A DNA stretch of 64,000 nt, taken from assembly GCA_016779705.1 (NCBI GenBank), contig JADHNB010000001.1:1434-65433 (forward strand), read 5' to 3'. The notes beneath the pieces were generated by a model that saw only the letters and a list, made by a program, of their open reading frames with translations, was not told the origin of the DNA and searched no databases. Origin of the DNA: Poseidonia sp. Its GTDB lineage: Archaea; Thermoplasmatota; Poseidoniia; Poseidoniales; Poseidoniaceae. The first letter of the stretch is position 1, and each line of letters opens with the position of its first letter. The translations under genes and the position numbers were made by a program. Below are positions 1 to 64,000 of this stretch, one piece after another.

Positions 1-153
1 TTCGGGTTGGCAAAATCACCGTGACCGACACGGGAAGCACTTCGCCCATGACCAACCGAGCCGGAGGTTGCGCTTCAAAGGTTTGGGTTCCAGCATGGCG
101 TCTTCTCGCCTCTCGCTTCAATGACCTTCAAATGTCAACGCCGAGTGGTCTGC

Positions 154-1419
154 ATGATGCACATCGCCATGGTCTCGGGCGAGTATCCACCTCGATGGGG
201 CGGCATCGGTTCCGTGGTGTTTCATTTGGCCGGGCATTTGGCCTCGAGGGGTCACGATGTCACGGTCATCACGAGAAGTCACCAGCACGCCACGCCCCAG
301 CAACCGGGGGTCAGCGTGCTGCACGTCCCGTGGCTCAAGGCACCGATGATGTTCACCCGTTCCTACGGCAAGCACGCCTTGACCGAACTGCGTCGTTTGC
401 ATCAGGTCAAACCCGTTGATGTCGTCCACACGCTCCTCCCGTTGGTCAGCTGGACCGCCAAGGAATACCGTTGGGTTGAGGAGACCATCGCTCCGGTGAT
501 TTCGGCCCTCAACGGCAGTTGGGTGGGTGAAAAGGAAGGCATGAAATTGGCCGCCAAACACAAGGAGGCCGCGACGTGGAAGAATCCCAACGATTTGGCC
601 ATCCTGCTCACCGGTGGCTGGTACGCCCGTTACGAACAGGCGGGGGTGGAAGCCTCCGCCATGTGCGTGGCCATCTCGGATTCAACGAAGGAGGAGTTCA
701 ATCGATGGTACCGACCTCCCGCCGATTGGGATTGCCGAACCGTGCTTTACGGGGTGGACCACAAGGTGTTTCGCCCGGTTGACCACGACCATGAAGAGGA
801 ACAATTGGCGTACGAAGCGCTTCGCAAAACCTACGGCGCTGCCGACGAAGCGGCCCTGATCGGCGATGCCAATACCGAAACTCCGTTGTTGTTGGCGGTG
901 GGACGATTGGTGGCTCGGAAGGGCCACCGGACCTTGTTGCGAGCGATGCCGAGCATCCTCAAGGAGCATCCCGGCGCCCGCTTGGTCATCGTGGGCCGGG
1001 GCCACATGCGTCGAACGCTCATGAAGCAGGCCAAACGTTTGGGGGTGGCGCACGCCGTGACGATTCAACCGGGGATGAGTTTTGACCGGCTCGCCCTGCA
1101 CTTCCGCTCAGCGGACCTGGTGATTTACCCGTCGTATTACGAAGGCCAAGGCCTGATTCCCCTCGAAGCCTTGGCCAGCGGCACCCCGGTGGTGACGGTT
1201 GACCAACCGCCCTTGACCGAGATGATCGACGAGACGGTGGGCGGCTTGTTCCGTTGCGGCGACGCTGAAGACCTCGCACGGGCGGTCAATCATAGCCTTT
1301 CCAAGCCTGACCAGCGCAGGGAACAAACGGTGCTTGGTCGCCAACGGGTGTTGGACCATTACACCTACGAACACAACGCCGAGGCGTACGAAGCGTTGTA
1401 CGCCGAACTGGTGGACTGA
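154..1419 (+). CDS. Glycosyltransferase family 4 (group 1). Start is probably the internal Met of MMHIAMVSGEYPP.
   Basis: N-terminal GT4 Rossmann signature EYPPRWGGIGSVVFHLAGHLASRGHDVTVIT and C-terminal YEGQGLIPLEALASGTPVV motif (E-x7-E region of retaining GT-B enzymes). Confidence 0.8.
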   Translation: MMHIAMVSGEYPPRWGGIGSVVFHLAGHLASRGHDVTVITRSHQHATPQQPGVSVLHVPWLKAPMMFTRSYGKHALTELRRLHQVKPVDVVHTLLPLVSWTAKEYRWVEETIAPVISALNGSWVGEKEGMKLAAKHKEAATWKNPNDLAILLTGGWYARYEQAGVEASAMCVAISDSTKEEFNRWYRPPADWDCRTVLYGVDHKVFRPVDHDHEEEQLAYEALRKTYGAADEAALIGDANTETPLLLAVGRLVARKGHRTLLRAMPSILKEHPGARLVIVGRGHMRRTLMKQAKRLGVAHAVTIQPGMSFDRLALHFRSADLVIYPSYYEGQGLIPLEALASGTPVVTVDQPPLTEMIDETVGGLFRCGDAEDLARAVNHSLSKPDQRREQTVLGRQRVLDHYTYEHNAEAYEALYAELVD

Positions 1420-1470
1420 GGCAGAACCGTAAATCGGAAGGTCATTATCCCTCTTGACGGTGGGCGTGGC

Positions 1471-2952
1471 ATGAAAGGCAACGCCCTGTTTCTGTCGCTC
1501 ATCGTTGTTACGATGTCGCTTTCGGGATGCTTCGGCGAGGACGAGGTCGTTCAGGATACCGTTGAAGAGGAGCCCGAACTCCGCCGAACGTTCGTGACGG
1601 ACAAGTTCGGTCAACTCCTTGACATGGACGTCGAGCCGATGACCTTCCAGTTCAGTGACGTGGGCGAAACGGGCAAGGAGCCGAGCATCGGCATCACCTC
1701 AAGCGGTTGCATCTTTTTCATCGCCATGGAGAAGGTCATGCGTTCGTGCGATTACGGCGCCTCGTGGGAAGAGAGCCAGGACCCGGTGGCCTGTTCGCCC
1801 ACCACCAGCGACCCGTACGGTTGGGTGGACCCCATCACCGACCGCGTCTTCGGCGTCCAAATGATCGGGCTTGAAACGTCGTGGATCTGCTGGAGCGACG
1901 ACGACGGCGAAACTTGGATGGGCAACCCTCACGATTCGGGGACCACGCCCATCAACGACCACATCAAATTGGCCAGCGGTCCGTGGACGGACAGCGGTTA
2001 CGGTGCTTTGGGGCAAATCACCACCAACTTCTACGAAACGGCCGTCTATTACTGCTACAACAAACTCGCTGGGATTTTCTGCTTCACCAGCGTTGACGGC
2101 GGCGCTACCTTTGAGCTGGGCGGCCAAATCATTGGCCTCGCCACCACCAACGGCGGTTTGCACGGCGCCATCTCCACCGCTCCCGACGGCACCGTCTACG
2201 TGACGCCCCGTGTGGCCACCCCCACGGTCATCGTCTCAAAAGACAACGGTTTCTCATGGTTTGAGCGCACCATGGGCGAGGACACGGGCACCCCCAACCC
2301 TCGCAAGAACTCGGAGGTCTCGGCCGATTCGGATTCCAACGCCTATCACGTCTGGACGGGCGGGGACGAGGGCGTCTACATGTCCCGTTCCTTTGATTCG
2401 GGTGAAACTTGGGACCAAGAGAGCATCCGCATCTCTCCGGTGAACGTGATTTCCTCGGTCTTCCCGCAAACGGATGCGGGTGATGCAGGTCGGATTGCCA
2501 TCACGTACTTGGGCAGCGAAAACGCAGCGATGCTCAACCAATCCGACATCGATGGCAACCCGTGGAACGGCAACGCTCACTACGCTCCGAACAACGCCAC
2601 TTACCACCTTTACATCACCTACTCCCTCAACGCCTTGGACGAGAATCCCATCTTCCACACCTACCGGGTGACCGACGACCCCGTTCAAGTGGGCTCCATC
2701 TGCCTGAACTCCGGCGACTGCCGTGACATCGGTGGGTCGAACCGCAACCTGCTCGACTTCAACGACCTGCACATCGACCGCGAAGGACGGGTTTACGTCG
2801 CCTTTGCCGACGGTTGCACCGGAGACTGCGCCACCAACGAGAACGCCACGGCTCAGGACTCTCGGGACGGGCGCGGTTCGGTCTACTATCTGGCCAGCGG
2901 CCCCAGCCTCTACGCCGAGTTTGGAACGCTGATTCCGTTGCTCGACGATTGA
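1471..2952 (+). CDS. Secreted BNR/Asp-box repeat protein, a sialidase-like beta-propeller, with a lipobox-like signal peptide.
   Basis: Signal peptide MKGNALFLSLIVVTMSLSGC followed by an acidic stretch. Repeated S-x-D-x-G-x-T-W/F motifs (SDDDGETW, SVDGGATF, SKDNGFSW, SFDSGETW). Confidence 0.6.
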   Translation: MKGNALFLSLIVVTMSLSGCFGEDEVVQDTVEEEPELRRTFVTDKFGQLLDMDVEPMTFQFSDVGETGKEPSIGITSSGCIFFIAMEKVMRSCDYGASWEESQDPVACSPTTSDPYGWVDPITDRVFGVQMIGLETSWICWSDDDGETWMGNPHDSGTTPINDHIKLASGPWTDSGYGALGQITTNFYETAVYYCYNKLAGIFCFTSVDGGATFELGGQIIGLATTNGGLHGAISTAPDGTVYVTPRVATPTVIVSKDNGFSWFERTMGEDTGTPNPRKNSEVSADSDSNAYHVWTGGDEGVYMSRSFDSGETWDQESIRISPVNVISSVFPQTDAGDAGRIAITYLGSENAAMLNQSDIDGNPWNGNAHYAPNNATYHLYITYSLNALDENPIFHTYRVTDDPVQVGSICLNSGDCRDIGGSNRNLLDFNDLHIDREGRVYVAFADGCTGDCATNENATAQDSRDGRGSVYYLASGPSLYAEFGTLIPLLDD

Positions 2953-3034
2953 GGTGGCAACCGACGGTTTTCCCTCCGAAAAAGCCCCTCTGGACATGGT
3001 GAAGGGTTCAAAACGATGACGCCGTCCGGATATC

Positions 3035-3991
3035 GTGGACGTCGCTTCGTTGTACAGGAATGCCGCAAGCGGCCTTCCGTTTTCGTTAGAAATCCTCCCC
3101 CCCGACCGAGGGCTGGGTCTTGAAACCATTCACGATTTTTTCAACAGCCTTGATGGATGGCTACCTGCCTTTGTTAGCGTCACCTACCACCAAGCCCACA
3201 AAATCGACCGAATGAATGAACACGGCCAGATGGAGCAGATTTGGAACCGAAAAAAACCGGGCACGCTGGGTGTCTGCGCCATGCTGAAGTTTCAGTACGG
3301 TCTTGATGTCATACCGCACGTCATTTGCGGTGGTTTTTCGAAATTTGAATCCGAGGATTTCTTGGTTGACTTGGACTACCTCGGTTTCAACCACGTGTTG
3401 GCCCTTCGCGGCGACCCAAACAAGACCGAACCCCATTTCATTCCCCACCCCAACGGGAACACCTACGCCAACGAGTTGGTCGAGCAAATCGTTGACATGA
3501 ACGCCGGAATATACCTTGAAGACGTGAGCGAAGCGAGAGCCACGAACTTTGAAATTGGCGTGGGCGGATACCCCGAGGTCCATTCGGAAGCCCGCGATTT
3601 GGCAGAAGAAATCACCAACGTTAAGCGGAAAATCGACGCTGGAGCATCGTTTGTGATCACCCAGATGTTCTTTGATAACGACTGCTTCTATCGGTTTGAG
3701 GAAGCCTGCCGTGAGGAAGGCATTGATGCCCCCCTTATTCCGGGAATCAAGGTTATCACCTCAAAACAACAACTCACGGTCTTACCCGAAATTTTCGGCA
3801 CGAGCATCCCCCAGAACCTCATGGACGAGGTCAATGCTTGCGAAACCGATGAGGAAGTGCGTCAGGTTGGGATTGACCATGCGGTCCAGCAAGCACGAGC
3901 CTTGCTCCAACATGGCGCGATTGGTGTGCACTTTTTCACGATGAACAACAGCCGTGTGTTCAACCAAATTCTCCGAGCGTTCAGAGGGTGA
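3035..3991 (+). CDS. metF: 5,10-methylenetetrahydrofolate reductase
   Basis: Collinear similarity to E. coli MetF: FVSVTY, ALRGD, YPEVHxEA, LKRKxDAGA, ITQxFFD..YRF, IPGI, HFxTxN. Lies directly upstream of metH. GTG start. Confidence 0.8.
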   Translation: MDVASLYRNAASGLPFSLEILPPDRGLGLETIHDFFNSLDGWLPAFVSVTYHQAHKIDRMNEHGQMEQIWNRKKPGTLGVCAMLKFQYGLDVIPHVICGGFSKFESEDFLVDLDYLGFNHVLALRGDPNKTEPHFIPHPNGNTYANELVEQIVDMNAGIYLEDVSEARATNFEIGVGGYPEVHSEARDLAEEITNVKRKIDAGASFVITQMFFDNDCFYRFEEACREEGIDAPLIPGIKVITSKQQLTVLPEIFGTSIPQNLMDEVNACETDEEVRQVGIDHAVQQARALLQHGAIGVHFFTMNNSRVFNQILRAFRG

Positions 3992-3997
3992 ACCACC

Positions 3998-6900
3998 ATG
4001 TCTCCGAAGGATGAACTGGAGCGGATGGCTCGGGAGCGGATGCTCATCATCGACGGTGCCATGGGTACCATGATTCAGCAGCATCGCTTGCAAGAAGAAG
4101 ACTTTCGTGACGCGCGCTTAAAGGACCATTCCATCGACCTGAAAGGCAACAACGAGATGCTCAACATCACCCAACCCCATCTCATCGAAACCATCCATAC
4201 GCAATACCTCCAGGCTGGCGCCGACATCATCGAAACAAACACGTTCGGTGCCACCAGCATTGCTCAATCGGAATACGGCTTGAGCGACCGTGTGGTTGAG
4301 ATGAACGAGCGAGCGGCGAACATTGCAAAGGAAGCTGTACGCAAACATCAGGAAAAAACGGGCAAGCGTTGTTGGGTGGCGGGAGCCATTGGTCCGACCA
4401 ACGTCACGCTTTCGGCCTCTTCGGATGTGGAAGATCCCGCTGCTCGAGCGGCGACTTGGGATGAGGTGTACCACGCCTATCTTGAACAACTGCTCGCCCT
4501 CATCGATGGCGGCTGTGACATCATCCTCATCGAGACGATTTTTGACGTCCTTAACGCCAAAGCCGCCATCAAGGCAACCCTGGATGCCTTTGAGTTGAAA
4601 CAGGTTGAATTGCCCATCATCATCTCGGTGACGTTCATTCAAGAAGAAGGGGACCGGACCGTCTTTGGACAGAGCGTTGAAGCCTTTTGGACCACGGTCA
4701 AGCATGCACAACCGTTCAGTGTTGGCATCAATTGCGGATTGGGAGCCACCGGCTTGAGAAGCAAGTTATCCACTCTCGCCAACATCTGCGACACCCGGAC
4801 CCACATCTATCCAAACGCAGGATTACCCAATCCCCTCTCTCCCTCGGGATTTGATGAAACGCCCCACATCACCGCCGCCCACATCACCTCGCTGGTTCGA
4901 GACGGCTTGCTCAATCTCGTAGGGGGATGTTGCGGCACCACCCCCGAACACATCCAAGCCATCCACGATTCGGTTCAAGGATTGCCTCCTCGTGTCCCGG
5001 GCCAACCAAGTGAGGTTCCGACCTACGCCGGTTTGGATGTTTGCAGCGTTCTTCCCGACTCCAACCTCATCATGGTTGGGGAGCGAACCAACGTCACGGG
5101 TTCGGCTCAATTTCGCAGGCTCGTTACGGCGTTGGACTTTGAAAACGCCGTGGAAGTCGCACGGGACCAAGTGCAAAACGGCGCCAACATCATCGATGTC
5201 AACATGGACGAGGGCTTGATCGAAAGCGAAGCGGTCATGACCCGTTTCCTCAACATGATCGCCACCGAGCCCGAAATTGCCTCGGTTCCCGTCATGATCG
5301 ATTCCTCAAAATGGAGCGTGCTCGAGGCTGGGCTCAAGTGCGTTCAAGGCAAGCCCATTGTCAACTCCATCTCCCTCAAAGAAGGCGAAGCGGTTTTCCT
5401 CGAGCAGGCGAAGACGATTCATCGCTACGGTGCGGCCGTGGTCGTGATGGGGTTTGACGAGACCGGTCAGGCCGAAAGCGTGGAACGGAAAGTGGAAATC
5501 GCCCTCAGGGCTCAACGTCTCCTGGTTGAACAGGTGGGTTTTCACCCCTCCGACATCATCCATGACCCCAACGTCCTCGCCGTCGCCACGGGCATGGGGG
5601 AGCACGATAACTTCGCAAAAAACTACATTGAGGCCACGAAGATCATCCGAGAAACGTGTCCACAATCAATGGTCAGCGGCGGCATCAGCAACCTCTCCTT
5701 TTCCTTTCGGGGTAACGAAACGGTTCGCCAAGCCATGCATGCCGTCTTCTTGCATCACGCCATCGGCGCAGGTCTCACGATGGGCATCGTGAATCCTTCC
5801 CATCTGACCATCTACGAGGACATTGAAGATGCCTTGTTGGAGATGGTTGAGGACGTGATTCTCAACCGCCGCCCCGATGCAACGGAACGCTTGGTGTCGA
5901 TGGCGGACCGTTTTTCAACACAACGGAGCCTTCAGGAAGATGCAAAGGAATGGAGAGAACACGACGTCGCCAAACGATTGGCCCATGCCTTGATTCACGG
6001 CATCACCGAATACATCGAGCAGGATGTCGCTGAAGCCTACGACGACGTTGGTGATGCCTTGAGCATCATTGAGGGCCCGCTCATGGACGGGATGAACATC
6101 GTTGGAGAGTTGTTTGGTTCGGGCAAAATGTTTCTTCCCCAAGTCGTCAAAAGTGCCCGAGTGATGAAGAAAGCCGTTGCATGGTTGGAACCCCACATGC
6201 ATCAGGCTGAAACCGAGCAGAAAAAACGAGCCGAAGTCGTGCTTGCAACCGTCAAGGGAGACGTGCATGACATTGGAAAAAACATCGTGGGGATCGTGCT
6301 GCAATGCAACGACTACGCCGTCCATGACCTTGGCGTCATGGTGCCGCTGTCCACCATTTTGGACAAGGTCGAAGAGGTGCAGGCCGATGTTCTCGGCCTG
6401 TCCGGCCTCATCACGCCCTCCCTTGATGAAATGATTGAAGTGGCCAAGGAAATGCAACGAAGGGGCATGACCATCCCGTTGTTGATCGGTGGCGCCACCA
6501 CCTCGCGCCAGCACACGGCGGTGAGAATCAACCCCGCCTACGGAGCAGAGGTGGTGCACGTGAAGGACGCCTCGCTCATTTCAGGGGTGCTCAATCAATT
6601 GCTGGATGAAGAAAAGCGGTTGGAATTCAGAAAGACACTCGACGAGGAAAACCAACGATTGACGGCGCTGTACGAGCGAAAAATCAACCAGCCCTTACTC
6701 ACGTTGGAAAAAGCACGACAACGAAAACCGGATTTCGAGTTTAACGAACAGACGTGCTCCAAGCCCCCGTTCACCGGTGTGAGAGCGTACTCGCTCAGCC
6801 TTGAAGCGGTCGAGCCGTACATTGACTGGAACTTCTTTTTCACCGCTTGGAACATGAAAGGCACCTACCCCGCCATCCTTGCCCATCCCGAAAAAGGCGA

Positions 6901-7642
6901 AGCGGCGAGGGATGTGTTTGAAAACGGGAAGAAGATGCTGGCGGAGGTCATGCACAACCGGTCGCTTTACATCAAGGCCATCGCTGGTTTTTGGCCAGCT
7001 CATTCAGAAGGCGATGATGTTGTGATTCAAGGCGAGGAAGAGCACCGATTTGCCTTCTTGAGGCAACAACGGAGTGTGGGAGAACGGAACCTTTGCCTCG
7101 CCGACTTTGTGGCCCCCAGCGACGAGATTCAAGATCATGTGGGCGCCTTTGCCGTCGCCGTTCACGGAACCGAGGCGCTCGCACACGCCTTTGAAGCCGA
7201 GCAAGACGATTACAACGCCATCATGATCAAAGCAATCTCAGACCGACTTGCTGAAGCAAGCGCCGAAAAATTGCATCAAATGGTCCGAGCAGAATGGGGC
7301 TTCCCCGATGGTGAAGACATGACGCATGAACGCTTGATGAAGGCCGATTACCGCTCCATCCGCCCGGCCTTTGGATACCCCGCTTGTCCCGACCACAGCG
7401 ACAAACGCTCGCTTTTTGCGCTCTTGGACGCTGAAACGCACGGGTTCCAACTCACCGAGTCCTGTGCTACATCACCCGCTTCAAGCGTGTCAGGGTTGTA
7501 CTTTGGCCATCCCGAAGCCACCTATTTCGGCGTCAATCGAATCGACGAAGGCCAGGTGATGGATTTGGCGCAACGCAAACGAATTCCCCGAAGGGAAGTC
7601 GAGTATTGGCTCGCCTCCATCATTGATTACGACCCAAACTGA
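3998..7642 (+). CDS. metH: Cobalamin-dependent methionine synthase, full length four-module enzyme (1214 aa).
   Basis: Hcy-binding, pterin-binding, B12-binding ([20 protein letters not shown]) and AdoMet-activation regions in canonical order. Length is typical for MetH. Confidence 0.9.
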
Positions 7643-7654
7643 CCGGATTCCCAA

Positions 7655-7669
7655 CGAGAGCGGTGCTCT
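7655..7669. terminator. Perfect hairpin GAGAGC-GGT-GCTCTC between convergent metH and crtB; candidate bidirectional terminator.
   Basis: 6-bp inverted repeat with 3-nt loop read directly; followed by a T-containing stretch. Confidence 0.3.
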
Positions 7670-7679
7670 CTGTGCTTGT

Positions 7680-8672
7680 TCAAGCGAAATAGCGGGCTCG
7701 CAACTTTCGCAGGCTGAGCCGCACACCAAACAGCAGTTTCCGCCACGACGACAAGGTCACCGGCTGACTGAACACGTCGCCCGAGCGGCGTACGATTTCG
7801 TTCAAAATGGAAGCATAAGCGTCGGCCATGATCTCCGGTTGAACCCGTGCTCGTGCGTCGAGGTAACCGAACAGGTGGCTGGCCGAGGCCTGATGGCGCT
7901 TGACGACGTCCATGTATTCAACGATGAAGCCACGCCAGGCGAGGGATTGAGCGACGTTCCCACCCTTGAGCATCTCAAGGCTGATGTTGTGAGAGGCCAG
8001 CACCTCTTGCGGGAGATAGATGCGCCCCCGCTCCATGTCCTCGTTGATGTCACGAAGCACGTTGATGAGTTGCATTTGGATGCCGAGGTCGATGGCGTGA
8101 AGGCGAGCGGCGCGGTCTTCGTAGCCGTAGATCTCAATGAGGATCAGGCCAACGGCAGAGGCGACCTTGTAGCAATAGGAGCGCAGTTCGTCCCACGTTT
8201 GGTTTTGGACGGGGTAGAGGTCGTCTTCCATGCCTTCGATGACCGTTTCAAAGTCGTTGAGTTTGATGGGGTAACGAGCGAACACGTCTTGGAGAGCGAT
8301 GAAGATGGGATGGTCGTTGGCCGTGATGGTTTGGTCAAAGGCTTGCCCGATTTTCATTCGGATTTCGGTGAGGGCCATCAAGCGGCGACGGTGCTCTTCC
8401 GGGGGGAGAACCGGCACTTTTCCGGCGTGAATCTCGTCAACCAAACGCTGTCGTTGATTCGTGGCCACCCGAAGCGCTTCCGTTTCGGTCACGTTGGGTT
8501 CTTCGTCGCCATCAACGATGTCATCCACCCATCGACACAAGGCATAGACGGCATGAACGGCTTTCCGTTTCTCGAGTTGAAGGGCGCTAAACGACGAGTA
8601 GAACGTGGTTGAGGCCTCTCGGCACACCGCTTCACAATAGTCGTAAGCGTTGGCGAGGAGAAGCGACTTCAT
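7680..8672 (-). CDS. crtB: Phytoene/squalene synthase family (phytoene synthase).
   Basis: Trans-isoprenyl diphosphate synthase head-to-head motifs (YCYKVASAVGLI, RDINEDMERGRIYLPQEV, Asp-rich VDDIVDGDEE). Start moved to the internal Met so it does not overlap crtI. Confidence 0.8.
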   Translation of the reverse strand: MKSLLLANAYDYCEAVCREASTTFYSSFSALQLEKRKAVHAVYALCRWVDDIVDGDEEPNVTETEALRVATNQRQRLVDEIHAGKVPVLPPEEHRRRLMALTEIRMKIGQAFDQTITANDHPIFIALQDVFARYPIKLNDFETVIEGMEDDLYPVQNQTWDELRSYCYKVASAVGLILIEIYGYEDRAARLHAIDLGIQMQLINVLRDINEDMERGRIYLPQEVLASHNISLEMLKGGNVAQSLAWRGFIVEYMDVVKRHQASASHLFGYLDARARVQPEIMADAYASILNEIVRRSGDVFSQPVTLSSWRKLLFGVRLSLRKLRARYFA

Positions 8673-8683
8673 GGCGGGACACC

Positions 8684-10297
8684 TCAGGCAGATGTTGGGG
8701 TTCCGCTGGAGGGTTCTTTTGAGGTTTTGTTGACCGCCGCACGGCCTTGCTTGGACCGCTTTCGGCTTTCGAACCACGTGTCAACCCCGTTCCAATCCGG
8801 GATGATGCCCAAACTGTCCAACAAGAGTTTGCTGCTGATGCGTGCCGACTCGTAGATGACCGGCAAACCGCTGCCGGGGTGGGTGCCGCCGCCGACGAGG
8901 TAGAGGTTGTTGATCTCGTCAAACTGGTTCTTTGGTCGTCGCCACAGCATCTGGTCGAGGCCGTGGGCGAGGTTGAAGACGGCACCGCGGTAGCAGTGGT
9001 CGCCCCAATCCTCGGGGGTGATGATCATCTCCGTCACGATGTGGTCACGGATGTTTTCGAAGCCCAGTTTGGATTCGATTTGGTCCAAGATTCGGTCTCG
9101 ATAGGCGTCCTTTTCTTTGGACCAGTCAATGTTCTCGTGGACGTGGGACACCGGGACGAGGGCGTAAACGGTTGAGCACCCTTCTGGGGCGAGTTGCGGG
9201 TCGGTCACGCATGCATTCTGGACGTAGACCGACGGGTCGTCCCAGGTGATTTGGTGGTGTTTTTCGATGTCTTCGAGGTTTTTCTCGTAGGTGGCGGACG
9301 CGTAAATTTGGTGGTGTGGCAGGTGGTCGTAGGTGCGGTCAACGCCGAGGTAAAGCATGAACGTTGAACAGGAATACTTCTTCTTGTCCAGCTTCTTGTT
9401 GTTCCACTTCTTTCGAACGTTATCGGGGAAGAGTTGGGTCATGCCGTTAGCGAAATCAGCGTTCATGATGACGCGGTCGGCGAAAAATTCCCCTTCTTTG
9501 GTCCGCAAGCCTTTGATGGTCTTGCCCTCCATGATGACCGATTCCACGGCTTCGTTCATGCGGAAGGTGACGCCCAACTCCTTGGCGATGCTCGCCATTT
9601 TTTCGCTCACGCTGCCCAAACCACCCATGGGGTGGAAGATGCCGTATTCGTACTCAAGGAACGCCAGCATGGTGAACAAACTGGGGCAGTTGAACGGCGA
9701 CATGCCGAGGTACTTCGTCTGGAAGGACATGGCCAACATCAACCGGTCGTCATCAAAGAGTTTCATCAAATCGCCCGCCACCGAGCGCTGTGGACGCAAC
9801 ACACCGGCCACGCGCATGGCTCGCTTCGAGAGAAGGTCGCTTGGTCCGTACCACGGTTCTTGCAAGCATGCCTTGGATTTCTCGAGTTTGATCCGGTTGT
9901 CGACCACATAGCGTCGGAAAGCATCGGCGTTTTTTGGGCCGGACAACGCACCGATACGCTCGGTCATTTCGTCGAGGTCGCTGGTGCAATCCAATTGGCC
10001 ACCTTGACCGAAGATGAGGCGGTAGTTCATGTCCAGTTTGTGGAGGTTCAACGCCTCGTGAGCGTCGTGGCCAACCGCTTTGAAGATGTCTTCAATCACT
10101 TCGGGGTAGTGGAAAAAGGTGGGCCCAAGGTCAAACTTGAAGCCGTCTCGGTCGAACACTTTGTTGCGCCCACCCACCGCTGAGGAGCGTTCGAAAACGG
10201 TTACTTGAACGCCGGCTTTGGCGAGGAGAAGGGCTGAGGCGAGACCACCGGGGCCTGCTCCGATGATGGCGACGGACGGTGCAGTGCTGCTGGGCAT
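8684..10297 (-). CDS. crtI: Phytoene desaturase family FAD-dependent oxidoreductase
   Basis: N-terminal FAD dinucleotide-binding fold VAIIGAGPGGLASALLLAKAGVQVTVFERSSAVGGR. Size about 535 aa. Immediately upstream of crtB. Start chosen at the Met about 27 nt downstream of a TATA box. Confidence 0.8.
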   Translation of the reverse strand: MPSSTAPSVAIIGAGPGGLASALLLAKAGVQVTVFERSSAVGGRNKVFDRDGFKFDLGPTFFHYPEVIEDIFKAVGHDAHEALNLHKLDMNYRLIFGQGGQLDCTSDLDEMTERIGALSGPKNADAFRRYVVDNRIKLEKSKACLQEPWYGPSDLLSKRAMRVAGVLRPQRSVAGDLMKLFDDDRLMLAMSFQTKYLGMSPFNCPSLFTMLAFLEYEYGIFHPMGGLGSVSEKMASIAKELGVTFRMNEAVESVIMEGKTIKGLRTKEGEFFADRVIMNADFANGMTQLFPDNVRKKWNNKKLDKKKYSCSTFMLYLGVDRTYDHLPHHQIYASATYEKNLEDIEKHHQITWDDPSVYVQNACVTDPQLAPEGCSTVYALVPVSHVHENIDWSKEKDAYRDRILDQIESKLGFENIRDHIVTEMIITPEDWGDHCYRGAVFNLAHGLDQMLWRRPKNQFDEINNLYLVGGGTHPGSGLPVIYESARISSKLLLDSLGIIPDWNGVDTWFESRKRSKQGRAAVNKTSKEPSSGTPTSA

Positions 10298-10318
10298 GCT
10301 TCGCATGGGAGGTCAAGA

Positions 10319-10330
10319 GCATATAAAGGG
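10319..10330 (-). promoter_or_regulatory. TATA-box-like element (ATATAAA) about 25-30 nt upstream of the crtI start; candidate archaeal promoter for crtI-crtB.
   Basis: Sequence ATATAAAGGGGGG read directly. The adjacent oligo-T/A run (10333-10360) could serve as a terminator for upstream ubiB. Confidence 0.3.
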
Positions 10331-10372
10331 GGGTTTTTGTCCTAAAAAAAACTGAAAAAATAACAGTGGAAC

Positions 10373-11605
10373 TCACCCGTTGATGATGGCGTGGGGGTCA
10401 ATGAGAACCGAGAATTCATCCAAATACGGTCCCATGGAACTGATCAAATCCACCTCAGGATGACCCTTGAGGACCATCCCGTCCATGTACATGAGCGAGC
10501 GGATGATGGGAAAGGCCTCTTCACCAAAGGCGCAACCGGCCAGCACGGCGGCCTTCACCGTCTTCATCATCTGTTCCGTCAGCGAGACTTCGCTGACCGA
10601 GGTACCGACAAAACCGTCGTACAGTTCGTTCATCGAATCGTAGTACGTTTGAAGGGTTTTTCCGGTGGGTCGCACCGCCGCCATGGTCAGCATGGCGTCG
10701 AAGGCGTTCCGCAATTCGCCCTTGGCCAGGAAATAAAAGAAACCAAACAAGGCGTTGCGCACGTGCTCGGGTGCGTGGCAAATAGCGCCGGTATCAATGA
10801 AATAGAAGTCTCCGGACTCATCCATCATGGCGTTGCCGGGGTGCAAGTCACCGTGGAAGGTGCCAAGGCCGAACATGAACGCGCCGTGAATTCGGAACAA
10901 CTCGAGCATGTCCGTCCAAGCCATCGTGCCCGATTCGAGGTGGTCTTCAAGTGTGGGCGCCGTAATCTCCTCCATCACGAGAACGTGTTCATTGGACAAC
11001 GCCTCCCACATCTTGGGGAAACGGAGCTTGGGCATGGGGAAATGGGCTTCCACCTCAACGGCTTTGGCCATGAGGTCGTTTCGGCCCACGATTTCGTTGG
11101 TCAGGTTGAGTTCGCGCAACGTGTAGTCTTCGATGTGAGCCAACAAACCGATGGGGTTGCCCACCTTCCGAAGTCGAGGATTGAAAAACAACCCTATGCG
11201 AATCCACCGCTTCATGCGTCGTACATCACGACGAAACGACGCTTCAAAATCGGCTTTGATGATCTTGACGACCACCTTTGTGCCGTCCTTGAGAACCGCT
11301 CGGTGGATTTGCCCAATGCTTGCCGCAGCGAACGGCTTGGGTTCAATCGATTGGAAGTGGTCGGCGAATCCTTCGGGGGCAAAACGGTCCAAGAGCGCCT
11401 GAGAGTTCTCTTCGGGAATGGTGGCTGCACGGCTGTACAACCGTTGGAGTTCAATGCAACGTTCGGGCTCGATCAAGTCGGGTCGAAGAGCAAAGATTTG
11501 CCCCAACTTCACCGCCAACAATCCCATCGATTGAATCGCATCGATGTTCACCGGTTTCTTCCCTTTGAGTTGGCGAAAGAAACGGATGAAGGTCAGCAAC
11601 TTCAT
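10373..11605 (-). CDS. ubiB: ABC1/UbiB family atypical kinase
   Basis: ABC1 domain motifs LGQIFALRPDLIPE, AAASIGQIHRAVLKDGTKVVVKI, HGDLHPGN. Confidence 0.8.
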   Translation of the reverse strand: MKLLTFIRFFRQLKGKKPVNIDAIQSMGLLAVKLGQIFALRPDLIEPERCIELQRLYSRAATIPEENSQALLDRFAPEGFADHFQSIEPKPFAAASIGQIHRAVLKDGTKVVVKIIKADFEASFRRDVRRMKRWIRIGLFFNPRLRKVGNPIGLLAHIEDYTLRELNLTNEIVGRNDLMAKAVEVEAHFPMPKLRFPKMWEALSNEHVLVMEEITAPTLEDHLESGTMAWTDMLELFRIHGAFMFGLGTFHGDLHPGNAMMDESGDFYFIDTGAICHAPEHVRNALFGFFYFLAKGELRNAFDAMLTMAAVRPTGKTLQTYYDSMNELYDGFVGTSVSEVSLTEQMMKTVKAAVLAGCAFGEEAFPIIRSLMYMDGMVLKGHPEVDLISSMGPYLDEFSVLIDPHAIING

Positions 11606-11618
11606 GCCGGTCACGTCC

Positions 11619-13019
11619 TCAATCGTTGAGTTCAATGGTGTTCATTTCATGCCGGTGAATGAGGTAACGCCACAGGTCGTCGTTGGTGCCGCTGCCTTCG
11701 ACCCGTTGAATCACGACGTTGGCGTCCTTCGCAAATCTCGTTGACAAGGCCCCTTCGATGATGCCGTCGTCCATCTGCCACATGGGCAGGGCGTCGGGGT
11801 CGTCTACCGGCGGGTGATTGAGGCCGACGACCACCTGAAATTGGGGGTCGACGTCGTATTGCAACATGCCCAGGCCAGCGTGTTCCCACCAGTCCATCAT
11901 CTCTTCAAGGAATTCAATATCGTGTTCTATAGAACGCAAGGAAAAGGCGATTTCCTGGCCAACACGATTACCGATTTGGCGCAACATTCGACCGATATCG
12001 ATGCCCAACACCTTGAGGTTGGACAACTTTCCTTCGGTCAGTCGCATTCGGGCTTCGTTCACTTCTTTGCCAGCGGCGAAGAAGGCCTCAGGGTCAAACG
12101 GCGTGTCTTCCTCGGGGAATTCTCCGTCAAAGCCGAGGGCAACGGAGACGTTCTTCAGGAACGAACCTTCGCCGATGGTCAATCGGAGCGGGTCGTTGAT
12201 TTGGTTCTCCGTAAAGCGAGCCCGAGCGGTGTCCAACGATACGGCTCCCTCCCAAATCGCATCGATGAGGTGGAGGTGAGCTTGCGAGAACGGTCCCGAC
12301 TCGATGATGAGGGCGGCGTCCTCTTTTCCACGGCCCACCGGATTGTCTTCGATGTTGAGGTATTGAATCACTTCCGACTGGTCTTGGACAAAACCCAACG
12401 AATCGAGTTCATCGGAGTGTCGCACCTCAATGCTGGAGTCGAGTTGGTCAAAGAAGCGAAGGGTACGACCGTCCAGGTGGGTGATGATCTGAACCACGAC
12501 GCCGCGCACGGCGGCGGTGTTCACCGCTTCGAGGGCTTCGGGGTTGCGGCACAGATGCAAGATGCCGAACTGGCCCAACAGGAGAATGAGCCGCTCTTCG
12601 GCTTCGTTGGCCATTTTCTGCAGACGGTTGTAGATATGAGACCGCTCCTTCAACACGGCGAAACGAGGGTCGTCGATGTCCCGTCGTTGTTTCTCGTAGG
12701 AAGCGTCGGTTTCCGTGATGCCTTTGGACAGGTCTTCGAACCCTTCAACGAGCCGGTCAAGTTGTTGCTTGCGGGATTGAATGATATGTTCCATGGCCTC
12801 GTTGATTCGAAGGCTTGAGAAGAGCATCGGTCGGTCGGCCGTGGCGGTCACAATGCCCATTTCTTGGAGGCGAGAAAGGCTGTTGTAGGCGTCGAGTCGG
12901 GTCGTGTTCAATTCCTTGGCCAATTCAGAGGCTTTCATTTTCGGGCGCGAGCCCAGAATCATGATCGAGCGAACCTCACGTTCGTTGAGGCCAGCCTCAA
13001 GGAGCAGTTCGTCCCACAT
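11619..13019 (-). CDS. TrmB-family transcriptional regulator, long form (466 aa).
   Basis: N-terminal winged HTH resembling TrmB (ILGSRPKMKASELAKELNTTRLDAYNSLSRLQEMGIV) followed by a large C-terminal domain. Start codon overlaps the bcp stop by 1 nt (ATGA). Confidence 0.65.
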   Translation of the reverse strand: MWDELLLEAGLNEREVRSIMILGSRPKMKASELAKELNTTRLDAYNSLSRLQEMGIVTATADRPMLFSSLRINEAMEHIIQSRKQQLDRLVEGFEDLSKGITETDASYEKQRRDIDDPRFAVLKERSHIYNRLQKMANEAEERLILLLGQFGILHLCRNPEALEAVNTAAVRGVVVQIITHLDGRTLRFFDQLDSSIEVRHSDELDSLGFVQDQSEVIQYLNIEDNPVGRGKEDAALIIESGPFSQAHLHLIDAIWEGAVSLDTARARFTENQINDPLRLTIGEGSFLKNVSVALGFDGEFPEEDTPFDPEAFFAAGKEVNEARMRLTEGKLSNLKVLGIDIGRMLRQIGNRVGQEIAFSLRSIEHDIEFLEEMMDWWEHAGLGMLQYDVDPQFQVVVGLNHPPVDDPDALPMWQMDDGIIEGALSTRFAKDANVVIQRVEGSGTNDDLWRYLIHRHEMNTIELND

Positions 13020-13486
13020 CAGGCATCCCCCGTGACGCTGGAGATGTCTGAAAGAATCCGAGCGACATGGCGCCGTGGACGGAACAGCCAGTCATAGACG
13101 TAGCGAATGGTGTTGTCTGGGCCGATGAGGAAGGAGGACTTGGCTGGGAATTGGCCGACATGCATGGGGACGTTGAATTGCTGGCCAACCACGCGTTCAG
13201 GGTCGGCGAGCAGGGGGAACGGCAGGTCGCCCAAGGTCGCCTTGAACGAGGCGAGGCCTTCAGCTGACCCGGGACCGATGCCCACGATGGAGCAACCGGC
13301 GGAAGCGAACAGGTCGTGTTGTTCTTTGAACGTCAAACACCCGCGCTTGCAGGTGGGTGAGCCGTGTCTTGAATAAAAGAAGATGATGCGCCAGGTGCCG
13401 TGCAGCGTTTTGCTGTCAAACACGGCTCCTTGGTCATCCTGGAGCATGAAATCCGGAGCTTTTTGTCCGACGAGGTTGGCTTTCAT
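13019..13486 (-). CDS. bcp: Peroxiredoxin, Bcp/AhpC-TSA family
   Basis: GQKAPDF...FFYSRHGSPTCKRGC..FPLLADPERVV, the typical Bcp thioredoxin-fold signature with peroxidatic Cys in the xPxC context. Start taken at the internal Met (MKANLVGQKAPDF). Confidence 0.8.
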   Translation of the reverse strand: MKANLVGQKAPDFMLQDDQGAVFDSKTLHGTWRIIFFYSRHGSPTCKRGCLTFKEQHDLFASAGCSIVGIGPGSAEGLASFKATLGDLPFPLLADPERVVGQQFNVPMHVGQFPAKSSFLIGPDNTIRYVYDWLFRPRRHVARILSDISSVTGDA

Positions 13487-13496
13487 GGGGGTGGCC

Positions 13497-14108
13497 TCAG
13501 ACGGGAAGGATGTGGCCCATGCGGGAGGCTTTGGTCGACATGTAGGACCGGTTGTGCGAGCATTGGCCCACGATGATGGGCACTCGGTTGGCGACCCCAA
13601 TCCCGTTGTCAATGAGTTGCTGACGCTTGTCAGGATTGTTGGTCACGAGTTCGACTTGATTGACCCCCATCGCGTACAACATCTCGGCGGCGAAGTCGTA
13701 TCGTCGGGCGTCGCCAGGTAGGCCGAGCGCGAGATTGGCGTCCAAGGTGTCCAAACCGTCGTCTTGGAGGGCGTAGGCCTGCATTTTGGCGAAGAGGCCG
13801 ATGCCACGGCCTTCTTGCCGGAGGTACACAACGGCGCCGTGTCCGGATTCCTGGATGGCCTTGAGCGAGGCGTCGAGTTGTGGCCCGCAATCACAGCGTT
13901 GAGAGCCGAAAGCGTCGCCGGTGAGGCATTCAGAGTGGAGGCGAACGAGCGGCGTGCCCTGAGAAAGATCGCCCACGTAGACGATGCAGTGTTCCTTGCC
14001 GTTGTTGGGGTCCCGGAATGCACGGATGCGGAATTCGCCGTGTTTAGTGGGCAAAACCGCATCGGCTTCTGGAGCTTGTGTGATGGTTGGTTGTGGGGCT
14101 CCTAGCAT
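13497..14108 (-). CDS. ribA: GTP cyclohydrolase II (bacterial-type RibA)
   Basis: RLHSECLTGDAFGSQRCDCGPQLDASL and YLRQEGRGIGL match the GCH-II zinc-binding and catalytic motifs. Start taken at the Met 26 nt downstream of the TATA box. Confidence 0.8.
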   Translation of the reverse strand: MLGAPQPTITQAPEADAVLPTKHGEFRIRAFRDPNNGKEHCIVYVGDLSQGTPLVRLHSECLTGDAFGSQRCDCGPQLDASLKAIQESGHGAVVYLRQEGRGIGLFAKMQAYALQDDGLDTLDANLALGLPGDARRYDFAAEMLYAMGVNQVELVTNNPDKRQQLIDNGIGVANRVPIIVGQCSHNRSYMSTKASRMGHILPV

Positions 14109-14127
14109 GTTAGAAAATTTGCTCAAT

Positions 14128-14188
14128 TTGTATATAAACACTCGTCTTTTTCCTTTGCTGGGTTGAAACCGTTCTTGATATACTCATC
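14128..14188. promoter_or_regulatory. Divergent promoter region with two TATA-like boxes: TTTGTATATAAAC serving ribA (minus) and CTTGATATACT serving nudix (plus). Both are about 24-26 nt from leaderless start codons.
   Basis: AT-rich 60-nt island in a 60% GC background, read directly. Spacing is consistent with archaeal TATA-to-TSS distances. Confidence 0.35.
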
Positions 14189-14204
14189 CGTTGAAAAAAT
14201 AACG

Positions 14205-14696
14205 ATGTCCCAACTGCTCTGCGACCTCGGCGTGGCTACCCGAGTGGTTCGGGACGGCCACATTCTCCTCGTCCAAGAAGCCAAGGGGCGCCATGCAGGC
14301 CGATGGGGCCTGCCCAAGGGCAACGTTGACGACAACGAGAGTCCCGAGAACGCCGCCCTACGAGAGCTTCGAGAAGAAACGGGCTTGGAAGGGCAACTGG
14401 TGGGATTGGCCGGCGTACGGACGGCGTTGCAAAGCAACGGCCCTGCCGTATTCCTGTGTTACGAAGCCACGGTGACCGATGACCAGCTCCAAACCGACGG
14501 CGACGAAATTGCCTCAGCCAGGTGGTTTTCGCTGGACGGGTTGAAGTCTCTTGAGTGGGTTTCTGAAACGATGCATCAACTCGCCGTTGACGGCTTTTGC
14601 CGGTCGACCGTCCTGGTCAACCAACGGGGCTTGACGCCCCGAACCAACCCGTATGCGGTGTACCGTGCCGCTGGTGCCCACGGTAGGGGGCGGTGA
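14205..14696 (+). CDS. NUDIX hydrolase
   Basis: Nudix box GRWGLPKGNVDDNESPENAALRELREETGL (GX5EX7REUXEEXGU). Confidence 0.75.
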   Translation: MSQLLCDLGVATRVVRDGHILLVQEAKGRHAGRWGLPKGNVDDNESPENAALRELREETGLEGQLVGLAGVRTALQSNGPAVFLCYEATVTDDQLQTDGDEIASARWFSLDGLKSLEWVSETMHQLAVDGFCRSTVLVNQRGLTPRTNPYAVYRAAGAHGRGR

Positions 14697-16246
14697 GACC
14701 CATGATTCCCCCTGCCCGCCTCCAAATTCACGGCGAAACCAACCCGGAAGGCGAGGTGGTTGTGTACTGGATGACGGCCGCCCGTCGCCCGTACTGGAAC
14801 CACGCCTTGCAGCATGCCATTGACCTCGCCAAGGAACACCACCTTCCGTTGGTGGTGATCGAGTGCTTGGCCCTCCACCACCGCTGGGCCAACGACCGCA
14901 TTTCCACCTTCGTGCTTCAAGGCATGGTGGACAACCGGGAGAGTTTTGCCAATTCAGGCGTGACCTACATCCCCTACGCTGAAACCAAGCGAAAGGAGGC
15001 TTCCGGGCTGCTTCAAGGCTGGCTCAAAAACGCCCGAGCCTGTGTGATCGATGACTACCCGACCTATTACCCAAAGCACGTCCTCAACACGGCGATCACC
15101 GTCAAGCCGTGTGAAGTTCACGTGGTGGACTCCAACGGATTCATGGCCATGAGGGCCCAAGGTCGGGACTTCTCAACGGCCTACTCGCTTCGTCGGCACC
15201 TCCACAAAACCATCCGCGAACACATGCACGAATTTCCAGAAGCGAAACCGTTGGCCAACGCCGCCGGCCTGCCGTGTGTGGATGCCTCGTTGGTGCAACG
15301 GGTTTTTGACGAAACCAACACCCCCATGACCCCGTATGAGTTTATTTGGCGCGTCGCTGAAGGTGGCGACGTGGGCCTTCAAGCCCTCTCGACGCTCAGC
15401 ATTGACCACGATGTGCCGCCGGTGGTCGGCAAACGAGGAGGCCATCTCGAAGGCCGACGCCGTTGGAAGGAGTTCTTCTCGAACCGGTTGGCCTTGTATC
15501 ACGAAAAGCGTAACGAACCGCAAGAGCGTGGCGCAAGCGGGTTGTCACCGTGGCTGCATTTTGGCCATTTGAGCGTCCACAACATCCTCCACGAAATCTT
15601 TGCCCATCACGGTTGGGACGTGAGTCTGGTCAATGCCCCCAACGACGGCCGCCGACAAGGTTGGTGGGGGTTGCCTGAACCGGTCGAAGCCTTCCTCGAC
15701 CAAATCATCACGTGGCGTGATATCGGCTTTATCCACTGCGCCATGATCGAGAACCACACCGATTACGAATCCTTGCCGGCTTGGGCCATCACCACGCTGG
15801 GCGAGCACGAGAACGACGAACGGCCCTACCTCTACACCTTCGAGGAATTTGAAAACGCCCAAACTCACGACCCGTTGTGGAACGCTGCCCAACTCCAACT
15901 TCGACAAGAAGGCATTATTCACAATTACCTCCGCATGCTGTGGGGCAAGAAAATCCTCGAATGGACGCCAAATGCCGAAATCGCCATGGAATGGATGATC
16001 GCCCTCAACGACCGATGGGCATTGGACGGTCGGGACCCCAACTCCTACACCGGCATCGGTTGGGTGCTCGGCAAGTTTGACCGAGGCTGGACCGAACGGG
16101 CGGTCTACGGGAAAATCCGTTGCATGACAAGTGACTCAACGGCTCGAAAATTCAAAACCAAAGGCTACGTTGCAAAATACACCAGCGGCACATCCCAGGC
16201 CGCGTTGCTCGGCTCGGGACCCAACTTCTACTCAACCCACCAGTGA
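14693..16246 (+). CDS. phr: Deoxyribodipyrimidine photolyase, class II CPD photolyase type
   Basis: Class II signatures GLSPWLHFGHLS, LWNAAQLQLRQEGIIHNYLRMLWGKKILEW, LDGRDPNSYTGIGWVLGKFDRGWTERAVYGKIR. GTG start overlapping the nudix stop. Confidence 0.85.
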   Translation: MRPMIPPARLQIHGETNPEGEVVVYWMTAARRPYWNHALQHAIDLAKEHHLPLVVIECLALHHRWANDRISTFVLQGMVDNRESFANSGVTYIPYAETKRKEASGLLQGWLKNARACVIDDYPTYYPKHVLNTAITVKPCEVHVVDSNGFMAMRAQGRDFSTAYSLRRHLHKTIREHMHEFPEAKPLANAAGLPCVDASLVQRVFDETNTPMTPYEFIWRVAEGGDVGLQALSTLSIDHDVPPVVGKRGGHLEGRRRWKEFFSNRLALYHEKRNEPQERGASGLSPWLHFGHLSVHNILHEIFAHHGWDVSLVNAPNDGRRQGWWGLPEPVEAFLDQIITWRDIGFIHCAMIENHTDYESLPAWAITTLGEHENDERPYLYTFEEFENAQTHDPLWNAAQLQLRQEGIIHNYLRMLWGKKILEWTPNAEIAMEWMIALNDRWALDGRDPNSYTGIGWVLGKFDRGWTERAVYGKIRCMTSDSTARKFKTKGYVAKYTSGTSQAALLGSGPNFYSTHQ

Positions 16247-16255
16247 GGAACCTCC

Positions 16256-17650
16256 ATGCCCGTCTACCAACACACCGCCCGTTTTGACGTCCCCGTTGAC
16301 CGACTTTGGTCGTGGTACGACAGTTCGGGGGCGTTTCGACGCATCATGCCGGAATGGGAAGGCATCGAGCCGGTCGAAGCCGGTAAATTGGTTGATGGCG
16401 AGCAAACGCGTTTCAAAATCCGTCTTGGCCCTCTGCGCCCCATGTGGGTGGCTCGCCATCACGGTGTTCAATCCGGCGAGGTCTTCAACGACGTCATGGA
16501 AAAAGGGCCGTTTGGGGCATGGGACCACGAACATCGGTTTGTGCCCGTTACCACCACGACGTGCGAATTGGTTGACACCGTCAATTGGCGGCTTCCTTTC
16601 CATCCGCTGACGTTTTGGACCGCACCAATCACCGTGAAAGGTCGCTTGAATCAGATGTTTGCCTATCGAACCGCACGGGTGGAAAGCGATTTGAACCGCA
16701 TCATGAAAACGGCTCACCTCCCTCGCCAGCGTATCCTCATCAGCGGTTCCACCGGGCTCATCGGTATGCAATTGTGCGCCTATCTTGCCGCCGCCGGTCA
16801 TCACATCACGCGGCTGGTACGTCCGACCACCGTGCTTCCCTCGGACGCCCAAGGGGACGATACCGTGGTTTGGAACGACCGGACGGGCGAAATCATCAGC
16901 GGGGACTTGAACGGCTTTGACACCGTCATCCATCTGGCCGGAGCCGGCATCGGGGACCGCCGTTGGAACGCCAAACGCAAAGACGAGATCGTTTCCAGTC
17001 GGACCGTTCCCACAGCAAACTTGGTTGCGAAGTTGGTGTCCCTCGACCGGCCTCCAAAGGCGTTTTTGTGCGGTTCAGCCATCGGATTTTATGGCAATCG
17101 TGGTGACGAACGGCTCGACGAGGCCTCGGCACCGGGGACCAATTTCCTCGCGGAAACCTGCGTTGCGTGGGAGGCCGCCGCTCAACCCGCCCTTGACGCA
17201 GGGATTCGGACCGTGTTTATGCGGACCGGCATCGTGACCACGCCCATGGGAGGTGCGCTTCAGAAGCTGCTGCTGCCAAGCAAGTTTGGAGCCGGTGGTC
17301 CGGCTGGAGGAGGGAAGCAATTCTATTCGTGGATTTCGTTGGCCGACCAGGTCTACGCCATCGACCACCTGATGATGACGGAAACCTGCGAGGGCGTGTA
17401 CAACCTGACGGCCCCCGAGCCCGTCACGCAAAAGGTGTACGCCAAAACCTTGGGCCGCGTGTTGCGCCGTCCAGCCTTCGCACCGGCTCCCGGCTTCGCT
17501 CTCCGTTTGTTGCTCGGAGAGATGGCCCAAGCTTTGGTGTTGGACGGCCAGCGAGTTCTCCCCCGCCGTCTCTTGGAGAGCGGATATGAATTCGAACACG
17601 CGGACTTGGAAACCTGCCTGCGCCAATGTCTAGGTCGACAACGGGTCTGA
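16256..17650 (+). CDS. Fusion protein: N-terminal SRPBCC (START/polyketide-cyclase-like) domain plus C-terminal NAD-dependent epimerase/dehydratase (YfcH/SDR39U1-like, DUF1731).
   Basis: SRPBCC-like N-terminus (MPVYQHTARFDVPVDRLWSWY...). Rossmann ILISGSTGLIGMQLCAYLAAAGHHITRLVR and a YfcH-like C-terminus. Confidence 0.6.
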   Translation: MPVYQHTARFDVPVDRLWSWYDSSGAFRRIMPEWEGIEPVEAGKLVDGEQTRFKIRLGPLRPMWVARHHGVQSGEVFNDVMEKGPFGAWDHEHRFVPVTTTTCELVDTVNWRLPFHPLTFWTAPITVKGRLNQMFAYRTARVESDLNRIMKTAHLPRQRILISGSTGLIGMQLCAYLAAAGHHITRLVRPTTVLPSDAQGDDTVVWNDRTGEIISGDLNGFDTVIHLAGAGIGDRRWNAKRKDEIVSSRTVPTANLVAKLVSLDRPPKAFLCGSAIGFYGNRGDERLDEASAPGTNFLAETCVAWEAAAQPALDAGIRTVFMRTGIVTTPMGGALQKLLLPSKFGAGGPAGGGKQFYSWISLADQVYAIDHLMMTETCEGVYNLTAPEPVTQKVYAKTLGRVLRRPAFAPAPGFALRLLLGEMAQALVLDGQRVLPRRLLESGYEFEHADLETCLRQCLGRQRV

Positions 17651-17707
17651 AGGTCACGGAAGAATCTGCAGGCGTGGTTTTGATAATCCGTTTGCCCATC
17701 AGCGGCC

Positions 17708-20224
17708 ATGCGTCGCGCGGTGCTGCTGGGCCTCATCGCGTCGCTTCTCCTTATCCATCTCCCCAGTTCAGCCGCTGACAACACCCCCACCAGCGCCAAC
17801 GGTTTGACCGACGGTGTTTCTTCAAACGGCTATGTTTGCGACCCCGACGGCTGTTCGCCCAACGACAAAACGGACTATTGGAAAATTCAAGGCAAGCGAG
17901 GGGACATCGTTCGCGTTTCGTTCTCCGGCAGCATGAGCAACCCCGCCTGGTGGTGTCCTGGTGACGGTTGGATCGGGACCTTCACCATGGGCAGCGTGAC
18001 CTCCAACGTCGACGACGGTAACCCCTCCGCCCAGTTGTCAACCACGTTGGCCACGGCCGGCGAGGTTCTCATCAAGGTCGAGGCAGCGGATTCGTGGTGC
18101 AACGACGGGTTTGACTACACGCTCACGCCGGCCATTGACAAAACCAACCGTGACACCGACGAAGACGGGTTCATCGACACGGAAGATGACTGTGTTTTCT
18201 TGGTCGGGACCTCCACCAACGACCGAAACGGTTGCACCGATTCCGACGGCGATGGATGGTCGGACCCTGACAGCGGCTGGGGCGTTCAAAACGGCGCAGA
18301 TGCCTTTGCAAGTGAATCCTCACAATGGTTAGACTCCGACAACGACGGTTACGGTGACAACATCGAAGGGTTCCAAGGCGACCACTGCACGTACAGTCGT
18401 GGGTATTCCGATGCTGACCGCTTTGGATGCCTTGATACGGACGGCGACGGATACTCCGACCCCGACCCCGGTGGCTTGAACGGGTTTGTGCCGTGGTACG
18501 CTCATCCCGTGGGGGCGGCGGACGCCTTCTCCTTCGATAACTCGCAGTGGAACGACACGGACGAAGACGGCTACGGCGATAATTGGGCCGACCCCTCCAT
18601 CAATCAAACCCGATGGTTGTGGGGCATCGGCCAATTTGTGGACAACGCCACCAAACCCGACGCTTGCCCCTTTGTGCGTGGCGGTTCCTCTGCTGACCGC
18701 TTTGGGTGTGTGGACACGGACGGCGATTCGTATTCGGACGGTGACGAAAACTGGACGGTGAACAACGGCTCGGATGCGTTTCCCGTCGAGCCGACCCAAT
18801 GGCTTGATTCTGACCGTGACGGGTGGGGCGATAACCAAAGCGTTGGGGCGCAACTGATTGACGATTTCCCGTACAACCCCACCCAATGGCGGGACACCGA
18901 TGGAGACGGCTGGGGCGATAACCAAACCTACGGTGCCACCCAGATCGATGATTTCCCGTTCGTGCCTTCCCAATATCGGGACACCGATGGTGATGGGTAT
19001 GGCGATAATTTGACGGGGTTCGAGGGCGATGTTTGCCCTCAATCCACGCCTGAAGAGGTGGACTCCGGTTGGATCAGCCGTTACGATCGGTTGGGATGCC
19101 GTGACGTGGACAGCGACGGGTATTCCGACCCCACCGAGTTTTGGAACGCTCATCCTGACGGCTTTGCCGATGCCTTCCCGAACGACCCGTCCCAATGGCA
19201 CGACACCGACGATGATGGCTACGGCGACAACGCCGAATACTTCGACGGCCAAACTTGGCGAGCCTCCTACCGACCGGACGGCTGCCGCACCACGCCTGGC
19301 AATTCCACCTTTGACCGATGGGGCTGTCCCGACGGTGACGGCGACGGTTGGTCCGACCCCACGGCCTCGTGGTTGGCCAGTCCTGGTGGTAGCGGTGATG
19401 CGTGGCCTGAGGACCCAACGCAGTGGCACGACAGCGACGGGGACGGCCGAGGCGACAATCCACGCGGCACCACGGCGGACGTCTGTCCCGAGGTGGCCGG
19501 GACCTCCGTTGGACCTTCCTCGGGCGGGGACCGGTGGGGCTGCAAAGACACCGATGGGGACGGCTGGTCCGACCTTGGCGATGCGTTCATCCACGAACCG
19601 ACTCAATGGCGGGACTCCGACGGTGACGGCTACGGCGACCGCATGGAAGGTCACCAAGGCGATGCCTGTCCAGAGACTCGTGGCACCTCGTTGCTGGACC
19701 GACTCGGTTGTCGAGACACGGACGGCGACGGTTGGTCCGACCCAACGCCTGCTTGGCCCGCTCATCCGTTCGGGGCGGCCGATGCGTTCCCCACCGAAGC
19801 CTTGCAGTGGATGGACAGCGACCAAGACGGCTTCGGTGACCTTCCCCTTGGGGCGTTGCGAGACGACTGTCCCGAGGTTGCGGGGACGTCGACCCGAGAT
19901 GTTCAGGGCTGTCCCGATGGCAATCAAGACGGTTGGTCCGATGCGTACGGCGAATTGGCGGCGGCCATCGCCATCATGGGCGAAGACCCCGCCGCCTCAT
20001 GGCTCACCTACGCCGTCATCGGCGGCGGCTTCCTGTTGGGAGCCCTTGCCGCCTTGGTCGTGCGTGCATCACGACAACGGTCGCAGTTGATGGAACAACT
20101 CGTCGCCGACAAGGACCTGGAACTGATGATGGGGAACAACGAGCCTTCGGCGACCCCCCGATTGATTCCGTTGGACGAACTTCCGCCGTTGCCAGGCATG
20201 CCAGGGGGTGAAGAAGGTGCGTGA
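17708..20224 (+). CDS. Cell-surface protein (838 aa) with signal peptide, N-terminal beta-sandwich domain, about 11 thrombospondin-type-3-like Ca-binding repeats and a C-terminal TM anchor.
   Basis: Signal peptide MRRAVLLGLIASLLLIHLPSSAA. A reiterated unit about 60-70 aa long: CP..GTS..DRxGCxDTDGDGWSDP...AFP.DPTQWxDSDGDGYGDN. TM WLTYAVIGGGFLLGALAALVV plus charged tail. Confidence 0.7.
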   Translation: MRRAVLLGLIASLLLIHLPSSAADNTPTSANGLTDGVSSNGYVCDPDGCSPNDKTDYWKIQGKRGDIVRVSFSGSMSNPAWWCPGDGWIGTFTMGSVTSNVDDGNPSAQLSTTLATAGEVLIKVEAADSWCNDGFDYTLTPAIDKTNRDTDEDGFIDTEDDCVFLVGTSTNDRNGCTDSDGDGWSDPDSGWGVQNGADAFASESSQWLDSDNDGYGDNIEGFQGDHCTYSRGYSDADRFGCLDTDGDGYSDPDPGGLNGFVPWYAHPVGAADAFSFDNSQWNDTDEDGYGDNWADPSINQTRWLWGIGQFVDNATKPDACPFVRGGSSADRFGCVDTDGDSYSDGDENWTVNNGSDAFPVEPTQWLDSDRDGWGDNQSVGAQLIDDFPYNPTQWRDTDGDGWGDNQTYGATQIDDFPFVPSQYRDTDGDGYGDNLTGFEGDVCPQSTPEEVDSGWISRYDRLGCRDVDSDGYSDPTEFWNAHPDGFADAFPNDPSQWHDTDDDGYGDNAEYFDGQTWRASYRPDGCRTTPGNSTFDRWGCPDGDGDGWSDPTASWLASPGGSGDAWPEDPTQWHDSDGDGRGDNPRGTTADVCPEVAGTSVGPSSGGDRWGCKDTDGDGWSDLGDAFIHEPTQWRDSDGDGYGDRMEGHQGDACPETRGTSLLDRLGCRDTDGDGWSDPTPAWPAHPFGAADAFPTEALQWMDSDQDGFGDLPLGALRDDCPEVAGTSTRDVQGCPDGNQDGWSDAYGELAAAIAIMGEDPAASWLTYAVIGGGFLLGALAALVVRASRQRSQLMEQLVADKDLELMMGNNEPSATPRLIPLDELPPLPGMPGGEEGA

Positions 20225-21521
20225 AGGCCATCGTTCTTTCTCGACGTCGGTGCTTGTGTTGCTGCTTTTGACGACGGCGGCTCCCTTGGTTTCCGTTTCG
20301 GGGGAGCTGACCGCCGAGGAACGCCTTGCGGAGCGAGGCCTGACCGTTCTTGCCCTTCGAAACGACACCATCGACACCGACCAAGACGGCGACATCGATG
20401 CGGTCCGCGTCGTGGTGGTGCTCAACTCAACGGCGTCCCAAAACGACCTCATCGTGAAACTCCGCGGTCTTCACAAGGAACGAGAGGTGCTTGAGGTCAC
20501 CGAAGTTTCGTTTTCCATCCAAACCAACATCACGCTCGTTTACGATGCCTGGTCAAGAGGCGAACATCGCCTTCGCTTGGATTTCTTTGACGACGACGGC
20601 GAATTCATCGCTTCGTATCCGCTGCCAAACTTTGTCTTAGTGCCCGCCCTTCAGGTGCCGACGGTTCAACTCAACTTGAACGCCGGCGCCACCTTGCAAA
20701 CCGGTGAGGCGTGTGAGGTCGTTCGTGTGTTTAGCGACGAAACCGGTCCACGTTACGGGGAAAGCGGGACACGAACCTTCACTGGAGCCCCCTTCAGCGT
20801 CCTTGATGCGCATGGAACGCTGGATTGTTCGTCGTGGCCTGCCGGCGACTATGCCCTGCGAGAAACGTACCGCAACGGGCTTGGGCAAACCGCCGAAGCC
20901 ACCCTGAATTTCACCATCACCAACCGCCCGGCCCCCCAATTCACCATCGCTGTTTCCGGTCACGGTAACACCACCAACACACCCTGCAGTCTTGCGATGA
21001 AAACGGCCGGAGTCGATGCGGGATGGACCAAGGTTTGGCGAGTCAAAGGGGCGGTTGTTGAAGGCGCTAACACGTCCACGCTGGATTGTTCACAACTACC
21101 AGCTGGAGCCTACCTCGTCACGTTGGAGGTCATCAACGACAAGATGATCACCTCAACGGAGGGCGTCAATCTCATTCGCATGCCTTCTCCAGAGGCGACG
21201 CTCAACCGTACTCAAACGGGCCCCTCGGCCTCCTTGGGCGAAGACACGCCAACCGAATCCGTCGGTTGGCTGTCCATTGGGGTGCTGGCCTTGCTGGTCA
21301 CGTTGGTGGTCTTCGTGGCGATGGCTCGAGACCGTCGCCTCGAACCCCTTGAACTCCCGGCCTTGGGCCCGATTGCACAAGTGTTGCCTGATGGGAGTCC
21401 TGACACCATGGGCCTGCCCACCATCACGGATGACCAAGGCGTGTTGTGGCGCAAGCACCCCGACGGTCGGTTGGACTGGTGGGACAGCGAGTGGCAAGTT
21501 TGGCACGGGTGGGACGCATGA
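20208..21521 (+). CDS. Secreted/surface glycoprotein-like protein with N-terminal signal peptide, many N-x-S/T sequons, C-terminal TM helix and a Trp-rich tail.
   Basis: Signal MKKVREGHRSFSTSVLVLLLLTTAAPLVSVSG. Sequons NDT, NST, NIT, NFT, NTT, NTS, NRT. TM WLSIGVLALLVTLVVFVAMA. Overlaps the upstream gene by 17 nt. Confidence 0.5.
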   Translation: MKKVREGHRSFSTSVLVLLLLTTAAPLVSVSGELTAEERLAERGLTVLALRNDTIDTDQDGDIDAVRVVVVLNSTASQNDLIVKLRGLHKEREVLEVTEVSFSIQTNITLVYDAWSRGEHRLRLDFFDDDGEFIASYPLPNFVLVPALQVPTVQLNLNAGATLQTGEACEVVRVFSDETGPRYGESGTRTFTGAPFSVLDAHGTLDCSSWPAGDYALRETYRNGLGQTAEATLNFTITNRPAPQFTIAVSGHGNTTNTPCSLAMKTAGVDAGWTKVWRVKGAVVEGANTSTLDCSQLPAGAYLVTLEVINDKMITSTEGVNLIRMPSPEATLNRTQTGPSASLGEDTPTESVGWLSIGVLALLVTLVVFVAMARDRRLEPLELPALGPIAQVLPDGSPDTMGLPTITDDQGVLWRKHPDGRLDWWDSEWQVWHGWDA

Positions 21522-22396
21522 GTCCGTTGGAAGCGTTGGGTGTGGGCTTTGGCGCCTTGGGGTTGCTCGTTGGCATGCGCCTTTTCTACGTCTGGCGAAC
21601 CCGCATCCGACCCCTTCAACCCTCCTTGGATTTGGAGTGGGCGGTGGATTGCGAGCACCTCACCACCGCCACGGTCGACGGCAACGACATCACGTTTCAC
21701 ATGGTACGAGATTTCACGTGGCGGACCACGCGTGACCGTGACGAAAACTGGGCCGAGTCGGTCCATGTCCGCCTTGATGAATTGAAGGACGTGTGGTTCA
21801 TCGTCGACCACTTTCATGCGTTGAAAGGCCTCGCTCACACCTACCTCACCTTTGAATTCGAAGACGGAACTTGCTTGTCCTTCTCCTTCGAGACCCGGCG
21901 TGAAAAAGGCGAGCGATACCATCCTTGGGACGGGTTGTGGCGAGCCTACGAACTCTACTTGCTGGTCGGCTTCGAGCGCGACGTCACCGGTTTGCGGACC
22001 CACGGTCGCAGAAACAAGGATTACATGTTCAGGGCCATCACCCCTCCTGGCAAGGACAAGGACTTGCTCATGGGGCTGATCGGCAAGCTGAATCAACTCG
22101 CCGTCGAGCCCGAGTGGTACCATTCCTTGCTGACGACTTGCAACACCTCCATTGTTCGCATTGTCAATCAGGTCACCCCGGGACGCATCCCGTTCCTCTG
22201 GCGAAATTTCTTACCGGGCTACACCCCAAAAGCGGCGTTCAAACTGAAACTGATCGAGGATTGGGGCGGTCTTGAACAAACCCTCGCTTCAGCCAGAATC
22301 GACGAACGCGCTCAGGCATGGGACGGGGAAGAGGATTACTCCGCTATGCTTCGCTCCTTCCTTCCGTCATCGCCGAAGAGCGAGGATGCACCATAA
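21518..22396 (+). CDS. Membrane-anchored DUF4105-like protein
   Basis: N-terminal TM (LGVGFGALGLLVGMRLFYVW), then a region resembling DUF4105 (LTFEFEDGTCLSFSFETRREKGERYHPWDGLWRAYELYLLVGFERDV). ATGA overlap with the upstream gene. Family assignment is from memory, not a search. Confidence 0.4.
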   Translation: MSPLEALGVGFGALGLLVGMRLFYVWRTRIRPLQPSLDLEWAVDCEHLTTATVDGNDITFHMVRDFTWRTTRDRDENWAESVHVRLDELKDVWFIVDHFHALKGLAHTYLTFEFEDGTCLSFSFETRREKGERYHPWDGLWRAYELYLLVGFERDVTGLRTHGRRNKDYMFRAITPPGKDKDLLMGLIGKLNQLAVEPEWYHSLLTTCNTSIVRIVNQVTPGRIPFLWRNFLPGYTPKAAFKLKLIEDWGGLEQTLASARIDERAQAWDGEEDYSAMLRSFLPSSPKSEDAP

Positions 22397-23003
22397 GCAA
22401 ACGGCCTTCGGAGAACTCAACTTCAACCCTGGAGCCCAATGAACGGTTGTGAAGACCGTGCGACCCTGTCTCCAAGGCGGTCTTGTCCATCGGATAGGCA
22501 CACCCCGTGAGGGTGATGTTGTTGGCAAACGGGACGGCGAACAGGGAGAACGTTTGGTGCGGCTCCATCTCTATAGAATAGGCCTCTCCGGGACGAAAAA
22601 ACCGGAAAACATGGGTTGAGGTCAGCGATTGGAGGTCCATCTCCTGTTCTGCGCACACCAGCATGTTAGCCCAAGCGTGTTGCGGGTCACCGTCGTGAAC
22701 ACCGACCAAAACGCCTTTCGAGGCGCCTCTCGCCTTCGCCAGCTTGAGGGCTTTGGAGAGGTCGTTGGTGTTTGGGTCCCTGACCTCCACCACCTCACCC
22801 CCTCCTCGAGCGAAGGTCGCAAGGATCTCGGGCTCCACACTGTCCAGGTCCCCGACCACGGCATCAACGTGAATGCCAAGCTCAACGCACCGGTTGAGGG
22901 CACCGTCGCAAGCCAACGTGAAATCCACCTGGTTTTGCAGTTCTCGAATCGTCGCTGGCTCGCACCATGGGCCGTTGGCGAGGATGAGCCCAACGCGCCC
23001 GGT
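22344..23003 (-). CDS. Thiamine pyrophosphokinase
   Basis: TPK catalytic motifs VVGDLDSV (GDxDS) and DPNTNDLSKAL (DxxxTDxxKAL). Start chosen at the internal Met (MTGRVGLILANG). Confidence 0.6.
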   Translation of the reverse strand, partial: TGRVGLILANGPWCEPATIRELQNQVDFTLACDGALNRCVELGIHVDAVVGDLDSVEPEILATFARGGGEVVEVRDPNTNDLSKALKLAKARGASKGVLVGVHDGDPQHAWANMLVCAEQEMDLQSLTSTHVFRFFRPGEAYSIEMEPHQTFSLFAVPFANNITLTGCAYPMDKTALETGSHGLHNRSLGSRVEVEFSEGRLLMVHPRSSAMTEGRSEA

Positions 23004-23054
23004 CATGCTGAGGCCTAGCCGCACGTCTTTCTCAAGGCAACGGTGAACGCGTCC

Positions 23055-23073
23055 TGACCCCCGTAGGGGGTCA
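23055..23073. promoter_or_regulatory. Perfect GC-rich hairpin/palindrome TGACCCCC-GTA-GGGGGTCA in the divergent region, about 50 nt upstream of the giant gene start.
   Basis: 8-bp inverted repeat with 3-nt loop, read directly. Confidence 0.3.
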
Positions 23074-23121
23074 ACGCCTGAATCAACAATGATTTTCAAG
23101 GTCGGAGGCTGTGAGGCGTCC

Positions 23122-26100
23122 ATGTCGGACGCCGATACGCAATCGTTTCACATCAAAAGCGTTCTGCTGGTGCTTCTGTTTCTGCTGTCCATCGCCAGCC
23201 CAATCGTCCCTGCATACGGGCCGTCTGAGGTCCTCGAGCAAGCCTCTCCATCGGCTCGCATGGCGCCGTTTAACCTCGCTTCTGGCTACGGCCATGAACT
23301 GGCCGGGACGACGGTGACCGTTGACGGCCTCGACAACGCCTTGGTGAGGGAGGAATCGATGTTTGACTACTGGATCACCACCGAACTCAACAACTCCAGC
23401 ACCGAGCATCACGGCACTCCCGACATGAAACTCACCCGGGCTGACATGGAGCACTACTGCTGGTCGACCGAAGAAGGGTCCATCCGAACCGCCATTCACC
23501 GCCCGAATGGGGCATGGAGCACGACCTTGGTTGACACCGTTGCCGCCACGAATACCTCATCGTTGGTTGATTGCGCCATTGCCGTGACGGGGAACGAGCT
23601 TCCTCGGGTGCTTTATGCAGACGGTGCTGACCTGAAAATGGGGCGGTACGCACGCGAGAGCGCCACGTATTACGACGGGCCACGTTGGCACACTCGGACC
23701 ATCATGGAGAATGTTGAGCCAACCCACCTTGAACTTGAAATCACGCCTGAAGGCGTGGAGTGGGGCTTGATGCGCACGGTGGACGGTGCCTTGCACCAAG
23801 TGAACTTCAGCGGGGCGTACTGGACCTCCTTCCTGCTGGATGTTGGCCCCATAGGGGACGATTTCGAATTGGCCATGGATGACAACGGCACCGCTCACGT
23901 TCTCTACACGCGTTCCAACGCCCAAGAAGTCGTGCTCCTGCGCGTCAGCGGCATGGAACGTGACGTCCGGATTCTCGAGCGAAACAGCGACCTGGTGGAC
24001 GCTTTGGGCATGGACCTTGATGCCAATGCCGTCGAGCAAATCGCCACCGCCACGCAAACCGGGCCGTCGTTTTCCATCAACCTCATTCGTTCGCTCGCTG
24101 GGCAAGACGCCGGACGTGTTGACCCCGTCCCCCTGGATGGACGAGAAGGCGTTGAAGATGAAGAAGAAGGTTCGTTGTTGATGGCGGATTTCAACAACGA
24201 CGGCTTTGATGATTTGGCCATCGCCACCCCCACCGCTGACCTCGTTGGTTTTACCGACAACGGCCGAGTGGACGTTTACTTCGGTTCTTCCGCAGGGCTG
24301 AGTGCGACGCCCGATGCCATCCTCGCCGGCGCCAACGACAACGCCCGATTCGGTCAAGGCTTGGATGCCGGGGATTACAACCACGACGGCATCGTTGATT
24401 TGGCCGTTGGCTCCCCTGGTTGGCAACCAACCGGTCAAACCGATCTTCACAACGGCCAGGTGAGCGTTCATCTTGGCGGGCCCTCTGGCCTTCAATCCAC
24501 ACCATGGTGGACCGCGAACGGTTCGGAAAACGAATCGCTAGGGGCTGTCCTGACCACCTTGGAGCGAACCTCAGAAGCCGACGGATTGGCTGCGGCGGCC
24601 CACGGCTACACGCTCGAAGTGAGCGAATCTCAAACCAACGTCGGCAAGGTGGTGCTGTACGGCGGTGGAACCGATGCGATGGCCATGGAGCGAAACCTCA
24701 CTCAATCCAAGTCCGGACCGATGTTTGGCCGCTCGTTGGAAGGCTGCGATATCAACGGTGACGGTTTGGATGAGTTGATCGTGGGCAACACGGGAACTTT
24801 TGCCAGTTCCCTGGGCTATTCGTCGATCGAGTACTACTACGGCAACGCCTCCGGCTACGCAGGAACCCCCGAGCACACGCTTGAATCGCTCTCCCAGGGT
24901 CGTCTGTTTGGCCACAACATCGTCTGCGCTGGCGACCTCAACGGTGACGGGTACAACGAACACCTGTTGACCGAACCGTTCAACAGCACGCAAACCGTGT
25001 TTGGCACCGGTGTCTTGTGGCTCTACAACGGCACCTCCGGTTCGCTCCCTTCCGAAGCGGACTGGAAATACTTCCCCAGCATCGGCAATCAAAAAATCGG
25101 CGAAGCCATTTCACCTGCAGGCGACATCAACGAGGATGGGTACGATGACCTCTACATGAGCAGCCAAATGGGGTCGAAAGCCGGCCGATTGGAGATTTTC
25201 CTCGGTTCAGCTAACGGATTGCGGTCCGACAAACAGTTGCTGGCCGATGGAAACGGGTCCGAACAACTCGGCTTCCGCCTCGCCAGCAACGGCGACCTCA
25301 ACGGCGACGGTTTGAGTGAAGTGGTCTTTTCCCAGAGGACCTTCGAACGAGGCGACGCCTTTGCGCTCAATTACGTGATCCTCTCCGAGCGAGATTGGGA
25401 ATCCATTTCGTTTGAGTACACCGGGTCCATCTCCGCCCTGGACCTCGCCACGGCGGCACGAGGCGAGACCAGCATGGCGTTCGTTCATCAGGACAGCCTC
25501 CGTTCGTACGTTGGAAAACTGGAGCACATGAACGACGGCACTCCCTCCGGTCAATGGGTTCATCAAACCGTTGAACGCACCACCACGTCGAACGTCACCG
25601 TTGAATTTGGCGTTCGTTCCTCGGGCCAACCCTTGGTGGTCGTTGAGGACGACGCTTCGATCCGTTTGCATTCAACCACTTCCATGACCGCCGTCCAACA
25701 AGAGGTGGCGACCACCGGGACCATGGGTCAATTTATCGGTTCGAACGTCAACCAAGATAACGAACAAGTTCTTGCTTACACTTCGGGGGCCGGCAATCAA
25801 ATCTTTGCAACCGAGCAATCTTCAACGGGCTGGTCGACCGATTTGGTGCGGACCAACGCCGCGTTGGCCAACGGCATTGAAGTGCTCTTTGACAGCGCCG
25901 ACGTCCCTCGTTTGGTTTACCGCCACAACACCACGAGCCAACTTGAGATGGCGGTCGGTGGGAGCAGTTGGTCCCTGACGCCCTTGGGCAATGCAGGGGA
26001 CGCCGTTTCGTTGCAACACCCCGCGGTGATGCTTGCCAACGACACCCTCGCCGTGGCCCTCCTCTCCTCCAACGGAAGCGCCACCAACCTTGCCCTGTGG

Positions 26101-29100
26101 ATGCATGACGGCACCGCACTCAGCGAACAAATCATCGCCAACGCCAGCGATGTCGAGGCTGAACTCGGTCTCGCGGTGCTGGCCAACGGCTCATTGCTCG
26201 TGGCTTCGCTGAATCAGTCAGGCGCACTCCGGTTGTATGAACAGTGGCCCGGTGACACCGCTTGGCAAACCCACACCCTCGTTCAGCCCAGCGGCACCAA
26301 CGGGGAGTATCGTCTCGATCTTGAGGGCGGCACAACGCCCGTCTTGGCGGTTCGTGCCAACGCCGTCTCCTCCATCTTGATGCCCAACGGCACCGGCGAG
26401 TGGAAGGCCGTTGCGGAGCGTCCAGCGGCGGCTCACGACGGGGCGTGGGACGTTTTGGTGGTCAACGACCATCTCTTGTTGTTGACCAGTGATGAAAGCA
26501 CCCATCAACTGACCGTGAACACGCTTGAACTCAGCAGCGTTCAGCAAAGTTACTCTCCTTGGATGTCGGCCAAGTTTGGTGACGTCCTCGTCACTCACAA
26601 AGTGGATGCTGCATTCGACACGAACGGCACGGTGCACATGGGGTACTGGGACGAGGTTGACAACGACGCTCTTTTGTTGCGACTTTACGTTGACCAAGAC
26701 CGGGACCTCGTGTTTGACCTGATGGACGACCTGCCCACGGTGGGCAACCAATGGGCGAACAGTGACGGCGACAATTTCGGTGACAACCCGCTGGGGCCGC
26801 TGCCGGACCAATGCCCCACCGTGGCTGGGCTTTCGTCCTACATCATCTTTGGATGCGTTGATTACGACACCGATGGTTTCACCGACAGCATTGACGGATG
26901 CGATTCCCAAGGCGGGACGTCATGGATTGACCGATTTGGATGCGAAGACCTCGACCAAGACGGATGGTCCGACAACGGCGCCACCTACTACGGAGGTGAC
27001 GTGTACAAAGGAAACTGGAAGCAGGCCCTTGATACCGACGGCGACGGCTTCGGCGATAATCACGGCGTTGATTGCTGTTCAACGGTTCTCGACCCCAACG
27101 CTGGACCCGGTGACCTGTTCCCGTACTTGGCCTCCCAATACGCCGATTACGACGGTGACGGGTTCGGTGACAACGACACCGACGCCGTGCACGGAGACTT
27201 CTGTCCCTGGGATTACGGTGAATCGTGGCGAGACCGAAACGGATGTTTGGACTCGGACGGCGACGGTGCAAGCGATCCGTCTGCTGAAGGGACCTTCTTC
27301 GAGTGGAACACCAGCCGAGGGGCGGATGTTTGGCCCTTTGACGCCACACAGTGGAAGGACACGGACGGCGACGGCTACGGTGACAACCAATCGGAGAATG
27401 CGACGTCTCCCGACCGCTTCCCGCAACGCATTGTGGCGGCCAACGACACCGACGGCGACGGCTTCCCGGACAATTGGACCGCCTTTGCCTCGCTCGACGA
27501 TGACGGGGACGGGGTGCAAAACCTCGACGACCGTTGCGTGGATTCCGACGCCGCCTTGGCCATCGACGCCGAGGGCTGCGACACGGACCAAGTGGCCAAC
27601 ACCACGTTCCCGAGAACCTCATACAAAGCCGGGCTTGAACTTGACCAATGCCCCGAAGAATGGGGCAACTCCAGCCTCCCGGTCAAAGGCTGTCTTGATT
27701 CCGACGGTGACGGCTACACCGACCAATACACCTACACGGTGAACGAGACGACGGGGCTGCGAGAAGGCCAAACCGGCGATGCCTTCCCCTTCATCAAATC
27801 GCAAGTTCAAGACACCGACGGTGACGGATTTGGCGACAATCCCGCCGGCGAACAAGGCGACCAGTGTCCCTTTGAACCCGGTGTACTCAACGGCACCGAA
27901 GGGGTCGGCTGCCGCCTCATCGATGTCAACGACGACGATGGCGACGGGGTCATCAACGACGTGGATGTCCTGTGCCCGAACAGTCCGTTGGGCGAGCCGG
28001 TGAACGAGGAGGGTTGTGCTCAATCCGAACTTGACGATGACGATGACGGCGTCAAGAACAACGCCGACCTCTGTGCAAATTCCCCGGTCGCAACAGCCGT
28101 GGACGAGGATGGATGCACCAACGAACAGCGAACCTCCGACTCTGACGGGGACGGATTGAACGACCCTCAAGACCGCTGTCCTGGAACCGAGGCGGGTGCT
28201 GATGTTGATGAGAACGGTTGCTCTCAAGGGCAACGAGACAGCGACGGGGACGGTCTCTCCGACCTTGACGATGCCTGCGACGATACCCCGCCTGGTTTCC
28301 CCATTCTCGCCAACGGTTGCACCGACGAGAGCGCTCTCACCGTCGATCTTGACGGTGATGGATATGCAGGCCTCTACACCTACGACCTCGACCCGGACAC
28401 GGGGCTTCACGTCAATCAAACGGGCGATGCCTTCCCCAGTGACCCCACCCAATGGTTTGACCGGGACGGCGACGGCTACGGTGACAACAGCGATGGTACC
28501 AATGCAGACCATTGCCCCGACGAAAACGGGACGTCCTACATCGATTTCCTGGGTTGTTACGACGACGGTGACGGTTGGAGCGATGCCAATGAACCCGAAG
28601 CCTTGCGAGGCAATCCAACCCAATGGAAAGACACGGATTTCGATGGTTTCGGGGACAATTGGGGCGACCCCGCATGGACGGCCCTGCGAGATCCGTCATG
28701 GCCCGGAGAGTTTGTTGAAGGGGCCACCAACGCCGACTTTTGTCCCAAAACGACCTTTGGCTTGCAAGTCGATGACGAAGGTTGCCATCCCTCCGAACGA
28801 GATTCGGATTTGGACGGCGTGATGGACGATTCCGACAACTGCCCCGACGACCCCAAAGGCGTGGACGGTTACGAAGACGGTTGCCCCTACATTCCTTTAT
28901 CCGGCGACGGCGATGAGGGCCTGTTCGGCGTTGATGCTGGCACGCTCATGGTCATCGCTGGCGGCGGCGTCTTGGGCATCTTGGTCTTGATGTTGGTGGT
29001 GCGCCTTGCGCGGAGGGGAGGTGGTGACGACGAGGACGACGACGATTACGACGACTTTTTCGACGAAGACAACGAAGAAGAGAGTTTCCTCGACACGTTG

Positions 29101-29595
29101 GACGCCAAGCGGGCTGCACCAACCCGGGCTCGTCCATCGGCCAATCAACGGGCTTCTGCCCCCTCCGGTCGCGGCCCCAGCGCCGGGCCCTCAACCCCCG
29201 GACCCGGGGGTCCTCCAAAGCGAAGCGGTGCCGGTCCTCCTCAACGCGGAGCAGGCGGTCCGCCCCAACGTGGCCCCGGAGGCCCACCTCGTTCTTCGGA
29301 TGAACCGCCCCGTCAATCCTCGTCGGCCTCCGCACAAAAAGTTGCGAAGAAGAAGTCCGTGACGGCGGTCGACGAGAGCCCTTCAGCCAAGGTTCGTAAA
29401 GCGAAGATCCAAGTTGACCTCTCCATCTTTGAAGACTGGCAAGCTGACGACCGTGAGTCGGCCGTTGATTGGGTCGTGGGCGCCTTCGGCGACGGTGACG
29501 AAGAGCGTACCGTGCTCATGCAATTGCAAGAAACAGGGTGGACCGCTGAACAATCTCGGGCCATTTGCAACCTTGCGAAGAACAAAGGGGCTTGA
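23122..29595 (+). CDS. Giant cell-surface protein (about 2157 aa). Order of parts: signal peptide, N-terminal region, FG-GAP/integrin-alpha-like beta-propeller repeats, long beta-rich middle, about 25 TSP3-like Ca-binding repeats, TM anchor, acidic plus Pro/Gly-rich cytoplasmic tail.
   Basis: Signal MSDADTQSFHIKSVLLVLLFLLSIASPIVPAYG. FG-GAP motifs (DFNNDGFDDLAIATP, GDYNHDGIVDLAVGSP, CDINGDGLDELIVGN, GDLNGDGYNEHLL, GDINEDGYDDLYMSS, NGDLNGDGLSEVVFSQ). TSP3-like units (DTDGDGFGDN, DSDGDGLNDPQDRCP, etc.). TM LMVIAGGGVLGILVLMLVV. Tail DDEDDDDYDDFFDEDNEEE and PGPGGPPKRSGAGPPQRGAGGPPQRGPGGPP. Confidence 0.8.
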   Translation: MSDADTQSFHIKSVLLVLLFLLSIASPIVPAYGPSEVLEQASPSARMAPFNLASGYGHELAGTTVTVDGLDNALVREESMFDYWITTELNNSSTEHHGTPDMKLTRADMEHYCWSTEEGSIRTAIHRPNGAWSTTLVDTVAATNTSSLVDCAIAVTGNELPRVLYADGADLKMGRYARESATYYDGPRWHTRTIMENVEPTHLELEITPEGVEWGLMRTVDGALHQVNFSGAYWTSFLLDVGPIGDDFELAMDDNGTAHVLYTRSNAQEVVLLRVSGMERDVRILERNSDLVDALGMDLDANAVEQIATATQTGPSFSINLIRSLAGQDAGRVDPVPLDGREGVEDEEEGSLLMADFNNDGFDDLAIATPTADLVGFTDNGRVDVYFGSSAGLSATPDAILAGANDNARFGQGLDAGDYNHDGIVDLAVGSPGWQPTGQTDLHNGQVSVHLGGPSGLQSTPWWTANGSENESLGAVLTTLERTSEADGLAAAAHGYTLEVSESQTNVGKVVLYGGGTDAMAMERNLTQSKSGPMFGRSLEGCDINGDGLDELIVGNTGTFASSLGYSSIEYYYGNASGYAGTPEHTLESLSQGRLFGHNIVCAGDLNGDGYNEHLLTEPFNSTQTVFGTGVLWLYNGTSGSLPSEADWKYFPSIGNQKIGEAISPAGDINEDGYDDLYMSSQMGSKAGRLEIFLGSANGLRSDKQLLADGNGSEQLGFRLASNGDLNGDGLSEVVFSQRTFERGDAFALNYVILSERDWESISFEYTGSISALDLATAARGETSMAFVHQDSLRSYVGKLEHMNDGTPSGQWVHQTVERTTTSNVTVEFGVRSSGQPLVVVEDDASIRLHSTTSMTAVQQEVATTGTMGQFIGSNVNQDNEQVLAYTSGAGNQIFATEQSSTGWSTDLVRTNAALANGIEVLFDSADVPRLVYRHNTTSQLEMAVGGSSWSLTPLGNAGDAVSLQHPAVMLANDTLAVALLSSNGSATNLALWMHDGTALSEQIIANASDVEAELGLAVLANGSLLVASLNQSGALRLYEQWPGDTAWQTHTLVQPSGTNGEYRLDLEGGTTPVLAVRANAVSSILMPNGTGEWKAVAERPAAAHDGAWDVLVVNDHLLLLTSDESTHQLTVNTLELSSVQQSYSPWMSAKFGDVLVTHKVDAAFDTNGTVHMGYWDEVDNDALLLRLYVDQDRDLVFDLMDDLPTVGNQWANSDGDNFGDNPLGPLPDQCPTVAGLSSYIIFGCVDYDTDGFTDSIDGCDSQGGTSWIDRFGCEDLDQDGWSDNGATYYGGDVYKGNWKQALDTDGDGFGDNHGVDCCSTVLDPNAGPGDLFPYLASQYADYDGDGFGDNDTDAVHGDFCPWDYGESWRDRNGCLDSDGDGASDPSAEGTFFEWNTSRGADVWPFDATQWKDTDGDGYGDNQSENATSPDRFPQRIVAANDTDGDGFPDNWTAFASLDDDGDGVQNLDDRCVDSDAALAIDAEGCDTDQVANTTFPRTSYKAGLELDQCPEEWGNSSLPVKGCLDSDGDGYTDQYTYTVNETTGLREGQTGDAFPFIKSQVQDTDGDGFGDNPAGEQGDQCPFEPGVLNGTEGVGCRLIDVNDDDGDGVINDVDVLCPNSPLGEPVNEEGCAQSELDDDDDGVKNNADLCANSPVATAVDEDGCTNEQRTSDSDGDGLNDPQDRCPGTEAGADVDENGCSQGQRDSDGDGLSDLDDACDDTPPGFPILANGCTDESALTVDLDGDGYAGLYTYDLDPDTGLHVNQTGDAFPSDPTQWFDRDGDGYGDNSDGTNADHCPDENGTSYIDFLGCYDDGDGWSDANEPEALRGNPTQWKDTDFDGFGDNWGDPAWTALRDPSWPGEFVEGATNADFCPKTTFGLQVDDEGCHPSERDSDLDGVMDDSDNCPDDPKGVDGYEDGCPYIPLSGDGDEGLFGVDAGTLMVIAGGGVLGILVLMLVVRLARRGGGDDEDDDDYDDFFDEDNEEESFLDTLDAKRAAPTRARPSANQRASAPSGRGPSAGPSTPGPGGPPKRSGAGPPQRGAGGPPQRGPGGPPRSSDEPPRQSSSASAQKVAKKKSVTAVDESPSAKVRKAKIQVDLSIFEDWQADDRESAVDWVVGAFGDGDEERTVLMQLQETGWTAEQSRAICNLAKNKGA

Positions 29596-29652
29596 CAACC
29601 GTCGTGAGGGCTTAAATGACGAGCAGGTTTGGGCGGAAGAGGAGAGAGATGC

Positions 29653-31158
29653 ATGGTGGATGAACCCTCATCAAATTCTCCCACCATTGAAGTCGATGAA
29701 GCCGCGGCTTACTTCGGCGTTACCGAATCCTCCGACGTGCTTCACGCCATGATGGCCATGCCAAGGGAACAAGCCATGATTCAGTTCTTTGAGTTGCTCT
29801 CCGACATCGTTCTTCGCCCCGGTGACTTTGACTTTGAAGCGGCCAGCGAGCGGATGCAATGCGAAGGCGGCGAGATCTACTATCTCGTTGCCGGTCACCT
29901 CGGTCTGATGAGCATGCCCGACCCGATTCTGCAAGCCTTGGGCATGCCCGATTCGAATGGAGAGGCCTCCGGTTCAGCCGTCGGTTCCATGGATGAACAG
30001 CAACGGGAAGCGTTGACGTCGATGGCCGACCCCATGCGGATGATGAAACTCTTCGCCGTGGCCCAGCAAACGGGTGGAAGTGCGGAAGTGCAAACCTACC
30101 TCTCAACCCTTGAAGGCCTCCTTGCCGATGTCGGCTCGTCCATCCCTGCGTTGGCCACGGTCCATCGGGAGTTGGACGCGGCGCTCGATGTCGCCGGTCA
30201 TGTGCTGCCCATCGCTTCGCTGGCCAGCGGTGCAGCTTCCGCAGCTTCGGTTGACGTCCCTGAGACCGTGGCCCTCCCCGAAGCGCCTCCCGAACCTGAA
30301 CCGGAACCTGCGGCAGCGCTGGAAACCACGCCTTCCCCTTCACCGGCCCAAGACCGCGTACCGTTGCCAGGGCAGGCAGCGGTCGCAGCGCCTCCGTCCG
30401 AGGAACCCACGGAATCAATCCCCCTACCCTCCGCTTTGGTGGCCTTACCCGACGTTGCCAAAGAAGCCGAATCCGAACCCGTGATCAACGTGGAGAACGA
30501 CCGGGAAGTGGCCAGAGCCACCCAAGATGCCTTCGCTGGAGCCTTCAGTTCTCAACTTGAACCCAAGCCCGTGGTCCAACCACCTGAACCCCCCGCCGAA
30601 CCCCCTGAAGAGGAAGAGTTCGTCAGCGCCGCCGAGCACTTCATCGCCGCCGATGAAGACGGCAGCGGTGCCTTGGACGTTGAAGAACTCGCCCGTGCGA
30701 CCGGGACCTCCATTGAAGAGGCCACCGAACTCCATGCTCAAGCCGACATCGACGGTGACGGAGTGGTCTCCCTCTCCGAGTTTATCGCCTCACCAGCGGC
30801 GGAGAAGACCGCTGGTCTGCCCAAACCCGTCGCCCCCGTCCGCCGCCCCTTGGGCCAGCCCGGCCAGGCCGCTGCACCACCCAATCCAGTGCAGCAGCGC
30901 CCGCAACCGCTTCAACCGTCATCGCACCCTCCAATGGGTCAGCAACCCATGCAGCCTCAAGGCTGGCAACAACAACCTCTGCAGGATCCTCAAAGCTGGC
31001 AACAACAGCCCATGCAACCCCAGGGTTGGCAGCAACCCCAACGACCGTTGGTCCAGCCCACCATTCGTTCAGGTATCCACTGTCGGGGTTGCGGCATCGG
31101 TTTGGACCCGTATTGGAGATTTTGTCCCGTTTGCGGGCAGCAAAACCTCGGATACTGA
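29653..31158 (+). CDS. Acidic protein with an EF-hand pair, a Pro/Gln-rich low-complexity repeat and a C-terminal zinc ribbon.
   Basis: Canonical EF loops DEDGSGALDVEE and DIDGDGVVSLSE. Repeat QQPMQPQGWQQQPLQDPQSWQQQPMQPQGWQQPQ. Zn ribbon CRGCGIGLDPYWRFCPVCGQ. Start ambiguous (29629 or 29653). Confidence 0.6.
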   Translation: MVDEPSSNSPTIEVDEAAAYFGVTESSDVLHAMMAMPREQAMIQFFELLSDIVLRPGDFDFEAASERMQCEGGEIYYLVAGHLGLMSMPDPILQALGMPDSNGEASGSAVGSMDEQQREALTSMADPMRMMKLFAVAQQTGGSAEVQTYLSTLEGLLADVGSSIPALATVHRELDAALDVAGHVLPIASLASGAASAASVDVPETVALPEAPPEPEPEPAAALETTPSPSPAQDRVPLPGQAAVAAPPSEEPTESIPLPSALVALPDVAKEAESEPVINVENDREVARATQDAFAGAFSSQLEPKPVVQPPEPPAEPPEEEEFVSAAEHFIAADEDGSGALDVEELARATGTSIEEATELHAQADIDGDGVVSLSEFIASPAAEKTAGLPKPVAPVRRPLGQPGQAAAPPNPVQQRPQPLQPSSHPPMGQQPMQPQGWQQQPLQDPQSWQQQPMQPQGWQQPQRPLVQPTIRSGIHCRGCGIGLDPYWRFCPVCGQQNLGY

Positions 31159-32382
31159 TCAATCAACGGCGAACTTCCCGTCTTCAAGCAAGAGTGATTC
31201 ATCAAGCCAAATGCTCGGTGTGGCCAAAACACCCGAAATTTGGATACCCACGGCCGCCGTCCCTCCAAGGGTGGTGTTGTCGCCGATGGAGAAGTACGCC
31301 GTACCGAGTCGCTTTTCGTCTTCGAGGACGTTGCCAAGGAGTCGAGCGTTGGGGTTCATGCCGAACCCGAACTCGGCCACGGTCCACACGTTTTCCTGTT
31401 CTTTGCTCTTCAGCCGCTTCGCCGCTTCTCCGAAGGTTTGTCGGATTTGAGCGGCGGCCGTACCGCCTTTGACATCAACGACCAGCCCCTTCTCGACCTG
31501 CAGAAGAACGGGCTCATCCACGAGAGCCGAATCCCATGAGCCGTCGATGACGATGGTCCCGTTCATGGTCCCTTCTCGGGGCAAGGTGAAAATTTTGCCC
31601 GCAGGGAGGTTGGTCAACATGCGGGGCCGGTTGCACACACCGTTGTCATCAAGTTTCCATTCCCTCCAGTTGACTTCAAAGGTCACGTTGGTGCCTGACT
31701 CGGATTTGACGTTCACAATCCGCTTTCGCCGAAGCATGCTGTTCATTTCGCCGATGTTTTTCTTGATGATGTTGAAGTCTGCGGACATGCCACCTTCGGT
31801 GAACATCTCCAAGGTCATTCCGGGCATGGTAGCCACCCTTGCTCCGTCCTTGATGGCCTGGCGAACGGCACGGGTGTGGGTGAGCGAATACTTCGTCGGG
31901 GCGATGACCACCTGCTGTTGACGCATCAAGTTCGACACCGGGGCTGGGGGTTCTTCGCCGTGGTGACGTCCCTTGGGCATCACGATGAGCAACACCCGGT
32001 CAGAGCGAAGGCTCGCAGCATCGTGAAGCGCTTGGCCGATTTCGGTGGTCGTGGGGTCACAAACGATGAGAATGTTTTCTCCACGACGAAGGTCCATGCA
32101 AGTGTCGATGACGGTGAGGGCGCTCTTGGCCATTTTTTCCTCATGACCAACCTCAAGTTCCTCCCCGTCCGATTCCTGGTCCAGTTCTCGGTCCATCGTC
32201 ACCGGTTCTGGCTCCCCCTCGGCGAGGTCGACCACCTGTTCAATGTCCGCATCAACGAGGTCTTCATCCTCGCCGTCTGAGCCTTTTCGGCGAAACGGGA
32301 GGACCATGGTAGCGGTAGAGTTCAACCGTTCTTCAATGTGTGCTTTTTTGTCTTGAAATCCGTTCAGTTTACGCCGAACCAA
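31159..32382 (-). CDS. Aminopeptidase, M29 (thermophilic metalloprotease/AmpS-like) family; the acidic N-terminal region may be a mis-called extension.
   Basis: C-terminal AEFGFGMNPNARLLGNVLEDEKRLGTAYFSIGDN resembles the M29 metal-binding core. N-terminal 70 aa are strongly acidic, so the true start is uncertain. Confidence 0.55.
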   Translation of the reverse strand: MVRRKLNGFQDKKAHIEERLNSTATMVLPFRRKGSDGEDEDLVDADIEQVVDLAEGEPEPVTMDRELDQESDGEELEVGHEEKMAKSALTVIDTCMDLRRGENILIVCDPTTTEIGQALHDAASLRSDRVLLIVMPKGRHHGEEPPAPVSNLMRQQQVVIAPTKYSLTHTRAVRQAIKDGARVATMPGMTLEMFTEGGMSADFNIIKKNIGEMNSMLRRKRIVNVKSESGTNVTFEVNWREWKLDDNGVCNRPRMLTNLPAGKIFTLPREGTMNGTIVIDGSWDSALVDEPVLLQVEKGLVVDVKGGTAAAQIRQTFGEAAKRLKSKEQENVWTVAEFGFGMNPNARLLGNVLEDEKRLGTAYFSIGDNTTLGGTAAVGIQISGVLATPSIWLDESLLLEDGKFAVD

Positions 32383-32424
32383 CCGGATGGGAGCGTTGAA
32401 GAAGGCCCGTCACCTGTTCCGTTC

Positions 32425-33921
32425 ATGGAAGCCTACGACGAGTTCATTCAACGCGTGCAAGACATCCACCGACTCGGCGCCCTCCAGGGACACTTGGGAT
32501 GGGACCAAGAGGTGTTGATGCCGTCAAAGGGTGCCCAATCCCGTGGAGAAATGATGGCGTGGCTGGCCGGTCAACGCCATCAACAACTCACCGATGAGCG
32601 AATGGGATCCCTACTCCTTGCCCTCGAAACGCATGAGCTGGACAACGACCAGCGAGCCAACGTTCGTGAGATGCGAAGAATGTACGACCAGGCGGTGAAA
32701 TTGCCCAAATCCTTCGTTGAAAATTTCGCTCAAGCCCGCTCGGAAGCGTTGGTCGCGTGGCAAGAAGCCAGAGCCGCTTCGGATTTCGAAGCGTTCAAGC
32801 CCACCCTTGAACGACTCATCGCACTGACACGGGAAAAAATTGAGCGGCTTGGCGTGGTGACCACGCCCTACGATGTTTTGCTGGATGAGTACGAAGTCGG
32901 GATGACCGTCAGCGATTACGATCCGTTGTTCGCCGGTATGAAGGAGCGCTTGGTGCCGCTGCTTCAGGCCATTACCGAAGCCCAGCAGCGGACTCCTGAA
33001 CCTTCGATGCCAGCGGACCTTCGGTTTCCAGTTGAGGCCCAAAAGGCGTTTTGCAAGGCGGTTTCCACCAACATGGGGTTTGATTTCGAAGCTGGACGCA
33101 TGGACGCTTCCACTCACCCGTTCTCGGCCGGTTTGTGGCCTGGGGACACGCGATTCACCACGCGATTTGATGAGCAAGACCCGTTTTCTTGCCTTTACGC
33201 CGTGATGCACGAAACCGGGCACGCGCTCTATGAGCAGGGACTTGACCACCACCACCGATACACGCCTCGTGGCGGGGCCGTCTCGTTGGGGGTTCACGAA
33301 TCGCAAAGCCGATTTTGGGAGAATCAAATTGGGCGAACCGCCGCCTTCTGGAAGGTGGCGCTGCCGTGGTTCACAAAGGCGTTTCCCGACGCTCCAACGT
33401 GGGACGAGGCTTCCCTGAATCGGCTGGCCAATCGCGTTGAGAAAGGCTTCATTCGAGTTGAAGCCGATGAAGTGACATACAACTTACATGTGATGATACG
33501 CTACGAAATCGAGAAACGATTGTTCAACGAAGGCCTGGAGGTGGACCACATTCCAGCGATCTGGAATTCAATGTTCAAGGAATGGTTTGACATTGACGTT
33601 CCCGAAGACCGCTTGGGTTGTTTGCAAGACATTCACTGGTCCATGGGGGCCTTCGGCTATTTCCCCACCTATACGCTGGGCAACCTCTACGCCGCCCAAC
33701 TGCTTGAAGCGATGGCCGAATCGTTGGGCGACGTGACCGAATTGGTTGCCTCAGGTAATTGGGAACCGCTGTTGTCGTGGTTGCGCCCTCGCATCCATGA
33801 ACGCGGAAGTCAGGTGACGCCGGCTCAGCTCATCGAGGAAGCCACGGGTTCCCCTCCAAGTCCGGAACCCTTCCTTCGCTACGTGGAAGAAAAATACGGG
33901 GCGCTGTACGGGCTGTCCTAA
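32425..33921 (+). CDS. Carboxypeptidase Taq (M32) family metallocarboxypeptidase
   Basis: HExxH zinc motif in the M32 context (AVMHETGHALYEQG), IRVEADEVTYNLH and DIHWSMGAFGYFPTYTLG signatures. Start at internal Met MEAYDEF. Confidence 0.8.
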   Translation: MEAYDEFIQRVQDIHRLGALQGHLGWDQEVLMPSKGAQSRGEMMAWLAGQRHQQLTDERMGSLLLALETHELDNDQRANVREMRRMYDQAVKLPKSFVENFAQARSEALVAWQEARAASDFEAFKPTLERLIALTREKIERLGVVTTPYDVLLDEYEVGMTVSDYDPLFAGMKERLVPLLQAITEAQQRTPEPSMPADLRFPVEAQKAFCKAVSTNMGFDFEAGRMDASTHPFSAGLWPGDTRFTTRFDEQDPFSCLYAVMHETGHALYEQGLDHHHRYTPRGGAVSLGVHESQSRFWENQIGRTAAFWKVALPWFTKAFPDAPTWDEASLNRLANRVEKGFIRVEADEVTYNLHVMIRYEIEKRLFNEGLEVDHIPAIWNSMFKEWFDIDVPEDRLGCLQDIHWSMGAFGYFPTYTLGNLYAAQLLEAMAESLGDVTELVASGNWEPLLSWLRPRIHERGSQVTPAQLIEEATGSPPSPEPFLRYVEEKYGALYGLS

Positions 33922-35342
33922 GACCACGGCATCATGACGATGGGTTGACCCACGCTGCCGGGCTCAACCAACAAGCGGCCTTTTGGCCCCGTGGCCTCGG
34001 TTCGTTCAAACACCGGTGTACCGTTCACCACCGTGACTTGCGTCCAGCCAACCAGCTCGTGCCCGTGGAACGGACTCCAGCCAACTCGACTCCACACGTG
34101 AGCGTCGTCAACGGTGACCGAGGTGTCCATGTCAACCAGAATCACGTCTCCGTCCGCACCCTCCTCCAGGCGTCCTTTTCCAATCATGTTGTAGCATTCA
34201 GCCACGTTGGTTGACATCCAGCGGACCACGTCTTCGATCGAACACGCGCCGTTTTTGGCGTGGGTCAACATCACGGCAAGCGAGGTTTCAACACCCGGCA
34301 TCCCGCTGGGTGCCGTTGGGAAACCCGCTGCTTTGGCTTCAAGGGTGTGGGGGGCGTGGTCGGTGGCGATGCATTGGATGGTCCCCTGCTTGAGGTGATG
34401 CCACAACGTGTCTCGGTCCTTGGCATACCGGATGGGTGGATTCATTTTGAGTCGAGTGCCAACGCGCTCAACATCGGTCTCGTCAAACGTCAGGTGTTGC
34501 GGGAGGGTTTCGGTGGTGATGATCGCCGCATCCTCGCTCGTGACATCGCTGGGGAGCGAGGTGATGCCTTCCAACCAATCGGCCTCCAAGCCGCTGGTAA
34601 GGTGAAGTACGTGCAGGCGGTGGCCTGAGGCTTGCGCCAATTCCACGGCGAGTTGCGTGGCCAGCAAGGCGGTGACATCGTCTCGCCATTCTGCATGCGC
34701 TGCCATGTCGGTCCGATCCTTGACCGCTTCGAAGCGTTCGATGAGCCGTTGTTCATCCTCAGCGTGGACGGCGATGAGCCCACCCGTTTCGTTGAAAATT
34801 CGTTCAAGCGCTTCTCGCTCGTTCACCAACAACGTGCCCGTTGAGGAACCCATGAACACCTTGATGCCGCAAATGCCCGGAATGCTGACCGGTTCTTCAG
34901 GCGTCCCCACGGCTTCCTGGAGGTCGGTCACGTTCTCGGGCGTGGCTCCAATGAAAAATCCGTAGTTGTTGACGCACTTCGCAGCCGCCGTGGCCAACTT
35001 CATGTTCATGCCGTCCATATCGGTGATGGACGGTTTGTTGTTGGGCATGTCCAGAAACGACGTCACGCCCCCGCTCACGGCGGCGGCCGAACCCGAACCC
35101 AAGTCTTCCTTTTCGGGTTGGCCAGGGTCGCGAAAGTGACATTGCGGGTCAATCATGCCCGGCATCAGGTGCAAGCCCCGTGCATCGATGTACAATTCGT
35201 CCTCCATCGGTTCCAAGACGTTTCCTACCGATACGGTGTGAATCACCCCGTCTCGAATACGAAGGTCTCCTTGAGCGGTCGTGTTGGGCAGGACCATCGT
35301 TGCGCCGTGAATCAAGACGTTGCCATCCATGGTGTTCACCAA
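33918..35342 (-). CDS. pyrC: Cyclic amidohydrolase, dihydroorotase-like (PyrC/dihydropyrimidinase/allantoinase superfamily)
   Basis: Metal-binding motif GMIDPQCHFRDPG (DxHxH-R-PG) and GGVTSFLDMPNNKP. Exact subfamily not resolvable by eye. Confidence 0.55.
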   Translation of the reverse strand: MVNTMDGNVLIHGATMVLPNTTAQGDLRIRDGVIHTVSVGNVLEPMEDELYIDARGLHLMPGMIDPQCHFRDPGQPEKEDLGSGSAAAVSGGVTSFLDMPNNKPSITDMDGMNMKLATAAAKCVNNYGFFIGATPENVTDLQEAVGTPEEPVSIPGICGIKVFMGSSTGTLLVNEREALERIFNETGGLIAVHAEDEQRLIERFEAVKDRTDMAAHAEWRDDVTALLATQLAVELAQASGHRLHVLHLTSGLEADWLEGITSLPSDVTSEDAAIITTETLPQHLTFDETDVERVGTRLKMNPPIRYAKDRDTLWHHLKQGTIQCIATDHAPHTLEAKAAGFPTAPSGMPGVETSLAVMLTHAKNGACSIEDVVRWMSTNVAECYNMIGKGRLEEGADGDVILVDMDTSVTVDDAHVWSRVGWSPFHGHELVGWTQVTVVNGTPVFERTEATGPKGRLLVEPGSVGQPIVMMPWS

Positions 35343-35384
35343 AGGTAGGGTGAAGCCGTCGGCTCATCAACATGATGCAGCGGT

Positions 35385-35981
35385 TTAAGGAAGCCGTCGT
35401 GCACTCTTTGGGCGAAAGGCATCGCAGATCGCTTCGTCCATGTCCATGTACGGGCCACCCATCAAGTCCACGCAGTAGGGGACGGCTTTCCAAATCTCAT
35501 CGATGGTCTCTCGAATCGCCTTGGGCCTTCCGGGCAAGTTGAACAGCAAGGAGGCGCCTCGTAGGCCACCGACCTGCCGAGAGAGAATCGCCGTGGGCAC
35601 GAAGGCCAACGAAATGGCTCGCATTTGCTCGCCAAAGCCCGGCATCATGCGGTCGCACACCGCTTCCGTGGCTTCCGGGGTGATGTCGCGGGCCGCCGGT
35701 CCGGTACCGCCCGTGGTCACGACCACGTGGCACCCCACTTCGTCGGTCAACTCGATCAGGGCCTGCTCAACGGCGTCCCGTTCGTCAGGGACGCATCGGT
35801 AATGAGCGGTCCAAGGGCTTTTGATGGCTTCTTCGAAGAATCCGCAGATCGCCGGCCCGCCTTCGTCCTCGTAGGTGCCTTGGCTGGCACGGTCGCTGAC
35901 GGTGACGATGCCCAACACCACGAGGTCGCCGAGATGACCGTCCTTACCGCTGCCTTGAGTGACGGGATTCATGCCCATCAC
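35385..35981 (-). CDS. moaB: Molybdenum cofactor biosynthesis protein MoaB/MogA family
   Basis: LVVLGIVTVSDRASQGTYEDEGGPAI and GGTG motifs of the MoCF-biosynthesis domain. Confidence 0.75.
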   Translation of the reverse strand: MMGMNPVTQGSGKDGHLGDLVVLGIVTVSDRASQGTYEDEGGPAICGFFEEAIKSPWTAHYRCVPDERDAVEQALIELTDEVGCHVVVTTGGTGPAARDITPEATEAVCDRMMPGFGEQMRAISLAFVPTAILSRQVGGLRGASLLFNLPGRPKAIRETIDEIWKAVPYCVDLMGGPYMDMDEAICDAFRPKSARRLP

Positions 35982-38105
35982 CTACTGGTCGCCGTATTTT
36001 GCCACGATGTCGGCGTGGAAGTTGTCGAGCAGGGTGTCTTCAAACAATTCGGTTTGGCGGCGCATTTTGGTCGAGCGGATGTGGAGGACGGCCATCAAGA
36101 TGAAGACGCCGATCACGAGAGGGATGAAAACCTCGAGCTTGTACTGGTGCATGAACTTCACGATGCCTTCGGCGGTGTAGGCCCAAGTGATGGAGGCGAT
36201 GGAACCGCCGATCAACGTCGCCAGCAACACGCGCATGAACTGCATTCGGGAAAGCAAGCCCAACATGGCACCCACGAGCACTCCTGAGGCCATGAACGGA
36301 ATCCAAACGAAGAAAATCAACCCCCAGAATCCCCACTTGTTGATCATTTCACGCTTTTCGTTGGCCATGTATTCCACGGTCGACAGCGTGTCACCGAGGA
36401 ACTTGGTTTGCAACATGCGTCCGCCGAGCCCGTCCTGGCGAGCCACCGCCACGATCCGCTCGTCGTCTTCTTGGGAGCGACGCTCAACCCTTCCAGCGCC
36501 CGAACGGTCGGCCAACGTCGAGACTTCGTTTCGTGTCTTGACGATGAGTTCTTGCGACCCAAGAATCTCCTCGTTACGGTCGTGGATGAATCGGAACAGT
36601 TCGTCCTTCATCTGCGTTGACGTCTTTCGAAATCGGAAGAACGCAAAGCGCTGGGTGGGGCGGTAAATCACGGAAACAAAGACGACACGGTCATCACTGG
36701 TCACGACCGCTCCTTTCATTTCCACGTCGTTTCGACGGGTGAAGAAGAGATCGAGGCTGTCCCGTACATCGTCTTCAATGCGAGAGAGCGAGTGCAGTTC
36801 GGAGAAGAAGGAGGAGTAATCCTGCTGTTCCTTGAGCGCATCCTCCTCGGATTCAGCACGGGTTCCGATGCCGACGCCCGAATCGAAGTCAATGCTTTGG
36901 CCCGCCCCAATCACCCGAACGTTGAGTTGGACGGGCTTGAAGACACGGAAAATCGCAAACTCTTCGAGAAGGTGACGCAACAATTCCGCCCGTACTTCCT
37001 TTGAATCCGAGAGGGTGTTTTCGGTGTTCTGGTAGGCCACCATGATGTCGATGGACAAATCTCTCACTTCGGTTTTGAAGAGTTCATCGTCGATGTCAAT
37101 GCCCAATTGACCGCCCACGCCGTACACCGTGTCCTCAACCAGTCGTGTGATGTGGGTTCGGGATAAGATGTCGTCAGTGTCTTGGTGGTACACTTTGTAC
37201 ATCACGGGATAGATGATGAGCAGGGAGATGATGGAGAGGGAGAGCGAAATGAACGCCATCCACCAAGCGGGAATGCCGGCGGCGCCGCCCGTGAGCATGG
37301 CGGTCTCTCGACCCCCGCCCAATTCGGCGCCCATGAGCAAATAGCCCCAATCCCCGAGGTCCTGGACCGTCCAACAGGTGCGTGGCCCGGAGTCCTCAAT
37401 GCGGACGTCCGAGTGTTCGTCGTCATCGACGAACGGCAAGAAGGCCAAGGCTTCCTTGGAAATCGTGTGTTCGAACAAAACGGAGGTGCTTAGTGGGCCA
37501 ACAACCAGCGAGGCGTTGGGATCTTTGCTCTCCTTGACCGTGACTTCGAAGAGCAATTCAAAGTGGCCCTCAGGCAACGCTGCGTAGGGCGCTCGGAAGT
37601 AGGCTCGGCCGTGGTTTTGGTCGGCTTTGTTGATCTCTCGCGTCGTGCCGTTGGAGCCGTGCTCACCCTCAACGATGGATTTCGTTTGTTCGTTGTGAAT
37701 CTCAAAGAAGCTGTAATTGAGGTAGGCAATACCGTTGGGCAGGTTGTGTCCGGCGATGGAAAACAACTCCCGGTCGGGGTCAGGGAAGATGTTGAGCCAC
37801 GGCTCATCGGTGATTTCTTCGCATTCTTCGCCGATGTCGAGGAAGGTTTCGGAAGCGGCGTGGTCCAGTGCGGTGGAATCACCGAGCATCCCAGAGGACA
37901 TCGAAAACAACAGCAGGGCGAAGAGGATGCCGTAAACGACGCCGCCCATCAGAACATAATCCTCGATCTTTGAAAGGAACATGCGGCCGCCGCCCATGCG
38001 CCGTTGCCGAATTTCTTGCAATTCCTTGGCTTCTCTGTCTCGAGAGCGACCATGGTCGTCGGTCCCTTCATTGGTGACGGGATCCGCATCAAGCCCCCTC
38101 GCCAT
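35982..38105 (-). CDS. Large polytopic membrane protein (707 aa) of unknown function
   Basis: Multiple hydrophobic helices at both ends and a large hydrophilic central region. Possibly a DUF2070-type archaeal membrane protein, but not verifiable here. Confidence 0.45.
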   Translation of the reverse strand: MARGLDADPVTNEGTDDHGRSRDREAKELQEIRQRRMGGGRMFLSKIEDYVLMGGVVYGILFALLLFSMSSGMLGDSTALDHAASETFLDIGEECEEITDEPWLNIFPDPDRELFSIAGHNLPNGIAYLNYSFFEIHNEQTKSIVEGEHGSNGTTREINKADQNHGRAYFRAPYAALPEGHFELLFEVTVKESKDPNASLVVGPLSTSVLFEHTISKEALAFLPFVDDDEHSDVRIEDSGPRTCWTVQDLGDWGYLLMGAELGGGRETAMLTGGAAGIPAWWMAFISLSLSIISLLIIYPVMYKVYHQDTDDILSRTHITRLVEDTVYGVGGQLGIDIDDELFKTEVRDLSIDIMVAYQNTENTLSDSKEVRAELLRHLLEEFAIFRVFKPVQLNVRVIGAGQSIDFDSGVGIGTRAESEEDALKEQQDYSSFFSELHSLSRIEDDVRDSLDLFFTRRNDVEMKGAVVTSDDRVVFVSVIYRPTQRFAFFRFRKTSTQMKDELFRFIHDRNEEILGSQELIVKTRNEVSTLADRSGAGRVERRSQEDDERIVAVARQDGLGGRMLQTKFLGDTLSTVEYMANEKREMINKWGFWGLIFFVWIPFMASGVLVGAMLGLLSRMQFMRVLLATLIGGSIASITWAYTAEGIVKFMHQYKLEVFIPLVIGVFILMAVLHIRSTKMRRQTELFEDTLLDNFHADIVAKYGDQ

Positions 38106-38225
38106 GATGTTGCATGGAAGGTCCAGTTCAAGAAACCTTTTCCTTTTCTTGGATGGGTCTCAAGCAAAGACTATCGTTCTATAGAAAATAAGGGGCGAGA
38201 CAGCGTCCGCGGAATACGAGGGAGT

Positions 38226-38301
38226 TGGTGGGTCAGGCCGGACTTGAACCAGCGACCTCGGCATCTTCAGTGCCGCGCTCTCCCAACTAAGCTACTGACC
38301 C
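38226..38301 (-). tRNA. tRNA-Phe (anticodon GAA), CCA encoded, G37 in anticodon loop
   Basis: Reverse complement folds as GGGTCAG-T-A-GCTT-AGTTGGGA-GAGC-G-CGGCA-CTGAAGA-TGCCG-AGGTC-GCTGG-TTCAAGT-CCGGC-CTGACCC-A-CCA. Seven-bp acceptor, GTTC-like T-loop. Confidence 0.9.
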
Positions 38302-38377
38302 GTGCAACGCTGGCGAGACCCCTCGCCATATCAAGGCTTCCGATGAGGTTGGTTCGCCCGATTTTCGGGCCGGTGCT

Positions 38378-39202
38378 TCACTGGGCGGCATCAAGCGTCG
38401 CTGCCTGGAAGGCGAACAACGCCTCCAAACCAGCATCGGCGCCCTTGAGCAGAGCGGTCAACTCCTCGGCGGAGAAGGTAGATTCTTCCCCGGTCCCCTG
38501 CACCTCGACGTACTTCCCGTCGCTGGTCTTGATGACGTTCATGTCCACATCAGCGTTTGAATCGAGGACATAGTCGAGGTCGAGGTAGACGTCGCCGTCG
38601 ATGAGGCCCACCGAGACCGCCGCCAAATCATGCGGCAGCACGGCCTGTTCGTGATTGGCACATTCCACCTCGCTCAAGGTGGGCGGCGTCCACCCGTCCT
38701 TGCGTTGTTCGAAGGTGGGTCGAAGGTCAACCGGAAGACAGTCGCCTGAACTGATCAAGCGACGAACGGCCAAGCGAAGCGCGATGTTGGCGGCCGTGAT
38801 GGAAGCGCATCGCGTGCCGCCGTCAGCGTTGAGCACATCGCAATCCACGTTCAAAGCGATGGGGCCGAGGGCTTCAAGGTTCACCGCTGCTCGAAGCGAA
38901 CGGGCGATGAGCCGCTCAATTTCTTGGGTGCGGCCCTTGGCTCCGTTTCGCTCACGGCGGAAACGAGAGTCGGTGGAACCGGGAAGAAGGGAATATTCTG
39001 CATGCACCCAGCCCTTGGTGGCGTCTCGGGGGAACCAGCGTGGCAGTGAAGCTTCTTTGGTGCAGCACGCCAACACGACGGTGTTCCCTTGCTTGTAGAG
39101 CACCGACGCTAAGGCATTGGGTGTAAAATCGAGGGTGACTTCCGGTGTCCGCATTTCATCGGAGGCTCGAGAGAGGTTGAGGTCGGTTTTGAATTTCGCC
39201 AT
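38378..39202 (-). CDS. rph: Ribonuclease PH (bacterial Rph-like) with C-terminal extension
   Basis: Near-collinear with E. coli Rph: GRTQEIERLIARSLRAAV versus GRTMEIQRLIARALRAAV; LDCDVLNADGGTRCASITAANIALRLA versus [24 protein letters not shown]. Confidence 0.8.
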   Translation of the reverse strand: MAKFKTDLNLSRASDEMRTPEVTLDFTPNALASVLYKQGNTVVLACCTKEASLPRWFPRDATKGWVHAEYSLLPGSTDSRFRRERNGAKGRTQEIERLIARSLRAAVNLEALGPIALNVDCDVLNADGGTRCASITAANIALRLAVRRLISSGDCLPVDLRPTFEQRKDGWTPPTLSEVECANHEQAVLPHDLAAVSVGLIDGDVYLDLDYVLDSNADVDMNVIKTSDGKYVEVQGTGEESTFSAEELTALLKGADAGLEALFAFQAATLDAAQ

Positions 39203-39293
39203 GCCACGGCCAGTGCATGGGACTCATCAAGGCTTCTCAACCGCTTTGTGGCGCCGTGGGCATGTTCAAAGCATGCCATGAGGTGGCAAGGGC

Positions 39294-40487
39294 ATGAGCC
39301 AACCAAAGGCTGTGATTTGCGCCGTTGCCCGAACGCCCATTGGCAAATTCATGGGAACGCTTTCCTCGTTGAAAGCCGTTGATTTGGGCGTCCTTGCCGT
39401 GAAGGAACTGCTTCAACGGGCAGGGATTGACCCCGCCTCCGGCGTGGTCGATGAGGTGCTGTTTGGCCAAGTGCTCCAAGCGGGGGCAGGACAAAACCCC
39501 GCCCGTCAAGTAGCGTTGGGAGCCGGCATGCCGGTATCAACGCCCTGCACCACCATCAACAAGGTGTGCGGTTCCTCGCTCAAGGCCGCCATGATGGCCG
39601 CCAACAGCATCCGTGCGGGCGAGTACAAGGTCATCGTGGCCGGTGGCATGGAGAGCATGAGCAACGCACCTCAACTGCTGATGGGGCAACGCACGGGCAC
39701 GAAAATGGGCGATTCCAAATTGGTTGACTCCATGATCCACGACGGATTGTGGGACGTCTACAACGACGTTCACATGGGCACGACCGGTGAAACGGTGGCC
39801 GACGAATGCAACATCAGTCGAGAGGCCATGGACGCCTTTGCGGCACGCAGCCAACAGCGAGCGGCTGAAGCTTGGGCCAACGGTTGGTTTGATTGGGAAA
39901 CGTTCCCGGTGGAAATCCCGCAGCGTCGGGGCGACCCCGTGGTCCTCAGCAACGACGAAGGGGTGCGAGGCGGCACCACCGCAGAATCCTTGGCGGGTCT
40001 TCGCCCCGTGTTCAACCGAGAAGGCGCCGTGACGGCCGGCAACGCCAGCACCCTCAACGACGGTGCCAGTGCGGTGTTGGTCGCTGAGGCTGAATTCGCC
40101 CAAGCTCAAGGCTGGGACATCATCGCCACCATCGAGGACTACTGCACCTCGGGCGTTGAACCCGCTCGGGTGATGAGCGCCCCGATTCCTGCGGTCAAGA
40201 CGCTGCTTGAGCGCAACGGCTTGGATGTCTTGGATGTGGACGTCTACGAGCACAACGAAGCCTTCGCTTCCGCCTCGTGTGCGGTGGCACAGGAAGTCGG
40301 CATTCCAGACGACCGGTTCAACCTTCATGGCGGAGCGGTGAGCTTGGGCCACCCCCTTGGGGCGAGCGGCACCCGCTGCCTCATCACCATGCTCGGGGTC
40401 ATGCGACGTCTCGAGGCCACCTCAGGAATCGTGACGTTGTGCTTGGGCGGTGGAAACGCCGTGGCCATGTACGTCAAGCGGTCTTGA
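39294..40487 (+). CDS. Acetyl-CoA C-acetyltransferase (thiolase II, bacterial type)
   Basis: Thiolase signatures NKVCGSSLKA (active Cys), GGMESMSN, NEAFA, HGGAVSLGHPLGASG, CLGGG. Confidence 0.85.
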   Translation: MSQPKAVICAVARTPIGKFMGTLSSLKAVDLGVLAVKELLQRAGIDPASGVVDEVLFGQVLQAGAGQNPARQVALGAGMPVSTPCTTINKVCGSSLKAAMMAANSIRAGEYKVIVAGGMESMSNAPQLLMGQRTGTKMGDSKLVDSMIHDGLWDVYNDVHMGTTGETVADECNISREAMDAFAARSQQRAAEAWANGWFDWETFPVEIPQRRGDPVVLSNDEGVRGGTTAESLAGLRPVFNREGAVTAGNASTLNDGASAVLVAEAEFAQAQGWDIIATIEDYCTSGVEPARVMSAPIPAVKTLLERNGLDVLDVDVYEHNEAFASASCAVAQEVGIPDDRFNLHGGAVSLGHPLGASGTRCLITMLGVMRRLEATSGIVTLCLGGGNAVAMYVKRS

Positions 40488-40683
40488 ACACCATGGCACG
40501 CAGAGCGTGTTCACGTGGGTAGGCTATGACAAAGCCCACTGCGAGCCCTTTGATTGGGTCAAAACGTATCAGTGGGTTTGTGCATTGACTCTTTGGTTCG
40601 TTCGAATAACGATTGAATCAAGGCCTCGTTTTCTCAAAATCGGAACGTGGTAATGAGGATTGATTTGAGAGTCAATTTCAGAC

Positions 40684-40899
40684 CTACCGAGAGAACGACG
40701 ATATGAACCAGGACAAGTAAAGACCGCCGATCACCAGAGCGAGAAGGGCGATGATGGCAAAGATAGTGCGGACCTTCCATTCCATGCTGCGAACTTCTTC
40801 CTCACGCCCGCTTTCCTTCACCCTTTTCTGAACATAGAAATATGCGAGTATAAGGACGGCAGCCAGGGCTAACCTTCCACCGATCGAAATTTCAACCAT
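40684..40899 (-). CDS. Small two-TM membrane protein (71 aa), hypothetical
   Basis: Two hydrophobic helices. Sits in an AT-rich 600-nt intergenic island with a TATA-like GATATATTTT 18 nt upstream. Confidence 0.3.
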   Translation of the reverse strand: MVEISIGGRLALAAVLILAYFYVQKRVKESGREEEVRSMEWKVRTIFAIIALLALVIGGLYLSWFISSFSR

Positions 40900-41097
40900 G
40901 CTGTTTCTCTGGAGAATACTAGGATATATTTTGTCCCTCCATGTTGCGATGGTCCAATGATATCGTCAATCAACATTTTTCAAAGCGCGTCAAAACAGAG
41001 GGTCCCCTCTGACCAGACGGGTCATCAGACCGTACGGTTGGGTTCACGGGCGTACACAAGGGCTCCCTTCGTGAACGGCTTGGTGTTCGCCGAAGAC

Positions 41098-41418
41098 CTA
41101 ATCCAGCATCTGGAGAATATCCTCAGGCGGGCGTCCAATGATCGCCCTGCCGTCGGCAACGAGCACCGGTCGCTCAAGCAACTTGGGTTGGTTGCTCAAG
41201 AGCGCTTTGACGTCTTCGGGAGTGATAAGCGTGTCCATCACGGCCTTACCCGCGTCTTTTTTGCGCACAATGCCCTCCAAGCCGGAGAGCACATCGAGGT
41301 CTTCCAAGGCGATTCCCTCCTCGAGGTAACGGTGCACCTCCACCTCAACGCCACGTTCGGTTAACAGGGCCAGAGCCTGTCGGGATTTGGAACAGCGAGG
41401 GTTGTGGTACAGGCGCAT
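41098..41418 (-). CDS. ArsC/Spx/YffB family thioredoxin-fold protein
   Basis: MRLYHNPRCSKSRQALALL (Cys-x-x-Ser/Cys active-site context of the ArsC family). Start at internal Met. Confidence 0.65.
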   Translation of the reverse strand: MRLYHNPRCSKSRQALALLTERGVEVEVHRYLEEGIALEDLDVLSGLEGIVRKKDAGKAVMDTLITPEDVKALLSNQPKLLERPVLVADGRAIIGRPPEDILQMLD

Positions 41419-41465
41419 GGTCGGTGGACGCATGAGCCCCCCATCAAGGCATGCCTTGTCCGGCT

Positions 41466-42110
41466 TCAATCCGTTCGCATCAAGTGAAAGCGGATCACGG
41501 CGGCCGGTCCGCGGTGCAAATCGGATTCATCAAGCACCGTCTCCTCCACCGCTGCGTGGATCACGTCCATTGACGGTGCTTCGGGTCCGGTGAGTTCAGC
41601 GAGCACTTCATCGAGGTCAAACAGCAGGTCGAACGACTTTGGTCCACCGCTGGAGAAGTTGAGCTGGGTTTTGTGGTAGCCCTCCATCACGAAATGGCCG
41701 CCGGGCGCAAGGGCGTGGAGCATGCGGGGCATGTGCTTCTTGCGCACGGCGGGCGGGGTGTGAAACCAGGAGCAAGCGATGAGAGCGTAGTGGTTGGTGG
41801 CGAAGTCCCGCAGGACCAAATCGTCCACTTCGTACGCCACCTTGACGCCGTGTTCGGCAGCAAGACGGTGACATTTCTTCTCCCCCTCGGCTGAGAGGTC
41901 AAACACGGTGGCTTGCCACCCTTCCCTGGCGGCCCACACCGCATTGCGCCCCTCTCCGTCGGCCGGAAACAAGGCGGCTGGGTTCGGTTCGGGGGACAGG
42001 GTCTCGACCACCGATTTGAGCCACACGTTTGGTTCCTTTCCGTAAGCGAAGTGGTCGTGAGCGAAGCGTTGGTCCCACATGGAACCGTCGGATGGTTGGT
42101 CGGGGTTCAT
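41466..42110 (-). CDS. Class I SAM-dependent methyltransferase
   Basis: Rossmann-like methyltransferase region (VFDLSAEGEKKCHRLAAEHGV...). ATGA overlap with upstream rqcH-like gene. Confidence 0.6.
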   Translation of the reverse strand: MNPDQPSDGSMWDQRFAHDHFAYGKEPNVWLKSVVETLSPEPNPAALFPADGEGRNAVWAAREGWQATVFDLSAEGEKKCHRLAAEHGVKVAYEVDDLVLRDFATNHYALIACSWFHTPPAVRKKHMPRMLHALAPGGHFVMEGYHKTQLNFSSGGPKSFDLLFDLDEVLAELTGPEAPSMDVIHAAVEETVLDESDLHRGPAAVIRFHLMRTD

Positions 42111-44269
42111 TCTTCTTCCTCCGAAGGGGGTGGGGTGAGCATGCCGTGCTCGTCGACCACGTCGCAAGAACCCGGCAACACGGCGAGCAAGTCATCGGTT
42201 GAGAGACCGGTTGTTTTGTAGATGGTGTTGGCCAACTGCTCTTTCTTCGTCATGCCGGGGGCCAGGACCGCATACCTCGGGCAGCGTTCAGCGATGAACG
42301 CCGGTGTTCCCGTCACGACGAGCGGGACACCGTTGACGGCGATGACGCCAATGGCGAGACGCACGTCCATGTCCTTGTACCAGGTCCGTTGTCCACGGAT
42401 GACGAAGGCACCCTTGCCAACGAACTCACCGGTCTGAGCGGATTTGGAAACCTGGGCCGGTTTGACGCTATAGACCGTGCCATGGGCGCCGCCTCCGTTC
42501 CACGCTCGACTCCAACAAAGGGCCAAGGTGGCCGCTTGCTCAAGCGCCTGCTCGCTGGCGTTTCCGTCGGGCAATTTGTCCACCAAGCGGTATGCCGGAA
42601 TGTCCGGAGGAAGGTGAGGCGGCCGTCGGTCATCAAGCACGAACCCTTGGCTGGCTCGCCAACTGCACGAAGGGGCCCCGTGAAGGTCAGCGTGGAAGTA
42701 CAGGTCGTCGCCCGAAAGGTGCTTCTTGACCACGGCATCGTTGCCTTTGGCGTCTTTTCCACCGATGAGCAAATGGCCGCCTTCGGTCATGCCCCATCGG
42801 TGTTGCTCGAACCACATGCGCTTGCTTCGCTTCAGGCGTTTGAGTTTCCCGCTCGCCTTTTGTTTCTCTTCGTTTTTCCTGGCTCGCTTCAATTTCCGTT
42901 CGGTTTCTTCCAAGGCTGAAACGGCCCCTGAGGTTTTGCTCTTCTGTTTGCGAGCCGCTTCGAAGTAGCGCTGAGCGTTTTGGTGGACGGTGGCATCAAG
43001 CTCGAGGAGGATTTGAGGGCCGTTGGGGGCGTTGTTCTCGTCGGGCAGCACGGCGGTGATGGTGCGCTCTGCTGGAGAGGCGTTCACGATCCAAGGAATC
43101 GCTTTCACCGCCTTCTTCACGGCGTCCCAGCCGTCCTTGGCCACGGCTTCGTTGGTTTGCTGAAGCAAGCCTTCGACGTGGTTCCAATGCTCTTGAATCA
43201 AGTGGCCAAGGCGCTGTTGCCGCTCAATTTTCTCGCCAAAACCCTCCAGGGCTTGTTCTTGCTGAGCCTTTCGTCGCTCAAGCCGTTCAACCTCGGTTGA
43301 TTGACCTCGGCCGGGGGCAACTTGGTCCATGCGTTCCTCTTCTCGTCGTTGGAGGGCGTGAGCGTCGTGAGAACCCTTCCAAACATCGATGACCTCGCAT
43401 AGTGAAGAAAAACTCACTCGCGGCATGCCGTGGTGAACAGGGAGGAGAATGGGCGTGGCTTCCACCCCTCGCATCGACAGCCAATGGTGCTGAGCAGCGT
43501 GGTCCATCGAGGCCAAAACCTTGGCCCAATCCTCGCCGTCCTCGGCCGTCAAGGCCAACATCAGATGCGCCTGGGAAGGGGCTTCGAGGTCCTCAAGGAG
43601 TTGGCGTAGCGCGGCGAACAAAGCGTTCACGTCGGCCTCGGAAGGCTCCGAGTTCGGCTCGTGGTCGGCCAGTTCACACACGGCGTTGGCGTGCGTCGCT
43701 CCAAGGTTGATCTTCCCACCGAGCGTTGAGACCAAGTCTCGGTCGGACTCGGCAAAAATGGCGGTCAGGCCTTCAAGGGTGAGGTCGTAGGGGTCAACGG
43801 CGGGCGGGGGGGGCGCGTAAGCGACGCCTTTCTTCAACGTCCGACCAGCATAGGACGCGTGGGTCAGGGGTTGGATGATGATGCCCTCCTCGTCGACGAG
43901 GATGATGTTCCCGTCTCGAAACACCTCGACATACAACGTTCGGGCGCCCCCTTTGGTGTCGAACGAAAACGCCAGCACACGGTCAAAACCGAGTTGTTCC
44001 ACCTTCGTCAATCGAGCGTTTCGCAGGTGCTTGCGGAGCACCATGGCAAACGGGGGAGGCGTCATGGGCATGGGTCGGTCGCGTTGCGAGGTGTAGATCC
44101 GCTCGCCTCGAACGAAGACCAAATCCCGTTGGTCGGCTTCTTTTGGGTTGACGCGCAGCACGATTTGCTCGTAGTGGGGCATGTAGGCTTTCTTGACGTA
44201 CGCCCCGCTCAAAGCGTCCAGTTCCCGGGCCATGGCGCGAAGGTCAAACCCCGACATGGCCTTCTTCAT
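42107..44269 (-). CDS. rqcH: NFACT-family protein (Rqc2/NEMF/RqcH/FbpA homolog, ribosome quality control)
   Basis: NFACT-N conserved block (FDLRAMARELDA..KAYMPHYEQIVLRV..PPPFAMVLRKHLRNARL) and DUF814-like C-terminal block (DLYFHADLHGAPS). Confidence 0.8.
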   Translation of the reverse strand: MKKAMSGFDLRAMARELDALSGAYVKKAYMPHYEQIVLRVNPKEADQRDLVFVRGERIYTSQRDRPMPMTPPPFAMVLRKHLRNARLTKVEQLGFDRVLAFSFDTKGGARTLYVEVFRDGNIILVDEEGIIIQPLTHASYAGRTLKKGVAYAPPPPAVDPYDLTLEGLTAIFAESDRDLVSTLGGKINLGATHANAVCELADHEPNSEPSEADVNALFAALRQLLEDLEAPSQAHLMLALTAEDGEDWAKVLASMDHAAQHHWLSMRGVEATPILLPVHHGMPRVSFSSLCEVIDVWKGSHDAHALQRREEERMDQVAPGRGQSTEVERLERRKAQQEQALEGFGEKIERQQRLGHLIQEHWNHVEGLLQQTNEAVAKDGWDAVKKAVKAIPWIVNASPAERTITAVLPDENNAPNGPQILLELDATVHQNAQRYFEAARKQKSKTSGAVSALEETERKLKRARKNEEKQKASGKLKRLKRSKRMWFEQHRWGMTEGGHLLIGGKDAKGNDAVVKKHLSGDDLYFHADLHGAPSCSWRASQGFVLDDRRPPHLPPDIPAYRLVDKLPDGNASEQALEQAATLALCWSRAWNGGGAHGTVYSVKPAQVSKSAQTGEFVGKGAFVIRGQRTWYKDMDVRLAIGVIAVNGVPLVVTGTPAFIAERCPRYAVLAPGMTKKEQLANTIYKTTGLSTDDLLAVLPGSCDVVDEHGMLTPPPSEEEE

Positions 44270-44345
44270 GCGTCCACCCGGTCAATTCCAATCGGTGAGG
44301 TGTGATGAAGGTTTCATGGTCTCGGAACCGAGACCGAACCCGGCA

Positions 44346-45389
44346 TCACGGACGGGCTTCATCCTCGTCCTCGTTGAATTGGAGCAGGACTTTACCGATG
44401 TTCTTGGCGTCGTGCAGGTGCTGATGGGCTTCTTGCACGGCTTCGGCAGGGAACACTCGGTCCACGATGGGTTCGAGATGACCGGTCTGGATGCCTTCTA
44501 CGATTCGAGAGAGTTGAGCGTGCATCACCGCTTCGTCCGACCAGGTGCCCATGTGCACTCCGAACACGGCACGATTTCGCGTCATCAATCGAAGGGCGTC
44601 AAACTTGGGCGTTTTCCTCAAAGCGAACATGGCTCTGAGCAACGAGCGTTTGCCGGACGGGGCGGCGGCTGACAATCCGTAGGTGTACAAACGACCGCCT
44701 TCCGCCAAGCTTGACAAGCTTCGCTTCAGGTGTTCGCCACCGATGGGGTCAAGGATGTGGTCAACGCCTCGCCCATCGGTTTCGGAGCGAACGATGCTTG
44801 CAAAATCTTCACGGTGACGGTCGATGGGTCGGGCGCCGTACTGTTCCAAAATGTGGTGCTTGGGTTTGGAGGAGGTGGCCCATACCTTGCTGACGCCGGC
44901 CCAGCGGCACAACTGCAGGGCCGCCGTACCCACCCCTCCGGCTCCGCCATGAATCAAGACCGAATCGTCGGCTTTCAGGTGGCCCAGATGGTGCAGCATG
45001 TGGTGGGCCGTGAGGTAGGTGACGGGGGTGGCGGCGGCCGTTTTCAAGGCGATGTCGTCGGGCAAGGAGATCACGCGGTCTTGTGAAACCACCACGTGGC
45101 TGGCCTGTCCGCCGTTGCGCATCGCAGCCACCACGCGCTGGCCTGGCGAGAAACCGGTGACGCCTTCACCCAACGCTTCAACGATTCCGCTTACCTCGTA
45201 GCCGGGTGTGAACGGGTAGGGTGGCCGGGGTTGGTAGAACCCCATCCTCATCAGCAGGTCGGCGAAATTGATACCGGCGTAGACCACGCGGACCCTCACT
45301 TCATGGCTTCCCGGCTGAGGAACCTCCATGGCTTCCGTACCAATGCAGTCCACGCCTCCGGCTTTTCGAATCACCACGCGTTGTCCCAT
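44346..45389 (-). CDS. qor: Zinc-binding/NADPH quinone oxidoreductase (MDR superfamily)
   Basis: MDR GroES-like region (VRVRVVYAGINFADLLMRMGFY) plus Rossmann (VLIHGGAGGVGTAALQL). Start overlaps the upstream stop (ATGA). Confidence 0.75.
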   Translation of the reverse strand: MGQRVVIRKAGGVDCIGTEAMEVPQPGSHEVRVRVVYAGINFADLLMRMGFYQPRPPYPFTPGYEVSGIVEALGEGVTGFSPGQRVVAAMRNGGQASHVVVSQDRVISLPDDIALKTAAATPVTYLTAHHMLHHLGHLKADDSVLIHGGAGGVGTAALQLCRWAGVSKVWATSSKPKHHILEQYGARPIDRHREDFASIVRSETDGRGVDHILDPIGGEHLKRSLSSLAEGGRLYTYGLSAAAPSGKRSLLRAMFALRKTPKFDALRLMTRNRAVFGVHMGTWSDEAVMHAQLSRIVEGIQTGHLEPIVDRVFPAEAVQEAHQHLHDAKNIGKVLLQFNEDEDEARP

Positions 45390-46903
45390 CACACGACCTC
45401 CTTGAGGAACCATTCACCGTTCTTGCTGGCGAGGTTGCCTGAGGCTTCGTGCGCCAACAAGTGCGAAAGCGTTTGGTCAACCGCCAACCCAGGATGCGCA
45501 TCAGGGGAGTCGGCATAGGCTTGCTTGGCGATGGATTCAACCGTGGTCAACCCTCCTTGAACCGCTGCGAACACGCGGGCGTGGCGGGCCTTCCGGTGGT
45601 CAATGTAATGTTGAATCAAGCGTTCGGGAATCGCCACGACCGGGCCATGACTGGGGAACACGAGGTGCGGCTGGAGGGCTTTGAGACGTTCCAATTGCTC
45701 GAGGTACGTGTTCATGTCGCCGCTTCCCGGTGGGATGAGGATGGTACCGATTCCGGCGACCATGTCGCCGGCCACCAAGCCGGCTTCGCCCAAGAGACAG
45801 ACATGGCCGGGGTGATGGCCGGGCGTGATCAGCACCGTCCAGGCTTGTTCACCAAGTTGCAGGATATCGCCATCCTCAAGAATCCGGTCACACGGCACGC
45901 TGCGGGCGGTGTGTTCGCTGCCCCAAATCGGCACATCAAACGCTTCTCGCAGCAACGACATGTCCGCTAGATGGTCGCCGTGACTGTGCGTGAACACCAC
46001 GGCTTCCAACCGGCCTCGATGGCGTTCAACCGCCGTGGCCAGGGCTTCCATGTCTTCTCGCATGCGGATGGCCGGGTCGACCAACACAAAGGCCCCCTCG
46101 GGGTCGCCCACCAGGTAGCAGTTCGTGTGGTCGGCCGGGGGAAGCGTGGCCGTTTTGATGGGCACCACTTCGACGCCGTGAGCGAACAGGATGGAACGTC
46201 GTCCCGGGAGTCGGGCGGCGATGTCGTCGGCGGCCTGGCCCATGTCTCGGTCAAATCGGTCCAGCGTTCGTTCGATTTCCATCAGAAGCGTGACCACGGG
46301 AGGAGCGACCTTGATTTCATGGGCCCGCCAGCGAGCAAGAATCTCAGCCGGTGGCGACCACATGACCTCGGTAAATTCAGTTTGAGGTTCCAAATCAATG
46401 TCGGGCACCGTTTCCCAAGGCCCTGCATGAACGTGGAGGAAGGCGTTGTCGAATTGAACGGGACCGAAGGGTGGTGTGATGCGGTGGCTGAGCGTTTTGA
46501 TTTGACGGCGGTCAACCGGAAACGCCCCGGCTTTGGCGAGCGGAAGCCATTGCGTCTTGTCATCCACGATGCTACGTCGTACATCGTCGGGTAGGGCAGC
46601 GACGCCGTTTCCATAGGGATACAACCCCAATTCCTCGCTCATCTCCCGCAAAATGCACGCTATTGATGCGGCTTCTTGTCCCTCAAGTTCGGGTAGGTTC
46701 TCAACCGCAGCACGGTCCACTGAGGAAACCCCGCCTCCTGGGAACGCCCAGTAACTTGGGAAGGCCCGCATCGTTGGGGAGCGCAGGCCCAACAGGACCT
46801 CCACGCCTTTCGGACCGTCCCTGGTTATGGTCATGGTCGCCGTTGGGCGAGGTTGGCCGCGCTGGGGAGCAGGTAATTGAACCCCGGCCGGCACTTCACT
46901 CAT
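45389..46903 (-). CDS. Two-domain protein: N-terminal NUDIX hydrolase fused to C-terminal MBL-fold metallo-hydrolase
   Basis: Nudix box GGGVSSVDRAAVENLPELEGQEAASIACILREMSEELGL. MBL motif VFTHSHGDHLAD (HxHxDH) with downstream His/Asp ligands. Confidence 0.7.
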   Translation of the reverse strand: MSEVPAGVQLPAPQRGQPRPTATMTITRDGPKGVEVLLGLRSPTMRAFPSYWAFPGGGVSSVDRAAVENLPELEGQEAASIACILREMSEELGLYPYGNGVAALPDDVRRSIVDDKTQWLPLAKAGAFPVDRRQIKTLSHRITPPFGPVQFDNAFLHVHAGPWETVPDIDLEPQTEFTEVMWSPPAEILARWRAHEIKVAPPVVTLLMEIERTLDRFDRDMGQAADDIAARLPGRRSILFAHGVEVVPIKTATLPPADHTNCYLVGDPEGAFVLVDPAIRMREDMEALATAVERHRGRLEAVVFTHSHGDHLADMSLLREAFDVPIWGSEHTARSVPCDRILEDGDILQLGEQAWTVLITPGHHPGHVCLLGEAGLVAGDMVAGIGTILIPPGSGDMNTYLEQLERLKALQPHLVFPSHGPVVAIPERLIQHYIDHRKARHARVFAAVQGGLTTVESIAKQAYADSPDAHPGLAVDQTLSHLLAHEASGNLASKNGEWFLKEVV

Positions 46904-47024
46904 GCATCGGCGTTGCCCACGGGGCTTTCAAAGGCTTGTGAGGTTGGTCTTAGGAGAGAATGTGCTGGGCGGACATGGGCTTGGACGGCGTGTGCTTGAA
47001 ATATCTTGCAACCCAGCCAACACC

Positions 47025-47219
47025 ATGACTCACGATTCGGTGGAGGAGCACCTCGCCGAATTGGCGGATTTGGTCGCCCAAGCCGAGGCCATGGGCATTG
47101 ATTTGTGGCCGGACCCCAAACCCGCCCGGCCGTGGGCAAAATACGCCTTGGCTTCGTTCATGATCATCATGATGCTCTCGTGGGTCTCGAAGGTGCTGTT
47201 TCGATTTGCATCGGTGTGA
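47025..47219 (+). CDS. Small hypothetical protein (64 aa) with C-terminal hydrophobic helix
   Basis: ORF preceded by TTGAAATATCTTG about 25 nt upstream. No recognisable family. Confidence 0.25.
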   Translation: MTHDSVEEHLAELADLVAQAEAMGIDLWPDPKPARPWAKYALASFMIIMMLSWVSKVLFRFASV

Positions 47220-47273
47220 GTCGGAAGGAGCACCGTTGATTTCAAGAAGGCGACGCGCTTCGCACGGTCACAC

Positions 47274-47346
47274 AGTCCCTTAGTGTAGCGGTCCATCATG
47301 GAGGATTCTGGTTCCTCCGACCTCGGTTCGAATCCGGGAGGGACTA
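47274..47346 (+). tRNA. tRNA-Gln (anticodon CUG), no encoded CCA
   Basis: AGTCCCT-T-A-GTGT-AGCGGTCCA-TCAT-G-GAGGA-TTCTGGT-TCCTC-CGAC-CTCGG-TTCGAAT-CCGGG-AGGGACT-A. Cloverleaf with 7-bp acceptor and anticodon loop UUCUGGU. Confidence 0.9.
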
Positions 47347-47453
47347 CTTTCAGACCGTCGCATCATCATCATTCCATGCCGCAGCCCGTTGGTTTAGGGA
47401 GCCCTAAACATTATATCACGCAGAGTTTTCGGGTGACCTAAATCCACCTTGAG

Positions 47454-48494
47454 GTGTCCATGGTGCTGTCATCTTCTCGCCTCCTACCGGTCCTCTTTTC
47501 CCTGTTGATGGTCGTCAGCGGCATGAGCGGTTGCTTGGGCAACGACGACGACGACGTCCTTCGCATCGCCTTTGCTATCCAAGACGATTACGCCTCGTTC
47601 GATGATAACCCGCAGCGCTTAGCGGATTACTTGACCGAGGCTACGGGGATGAAGGTTGAGCTCTACCCGATCACTTCTGACGCTTTGGCCCTTGAAGCGC
47701 TTCGATTTGGCAGCGCCGACATGGCGTTTCTTGACAGCGGAGCGGCGTGGATGGGCTGGCAAGCCTACGGACTTGAGGCCATGGCTGCCAGCACCAACAG
47801 CGACGGCCGGACCTATTACAACGCTCAAGCCTGGGTGCTGAACGACAGCGAGGCAGGCCGTGCAGCCACCGACGGCGATGATGCTACCGACCCGTTCGAG
47901 GCGCTTGCGGGATCCGTCACCTGTCACACCGGCTGGCTCAAGTCGGCGGGCATGCTGATTCCGATGGGCTACTTCATCGGTCAAGGCTACGCTGAGGTGG
48001 TGGGGGACGAGGAGGACATCGAATCGCTTCGTTCCACCATCTTCAATCATTTTTCCGAAGACGCCGTTATCCCTGAATCAGGTTCGCTGTATTACGGCTA
48101 CGGGGGGGCGCTTCGTTGTTTGTCGGAGGGCGAAGGCGACGTGGCGTTTGTCAAGGATTCCAGCCTGGATGCGTATTGCCCAGCGGAGGGTTCCGCTGAG
48201 GCGTGGTGTCTTGAACGCGACCGGTATGTTCCTCTTCCAGCGTTTGGACAAGCTCCCTCGCACCCGTTGATGTTCCAACCAGATTCTATAGATGAAGAGA
48301 TGCAAACGAAGATTGCTGACGCTTTGTTGGCGCTAAATAAAAGCGAGGACGGGCAATCCATTCTCGCCTCGATCTTGAACACGAACAGCGTGGTGAAGGT
48401 TGACACGGTTTCCCATCTCGGCTCCTATGCCTCGCTGATCGAACACGTGCCCGGCATCGAGACTTACCTTGACGAACGCTATTCTTCGGAGTGA
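47454..48494 (+). CDS. phnD: ABC transporter substrate-binding lipoprotein, PhnD-like (phosphonate/phosphite/phosphate family)
   Basis: Signal peptide with lipobox-like SGMSGC followed by DDDD. Periplasmic-binding-protein fold. First gene of a binding protein-ATPase-permease operon. Confidence 0.55.
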   Translation: MSMVLSSSRLLPVLFSLLMVVSGMSGCLGNDDDDVLRIAFAIQDDYASFDDNPQRLADYLTEATGMKVELYPITSDALALEALRFGSADMAFLDSGAAWMGWQAYGLEAMAASTNSDGRTYYNAQAWVLNDSEAGRAATDGDDATDPFEALAGSVTCHTGWLKSAGMLIPMGYFIGQGYAEVVGDEEDIESLRSTIFNHFSEDAVIPESGSLYYGYGGALRCLSEGEGDVAFVKDSSLDAYCPAEGSAEAWCLERDRYVPLPAFGQAPSHPLMFQPDSIDEEMQTKIADALLALNKSEDGQSILASILNTNSVVKVDTVSHLGSYASLIEHVPGIETYLDERYSSE

Positions 48495-49162
48495 GTGGAA
48501 TGAAGGAAGTCCTCGTCCACCTTCACGACGTGAGCGTGGGCTACGACATGCCGCTCATTCGAGACATCAACCTCGAGATTGAATCGGGCGATGTCATTGC
48601 GGTCCTTGGGCCGTCAGGGATTGGAAAAACCACCCTCCTGAGAACCATTGCGGGTCTTGTGCGGCCGCTTGAAGGGGAGGTTGAATTGGGCGTTCCGCCT
48701 CGAGGAGGCTTGGGCTACATTCCTCAGCGCTTGGGCTTGGTTGGCAACAGCACGGTTCGGTCCAACGTTGAGATGGGCACTCGCGTTGGCCTGTCTCGAT
48801 GGTACCTTCCGTTTTTGCCGGTGCCTGAACAACAACGTCGTTACGCTGAACGGGCGATGGAAGACCTCGGCATCGCTCATCTGGCCGACCAACCCGTTCG
48901 AATTTTATCGGGTGGACAGCAGCGCAGGGTAGCCACGGCGAAAACCTTGGCCCAACGGCCAAAATTGGTCCTTGCAGACGAGTTTCTGGGTGAATTGGAC
49001 GACGACAACGTTGACATCGTGATGAAAACGGTGCGGTCGGCCATCGAGGCTCAAAATTCGGCCATGGTCATGGTTGAACACCACGAGGAGTTGGCCAAAC
49101 TCGTCGCGAACCGGGTGTGGCGAATCACCGAGGGTCGTTTGGTTGAAGAGGTGATGGAATGA
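48491..49162 (+). CDS. phnC: ABC transporter ATP-binding protein (PhnC-like)
   Basis: Walker A GPSGIGKTTLL, signature LSGGQQRRV, Walker B LVLADE. ATGA overlap with phnD. Confidence 0.8.
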   Translation: MSGMKEVLVHLHDVSVGYDMPLIRDINLEIESGDVIAVLGPSGIGKTTLLRTIAGLVRPLEGEVELGVPPRGGLGYIPQRLGLVGNSTVRSNVEMGTRVGLSRWYLPFLPVPEQQRRYAERAMEDLGIAHLADQPVRILSGGQQRRVATAKTLAQRPKLVLADEFLGELDDDNVDIVMKTVRSAIEAQNSAMVMVEHHEELAKLVANRVWRITEGRLVEEVME

Positions 49163-50073
49163 ACAAGCGCCTCGCTGCCTGGGGAGCGATTCTCTTGGGC
49201 TTGGCCGCCTATTTTTTCGTTGACATGGCGGGTGATTGGGGTCGGCTAAGTGGTGGCTGGGGTAACCTCCAACGGTTCTTCGCCGAGAGTCTTTGGCCGC
49301 CCAATTGGTCCGTGCTCGAAGCCCAATCGTATCCGGTGTGCGATGCGACCTTCGAATTCACCTGTTCCGTCGCTTGGATCGGAATGTGGGAAACCATCAA
49401 AATCGCCTTCGTCGCTACGGTGATTGGATTCTTGGTGGCGTTGCCGCTCTCGGTCTTGGCGGCCAGCAACCTCTCGCCCATCGAGGTCGCCCTCCCCGTC
49501 CGCATTCTCCTCGCCGGTATGCGAAGCCTTCCTTCCATCATCTGGGCGGTGCTGTTCATGATCATCTTCGACATCGGCGCTTTAGCTGGTATTTTCGCCA
49601 TGTCGTTCTACACCGTAGGGTACCTTGGGAAACTTCAGTTTGAGTCGATGGAGGGCATCAAAAACGCCCCCCTTGAAGCGGCCAAGGCCATGGGCATGAG
49701 TCGCTCCGAAACGGCTTGGTTGGTGGCCATTCCCGAATCGGCCAACAACCTCGTCAGCCACGTTCTGTTCATGTTCGAGTACAATGTTCGCCACGGTACG
49801 GTGATTGGATTGGTCGGTGCCGGTGGCATCGGCTTGTACATCAACACCTACCTGAAACTCGCTCAGTACGACAAGGTGGTCGCCCTGTTGTTGGTGGTGT
49901 TCGTGGTGGTGGTGCTCATCGATGCCCTTTCGATGATCGTCCGTTCAGCGGTGACCGAGGAAGGTGACGTCGAGCGCCCCTCGTGGTCCTCCTTGTTCTT
50001 ACCTGCCTCGATTTCATCGGCCATGCATCCAACGCCGATGCGCAAGGATGCCGATGTTCATGAAAGCGAATGA
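49159..50073 (+). CDS. phnE: ABC transporter permease (PhnE-like)
   Basis: Six hydrophobic helices, EAA-like loop region. ATGA overlap with the ATPase gene. Confidence 0.65.
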   Translation: MNKRLAAWGAILLGLAAYFFVDMAGDWGRLSGGWGNLQRFFAESLWPPNWSVLEAQSYPVCDATFEFTCSVAWIGMWETIKIAFVATVIGFLVALPLSVLAASNLSPIEVALPVRILLAGMRSLPSIIWAVLFMIIFDIGALAGIFAMSFYTVGYLGKLQFESMEGIKNAPLEAAKAMGMSRSETAWLVAIPESANNLVSHVLFMFEYNVRHGTVIGLVGAGGIGLYINTYLKLAQYDKVVALLLVVFVVVVLIDALSMIVRSAVTEEGDVERPSWSSLFLPASISSAMHPTPMRKDADVHESE

Positions 50074-50075
50074 AT

Positions 50076-50297
50076 TCAATCCGCTGCGATGTGAAGGGCG
50101 CCTTCTTTATAGAAAATTTGGATGCGGTCGGCGGCTTTCTTGGACAGGGCCGCCACGGCTTCGTACACTTCGTCTTCCGTGACCTTGAACGCCTTGGCGG
50201 CGTTTTTGGTTGACCATGGCTGCAAGTGGAAGTCGCTTTTGACCAGCCACTTCAACAATTTTGCCTCAAACTCGGTTAACTCGTCGGCCATGTTCAT
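50076..50297 (-). CDS. Small hypothetical protein (73 aa), possibly helix-turn-helix like
   Basis: MNMADELTEFEAKLLKWLVKSDFHLQPWSTKNAAKAFKVTEDEVYEAVAALSKKA. No recognisable family. Confidence 0.35.
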   Translation of the reverse strand: MNMADELTEFEAKLLKWLVKSDFHLQPWSTKNAAKAFKVTEDEVYEAVAALSKKAADRIQIFYKEGALHIAAD

Positions 50298-50334
50298 CCA
50301 TGGCGCCGTCCCTCAAAATAGCACCGATGGGCGC

Positions 50335-51333
50335 TCATCCAAGGGCGACCATTCGGCGACAGCATTCTTCAGCGTCAATGTCGCCGTTGAGCAAGGTGTT
50401 GAGGGCTTTCGTGAACGGAATGTTCAGGTTGGCGTCCTCGGCGCGTTCAACAAACATTCGCGTGGCTCGAACGCCTTCCGCCACCATGTGCATCTCGCCG
50501 AGCGCTTCGTCCAGGGTCAAACCCGTCCCGAGTTTCTCGCCCATCGTCCGGTTTCGGCCGTGCGGCGAGGTCGCCGTGACATACATGTCGCCCAAGCCAG
50601 CAGGGCCGAAGGCGACCTCAGCCCGAGCACCCAATTCCGCTAGCAACAAGCACCCTTCCTTGAATCCCGACATGAAAATGGCGGCTTTCAGATTGTCACC
50701 GCCCAAATCGCCGACCTGCTTGAGCCCATCAACCAAGCCGCAGGCCAAGGCGACGACGTTTTTGTACGCCCCCCAAAGTTCCGCCCCCACCGGGTCGCTG
50801 GCTGGATGCAGGATGAAACTCGGTGTGCTCAAGGTTTGTGCAAGTCGTTGAGCGATGGCCTGGTCTTCACTGGCGACCAAGGCGGTCGTCATCACGCCTC
50901 CAGCGGCTTCAGGAGCGATGGTGGGGCCGGTCAGCACGGCCAGGGGGTTCGTCTTCCCCTCTTCTTTGAGCCGAGTGTGGATGGCTTCGGAGATCAACCG
51001 CTTCCCAGGCGCAAGACCTTTGGCGAGGTCGAGGAGCACGTGCCGTGGTTGAAGGTGGGGAAGAACATCTTCCAAGACGTCCAAAATGACCGATGAAGGG
51101 ACGGCCAACACCACAATTTCGCTGCCTTCAATGGCTTCCTCCAGACGCATGGTCACGTCAAGTCCTGGGACGGGATGATGGGGGAGGTACTTTTCGTTGA
51201 CCTCGTTCATGGTGATGGTTTCGTACACTTCTTGCTCAATGGTCCAACCTTTGACCTTGTGGCCTTCCAACAACCACAATCGCGCAATGGCAGTCCCCCA
51301 ATTGCCCAAACCAAGAACTGCCACGTGTGCCAT
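50335..51333 (-). CDS. gpsA: NAD(P)H-dependent glycerol-3-phosphate dehydrogenase
   Basis: MAHVAVLGLGNWGTAIARLW (N-terminal Rossmann), GpsA-family core, 332 aa. TATAAA box about 33 nt upstream (51362-51371). Confidence 0.85.
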   Translation of the reverse strand: MAHVAVLGLGNWGTAIARLWLLEGHKVKGWTIEQEVYETITMNEVNEKYLPHHPVPGLDVTMRLEEAIEGSEIVVLAVPSSVILDVLEDVLPHLQPRHVLLDLAKGLAPGKRLISEAIHTRLKEEGKTNPLAVLTGPTIAPEAAGGVMTTALVASEDQAIAQRLAQTLSTPSFILHPASDPVGAELWGAYKNVVALACGLVDGLKQVGDLGGDNLKAAIFMSGFKEGCLLLAELGARAEVAFGPAGLGDMYVTATSPHGRNRTMGEKLGTGLTLDEALGEMHMVAEGVRATRMFVERAEDANLNIPFTKALNTLLNGDIDAEECCRRMVALG

Positions 51334-51427
51334 GTCAATCGTCGGTTTCGCCCCTTCGTTGGTTTATACCATTTCGGGAACAAATTCGGTGGTGAAGCCC
51401 GTTTGTGAACGGTTCAAGCGGCGCCAA

Positions 51428-52576
51428 TCAGAACAGGTCGTCGTCGTCGTCTTCGAAATCGAAGATGTCGTCGCCTTCGTTGGAAGCCGCTTCAGCCTGC
51501 TTGGGAGGCGTCTCCACCGTTTCTTCGGGGGCCGTCGCCTCGAGCGCCGCTTCCGGGACCTCGGGAACGACCTCTTCGGCGGCCCCTCGTTCTTGGGCGA
51601 TGGCGGTTTCTTTGGAGCGAAGCTCTTCTTCGCTTTTGCCGGTCTGCAGCGACAGCGCACGACGACGGTCTTCTCGGGCTTTTCGTTCGAGTTGCTTGTG
51701 GCGTGATTTCTCGATGTTTTGCATCATGTACATGGCATCGTGCTCCAAAAGGGGCGAATCCGAGATCAAGGTGATGTCCAGCCAGCCGCCATCTTCGACG
51801 ATAAATTCAGCCAACGGCTCAAAGTTGAGGTCGGATTTCTTGATTTGCGTGTAATGCATGGCGTTACCGGTGCGGTGTTCAACACCGGAGAAATGGCAGT
51901 AAAACTCCTTGGTACCGATGGATTCACGGACCGTATCGAAGAGTTCTCCATAGTCTTCAGAGGTTCGCATTTGGCCGTGGCCTCGAGCGTGGATGTGGGC
52001 AATGTTCAGGACAGGGACCGCCCCTTCAACGTGGTTGACGACTTCCAGAACTTCCTCAAGGCTGCCCCAGAGTTCCTGTCGACCTGAGGTCTCGACCCCG
52101 ATCTTGGAAGGCGTCCCGTTTTTGATCCAAGGGAACACCGGAAATTCATCTTCATCGTCGTGCCAGATGTCGTGAATTCGGTCAACGATTCCGCTGATGA
52201 CGTTGGCCACTTGCTCGTTGGCGGCTTGGCCACGCCCAAATCCGCCGTAGTGGCCGGTGTGGAGCGTGATGTGTCGGGCGTTGATGGTGCGCGCCGCTTG
52301 GAGGGTGGCTTCGATTTTCGCCAAGGAACGACCCCGTTCCACTCGATCACCGAGCAACTCCGAGTAATAGGGGCCGTGAATGTTCATCTCGAAATCGGTT
52401 TTGTTGGCCAAAACCCCCGCTTGCCAGTACTGTTCAAAGTGCTGAGGGGCCACCATGCGGACGGTCTGAACCTCCATTGTTTCCAAGCCGAGGGAGATGA
52501 TGTCGTCCATGCCTTCGACGATGGTTCGTCCTTTGCAGGACAACGGAACCCCCGCTGGACCGAGTTTCACCGACAT
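51428..52576 (-). CDS. TIM-barrel AP endonuclease family 2 protein (endonuclease IV-like) with Lys/Glu-rich and acidic C-terminal tail
   Basis: Order of blocks resembles Nfo: KLGPAGVP, HGPYYSELLG, ITLHTGHYGG, VGVETSGRQE, NIAHIHARGHG, FYCHFSGVEH. Tail ...EEVVPEVPEAALEATAPEETVETPP...DDIFDFEDDDDDLF. Confidence 0.5.
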   Translation of the reverse strand: MSVKLGPAGVPLSCKGRTIVEGMDDIISLGLETMEVQTVRMVAPQHFEQYWQAGVLANKTDFEMNIHGPYYSELLGDRVERGRSLAKIEATLQAARTINARHITLHTGHYGGFGRGQAANEQVANVISGIVDRIHDIWHDDEDEFPVFPWIKNGTPSKIGVETSGRQELWGSLEEVLEVVNHVEGAVPVLNIAHIHARGHGQMRTSEDYGELFDTVRESIGTKEFYCHFSGVEHRTGNAMHYTQIKKSDLNFEPLAEFIVEDGGWLDITLISDSPLLEHDAMYMMQNIEKSRHKQLERKAREDRRRALSLQTGKSEEELRSKETAIAQERGAAEEVVPEVPEAALEATAPEETVETPPKQAEAASNEGDDIFDFEDDDDDLF

Positions 52577-52719
52577 TCGTACCCCTCCCCCGAAACCTAC
52601 CCAAGGGGCATCACATGATAATCCCTTTCTGTTGGCTGTCCCCTTTAGACGGCCCTCGGGGTTGTTTTCGAGAATGAACGCATACGACTCTTCATGAAGG
52701 TGAGGCTTCAGGGTATTCC

Positions 52720-53448
52720 ATGGAGGCCCACGTGAAACGAGCGGTGGACGCGTTCAAGCAAGGGCTCCCCGTCTGCTTGTTTGATTCGGAAAAACGGGAA
52801 GGTGAAACCGACCTGTTGTTTCCTGCTTCCACGGCCTCGCCCGCTACCATGCGCCAACTTCGAAAGGACTGTGGCGGACTACTCTTTCTCGCCATCGGCG
52901 ACGAGGTGGGAGAGTGTTTCGGGTTGCCGTTTCTTCAAGACCTTCACACCACCGATGACGCCGTTGACCGCCATCCCGTCCTGCATCATTTGGTGACCAA
53001 TGACCTGCGTTACGACGCTCGTTCGGCCTTCACGTTGTCCCTGAATCATCGAGACACCTACACAGGAATCACCGACCACGACCGAGCCCTGACGACCCGA
53101 AGGTTTGCTGAGTTAGCCTCTGCTTGCTTAAGCGAAGGCGTGGCCGGCGAGCCGGCGATGAAACGGCTAGGTGAAGAGTTTCGAACCCCCGGCCACATTC
53201 CCGTGTGCCGCGAGGCCAAAGGCGGTCTTGCGGTCCGGCAAGGCCATACTGAACTGGCCGTGGGGCTGGCTCGCTTGGCCCAAACGACGCCCGTCGTGAT
53301 CGGTGCCGAAATGTTGCAGCCCGATGGCGACCACGCCTTGGCCGTCGCCGAGGCGCGTGCATGGGCTGCACAACGCAACATTCCGTTTTTGGAAGGTGCC
53401 GATGTGGTGGCCGCCCTGCAAGGCGAAGCGGCACCGTCATCCTCTTGA
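52720..53448 (+). CDS. ribB: 3,4-dihydroxy-2-butanone 4-phosphate synthase
   Basis: VCLFDSEKREGETDLLFPA and GHIPVCREAKGGLAVRQGHTELAVGL are collinear with E. coli RibB motifs ([42 protein letters not shown]). Confidence 0.85.
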   Translation: MEAHVKRAVDAFKQGLPVCLFDSEKREGETDLLFPASTASPATMRQLRKDCGGLLFLAIGDEVGECFGLPFLQDLHTTDDAVDRHPVLHHLVTNDLRYDARSAFTLSLNHRDTYTGITDHDRALTTRRFAELASACLSEGVAGEPAMKRLGEEFRTPGHIPVCREAKGGLAVRQGHTELAVGLARLAQTTPVVIGAEMLQPDGDHALAVAEARAWAAQRNIPFLEGADVVAALQGEAAPSSS

Positions 53449-53481
53449 AGCGACGCCCCAACCCCTCAAACAGGTGCTTGC

Positions 53482-53922
53482 ATGAAACGAATCATGGCGG
53501 TTGGCGTGTTTGACCTGCTGCACGCTGGGCACCTTCACTATCTCGAACAAGCCAAAGCTCTCGGCGAACACCTCACCGTTGTCGTGGCTCACGATGACAC
53601 GGTTCGCCAGCGGAAGCATGAACCCGTCACCAACCAAGACCTCCGACGACGCATGGTGGCGGGCCTCAAACCCGTTGACGAGGTGGTCATTGGAAACCCA
53701 CCTGACGTCCCGATTTTCGATATTCTCCCTGTTATTCAACCGGATGTGATCGCCTTGGGCTATGACCAAGAACATGCGGAAGAGAACATTCGACAGGCGC
53801 TCACCCAACGCGGTTTTGCTTCCATCGAGGTGGTTCGTGTTGAAGGCCTGAGCGACGATTTGGACGGAACTCGGAAAATTATTGCCCGTATTTTGGAACG
53901 GGCTGAAAAGCAGGGGGCGTGA
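53482..53922 (+). CDS. ribL: Cytidylyltransferase-fold FAD synthase (archaeal RibL-like)
   Basis: MAVGVFDLLHAGHLHYLEQAKALG (HxGH nucleotidyltransferase motif), 146 aa, embedded in the riboflavin operon. Confidence 0.7.
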   Translation: MKRIMAVGVFDLLHAGHLHYLEQAKALGEHLTVVVAHDDTVRQRKHEPVTNQDLRRRMVAGLKPVDEVVIGNPPDVPIFDILPVIQPDVIALGYDQEHAEENIRQALTQRGFASIEVVRVEGLSDDLDGTRKIIARILERAEKQGA

Positions 53923-54527
53923 AGGTGTTTACGGGCATTGTTCAAGGCACGGGACGGGTGCTTTCCGTGGTCACGACCCCGGCGGTGTGGACGTTCGGCA
54001 TTGAGCTGCCCGATGCAGAAGGATTGCTTCGAGGGGCGAGCGTGGCCGTCAACGGCGTGTGTTTGACGGCCACCACCATTAACGGCAACCAAGTCTCGTT
54101 TGACGTGATTCCCGAAACCCTCCAGCGCACCAATCTGGGTTCACTTGAGGTGGGTTCACCCGTTAACATCGAACGGTCGCTCAAGATGGGGGACGAATTG
54201 GGAGGCCATCTGCTCTCAGGGCACGTCATGGACGTGGGCGTGGTGACCCGTGCTGTGCCGGTTGGTGATGGGCGGGACCTGACGATCAAATGTCCTGAAA
54301 ACCTGCTCAAATACATTCACGAAAAGGGCTACATCGGCCTGAACGGGGCTTCGCTCACCGTCGGTCAATGCATCGGCGCCGAACTCAACGTGCATCTCAT
54401 TCCAGAAACCCTTCGCCTCACCACGTTTGAGGAGGTCGCGGTGGGCGACCAAGTGAACATTGAAATCGACGCCATGACCCAAACGGTGGTTGCCACCGTT
54501 GAGCGAATGATGAAACAGGAGAACTGA
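53919..54527 (+). CDS. ribE: Riboflavin synthase, bacterial/eukaryotic type (alpha chain)
   Basis: MFTGIVQGTGRV N-terminus and two lumazine-binding repeats (GASVAVNGVCLT / GASLTVGQCIGAELNVHLIPETL) collinear with E. coli riboflavin synthase. Confidence 0.85.
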   Translation: MKVFTGIVQGTGRVLSVVTTPAVWTFGIELPDAEGLLRGASVAVNGVCLTATTINGNQVSFDVIPETLQRTNLGSLEVGSPVNIERSLKMGDELGGHLLSGHVMDVGVVTRAVPVGDGRDLTIKCPENLLKYIHEKGYIGLNGASLTVGQCIGAELNVHLIPETLRLTTFEEVAVGDQVNIEIDAMTQTVVATVERMMKQEN

Positions 54528-54538
54528 GAGGGACCACC

Positions 54539-54928
54539 ATGGGCAAGCGGGTTGGCTTTGTTTGCGGTTCGTTTCACCGCGATGAAGTGGAACGCATGCT
54601 GGCCTTTGCCACGGAAGAAGCGGGGCTTCTTGAGTTGACCGTTGGCGAAGTCGTCTGGGTGCCAGGCTCGATGGAAGTGCCGCTGGCCTTGGACCGTATG
54701 TTGGCAACGCACGACGCAGCTGCCTGCTTGGGGATCATCGAAAAAGGTGAGACGCAGCATGGTTTAGCGATGGGCCAAGCGGTGATCAAGACCGTGTTGG
54801 ACCTTCAACTCAAACACGACAAACCCATCGGGCTCGGCATCATCGGCCCCGGTGCAGAACCCCACCACATCGAACCTCGACTTGAGCCCCACGCCCGTGC
54901 GGCCGTACGGGCGGTGCTTCACGGTTGA
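54539..54928 (+). CDS. ribH: 6,7-dimethyl-8-ribityllumazine synthase (short archaeal-like form)
   Basis: VGFVCGSFHRDEVERM, VPGSMEVPLA, GIIEKGETQHG, KPIGLGIIGPG match lumazine synthase core motifs; 129 aa. Confidence 0.8.
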   Translation: MGKRVGFVCGSFHRDEVERMLAFATEEAGLLELTVGEVVWVPGSMEVPLALDRMLATHDAAACLGIIEKGETQHGLAMGQAVIKTVLDLQLKHDKPIGLGIIGPGAEPHHIEPRLEPHARAAVRAVLHG

Positions 54929-55031
54929 AGACAAGCCGGTGGGCCGGTTCTGAATTCGCTATCTCGTACGGAAGGGTTGCTTGTCCGTCAGCATGGCTAT
55001 AAACACCCTTCAACCGCCGAGGCCGAAGGCC

Positions 55032-55604
55032 ATGATTGATGTTCAACCCCCTGGCGGCCTTTTGGAGGTCAAGGAATCAACCGAGACCACGCAAGAAGGG
55101 TTGAATCAAATCCTCCTCGGCCGCAACCTTGACCGTATCATCACCTACGTCCAGATGAAAATGAACACGGCGATTGCGGTGAACTCAGAACTGTCCGCCA
55201 TCCGAACCCAGGTCATCCAAATGGGCTGGTTTTTGACCGTCGCTTTGGTGTTGGGGACGGGCGGTTTGAATTCATTTTTTGATTGGAATCAAAGCGCCTT
55301 GGTCATCTCCATCAGCGTCACGCTCCTTGTGGGCGTGATCGCCGCCGACTCGATTCGAACCTTGACCCAATACACGGACCTCATCATGGAGGAGCACCGA
55401 GCGTTCGAAACGCTCTACAGCGTCATCATTTGGAACGGCTTTGCCGATCTGGCGGCCATCACCAGCGAAGTTGGACGCATTGAGTTGGAGACCCGGCAAA
55501 AAGTGGACGACATGAACCGAAAGCATCGCTTGTTGACGGGCACCATTCTCCATTCGATGATTCATTTTGAGCGCCAAGCCGTGGAATTGAACTTGAATCG
55601 CTGA
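55032..55604 (+). CDS. Hypothetical two-TM membrane protein
   Basis: Two adjacent hydrophobic helices (WFLTVALVLGTGGL; LVISISVTLLVGVIAA). No recognisable family. Start may be 54981. Confidence 0.35.
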   Translation: MIDVQPPGGLLEVKESTETTQEGLNQILLGRNLDRIITYVQMKMNTAIAVNSELSAIRTQVIQMGWFLTVALVLGTGGLNSFFDWNQSALVISISVTLLVGVIAADSIRTLTQYTDLIMEEHRAFETLYSVIIWNGFADLAAITSEVGRIELETRQKVDDMNRKHRLLTGTILHSMIHFERQAVELNLNR

Positions 55605-55630
55605 AGCGAAACAATTGGACGGTCCCGGCC

Positions 55631-56641
55631 TCAAGAGGAGGCTTGCAAGTTTGCCGAAGTTGAATCGCACGAGATGCGGACGCCCGCCTCGCGCAAGGTG
55701 GTGAGGACGTTGGATACCGTGTGCGTGTCAAGGTCTTCCGGTGGGTGCACACCACGTTCAAACAAGGGATTCGATGCCCATGCCTTGACGCAGGCGTAGG
55801 TCACCAAGCCGGTGGTTCTCGCCATGCTGGAGTCACCGTCCTTCCCGTGGTCTTCCACCGTCCACCGTGCATGGTGTTCGCCCGCTTCAACGGCGACCTC
55901 CATCCACGTGAACTCTTCAACATCGGGGTCAAATCGCCACGCTTCGACCAATTCCTCGGGCGAGGCCGTGCTGGCTTGATACCGCTGAATGTGGCCGGGC
56001 CAGCGCACGGTGTATTCGCCCATGTTGTTGACCGGCATGTCGATGAGCGAACGCAAACCGTCGGTCAGGAACGCCTCCATCGTGCGCCCGTTCGCTTGAA
56101 TGCGGTGCAAATCGCTCATGGCGGGCACCACCGTCGGTTGACTGTCCTTGACCACACGGGCAGGGCGCGTGTATTCGGCGATGACATCGTGAGGCGAAAA
56201 CGGTGCCATGTAGGACCATTCGCTATCGGGAAGGGACGGGTTTCCTCCGACTTTGATGGTCACGTTGTCCAAGCGGCCGAATTCACGGTGGGCCAACGCC
56301 ACGAGCATGTTCGACAATCCCGGGGCAACCCCTACGTCCCACAAAATCACGGCCGAACATCCTTCGAGGGCATCGGGGGTGGTCTCGGCGAACGACAGGT
56401 CAACGATTCGATAGGGGTGGGTGGCGAGGGAGGCGAGCAACTCGTGGCCAATGCTTCCAGGCACCATGTTCACGATGATGTCGGCGGAGGTGTGGTCGGC
56501 TTCGAAGGCGCTTTGGTGATGAAAATTGGCCGGTGTTTGGCGTGGGATCACGTCGTAGAGGTGAACCTCAAACCCCGCTTCAACCAATCTTCGGGTGACG
56601 AACGATCCCACCAATCCCCCGCCGAGGCAATGGATGCGCAT
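55631..56641 (-). CDS. Saccharopine dehydrogenase-like NAD(P)-binding oxidoreductase
   Basis: MRIHCLGGGLVGSFVTRRLVEAGFEVHLYDV Rossmann N-terminus; overall Sacchrp_dh_NADP-like organisation. Confidence 0.6.
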   Translation of the reverse strand: MRIHCLGGGLVGSFVTRRLVEAGFEVHLYDVIPRQTPANFHHQSAFEADHTSADIIVNMVPGSIGHELLASLATHPYRIVDLSFAETTPDALEGCSAVILWDVGVAPGLSNMLVALAHREFGRLDNVTIKVGGNPSLPDSEWSYMAPFSPHDVIAEYTRPARVVKDSQPTVVPAMSDLHRIQANGRTMEAFLTDGLRSLIDMPVNNMGEYTVRWPGHIQRYQASTASPEELVEAWRFDPDVEEFTWMEVAVEAGEHHARWTVEDHGKDGDSSMARTTGLVTYACVKAWASNPLFERGVHPPEDLDTHTVSNVLTTLREAGVRISCDSTSANLQASS

Positions 56642-56727
56642 GGGTTTCGCTGAGTAAACGAGGCCTCAAACCTTCCTCCATGAAATCGGTAGGGAGAACT
56701 TATGTTGGTTGGTCAGCATTGCGGTTC

Positions 56728-57072
56728 ATGAGCATCCTTGCGAACTACGAAACGGCCTTTCAATCCGGCGACACCGACCTCCTCAACGAACTCATCCACG
56801 ATGACTGCAAGTTTTACCCTCATGTGGGCGGTGCGGTGATGACCAAGAGCGACATCATGGGTTTCGCTGGTAGCGGTGCAGTTCGAACCGAAAGCCATCG
56901 AATCTTGTACGAGAACGACGAGGTTGGCGTGGACCATTCCATCGCTCACTTTGCCAACGGTTCAACTTCAGAGGCCGTTCTCGTGTTCTATCGATTCAAG
57001 GACGGGCAAATCATCCATGTTGAAACCGGGGCCACGCCGCTCAGCGATGATTACATGCTGGTCGGTCAGTGA
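56728..57072 (+). CDS. NTF2-like/SnoaL-like small protein
   Basis: Cone-shaped alpha+beta fold pattern (ANYETAFQSGDTDLLNELIHDDCKFY...). Weak. Confidence 0.4.
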   Translation: MSILANYETAFQSGDTDLLNELIHDDCKFYPHVGGAVMTKSDIMGFAGSGAVRTESHRILYENDEVGVDHSIAHFANGSTSEAVLVFYRFKDGQIIHVETGATPLSDDYMLVGQ

Positions 57073-57084
57073 AGGGTTGAGCCA

Positions 57085-57780
57085 TCACAACAACGGGCCA
57101 ACCTGGACCCCAACAAGCAACACAAGCGTGGCGCAGACGGTGATGAGGATGTTGTCGTCGATGGGTCCGAATTCGTAGCGCTCAACAAAGGTCGCCACCG
57201 TGGCCGAGAGCAAGCCCCACACCGGAATGCTTGGGTCGCCGGCCTTCGCTGCGAACCAACCCATGGGGGCACTGACGATGAACATGAACACGTTCCCGAT
57301 GGGACTTTTGGACCGTTGCCGGACAACGGCGTTTCGCACAACGCCGGTGACGCCGTCCCCAAAGGCCATGAAGAGGGAGGGGACGATGGCCAACCAAGGG
57401 TCGCCCACCAACCACCATATGAGGGAAATGGACATCCACCACATCAACCCGAATTTGACATCGTTTTGGTTTTGTTCGGTTTGAAACCAGTGCATCACGA
57501 TACCGGCGCGATGGGAAGCGTACAGCAGGCTTGTCAGCAAGATGCCGCACACCATCGGGTACCATACATCGGTGAACAGGAAGGGAACGCTGAGTGAACC
57601 CACGCCGCCCGCAAACATGTGGACGATCTTACGGTTATAGTACACCGCCCGAATGTGCTCCATGCCCCTGTTCACCATCATGGCGTAGGGGATTTTGGTG
57701 GCGTAAAGCACCGCCATCACGTACACGCCCATGCCAAGCGCAGCCCCCAGTTGCGGGTCCATGGTGCCCACAACACCCAC
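57085..57780 (-). CDS. Integral membrane protein, possibly CTP-dependent polyprenol/dolichol kinase or DUF92 superfamily
   Basis: Six to seven hydrophobic helices. AFGDGVTGVVR resembles the cytidylyltransferase-like motif of Sec59/VTE5/DUF92 proteins. Tentative. Confidence 0.45.
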   Translation of the reverse strand: MGVVGTMDPQLGAALGMGVYVMAVLYATKIPYAMMVNRGMEHIRAVYYNRKIVHMFAGGVGSLSVPFLFTDVWYPMVCGILLTSLLYASHRAGIVMHWFQTEQNQNDVKFGLMWWMSISLIWWLVGDPWLAIVPSLFMAFGDGVTGVVRNAVVRQRSKSPIGNVFMFIVSAPMGWFAAKAGDPSIPVWGLLSATVATFVERYEFGPIDDNILITVCATLVLLVGVQVGPLL

Positions 57781-57791
57781 CGACTTCTATG

Positions 57792-57841
57792 GCTTTTGCA
57801 GCAAAAGCAGAGCGGGGGCGAATCTTCAAACACCCCCGCTC
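57792..57841. promoter_or_regulatory. Two inverted repeats in the divergent region upstream of trxB: a 17-bp palindrome GCTTTTGCAGCAAAAGC and GAGCGGGGG-N14-CCCCCGCTC.
   Basis: Read directly; both lie between divergent start codons (57780 minus, 57865 plus). Confidence 0.35.
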
Positions 57842-57864
57842 GTCACGAGCGAATGGGAAGCACC

Positions 57865-58794
57865 ATGTCCGAAGTTCGCAACGTCATCATCATCGGTTCA
57901 GGCCCTGCTGGATACACCGCTGGCCTCTACACCGGTCGTGCCATGCTCAATCCACTGATGTTTGCCGGCTACATGTCTGGAGGTCAGTTGATGCTGACCA
58001 GCGATATTGAGAATTTCCCAGGCTACCCTGAAGGCATCGGCGGGCCTGAGATGATGATGCAACTCCGTGAACAAGCCGAACGCTTCGGTTTGGAAGTTCA
58101 AGACCGGAACGTGGACGAGGTGGACCTCTCCCAACGGCCGTTCAAGGTGATGGTCGAAGGTGAAACCTTCCTGACCCACAGCATCATCGTGTGCACCGGG
58201 GCTGAATCCCTGTGGTTGAATGCGCCGGGTGAAGCGGAGCAAAAAGGCCGTGGGATCTCCACCTGCGCAACCTGCGATGGGGCCTTCTTCCGCAACGAGC
58301 ATGTCATGGTAATCGGCGGGGGCGACTCGGCCTGTGAAGAGGCGACGTTCCTCACCCGATTTGCCAGCAAGGTCACCCTCATTCACCGGCGGGATGTCTT
58401 CAAGGCCTCAACCATCATGTACGAGCGTGCAGCCAACCATCCGAAAATTGAGATTCGTACCTTCCGTCAGGTCAAGGAATGGCTCTCCAACGACCAAGGG
58501 TTGACGGGGGCCGTGCTCGAAAACATCGAGGACGGAACCACCGAGATCATTGAAGCGACCGGGGCGTTCATCGCCATCGGCCACACCCCCATCACCGATT
58601 TCCTCGGCGGGCAAGTGGAAACCGACGAGAACGGGTACCTCGTTCACAAGGAGCACACCATGACCTCGGTGCCAGGCGTCTTTGCCGCAGGCGATGTCGT
58701 TGACACGCGCTACAAACAAGCCATCACCGCCGCTGGCATGGGTTGTTCGGCGGCCATCGACGTTGAAAAGTGGCTGGAAAACAACGTCCATTGA
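57865..58794 (+). CDS. trxB: Thioredoxin-disulfide reductase
   Basis: VIIIGSGPAGYTAGLY (FAD), redox-active CATCDGAFF, VIGGGDSACEEA (NADPH), GVFAAGDV. Confidence 0.85.
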   Translation: MSEVRNVIIIGSGPAGYTAGLYTGRAMLNPLMFAGYMSGGQLMLTSDIENFPGYPEGIGGPEMMMQLREQAERFGLEVQDRNVDEVDLSQRPFKVMVEGETFLTHSIIVCTGAESLWLNAPGEAEQKGRGISTCATCDGAFFRNEHVMVIGGGDSACEEATFLTRFASKVTLIHRRDVFKASTIMYERAANHPKIEIRTFRQVKEWLSNDQGLTGAVLENIEDGTTEIIEATGAFIAIGHTPITDFLGGQVETDENGYLVHKEHTMTSVPGVFAAGDVVDTRYKQAITAAGMGCSAAIDVEKWLENNVH

Positions 58795-58833
58795 TGCCGT
58801 TCCCTTGATGATGGGGCGGTTCATCGGCCGACC

Positions 58834-60003
58834 ATGGTGGATGTGGCTCGTCACGCCCGACACATCTCGCTGCCCGAGGTGGGGGTTGAGGGGCAGCAGC
58901 GCCTCCAAGCGGCGAGCGTCCTCATCGTCGGAGCCGGCGGGCTGGGGTCGCCCGCTGCCCTCTACCTCGCCGCAGCCGGCGTCGGGCGCCTTGGTTTGGT
59001 GGACAACGACGCCGTGGAGTTGAGCAACCTTCAGCGTCAAATTCTACACACGACCAACGATGTTGGAACGCCCAAGGTCGATTCCGCCAAAGCGACGCTA
59101 GCCGCCCTCGATGATTCGGTTGAAGTGGTGACCTACGCCACCCGATTGCACCCCGGAAACGCCATGCAGCTCATGAAGGGATGGGACCTCGTCATCGACG
59201 GAACCGACAACCTTCCCACCCGTTACCTCGTGGACGATGCGTGTTCCCTTCTCGGCTTGCCTTGGGTCTACGGGTCGGTCTTTCGCTTCGAAGGTCAAGT
59301 GAGCCTGTTCAATCATCAAGGTGGACCGTGCTATCGGGATTTGTTTCCCGAACCCCCTCCGCCTGAAGCCGTTCCTTCGTGTTCGGAGGCGGGTGTGTTT
59401 GGCGTTCTGCCCGGATTGGTAGGGGTCCTGCAGGCAACGGAAGCGATCAAAGTTCTGCTTGGGTTTGAGGCGTCCTTGAGCGGTGTGCTGTTGCTGTACG
59501 ACGCAAAAACCATGGCGTTCGACCGGCTCAGGTTTGAAGCCGACCCCGCTCGCCCGCCGGTGACGTCCCTCGATCACGCTGCTGGGTTGCTCAGCGACGA
59601 GGCTTGGTGCATGACGGGCGATGGCGTGGGCATTCCATCGGAACAACAAAAATCCCCGGACCAACGCCTTCCAACCATGTTTCACCAGATTTCCATGACC
59701 GAAGTCCTCCAGCGCCGCAACGAAGGATGGGCTCCGTTCATTCTTGACGTGCGCGGCGATCACGAATACGCTCAGGTTCGATTGCGAGATTGCAACCTCC
59801 AAATCCCTCACAGCGAGGTCCTAGCGGTGCTTGAGGAACTGCCCAAGGACACGGACATCCTCCTGCATTGCAAAGGAGGGATGCGCTCGCAAATGGCCGC
59901 CATGACCTTGATGAACGCGGGTTGGGACGCTGACCGCCTGTACAACTTGCAAGGTGGCCTCATGGCGTGGCACGCAGCGAGTCCCGAAGACCTCGTCAAC
60001 TAG
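58834..60003 (+). CDS. moeB: E1-like adenylyltransferase (MoeB/ThiF/MoeZ/UbaA family) fused to C-terminal rhodanese domain
   Basis: LIVGAGGLGSPAALYLAAAGVGRLGLVDNDAVELSNLQRQ, CxxC pair region, and rhodanese active-site loop LLHCKGGMRSQ. Confidence 0.8.
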   Translation: MVDVARHARHISLPEVGVEGQQRLQAASVLIVGAGGLGSPAALYLAAAGVGRLGLVDNDAVELSNLQRQILHTTNDVGTPKVDSAKATLAALDDSVEVVTYATRLHPGNAMQLMKGWDLVIDGTDNLPTRYLVDDACSLLGLPWVYGSVFRFEGQVSLFNHQGGPCYRDLFPEPPPPEAVPSCSEAGVFGVLPGLVGVLQATEAIKVLLGFEASLSGVLLLYDAKTMAFDRLRFEADPARPPVTSLDHAAGLLSDEAWCMTGDGVGIPSEQQKSPDQRLPTMFHQISMTEVLQRRNEGWAPFILDVRGDHEYAQVRLRDCNLQIPHSEVLAVLEELPKDTDILLHCKGGMRSQMAAMTLMNAGWDADRLYNLQGGLMAWHAASPEDLVN

Positions 60004-60138
60004 TTGCAGACGTTCGAAGGCGAGGACACAGAAACAGGAGCCATCGCCCCCTTGCCTTTGTCCTGAAACCCCGTCGCGTCTCGTGGGTTGCAGGGTGAGG
60101 TTGATAGCGATTCACACCCTGCTGGGTCCGCGGAGGGG

Positions 60139-61233
60139 ATGAAGACGGCCAGCATCATCATCGCCGACGAAAACGAAGGGCGGCGAAATCTCCTCGCCAA
60201 CACCTTCGAGCGTGAGGGCTTCGAGGTCACCCGCCTCAGCACGCTTGGTCAAGCCGAAGCCACCGCCGTGGCCGTTCGCCCCGATGTGCTCTTGATGGAG
60301 GGTGAGTGGAGTCAAGGCAGTGTATTGGACAGTTGCCAGTCCATGTCGAGCCAACCTAACTTCCGTTCTGCGACTCGCGTGGTCGTGCTTTCCCGAACCA
60401 CAGCCCCTGATTTTTTGGCCTCCGCAGCCATGGCGGGGATTGCCGAAGTCATCGGAAAACCCGTTGACATGAACCAGTTGGTGGCGCAGGTCCAACGCCA
60501 TGCGTCCAAGCAATTTGTACCTCCGCCTGCGGATGTCAGTGCTCCGGCATCGGGCGGCTTCTCAGGCCAACGGTTTGATGTTGGGATGACCATGAACGAC
60601 AGCCAATGGGCGCTGCCGATGCTCCGCCGACTGGTTGAGTCGGGCAACGTTGACGATGATTTTGTGGCATCAATTCTGGACGACATGCCGTCCTCCGAAG
60701 GCGAGGACGAGGGCCTTGCCTTCGTCTCGTCGTCCTCCATGGCGGAGATGCTCCGATTGGCCCTCAACCGATTGGTGGGCGCCACGCCTGGCGACGGGAC
60801 ACACGTGCCGTCGGGAAATCCACCGGATGGTGGAGGGCCCTCAAGCGCCCCGTCGTTCAAGAATTTGAACAAAGGGGCGACGCTCGGCGAAGGGGCGACC
60901 TCCTCGCTTTCTGGTGGCATGAAAAGTTCCATGGAAGACATCTTGGAACGCCAAGCCGAGGACATCGCCAACCAAGTCGAGCGTGAGATGGACGATATCC
61001 TCTCGGAAGAACCCGACTACGTCTCGCTGTTGGAGCGTGAAGACCAGGTCCCGGTCGACCCGGAAACCCTGACCTTGACACGACTTTCGACCCAACTGTT
61101 TCTCGAATTGATGGAGGCGCTTCAGCGTCCAGGAGCGCTCTCCGATTTGACGTTGCTGACCCAAATTGAGGACGCCAACCGTATGGCCATTGATGTCCTT
61201 GAGGCCCTCCCTGCTGTGGAGGAAGAGGAGTGA
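60139..61233 (+). CDS. Receiver-domain-like protein with Glu in place of the phospho-accepting Asp, plus long acidic disordered C-terminus
   Basis: IIIADENEG (acidic pocket), PDVLLMEGEW (D->E at phosphorylation position), VVVLS, IGKPVD (conserved Lys-Pro). Remainder low-complexity acidic. Confidence 0.5.
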   Translation: MKTASIIIADENEGRRNLLANTFEREGFEVTRLSTLGQAEATAVAVRPDVLLMEGEWSQGSVLDSCQSMSSQPNFRSATRVVVLSRTTAPDFLASAAMAGIAEVIGKPVDMNQLVAQVQRHASKQFVPPPADVSAPASGGFSGQRFDVGMTMNDSQWALPMLRRLVESGNVDDDFVASILDDMPSSEGEDEGLAFVSSSSMAEMLRLALNRLVGATPGDGTHVPSGNPPDGGGPSSAPSFKNLNKGATLGEGATSSLSGGMKSSMEDILERQAEDIANQVEREMDDILSEEPDYVSLLEREDQVPVDPETLTLTRLSTQLFLELMEALQRPGALSDLTLLTQIEDANRMAIDVLEALPAVEEEE

Positions 61234-62522
61234 GCGATTCGCCTCAACCCCATCAACGCGTCTTTTTCGCCCTCGTGTTCGCCTTCTTTGTCAATTTCTT
61301 GGGCTATGCGTTCATCGTCCCCATCCTTCCTTCTTGGCAAACTCAATTTGCGTTGAACGCCACACAAGCCACCCTCCTCGTCTCCCTTTGGGCTGTGCCC
61401 CTGTTTTTCTTTGGACCGCTGACCGGTCGCATCACCGATCGCTTCGGGGCGGGCAGAACCGTTTTGGTCAGTTTGGTGTTGCTGACCGGCTCAAGTTGCC
61501 TGTACATCGTGGCCACCAACGAATGGTTTTCTCGGCCGTTCCTCTTGCTCGCTGTGGCTCGCTTGATTCACGGGGCGTCAGGAGCGACCATCATGACCGC
61601 GGGGTTGGCGGCCGCTTCACAACGCTGGCCGACTCGGTTTGGGGAGCAAGCTGGGAAATTGTTGGGCGTGGCGGCCATCGGTGGGTTGTTCGGGCCCGTC
61701 CTCGGAGGGCTGCTGTTCACGTGGGGTGAGGGCATGGCGTTCATGGTGTTGGCTGGAGTGACCTTCGCGGTCGTTCCCGTCGTCTTTTTCGCCGCCAACG
61801 AAATTGGCGGCCCTTCGAAAGGCATCTCAGGCACGGTGTCCATCGGGGTGTTTTTCACCGACCCCATTCTCTTCCGTGTGGGCGTGTTGCTTGCCATCAC
61901 CACGGTGGCAACGGGGGCTTTGGAAGCCGGTGTTCCGTTGTTTTTGGCCGATACGCTGGGCTTCAGTTCGGCCCAGATTGGGGGTGTGTTGTTGGTGATG
62001 GTCTTGATGCAGGGCATTGGCTCGGTGGTCTGGGGGCGGCTGGTCGACCGAAAAGGACCGACCCGATACATGCTCGTCGGCTGGAGCGTGGTTGTCCTCT
62101 CCCTCATGGGCGTAGGGGCTTCAGGGGCTTTGTTTTCCGGGGATGTGGCGGTTTTGGTGATGATTTGCTTGCTCGGAGCGTTCCAGTTCTCCATCGCTGC
62201 GGCGCAGATTCCAATGTTGCCCATGATCGACACGGCGACCACTCGGGCCCTGGGCGAAGGGAACCCCGGGCTGGCGTTCGGCGCCTTTGGTGCCGCTTGG
62301 GCAGCGGGGACAATTCTGGGGCCGCTGTTGGTTGGTCCCGTGTTTGACCTGTTTGACTCGTGGTCCATTGCGCTCGGGGGTTTGGCCGTTCCGGCGCTGG
62401 CTGCATTGATTCTCACGTGGTCCAACCGGGACGACCTCAGGGAGTGTTACGATGAGGAAATCTCGAAACGTCACGGTGGCTCCTCCTCAGCCACCTCCCT
62501 CTTCGAACGAGAAGAGCATTGA
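61230..62522 (+). CDS. Major facilitator superfamily transporter
   Basis: Twelve hydrophobic helices in 6+6 arrangement, GxLxDRxGxxR-like motif (GPLTGRITDRFGAGR) between TM2 and TM3. Confidence 0.75.
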   Translation: MSDSPQPHQRVFFALVFAFFVNFLGYAFIVPILPSWQTQFALNATQATLLVSLWAVPLFFFGPLTGRITDRFGAGRTVLVSLVLLTGSSCLYIVATNEWFSRPFLLLAVARLIHGASGATIMTAGLAAASQRWPTRFGEQAGKLLGVAAIGGLFGPVLGGLLFTWGEGMAFMVLAGVTFAVVPVVFFAANEIGGPSKGISGTVSIGVFFTDPILFRVGVLLAITTVATGALEAGVPLFLADTLGFSSAQIGGVLLVMVLMQGIGSVVWGRLVDRKGPTRYMLVGWSVVVLSLMGVGASGALFSGDVAVLVMICLLGAFQFSIAAAQIPMLPMIDTATTRALGEGNPGLAFGAFGAAWAAGTILGPLLVGPVFDLFDSWSIALGGLAVPALAALILTWSNRDDLRECYDEEISKRHGGSSSATSLFEREEH

Positions 62523-62557
62523 AACCACCCATCTCCTGCGGGAGGCGAGGGCAGACC

Positions 62558-64000
62558 ATGACGCAGGGTGACCTTCCGAGAATTTTTGGAGAACATTGGC
62601 GTCCTCAACAACCGTTGAACTTTGTTCAGCCGCTCCCTCAAGACGCCGCCCGAAGCGAAGTGCTCTCCTTTGTTGCCCAACGGCACGACGCCCATTTGTT
62701 TCTCGTGGCCAACGTTTGGGACCACATGGTGGATTCCGAACCGGAAACGTTCGAAGGGCCTTCGTGGTTGGCCTTCTCCACAAGGTTTGTTGAGGGATTG
62801 GAACGGGGTCTCAAGAAACAAATGGAAACCACAATGGGGGAGGCGTTGGAACACGAAGTGATTCCTCGACGGAGCATGGCGTTGTTGTTGGAACGGCGTC
62901 GTGCACATTTTCTCATCGATATGCGCCTCATGATGCGTCGCTTGGCCCACTACATGGCCATCACCATGAACCAGCGTATGGAATGGCAGCGGACCATGAC
63001 TCGCACACGGTGTCTTGATTCCGCCTTGAAGGACCTGTTCATCGAGGGCGTTGAAACACCCGATGGGAGCCGTTTTGGCGGCAAAGGGTTCCGTTCAACC
63101 TGGCAGGAAGGCGTCGTTGCCGTCGCCACGGCGCTCCAACGACAACCCGGCGCTCCACGAGACGCTCGTCCGGGCGCGGGGTACGAGGGCGATTTGGTGG
63201 CCCCGATGATTCGAGACATTGGTTTGGGGTTGGCCATGGGCGATACGCCGCTGGACGTGATGGCGGCCAACCTCGGCAAGGTTGGCTCCAATCAAAACGG
63301 CGGTTGGGAGGATGCAGGCGGTCGAGATTTGCACGTGGGTGCTTGGCACGTGGGCGTCTTGCCACCCACGGCTCCGCTCCCCATCGCCAGTGCCACGATG
63401 ACGGGGCTTGCCTTTGCTGCTTGGCGTCAAGGGCTCAAGCGATTCCACGTGGCCTGCATCGGCGAGGGCTCGTCATCCAGCGGTGAATTTTGGGAAGCCA
63501 TGAATTTCGCCGGCGTTCGTGGACTGCCCATCACCTACATTCTCCAAAACAACCAAATCGCGCTTGATACGCCGCCGGTCAATCAATCGGGCGTTGAACT
63601 TTGGGCCGACAAGGCGCAGGCCATGGGCTTCCCCTCGTGGACCATCGATGGGTCAGATCCGGCGGCATGGCACGCCTCCACCGCCGTCGCTCGAGAATTT
63701 GCCATGAACGGTGGTGGGCCCACCCTCATTCATGTTGAAACGATGCGCGGCTGCGGTCACGCCCACCATCACGACGACCTGTACCTCGGTAACCCGAGCG
63801 GCACCCCAGCGGGTTACGTGGACCGTGACTTGCTCGCGTATTGGGAAGCAAAAGATCCTCTCCCCACCCACCGGTCCTTGTTGATTGAGCTGGGTGCCGA
63901 TGCATCGGCGTTGGCGGCCATGGAGGCCGAAGAGCAAACCTTGGTTGATGAGGCCCGGGCCGAGGTGTTGGCCATGGCGTGGCCTGAGCCGGAAACCGTG
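62558..64000 (+). CDS. Thiamine-diphosphate-dependent 2-oxoacid dehydrogenase E1 component alpha subunit, 3'-partial (runs off the window). Not in the supplied ORF track because no stop is reached. N-terminal about 140 aa may be an extension or a mis-set start.
   Basis: Own translation of frame 2: ...CIGEGSSSSGEFWEAMNFAGVRGLPITYILQNNQIALDTP (TPP motif GDG-x25-NN), upstream RDIG..AMGDTPLDVMAANLGKVGSNQNGGWEDAGGRDLHVG. No stop codon from 62558 to 64000. Confidence 0.6.
   Translation, partial: MTQGDLPRIFGEHWRPQQPLNFVQPLPQDAARSEVLSFVAQRHDAHLFLVANVWDHMVDSEPETFEGPSWLAFSTRFVEGLERGLKKQMETTMGEALEHEVIPRRSMALLLERRRAHFLIDMRLMMRRLAHYMAITMNQRMEWQRTMTRTRCLDSALKDLFIEGVETPDGSRFGGKGFRSTWQEGVVAVATALQRQPGAPRDARPGAGYEGDLVAPMIRDIGLGLAMGDTPLDVMAANLGKVGSNQNGGWEDAGGRDLHVGAWHVGVLPPTAPLPIASATMTGLAFAAWRQGLKRFHVACIGEGSSSSGEFWEAMNFAGVRGLPITYILQNNQIALDTPPVNQSGVELWADKAQAMGFPSWTIDGSDPAAWHASTAVAREFAMNGGGPTLIHVETMRGCGHAHHHDDLYLGNPSGTPAGYVDRDLLAYWEAKDPLPTHRSLLIELGADASALAAMEAEEQTLVDEARAEVLAMAWPEPETV

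What the first reader, a model, noticed from the sequence alone, without database searches (positions are those of the whole stretch)
29629..31158. EF-hand pair, PQ-rich repeat and Zn-ribbon protein encoded directly after the giant Ca-binding adhesin
Two textbook 12-residue EF loops (DEDGSGALDVEE at about 30652-30690; DIDGDGVVSLSE at about 30748-30783) in an otherwise acidic, low-complexity protein. A degenerate QQPMQPQGWQQ repeat and a C-terminal four-Cys ribbon (CRGC...CPVC, about 31081-31140) follow. It has no signal peptide or TM, so it is predicted cytoplasmic. It could be a Ca sensor/partner for the cytoplasmic tail of the neighbouring giant protein, or an unrelated Ca-buffer.
Basis: partly seen in the sequence, partly recalled or inferred. 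Interest (0 to 1): 0.6.

Follow-up and report, generated by a model that had tools for sequence, protein, structure and literature searches.

The report
Order-wide archaeal EF-hand/zinc-ribbon scaffold protein
This is a real, strongly conserved gene of Marine Group II archaea (Poseidoniales) for a mostly disordered cytoplasmic protein: an unclassified helical head, a calmodulin-like calcium-binding pair and a zinc-ribbon tail. Its function is unknown, and its proposed link to the giant surface protein next door is plausible but unproven.

Summary
A 501-aa gene (ATG 29653 to 31158, + strand) encodes two canonical EF loops, a threefold 11-aa Q/P/W repeat and a C-terminal CxxC-x10-CxxC ribbon. 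It has no signal peptide or TM segment.

- Residues ~12-200 are not low-complexity. They form a confidently predicted all-alpha domain (pLDDT >90) that matched nothing in Pfam, NCBIfam, PDB sequences, PDB folds or BFVD.
- The EF pair is an accessory module. Relatives occur only in Poseidoniales (277 GTDB species genomes). The invariant core is the N-domain, a Pro-rich disordered linker, an LPKPVxPVRxP motif and the Zn ribbon. Many Thalassarchaeaceae-type members lack EF hands.

The block TPK(-)/giant(+)/this gene(+)/NicX-M29(-) is conserved in both families. EF-less orthologs also sit next to giants. Four deep lineages have the gene with no giant next to it.

My best reading (confidence 0.4) is a cytoplasmic scaffold/adaptor, Ca2+-switchable where EF hands are present, that probably engages the giant's conserved cytoplasmic C-terminal domain. 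Frozen synteny is almost as likely. This is an uncharacterised family built partly from known modules. Interest is moderate.

The parts
29653..31158 (+). Coding sequence of the EF-hand/Zn-ribbon protein (501 aa). The mechanical ORF starts at TTG 29629.
   Evidence: ORF. 527 homologs with E <= 1e-3, with the top hits 99-54% identical and of the same length, starting MxDE. SD-like GAGGAG at 29639-29644.
29611..29618 (+). Conserved cTTAAATg element (TATA-box-like) in the 57-nt spacer, about 40 nt upstream of the ATG. Candidate own promoter.
   Evidence: The motif '(g/t)cttaaatg' or 'gttaaatg' sits at the same distance in the window and in L001, L005, L007, L010, L012, L013, L019 and L021. Its function is inferred, not shown.
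29686..29718 (+). N-terminal peptide IEVDEAAAYFG (aa 12-22). It is the most conserved stretch of the family but is modelled as flexible.
   Evidence: I12, V14, D15, Y20, F21 and G22 are invariant across 24-48 diverse members. pLDDT is 51-66 there.
29734..30252 (+). All-alpha domain with no match in any library searched (aa ~28-200; includes CEGGEIYYL at aa 70-78).
   Evidence: AF2 mean pLDDT 89.8, pTM 0.82, 9 helices. No hit in Pfam, PDB sequences, PDB Foldseek (best E 0.26, TM 0.2) or BFVD.
30253..30627 (+). Acidic Pro/Ala/Glu-rich disordered linker 1 (aa 201-325), with VPLP motifs and the VARATQDAFAGAF helix motif (aa 286-298, nt 30508-30546).
   Evidence: pLDDT 45-57 except for a short helix at 283-291. 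pI 4.05, 27 Pro. The xAF motif is conserved in both families and absent in three giant-less members.
30628..30816 (+). EF-hand pair (aa 326-388). Loops at 30652-30687 and 30745-30780.
30817..30855 (+). LPKPVAPVRRPLG motif (aa 389-401; contains PxxPxR). Conserved even in EF-less members.
   Evidence: P395 is invariant; R397 and P399 are at least 90% conserved.
30943..31036 (+). Threefold 11-aa Q/P/W repeat (QPMQPQGWQQ-like) inside basic disordered linker 2 (aa 389-470).
   Evidence: TRF period 33, 3.0 copies, 73% matches. The segment has pI 12, 24 Gln, 22 Pro and 3 Trp. W438 and W459 are invariant and W449 nearly invariant (>=90%) in Poseidoniaceae.
31063..31143 (+). C-terminal zinc ribbon (aa 471-497). 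Cys ligands at 31081-31134.
   Evidence: CxxC-x10-CxxC with C477, C480, C491 and C494 at least 90% conserved order-wide. pLDDT 79-86. DZR E 1.5e-4, below the Pfam cut-off.
23089..29595 (+). Upstream giant surface protein (2168 aa): signal/TM, FG-GAP propeller, TSP3-like Ca repeats, TM at ~aa 1953-1971, and a ~200-aa cytoplasmic tail.
   Evidence: Pfam FG-GAP E 4.9e-19; TSP_3 weak. Hydropathy peaks at aa 22 and 1953. Orthologs of 2000-2150 aa (one ORF reads 2320 aa) across the order.
29368..29592 (+). Conserved cytoplasmic C-terminal domain of the giant (last 75 aa; ERTxLxxLQExGWxAxQSRxI). Candidate docking site.
   Evidence: Conservation is 0.66 against 0.33-0.38 for the rest of the tail. It is recognisable in Thalassarchaeaceae-type loci L086 and L091. 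No Pfam family.
31159..32382 (-). Convergent neighbour, an M29/NicX-like protein. Its stop codon abuts this gene's stop codon.
   Evidence: Pfam Peptidase_M29 E 1.9e-8. PF26233 NicX on orthologs. Present in nearly all loci but absent in L096.
22344..23123 (-). Thiamin pyrophosphokinase gene, the upstream border of the conserved block. It sits directly next to this gene where the giant is absent.
   Evidence: Pfam TPK_catalytic E 2e-16. Synteny.

Best explanation
The gene encodes a cytoplasmic, beads-on-a-string scaffold/adaptor protein that was found only in Poseidoniales.

**Shown:**
- The modules, in order:
  1. a conserved N-terminal peptide;
  2. a 170-aa all-alpha domain;
  3. about 125 aa of acidic disordered linker with short conserved motifs;
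  4. a calmodulin-lobe-like EF-hand pair;
  5. a PxxPxR-type motif;
  6. a basic Q/P/W repeat;
  7. a four-Cys zinc ribbon.
- The N-domain, linker, LPKPV motif and ribbon are kept in every lineage. The EF pair is present in Poseidoniaceae and only some Thalassarchaeaceae-type members.

**Inferred:**
- The two terminal modules and the linker motifs are protein-binding sites held together by a flexible tether.
- Where the EF pair is present, Ca2+ binding changes the linker's conformation or exposes a hydrophobic cleft, making the scaffold Ca2+-responsive.
- The most likely client is the cytoplasmic tail of the adjacent giant FG-GAP/TSP3 surface protein. That tail's last ~60 residues are as conserved as its extracellular Ca repeats.
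- The protein would then couple this envelope protein to something inside the cell.
For: - **Architecture and conservation:**
- **EF pair:**
- **Cytoplasmic location and charge polarity:** the first 388 aa have pI ~4.05 and the last 113 aa are basic (linker 2 pI 12, ribbon 8.5).
- **Narrow family:** only 97 representatives among 1.84e9 clusters at 50% identity. 277 GTDB species genomes encode a relative; the 80 loci kept are all titled Poseidonia/Poseidoniaceae/Poseidoniales or carry only generic archaeal titles, and none names another order.
- **Adjacency to the giant:** same strand, directly downstream, with spacers of about 36-250 nt.
  - It holds in all 80 Poseidoniaceae loci wherever the upstream flank is available.
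  - It holds in the Thalassarchaeaceae-type loci L086, L091, L093/94 and L095, although synteny further downstream has changed.
- **Giant's tail:** the C-terminal domain is conserved order-wide.
- **Linker motif:** an acidic-xAF motif is present in all giant-linked members and missing from 3 of 4 giant-less ones.
Against: - No interaction was tested.
- Four deep lineages keep all core modules with no giant next to the gene.
- TPK and NicX/M29, which have no obvious functional link, are equally or more constant neighbours.
- A conserved TATA-like element in the spacer suggests independent transcription.
- The mirror-tree signal is not specific. The partial r of the N-domain with the giant's tail is 0.56, against 0.60-0.62 with its extracellular parts.
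- The giant's Ca repeats are extracellular and the EF pair is cytoplasmic, so the shared 'calcium theme' is not a mechanistic link.
- The xAF/giant correlation rests on a single phylogenetic contrast.
Confidence: 0.4

Rival explanations
1. The architecture is the same, but the protein has nothing to do with the giant. It is a general cytoplasmic scaffold or regulator of Poseidoniales, for example for division, envelope biogenesis or some other housekeeping process. Its position after the giant reflects a slowly rearranging, tightly packed region.
For: - The gene persists with all core modules where the giant is absent.
- TPK(-) and NicX(-) neighbours are conserved just as well, and gene ends abut or overlap, which disfavours breakpoints.
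- The spacer has its own promoter-like element.
- The mirror-tree signal is non-specific.
Against: - Same-strand adjacency to the giant survives in both families while downstream genes (M32, MoCF and others) were reshuffled.
- The giant's conserved cytoplasmic domain needs a partner, and this is the only nearby candidate.
Confidence: 0.35
2. It is a nucleic-acid-binding regulator. The C-terminal zinc ribbon and the basic Q/P-rich segment bind DNA or RNA, and the N-domain senses a ligand.
For: - The basic C-terminal 113 aa include a four-Cys ribbon.
- The top, non-significant Foldseek hits of the N-domain are TetR-type regulators.
Against: - The Foldseek hits are meaningless (E > 0.2, TM ~0.2, rmsd 13-14 A).
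- No HTH or other DNA-binding family was detected.
- About 40% of the protein is disordered Pro-rich linker, which is atypical for such regulators.
Confidence: 0.1
3. It is a simple cytoplasmic Ca2+ buffer.
For: Two canonical, conserved EF loops in an acidic protein.
Against: - There are only two sites in 501 residues.
- The EF pair has been lost or was never present in many family members, while the other modules are invariant.
Confidence: 0.05

Closest known systems
Calmodulin / troponin C single lobe (EF-hand pair; Pfam PF13499, PF00036, PF13202)
   Same: - Two canonical 12-residue loops spaced 19 residues apart.
- The helix-loop-helix pair is modelled at pLDDT ~90.
- It is 36-38% identical to CaM lobes over 58 aa at about 2 A rmsd.
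   Different: - There is only one lobe, embedded in the middle of a 500-aa, largely disordered protein.
- It is flanked by an unclassified N-domain and a Zn ribbon.
- The lobe is dispensable in many orthologs.
CIB1 (calcium- and integrin-binding protein 1), an EF-hand protein that binds the integrin alpha-IIb cytoplasmic tail. This analogy is from my own knowledge and was not tested.
   Same: The concept is the same: a cytoplasmic EF-hand protein paired with a single-pass membrane protein whose ectodomain is an FG-GAP (integrin-alpha-type) propeller.
   Different: - There is no homology beyond the EF-hand.
- CIB1 is a compact four-EF-hand protein.
- Here, binding is only inferred from gene adjacency, and EF-less orthologs keep that adjacency.
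Adaptors built from disordered, motif-bearing regions plus terminal zinc modules or P/Q-rich linkers (e.g. paxillin with LD motifs and LIM domains; ZipA/FtsK P/Q linkers). This analogy is from my own knowledge.
   Same: The layout matches: short conserved motifs in long Pro/Gln-rich disordered segments, with a small Cys4 zinc module at the C-terminus.
   Different: - No sequence or fold relationship.
- The ribbon is a single zinc_ribbon_2/DZR-like knuckle pair, not a LIM domain.
- A JGI 'MinC' label on one homolog (P0095) has no domain support.
zinc_ribbon_2 / DZR small ribbons of bacteria and archaea (PF13240, PF12773)
   Same: The CxxCG-x9-FCxxCG signature. These are the best Pfam matches.
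   Different: - Scores are below the Pfam gathering thresholds.
- The ribbon is C-terminal and is preceded by a family-specific PTIRSG motif.
Poseidoniaceae- and Thalassarchaeaceae-specific protein-family modules 'with calcium-binding domains' noted by Meheust et al. 2022 (PMC9258230)
   Same: Lineage-restricted hypothetical proteins of Poseidoniales with Ca-binding domains.
   Different: That paper gives only a one-sentence mention. It offers no architecture, neighbourhood or function for this family. I did not check whether this protein is in their modules.

Membership tests
EF-hand (Pfam clan CL0220) | 12-residue loops with D1, D/N3, D/S/N5, G6, a hydrophobic residue at 8 and E12, in a pair | tested here: met
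   The loops are DEDGSGALDVEE and DIDGDGVVSLSE. In 177 homologs D1 and E12 are 100% conserved and G6 is 94-95%.
EF-hand (Pfam clan CL0220) | HMM score above the curated threshold | tested here: met
   EF-hand_5 31.5 > 25.9 and EF-hand_1 26.5 > 25.4. The pair model EF-hand_7 is marginally below, 29.2 < 30. The family profile hits calmodulin in the PDB at E 2e-8.
EF-hand (Pfam clan CL0220) | Helix-loop-helix pair fold with a short beta bridge between the loops | tested here: met
   AF2 shows helices 326-333, 343-350, 354-364 and 374-379, with strands at 340-341 and 372-373, at pLDDT 88-93. Foldseek matches CaM/TnC lobes at rmsd ~2 A.
EF-hand (Pfam clan CL0220) | Binds Ca2+ | not testable with these tools
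   Needs ITC, a 45Ca overlay or a structure.
Zinc ribbon (PF13240 Zn_Ribbon_1 / PF12773 DZR) | Two CxxC knuckles about 10 residues apart, conserved | tested here: met
   CRGC-x10-CPVC. All four Cys are at least 90% conserved across 48 diverse members. Modelled as beta hairpins at pLDDT 79-86.
Zinc ribbon (PF13240 Zn_Ribbon_1 / PF12773 DZR) | HMM score above the curated threshold | tested here: not met
   DZR 22.3 bits vs 27.3 and Zn_Ribbon_1 20.4 vs 25, with E 1.5e-4 and 4.4e-4 on the isolated 42 aa. It is therefore ribbon-like but not a certified family member.
MinC septum-site inhibitor (JGI label on homolog P0095) | MinC N- or C-terminal domain | tested here: not met
   No MinC model hits the window protein at E <= 0.1. 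The precomputed Pfam domains of P0095 are EF-hand only.
Integrin-alpha-like receptor plus tail-binding EF-hand adaptor (CIB1-type pairing) | Neighbour has an FG-GAP propeller, a single TM and a cytoplasmic tail | tested here: met
   FG-GAP E 4.9e-19 over 5 stretches. TM at ~aa 1953-1971 followed by a ~200-aa tail.
Integrin-alpha-like receptor plus tail-binding EF-hand adaptor (CIB1-type pairing) | Physical binding of the EF-hand protein to the tail | not testable with these tools
   Only adjacency is available, plus a non-specific mirror-tree result.
Integrin-alpha-like receptor plus tail-binding EF-hand adaptor (CIB1-type pairing) | Strict co-occurrence of the two genes | tested here: inconclusive
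   The genes are adjacent in all 80 Poseidoniaceae loci wherever the upstream flank is available and in four Thalassarchaeaceae-type lineages. Four deep lineages lack an adjacent giant. Whole genomes could not be inspected.

The most novel reading that the evidence does not exclude
Poseidoniales have an integrin-like outside-in module. It consists of a giant FG-GAP/TSP3 Ca-binding surface protein and this dedicated adaptor. The giant's conserved cytoplasmic C-terminal domain would be docked by the adaptor through its N-peptide or N-domain, its acidic-xAF helix, or its basic ribbon end. In many lineages the adaptor carries a calmodulin-like Ca2+ switch. Together they would couple events at the cell surface to the cell interior in one of the ocean's most abundant, still uncultured archaea. 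The adaptor's head domain would be a new fold.
Probability: 0.25. Interest if true: 0.75.

Novelty: new variant of a known kind. Interest (0 to 1): 0.45.

Why it matters
Poseidoniales (Marine Group II) are among the most abundant archaea in the surface ocean. They have no cultured representative, so their cell biology is known only from genomes.

This protein is conserved across the order, yet its N-domain matches no Pfam or NCBIfam model, no PDB sequence or fold (Foldseek) and no BFVD model. It sits in a conserved block with the order's conserved giant surface protein.

If the two interact, this would be a rare prokaryotic example of a dedicated cytoplasmic adaptor, Ca2+-regulated in part of the order, for an integrin-type surface protein. 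It would also give a concrete handle on how these cells attach to particles or sense them.

If they do not interact, the finding is still a clean definition of a new lineage-specific protein family, with an EF-hand module that has been gained or lost repeatedly.

Tried and rejected
- **Sequence and profile searches of the N-domain.** Pfam on 30 members, NCBIfam and a PDB profile gave nothing credible.
- **Giant's tail against Pfam.** Nothing.
- **JGI 'MinC' label.** Rejected, because it has no domain support.
- **Read-through or fusion with the giant.** The two genes are in the same frame, and P0193 looks like a fusion. I rejected this because three in-frame TGA codons lie in the spacer, so P0193 is most simply a frameshift or assembly artefact.
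- **Overlapping ORFs** (29720-30418 on the minus strand; 30527-31450 in another + frame). These are treated as by-products of the 60% GC content, since conservation follows the 29653 frame.
- **Mirror-tree co-evolution on 64 loci.** No specific signal.
- **Paralogs of either end of the protein in the window.** None.
- **Literature.** The only mention is a passing one about Ca-binding lineage-specific families.
- **Rfam scan of the window.** Two tRNAs only, and nothing near the gene.
Full report

The mechanical ORF runs 29629..31158 on the + strand. The 120 best homologs are 468-540 aa long apart from two truncated entries. They begin MxDE at the position of ATG 29653. A GAGGAG Shine-Dalgarno-like element lies 8 nt upstream of that ATG. 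I therefore take 29653-31158 (501 aa) as the gene.

- **EF loops.** They lie at aa 334-345 (nt 30652-30687) and aa 365-376 (nt 30745-30780).
- **Pfam.** EF-hand_5 and EF-hand_1 pass their curated thresholds. The pair model EF-hand_7 misses by 0.8 bit.
- **PDB sequence match.** A profile of the family hits calmodulin and CDPK chains at E about 1e-8.
- **Loop conservation.** In 177 EF-bearing homologs, Asp1 and Glu12 are invariant and Gly6 is about 94% conserved in both loops.
- **Q/P/W repeat.** It is a true tandem repeat at the DNA level: a 33-nt unit in 3 copies at 30943-31036.
- **Zinc ribbon.** The CxxC-x10-CxxC motif is at nt 31081-31134. Its four Cys are at least 90% conserved over the whole family. 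Pfam ribbon models score below their cut-offs.
- **Location.** There is no TM segment or signal peptide; the Kyte-Doolittle 19-residue maximum is 1.41.

**2.

The first 200 residues are not low-complexity. They are the best conserved part of the protein. AlphaFold2, run on a 30-sequence alignment reaching down to 25% identity, gives a nine-helix domain with mean pLDDT 89.8 and pTM 0.82.

This domain matches nothing in any library I could search:
- Pfam and NCBIfam;
- PDB sequences searched with a profile;
- PDB folds by Foldseek, where the best hit has E 0.26, TM ~0.2 and rmsd 13-14 A;
- BFVD.

The most invariant stretch of all, IEVDEAAAYFG (aa 12-22), precedes the packed domain and is modelled as flexible. 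That is typical of a docking peptide.

The full-length model is a string of beads:

| Segment | Residues | Model confidence |
|---|---|---|
| N-domain | ~30-200 | pLDDT >90 |
| Linker 1 | 201-325 | about 50, with one short helix at 283-291 |
| EF pair | 326-387 | about 90 |
| Linker 2 | 389-470 | about 45-50 |
| Zn ribbon | 471-497 | about 80-86 |

The only PDB fold matches of the full model are calmodulin and troponin C lobes (58 aa, about 2 A, 36-38% identity). The protein is also electrostatically polar. The first 388 aa have pI about 4.05. The last 113 aa are basic, with linker 2 at pI 12.

**3. Who has it, and what is the core of the family?**

- **Organism.** NCBI names on homologs place the window in Poseidonia / Poseidoniaceae, that is Marine Group IIa.
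- **Breadth.** An exhaustive HMMER search with the N-domain found only 97 representatives among 1.84 billion clusters at 50% identity. A scan of one genome per GTDB species found relatives in 277 genomes. The 80 loci kept are titled Poseidonia, Poseidoniaceae or Poseidoniales, or carry only generic archaeal titles; none names another order.
- **Distant members.** At 25-37% identity they keep the N-peptide, the N-domain, a Pro-rich disordered linker, the LPKPVxPVRxP motif and the C-terminal ribbon. Many of them have no EF hands at all. Some of these are named Thalassarchaeaceae, that is MGIIb.
- **EF distribution.** On a neighbour-joining tree of the N-domain the EF pair is patchy. It is present in most Poseidoniaceae, absent in one nested clade (P0143/145/147), mostly absent in the Thalassarchaeaceae-type clade but present in a nested group (P0261/P0265), and absent in the deepest clade.
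- **EF origin.** The P0261/P0265 EF pair sits at the same place in the linker and is followed by the same AAEEKT-like tail. This favours one origin with repeated loss, but independent gain is not excluded.
- **Other inserts.** One deep lineage (P0168) instead has an extra internal zinc ribbon in the linker.

The EF pair is therefore an accessory module on an older scaffold, not the defining feature.

**4. Neighbourhood**

In the window the order is: TPK (22344-23123, -), the giant FG-GAP/TSP3 protein (23089-29595, +), this gene (+), and an M29/NicX-like protein (31159-32382, -).

- **Poseidoniaceae.** The same four-gene block is seen in every one of the 80 species loci wherever the flanks are available. 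It is also seen in metagenomic loci L001-L005.
- **Thalassarchaeaceae-type loci.** The block is kept in L086, L091, L093/94 (GCA_002497905.1) and L095, even though the genes further downstream differ from the window. Three of these four orthologs lack EF hands.
- **Deep lineages.** In L087, L088/89, L090 and L096, TPK is directly followed by this gene with no giant between them. In L096 NicX is missing too.
- **Placement of a giant-less lineage.** The M32 neighbour in L088 is 65% identical to Thalassarchaeum and Poseidoniales proteins, so at least that lineage still sits in or near the order.

The giant itself is a stable ortholog of about 2000-2150 aa across the order. The last ~60 residues of its ~200-aa cytoplasmic tail (ERTxLxxLQExGWxAxQSRxI) are as conserved as its Ca-binding repeats: 0.66 identity fraction against 0.33-0.38 for the rest of the tail. 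This tail domain has no Pfam family and no second copy in the window.

The 57-nt spacer contains three in-frame TGA codons, so there is no read-through. In the Poseidonia clade it also contains a conserved cTTAAATg element about 40 nt upstream of the ATG. This looks like an archaeal TATA box, so the gene may have its own promoter.

**5. How it most likely works**

*Shown.* The protein is a cytoplasmic multi-module protein. Its termini and several short linker motifs are under strong constraint, while the linkers themselves evolve freely in sequence but keep their composition.

*Inferred.* It is a scaffold or adaptor. The N-peptide and N-domain at one end, and the basic ribbon at the other, bind partners. 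The linker motifs (VPLP, acidic-xAF helix, PxxPxR-type LPKPVAPVR) recruit further partners. The EF pair, where present, makes the assembly Ca2+-responsive in the manner of a single calmodulin lobe.

The best candidate client is the giant's conserved cytoplasmic domain, for four reasons:
- The adjacency is same-strand and survives in both families.
- The giant's tail domain needs a partner.
- This protein has the right location.
- An acidic-xAF motif is found in the linker of every giant-linked member but is absent from three of the four giant-less ones.

I give this reading 0.4.

The main rival, at 0.35, is that the adjacency is frozen synteny:
- TPK and NicX are equally constant neighbours.
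- Gene ends in this block abut or overlap.
- The gene survives intact without an adjacent giant.
- The spacer has a promoter-like element.
- A mirror-tree test on 64 loci shows no specific co-evolution with the tail (partial r 0.56, against 0.60-0.62 with the giant's extracellular regions).

A nucleic-acid-binding regulator (0.1) and a plain Ca buffer (0.05) are less likely.

**6. Comparison with known systems**

- **EF pair.** By sequence, profile and predicted fold it is a member of the EF-hand superfamily. Ca2+ binding itself is untested.
- **Ribbon.** It is zinc_ribbon_2/DZR-like but below Pfam thresholds, so I describe it as ribbon-like rather than as a certified member.
- **N-domain.** It belongs to no described family.
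- **Functional analogies.** These come from my own knowledge and were not tested. CIB1 is an EF-hand protein that binds an integrin alpha tail. Paxillin or ZipA-type adaptors combine disordered, motif-bearing regions with a terminal binding module.
- **MinC label.** A JGI 'MinC' label on one homolog is unsupported.
- **Literature.** The only trace I found is one sentence noting Poseidoniaceae- and Thalassarchaeaceae-specific families with Ca-binding domains (PMC9258230).

**7. Verdict**

The gene defines an uncharacterised, order-restricted protein family built from an unclassified helical domain plus known small modules. I rate it as a new variant of a known kind.

Interest is moderate (0.45). 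The protein is universal in a globally abundant uncultured archaeal order, and it is a credible but unproven candidate partner for the order's conserved giant surface protein. No function is demonstrated, and the neighbourhood evidence is ambiguous.

Noticed in passing
window 29368-29592 (+): The last ~75 aa of the giant's cytoplasmic tail form a conserved domain, ERTxLxxLQExGWxAxQSRxI. It matches no Pfam family. It is among the most conserved parts of the 2168-aa protein and is recognisable in Thalassarchaeaceae-type giants.
   Followed up: partly
window 29611-29618 (+), in the spacer 29596-29652: A conserved cTTAAATg (TATA-box-like) element lies about 40 nt upstream of the ATG in the Poseidonia clade. 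Other clades have a different conserved spacer motif (catcatcctcaagaacc).
   Followed up: partly
window 30508-30546 (+); P0179, P0197, P0165: The acidic-xAF helix motif (VARATQDAFAGAF) is in the linker of all giant-linked family members checked. The linkers of three of the four giant-less members contain no [AQ]F dipeptide at all. Two of them (P0165, P0179) instead share a (L)(N/D)T(E/N)NW motif.
   Followed up: partly
L096 10001-11578 (P0168): This deep-lineage family member has a second, internal zinc ribbon (CVACGAFTPESQPNCTSC) inserted in the disordered linker. Its locus lacks both the giant and NicX.
   Followed up: no
P0193 (582 aa): A predicted protein joins a giant's TSP3 repeats, TM and tail to the start of this family's N-domain. 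It is most simply a frameshift or assembly artefact, and it shows the same adjacency in another lineage.
   Followed up: no
window 17708-20224 (+) and 20208-21521 (+): Two large ORFs (838 and 437 aa) upstream of TPK have no credible Pfam family. They are syntenic across the order, including the giant-less loci. The 784-aa counterpart in L088 shares TSP3-like repeats with the giant (tblastn to giant aa 1211-1906).
   Followed up: partly
window 31159-32382 (-): The M29/NicX-like gene ends exactly where this gene ends, with the two stop codons abutting. In L088 the two genes overlap by about 28 nt. The product carries a ~100-aa acidic N-terminal extension before the M29-like part.
   Followed up: no
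window 29720-30418 (-) and 30527-31450 (+, other frame): Long ORFs (232 and 307 aa) overlap the gene. There is no evidence that they are genes. They are probably a by-product of the ~60% GC content.
   Followed up: partly
window 38229-38301 (-) and 47274-47346 (+): Two tRNA genes are the only Rfam matches in the window.
   Followed up: no
window 3998-10306: A B12-dependent methionine synthase (1214 aa) is followed on the minus strand by phytoene synthase-like and amine-oxidase/desaturase-like genes. This is ordinary metabolism, unrelated to the finding.
   Followed up: no

What the first reader, a model, noticed from the sequence alone, without database searches (positions are those of the whole stretch)
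52720..54928. Mosaic riboflavin operon: archaeal RibL and short RibH flanking a bacterial-type riboflavin synthase, with a bacterial RibA elsewhere
The ribB-ribL-ribE-ribH order contains a riboflavin synthase whose sequence is collinear with the E. coli/B. subtilis alpha-chain enzyme (MFTGIVQGTG..., two lumazine-binding repeats). It is not the unrelated archaeal riboflavin synthase. In addition, ribA at 13497-14108 is a bacterial GTP cyclohydrolase II, not archaeal ArfB/GCH-III. The FAD synthase, however, is the archaeal cytidylyltransferase type (RibL). This suggests lateral replacement of two steps of an archaeal pathway.
Basis: partly seen in the sequence, partly recalled or inferred. Interest (0 to 1): 0.6.

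Follow-up and report, generated by a model that had tools for sequence, protein, structure and literature searches.

The report
Mosaic riboflavin genes in marine archaeon
A Marine Group II archaeon makes vitamin B2 with a mix of archaeal-type and bacterial-type enzymes; this mix is real and old in the lineage, but it is an ordinary case of an already documented kind of gene borrowing.

Summary
The window comes from a Poseidoniales (Marine Group II) archaeon. It carries ribB-ribL-ribE-ribH at 52720-54928 and an unlinked ribA at 13497-14108.

RibB is closest to the Methanocaldococcus enzyme. The RibL candidate is closest to a Thermoplasma protein. RibE is a two-repeat riboflavin synthase of the E. 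coli-type subfamily (NF009566). It is about 52% identical to Enterobacterales and Neisseria enzymes and 36-40% to the classical operon-type RibE sampled from five bacterial phyla. RibA is a GTP cyclohydrolase II.

All 80 reference Poseidoniales species loci returned carry the arrangement (73 show the full four-gene order), so the acquisition is old and not peculiar to this genome. The short RibH is not plainly archaeal. It forms a clade with 100% bootstrap support with short bacterial lumazine synthases, which usually lie just downstream of an E. coli-type ribE. This suggests that ribE-ribH crossed domains as a pair, though the direction is unresolved. The bacterial origin of RibA is shown only at family level.

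The genes are already annotated in GenBank. Bacterial-type riboflavin enzymes in archaea (Rodionova 2017) and mass bacterial gene import into this lineage (Deschamps 2014) are published. Interest is low to moderate.

The parts
52720..53448 (+). [quoted passage not shown]
   Evidence: PF00926 at 159 bits. TIGR00506 scores 171 bits, just under its 177 cut-off. The best solved relative is M. jannaschii 1PVW at 164 bits; bacterial enzymes score 60 bits or less. GenBank MBL6732951.1.
53482..53922 (+). ribL candidate, archaeal-type FAD synthase (FMN adenylyltransferase; 146 aa, no cysteine)
   Evidence: PF01467. Best solved relative is Thermoplasma volcanium 3GLV at 96 bits over the full length. HAGH motif at residues 14-17; an HxGH motif is present in 70 of 70 orthologs. 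Named 'FAD synthase' in GenBank, MBL6732952.1, and by JGI.
53925..54527 (+). ribE, riboflavin synthase of the E. coli-type subfamily (200 aa from GTG 53925; the longest ORF starts at GTG 53919 and overlaps the ribL stop codon by 4 nt)
   Evidence: Two Lum_binding repeats. NF009566 at 244 bits. 52.8% identical to E. coli RibE. The residues aligned with E. coli Ser41, Cys48 and His102 are invariant in the A1 alignment. Start codon argued.
54539..54928 (+). ribH, short-form 6,7-dimethyl-8-ribityllumazine synthase (129 aa)
   Evidence: PF00885 at 84.5 bits; TIGR00114 at 70 bits, below its 84.6 cut-off. A profile of 16 orthologs scores 53 bits against lumazine synthases and 21 bits against archaeal riboflavin synthase 2B98. 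H74 and R114 are invariant; F12 is F or Y in all 16.
13497..14108 (-). ribA, monofunctional GTP cyclohydrolase II (203 aa)
   Evidence: PF00925 at 205 bits, NF001591 at 256 bits, TIGR00505 at 236 bits against a 206 cut-off. E. coli 2BZ0 scores 193 bits, and Cys61, Cys72 and Cys74 lie in the SECLTGD and RCDCG motifs shared with it. GenBank MBL6732922.1.
14131..14138 (-). TATA-box-like element TTTATATA, ending 22 nt upstream of the ribA ATG (suggests a leaderless archaeal-type transcript)
   Evidence: Read directly from the sequence. Its function is inferred and was not tested.

Best explanation
This is the working riboflavin and FAD gene set of a Marine Group II (Poseidoniales) archaeon.

Proposed pathway (enzyme roles follow from family membership; none was tested here): RibA converts GTP in one step to the diaminopyrimidinone phosphate that methanogens make with ArfA plus ArfB. 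RibB makes the four-carbon donor. The short RibH condenses the two precursors to dimethylribityllumazine. RibE dismutates lumazine to riboflavin. After phosphorylation by a kinase not encoded in this window, RibL adenylylates FMN to FAD.

The gene set is a mosaic. ribB and ribL are of archaeal type. ribE belongs to the E. coli-type bacterial subfamily. ribH belongs to a short-form clade whose other known members are bacterial and usually sit just downstream of an E. coli-type ribE.

The most likely history is that a ribE-ribH pair, and separately ribA, entered an early ancestor of the order from bacteria. The pair was fixed downstream of ribB-ribL, ribA came under an archaeal promoter, and all have been inherited vertically since.

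Shown here: family assignments, conserved catalytic residues, conserved gene order across the order, and subfamily placement. Inferred: direction of transfer, transfer as a pair, and displacement of archaeal arfA/arfB/ribC.
For: Family and residue evidence.

Taxonomy: named homologs and genome titles; the exact proteins are in a 'Candidatus Poseidonia sp.' MAG.

Conservation: ribB-ribL-ribE-ribH is present in every locus long enough to show it, among 80 Poseidoniales species representatives. It also appears on six independent Logan contigs and in two deeper lineages, L088 and L091.

RibE subfamily: NF009566 is the best model for the window and for L088, L091 and P0241. The split between E. coli-type and classical RibE has 99-100% bootstrap support. 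The closest labelled sequences are Enterobacterales and Neisseria at 50-53%. The nearest metagenomic outgroups lie among LpxC/RuvABC/OmpA genes or Mfd/urease/GGDEF genes.

RibH: the Poseidoniales plus bacterial short-LS clade has 100% support. All named members are bacterial. Five of seven bacterial loci sampled have ribE adjacent or one gene away upstream.

Promoter: a TATA-like box lies before ribA. No FMN riboswitch was found.
Against: The RibE tree does not recover an exclusive clade of Poseidoniales plus module-bearing bacteria (0 of 200 replicates), so transfer as a pair rests on gene order and on the RibH clade.

The short RibH shares its architecture with haloarchaeal and M. jannaschii enzymes: no N-terminal strand, G(E/D)TxH, GIxGPG, and a short C-terminus. 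An archaeal origin for this clade, followed by export to bacteria, is therefore not excluded.

Reciprocal monophyly of the archaeal and bacterial short enzymes has only about 62% support.

No RibE or RibA from another archaeal lineage was available for comparison. Trees are NJ on corrected p-distances only. No RibA phylogeny was made. The absence of arfA, arfB and ribC from the genome was not tested.
Confidence: 0.72

Rival explanations
1. Only ribE and ribA are lateral imports. The short ribH is the lineage's own vertically inherited archaeal gene. The related bacterial short lumazine synthases descend from an archaeal export that later became linked to ribE within bacteria.
For: The short architecture and motifs are shared with a labelled haloarchaeal RibH and with the M. 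jannaschii enzyme, the latter taken from memory and checked only indirectly. In Burkholderia and Azospirillum the short copy is an accessory gene on a secondary replicon, as expected for an acquired gene (PMC12871164).
Against: Poseidoniales RibH is no closer to other archaeal enzymes (29-35%) than the bacterial short enzymes are. The bacterial clade is broad, as diverse as the archaeal one (mean identity 0.66 against 0.67), and usually tied to ribE in the same order as in the archaeon. This version needs the same two-gene arrangement to have arisen twice.
Confidence: 0.2
2. Vertical inheritance. The Lum_binding riboflavin synthase and GTP cyclohydrolase II are ancestral in this archaeal lineage, and the resemblance to bacteria reflects slow evolution.
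For: Both genes are universal in the order and sit in stable contexts. RibA is about equally similar to many bacterial phyla. Rodionova et al. list RibA and RibE in a number of archaeal genomes (PMC5397151, Table 1).
Against: RibE falls within one of two bacterial subfamilies with 99-100% support instead of branching outside bacterial diversity. RibE is in fact the fastest-evolving gene of the operon.
Confidence: 0.05
3. Assembly or binning artefact: a bacterial fragment was joined to an archaeal contig.
For: The window comes from a metagenome-assembled genome. Two contigs with this operon are filed under a 'Verrucomicrobiales' MAG.
Against: The same arrangement is found in every locus long enough to show it among 80 species-level genomes, on six independently assembled Logan contigs, and in deeper lineages. 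The ribL stop and the ribE start overlap or lie 2 nt apart. GC content is even across the window.
Confidence: 0.01
4. Recent in-place replacement of ribE in this particular lineage by a divergent allele.
For: RibE is only 62-71% identical to its closest relatives, where the neighbouring genes are 76-97% identical.
Against: RibE is the most divergent operon gene in all pairwise comparisons across the order. Mean identity within group 1 is 0.71 for RibE and 0.80-0.85 for the other rib genes, and the window is not an outlier.
Confidence: 0.02

Closest known systems
E. coli-type riboflavin synthase (RibC/RibE; NCBIfam NF009566 / PRK13020; PDB 1I8D)
   Same: Two Lum_binding repeats, colinear over 197 residues, about 52-53% identical. 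The MFTG N-terminus and the residues aligned with Ser41, Cys48 and His102 are conserved. It scores above the model's cut-off.
   Different: It is encoded in an archaeon, directly after an archaeal-type ribL and before a short ribH. In E. coli and in the bacterial locus L087 the gene stands alone. It probably starts at GTG. It evolves faster than its operon partners.
Archaeal riboflavin pathway of Methanocaldococcus jannaschii (ArfA, ArfB, ArfC, RibB, RibH, RibC, RibK, RibL; PMC5397151)
   Same: RibB and RibL are of this type. No FMN riboswitch is present.
   Different: GTP cyclohydrolase II takes the place of ArfA plus ArfB. A trimeric-type RibE takes the place of the pentameric RibC. RibH belongs to a different, short clade. 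No Thermoplasmata-type RbkR operator (TTAC-N10-GTAA) lies upstream of ribB.
Mixed archaeal/bacterial riboflavin gene sets catalogued in Archaea by Rodionova et al. 2017 (PMC5397151)
   Same: That paper lists RibA, RibD and RibE among the riboflavin genes of archaeal genomes. It also notes ribL inside riboflavin loci of Aciduliprofundum and Methanomassiliicoccus, which belong to the same phylum by my own knowledge of the taxonomy.
   Different: Poseidoniales were not among the 119 genomes studied there. The pairing of ribE with a short ribH is not mentioned in the text I could read; the figures and supplement were not available.
BsfB, the lumazine synthase immunity gene of the Burkholderia flavophos cluster (PMC12871164)
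   Same: The B. stagnalis ortholog is 53% identical to the window's RibH, with the same short form and motifs. The paper reports that BsfB keeps Phe22, His88 and Arg127 and protects E. coli from flavophos.
   Different: BsfB is an extra copy inside a phosphonate gene cluster. The Poseidoniales gene is the lumazine synthase of the riboflavin operon.
Cysteine-free RibL-type FAD synthase of Entamoeba histolytica (EhFADS; PMC11423594)
   Same: RibL-like, with the HxGH motif, and lacking the two cysteines blamed for the air sensitivity of M. jannaschii RibL.
   Different: No direct sequence comparison was made here. The Poseidoniales protein has not been assayed.

Membership tests
Riboflavin synthase, trimeric Lum_binding type (RibE / E. 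coli RibC) | Two tandem lumazine-binding repeats (PF00677), with a score above the curated equivalog cut-offs | tested here: met
   PF00677 with two matched stretches, 156.5 bits. NF009566 244 against a cut-off of 180; NF006767 201 against 155; TIGR00187 200 against 156.6.
Riboflavin synthase, trimeric Lum_binding type (RibE / E. coli RibC) | Conserved N-terminal MFTG motif, and residues aligned with E. coli Ser41, Cys48 and His102 | tested here: met
   Alignment to 1I8D. F4, T5, G6, S41, C48 and H102 are invariant in 13 sequences. The MFTG N-terminus requires the GTG start at 53925. The roles of these residues come from my knowledge of the E. coli enzyme.
Riboflavin synthase, trimeric Lum_binding type (RibE / E. 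coli RibC) | Homotrimer that converts two lumazine molecules to riboflavin | not testable with these tools
   This needs enzyme assays and determination of the oligomeric state.
Archaeal pentameric riboflavin synthase (RibC; paralog of lumazine synthase) | A PF00885-fold protein more similar to M. jannaschii riboflavin synthase (PDB 2B98) than to lumazine synthases | tested here: not met
   The profile of 16 RibH orthologs scores 52.8 bits (E=4e-13) against lumazine synthases. Against 2B98 it scores 20.6 bits (E=0.003), over 79 residues only. No other PF00885 gene was found among the window ORFs scanned.
6,7-dimethyl-8-ribityllumazine synthase (RibH) | DMRL_synthase domain above the curated thresholds | tested here: inconclusive
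   Pfam PF00885 scores 84.5 against a cut-off of 26.7, which is met. The NCBIfam equivalog TIGR00114 scores 70.4 against 84.6, which is not met.
6,7-dimethyl-8-ribityllumazine synthase (RibH) | Catalytic residues equivalent to B. subtilis Phe22, His88 and Arg127 (as listed in PMC12871164) | tested here: met
   F12 is F or Y in all 16 orthologs. H74 and R114 are invariant. The positions were mapped through the alignments. The placement of R114 opposite Arg127 is by alignment and is the least certain.
Archaeal FAD synthase RibL | Nucleotidyltransferase fold with an HxGH motif | tested here: met
   PF01467 at 64.6 bits. HAGH at residues 14-17 in the window; an HxGH motif in 70 of 70 orthologs.
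Archaeal FAD synthase RibL | Two conserved cysteines linked to metal binding and air sensitivity in M. jannaschii RibL (PMC11423594, citing Mashhadi 2010) | tested here: not met
   The window protein has no cysteine. Of 70 orthologs, 59 have none and 11 have one. The active Entamoeba enzyme also lacks them (PMC11423594), so this feature is probably not defining.
Archaeal FAD synthase RibL | Sequence similarity to the characterised enzyme MJ1179, and FMN adenylyltransferase activity | not tested
   I had no MJ1179 sequence from a tool. The nearest solved protein is the uncharacterised T. volvanium protein 3GLV at 96 bits; the species is Thermoplasma volcanium. GenBank and JGI name the protein FAD synthase or synthetase. 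The operon context supports the assignment.
GTP cyclohydrolase II (RibA) | GTP_cyclohydro2 domain above the equivalog cut-off, with the three zinc-binding cysteines | tested here: met
   TIGR00505 scores 235.7 against 205.85, and NF001591 scores 255.9. Cys61, Cys72 and Cys74 align with the E. coli SECLTGD and RCDCG motifs. That these are the zinc ligands is from my own knowledge.
Archaeal-type DHBP synthase (RibB) | Closer to the M. jannaschii enzyme than to bacterial RibB | tested here: met
   1PVW scores 164 bits over residues 4-230; the best bacterial enzyme scores 60 bits. The scores are slightly under the NCBIfam equivalog cut-offs: TIGR00506 171 against 177, and NF004437 157 against 262.
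RbkR-regulated archaeal riboflavin operon (Thermoplasmata-type operator) | A TTAC-N10-GTAA palindrome upstream of the rib genes | tested here: not met
   Only two one-mismatch matches occur in the window, both elsewhere, against 4.0 expected by chance. The Poseidoniales motif may differ. No rbkR gene was found in the window.
FMN riboswitch-controlled rib operon (bacterial) | An RFN/FMN riboswitch upstream | tested here: not met
   An Rfam scan of the whole window at gathering threshold finds only two tRNAs.

The most novel reading that the evidence does not exclude
ribE plus short-form ribH is a two-gene 'last steps of riboflavin' module that has moved between Bacteria and the ancestor of Marine Group II archaea. 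The same short lumazine synthase clade supplied the flavophos immunity gene BsfB of Burkholderia. If so, three of the riboflavin steps in Poseidoniales (RibA, RibH, RibE), not two, have a bacterial connection. The short lumazine synthases would then be a distinct, mobile and functionally interesting class, for example in oligomeric state, in pairing with riboflavin synthase, or in sensitivity to inhibitors.
Probability: 0.4. Interest if true: 0.4.

Novelty: new member of a known kind. Interest (0 to 1): 0.27.

Why it matters
The finding adds a clean, order-wide example to two documented patterns. One is the patchwork of archaeal and bacterial enzymes in archaeal riboflavin synthesis (PMC5397151). 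The other is the heavy early import of bacterial genes into planktonic Group II archaea (PMC4122925).

It has some practical value for metabolic reconstruction of an abundant uncultured ocean group. These archaea appear to make riboflavin and FAD themselves, using a cysteine-free RibL that may tolerate oxygen.

The one point that goes beyond the literature I could read is the link between the Poseidoniales short lumazine synthase, a widespread bacterial ribE-ribH pair, and the flavophos immunity gene. That link is a modest lead, not a surprise for specialists.

Tried and rejected
1. Recent allelic replacement of ribE. I raised this because RibE is far more divergent than its neighbours. I rejected it because RibE is the fastest-evolving operon gene everywhere in the order.

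2. The short RibH as a hidden archaeal riboflavin synthase (RibC). Rejected by the profile search against the PDB.

3. A Thermoplasmata-type RbkR operator upstream of ribB or ribA. Not found.

4. FMN riboswitch. None.

5. Sigma-70 promoter and terminator scan of the operon. Background level only.

6. Naming the nearest RibE outgroups through cluster look-ups. Nearly all were unnamed. I used gene context instead.

7. The single genome-collection scan returned only Poseidoniales. It gave conservation data but no outgroup.

8. Searching for a labelled archaeal RibE in the plasmid collection. None among the rows shown.

9. An exclusive clade of Poseidoniales plus module-bearing bacteria in the RibE tree. 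Not recovered.

10. Fischer et al. 2004 on archaeal riboflavin synthases, and the supplement of Rodionova et al. 2017, were not available.

11. Other riboflavin genes in the window (arfA, arfB, arfC/ribD, ribK/rbkR, ribC). None among the roughly 45 ORFs scanned against Pfam.
Full report
**What is there.**
- ribB, 52720-53448: a DHBP synthase (PF00926).
- ribL candidate, 53482-53922: a cytidylyltransferase-like protein (PF01467).
- ribE, 53919/53925-54527: a two-repeat Lum_binding protein. It scores above the cut-offs of all three NCBIfam riboflavin synthase models, best with NF009566 at 244 bits.
- ribH, 54539-54928: a 129-aa DMRL_synthase protein (PF00885).
- ribA, 13497-14108 on the minus strand: a GTP cyclohydrolase II (PF00925; TIGR00505 at 236 bits).

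RibE aligns end to end with E. coli riboflavin synthase 1I8D (195 bits). The ribE DNA reads GTG(53919)-AAG-GTG(53925)-TTT-ACG-GGC. Most orthologs have ATG directly before FTGIVQG, so 53925 is the likely start.

For ribA, the ATG at 14108 is supported by the length of most homologs. It is also supported by a TTTATATA element at 14138-14131 that ends 22 nt upstream of the ATG. This is the spacing expected, from general knowledge of archaeal promoters, for a leaderless transcript.

**Whose genome.**
Close homologs of RibE and RibA are named Poseidoniales or Poseidonia. All 80 loci returned from the species-representative genome collection are Poseidoniales or 'euryarchaeote' MAGs. The exact RibB, RibL, RibH and RibA proteins are in GenBank from a 'Candidatus Poseidonia sp.' MAG on a 75.9-kb contig. 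They already carry the functional names used here: MBL6732951, -52, -54 and -22.

The rest of the window fits an archaeon with many bacterial-like genes. It encodes a TrmB-family regulator, an RNase PH-domain (exosome-type) protein, a class II photolyase, MetH, and a bacterial-type GpsA.

**Type of each enzyme.**
RibB is far closer to the M. jannaschii enzyme (164 bits) than to bacterial ones (60 bits or less).

The RibL candidate is closest to a Thermoplasma volcanium protein (3GLV, 96 bits, full length). It keeps the HxGH motif in all 70 orthologs. It lacks the two cysteines held responsible for the air sensitivity of M. jannaschii RibL: the window protein has none, 59 orthologs have none, and 11 have one. 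The enzymatically proven Entamoeba RibL-type enzyme also lacks them (PMC11423594).

RibA has the cysteines that align with the SECLTGD and RCDCG motifs of E. coli RibA.

RibH needed care, because the archaeal riboflavin synthase is a paralog of lumazine synthase. A profile of 16 orthologs scores 53 bits against lumazine synthases. Against M. jannaschii riboflavin synthase it scores only 21 bits, over the N-terminal 79 residues. The residues matching His88 and Arg127 are invariant, and the Phe22 position is F or Y. RibH is therefore a lumazine synthase.

**Conservation.**
Of the 80 reference loci, 73 show the full ribB-ribL-ribE-ribH order. The other seven are cut by a contig end and show the part they contain. 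Sixty-nine also show the divergent AP_endonuc_2 gene upstream, 67 of these with gpsA beyond it.

The same order appears on six independent Logan contigs that carry the identical RibE. It also appears in two deeper lineages:
- L088: RibE 58% identical.
- L091: RibE 50.5% identical, GC 48%, neighbouring genes 64-78% identical, and wider synteny shared with the window.

RibA is likewise present across the order at 73-95% identity. The mosaic is thus ancient and inherited vertically. An assembly artefact is excluded.

**A discordance that dissolved.**
RibE is only 62-71% identical to the closest genomes, where the neighbouring genes are 76-97% identical. I tested whether this meant a recent in-place replacement. 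It does not. RibE is the most divergent operon gene in every comparison across the order. Mean identity within group 1 is 0.71 for RibE, against 0.80, 0.85 and 0.81 for RibB, RibL and RibH, and the window is not an outlier.

**Origin of RibE.**
In a library of 1.84 billion representatives, two Poseidoniales clusters come first (66% and 58% identity). After them every relative is 52% identical or less.

Labelled sequences rank as follows:
- Enterobacterales and Neisseria: 50-53%.
- Aeromonas and Proteus: 47-49%.
- Vibrio, Burkholderia and Bosea: 43-45%.
- Classical RibE of Bacillota, Actinomycetota, Fusobacteriota, Pseudomonas and Sinorhizobium: 36-40%.

NF009566 is the best model for every operon-linked archaeal RibE tested, and for Neisseria and Burkholderia. 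NF006767 is the best model for Pseudomonas, Brevibacillus and Sinorhizobium.

Bootstrapped NJ trees separate the E. coli-type group, including the archaeal sequences, from classical RibE in 99-100% of replicates. The archaeal sequences other than L091 are monophyletic in 76-83% of replicates. All archaeal sequences together are monophyletic in only 14-53%.

The nearest non-Poseidoniales homologs that I could place lie among LpxC/RuvABC/OmpA genes, among Mfd/urease/GGDEF genes, or in a Chlamydiales fusion protein. An archaeal gene sitting inside one of two bacterial subfamilies requires interdomain transfer. Bacteria to archaea is the simpler direction. The exact sister group is unresolved, and no RibE from another archaeal lineage was available.

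**RibH is not simply 'archaeal'.**
The best labelled matches to the short RibH are proteobacterial: Burkholderia stagnalis at 53% and Azospirillum at 51-53%. A haloarchaeal RibH is 33% identical, and ordinary bacterial enzymes are 29-34%.

The Burkholderia gene lies next to a PEP mutase gene, a BKACE-family enzyme gene and a DMT transporter gene. That identifies it as the ortholog of BsfB, the lumazine synthase immunity gene of the flavophos cluster (PMC12871164).

A profile of the two proteobacterial proteins finds a broad set of 131-142 aa relatives. Every one that carries a name is bacterial: Azospirillaceae, Rhodospirillum, Burkholderia, Paraburkholderia, Beggiatoa and Parabeggiatoa, Parasphingorhabdus, and an Uhrbacteria MAG.

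Poseidoniales plus these bacteria form a clade in 100% of replicates, relative to the haloarchaeal and ordinary enzymes. Reciprocal monophyly has only about 62% support.

The short form does share its architecture with the haloarchaeal enzyme. It also shares it with the M. jannaschii sequence. I took that sequence from memory and validated it only indirectly: it is 42% identical to the haloarchaeal RibH, against the published 45% for Haloferax versus MJ0303. Even so, Poseidoniales RibH is no closer to these archaeal enzymes than the bacterial short enzymes are.

**A shared two-gene arrangement.**
In five of the seven bacterial short-LS loci examined, an E. coli-type ribE lies upstream of the short ribH:
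- L110 and L111: 17 and 26 nt upstream.
- L112 and L114: overlapping ribH by 4 nt; L114 also has a bacterial flavokinase gene upstream.
- L113: one gene in between.

L110's RibE and RibH are 52% and 58% identical to the window's. These two genes are the only ones that L110 and L111 share with the window.

This matches the ribE-ribH half of the Poseidoniales operon and suggests the pair moved together. The mosaic boundary would then lie between ribL and ribE. The RibE tree does not resolve an exclusive clade of Poseidoniales plus module bacteria (0 of 200 replicates), so I hold this at about 40%.

**RibA.**
The family assignment is firm. The protein is 50-56% identical to enzymes from Pseudomonadota, Actinomycetota, Bacillota and Deinococcota alike. 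I made no tree and had no other archaeal RibA. Its 'bacterial origin' is therefore a family-level inference.

**Regulation and the rest of the pathway.**
- No FMN riboswitch.
- No Thermoplasmata-type RbkR operator.
- No arfA, arfB, ribC, reductase, deaminase or riboflavin kinase among the window ORFs scanned.
- Whether these genes exist elsewhere in the genome could not be tested.

**Comparison with what is known, and verdict.**
Rodionova et al. 2017 list RibA, RibD and RibE among the riboflavin genes of archaeal genomes. They describe archaeal loci that mix archaeal-specific, bacterial-type and universal enzymes, and they note ribL inside riboflavin loci of Aciduliprofundum and Methanomassiliicoccus.

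Deschamps et al. 2014 found that 29.7% of Group II/III euryarchaeal genes were acquired from bacteria. These include 416 'lineage-specific core, early HGT' clusters scattered among archaeal genes. From memory, Fischer et al. 2004 already remarked that some archaea have eubacterial-type riboflavin synthases; I could not retrieve that paper.

The finding is therefore a real, well-conserved but expected member of a known kind. The reading of RibH should be corrected. The link between ribE-short-ribH and BsfB is the only modestly new lead.

Noticed in passing
window 50335-51333 (-): A bacterial-type NAD-dependent glycerol-3-phosphate dehydrogenase (GpsA; NAD_Gly3P_dh_N/C, GPD_NAD_C_bact) lies two genes upstream of the rib operon. 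It is found there in 67 of the 80 Poseidoniales loci, at 77-96% identity. This is another bacterial-type gene fixed in this archaeal order. It bears on the debate about the membrane lipids of Marine Group II.
   Followed up: partly
L105 8001-8372 (Burkholderia stagnalis plasmid NZ_CP156687.1); L106 (Azospirillum ramasamyi): BsfB, the lumazine synthase immunity gene of the Burkholderia flavophos phosphonate cluster, and a stand-alone Azospirillum copy belong to the same short lumazine synthase clade as Poseidoniales RibH. They are 52-53% identical to it (PMC12871164).
   Followed up: partly
L110 7369-8399; L111; L112 5360-6405; L113 4318-6408; L114 5046-6396: Diverse bacteria carry an E. coli-type ribE directly upstream of a short ribH, overlapping it by 4 nt in L112 and L114. 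In L114 the pair is preceded by a bacterial flavokinase gene. This looks like a recurrent two-gene module.
   Followed up: partly
window 53482-53922 (+) and 70 orthologs: The RibL candidate has no cysteine. Of 70 orthologs, 59 have none and 11 have one. M. jannaschii RibL owes its air sensitivity to two conserved cysteines (PMC11423594). This fits an oxygen-tolerant FAD synthase in a surface-ocean aerobe, but that was not tested.
   Followed up: partly
window 53925-54527 and loci L007-L086: RibE is consistently the fastest-evolving gene of the operon. Mean pairwise identity within group 1 is 0.71, against 0.80-0.85 for RibB, RibL and RibH. The cause is unknown.
   Followed up: yes
window 13019-16246: Gene neighbourhood of ribA. 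An AhpC/TSA peroxiredoxin follows ribA on the same strand; by my reading of the translation its true start is probably an internal ATG about 10 nt after the ribA stop codon. On the other side, transcribed divergently, lie a NUDIX hydrolase (14163-14696) and a class II CPD photolyase (14693-16246). The photolyase scores 233-237 bits to the best solved class II photolyases but had no Pfam hit at E<=1e-4. I did not check whether this neighbourhood is conserved.
   Followed up: no
L023 and L037 (NZEQ01000030.1, NZEQ01000021.1): Two contigs filed under 'Verrucomicrobiales bacterium isolate ARS100' carry the full Poseidoniales gpsA-AP_endonuc_2-ribBLEH arrangement. Their flanking genes are 94-96% identical to the window's, and they carry two different RibE copies (66% and 64% to the window). 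The MAG appears to be contaminated or mislabelled.
   Followed up: no
window 3035-7642 (+) and 7680-10306 (-): MTHFR, followed by a full-length five-domain cobalamin-dependent methionine synthase (MetH, 1214 aa). Then, on the other strand, a phytoene/squalene synthase and an amine-oxidase-family flavoprotein, which could be carotenoid genes.
   Followed up: no
window 23089-29595 (+); 17708-21521 (+): A 2168-aa ORF that I did not analyse. Also two ORFs of 838 and 437 aa with no Pfam hit; from the start of their translations both seem to begin with signal-peptide-like sequences.
   Followed up: no
as a whole: The closest species-representative genome has a RibE only 71% identical to the window's. 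Unnamed metagenomic contigs reach 85-100%. For this gene, the window's own lineage is poorly represented among reference species.
   Followed up: no
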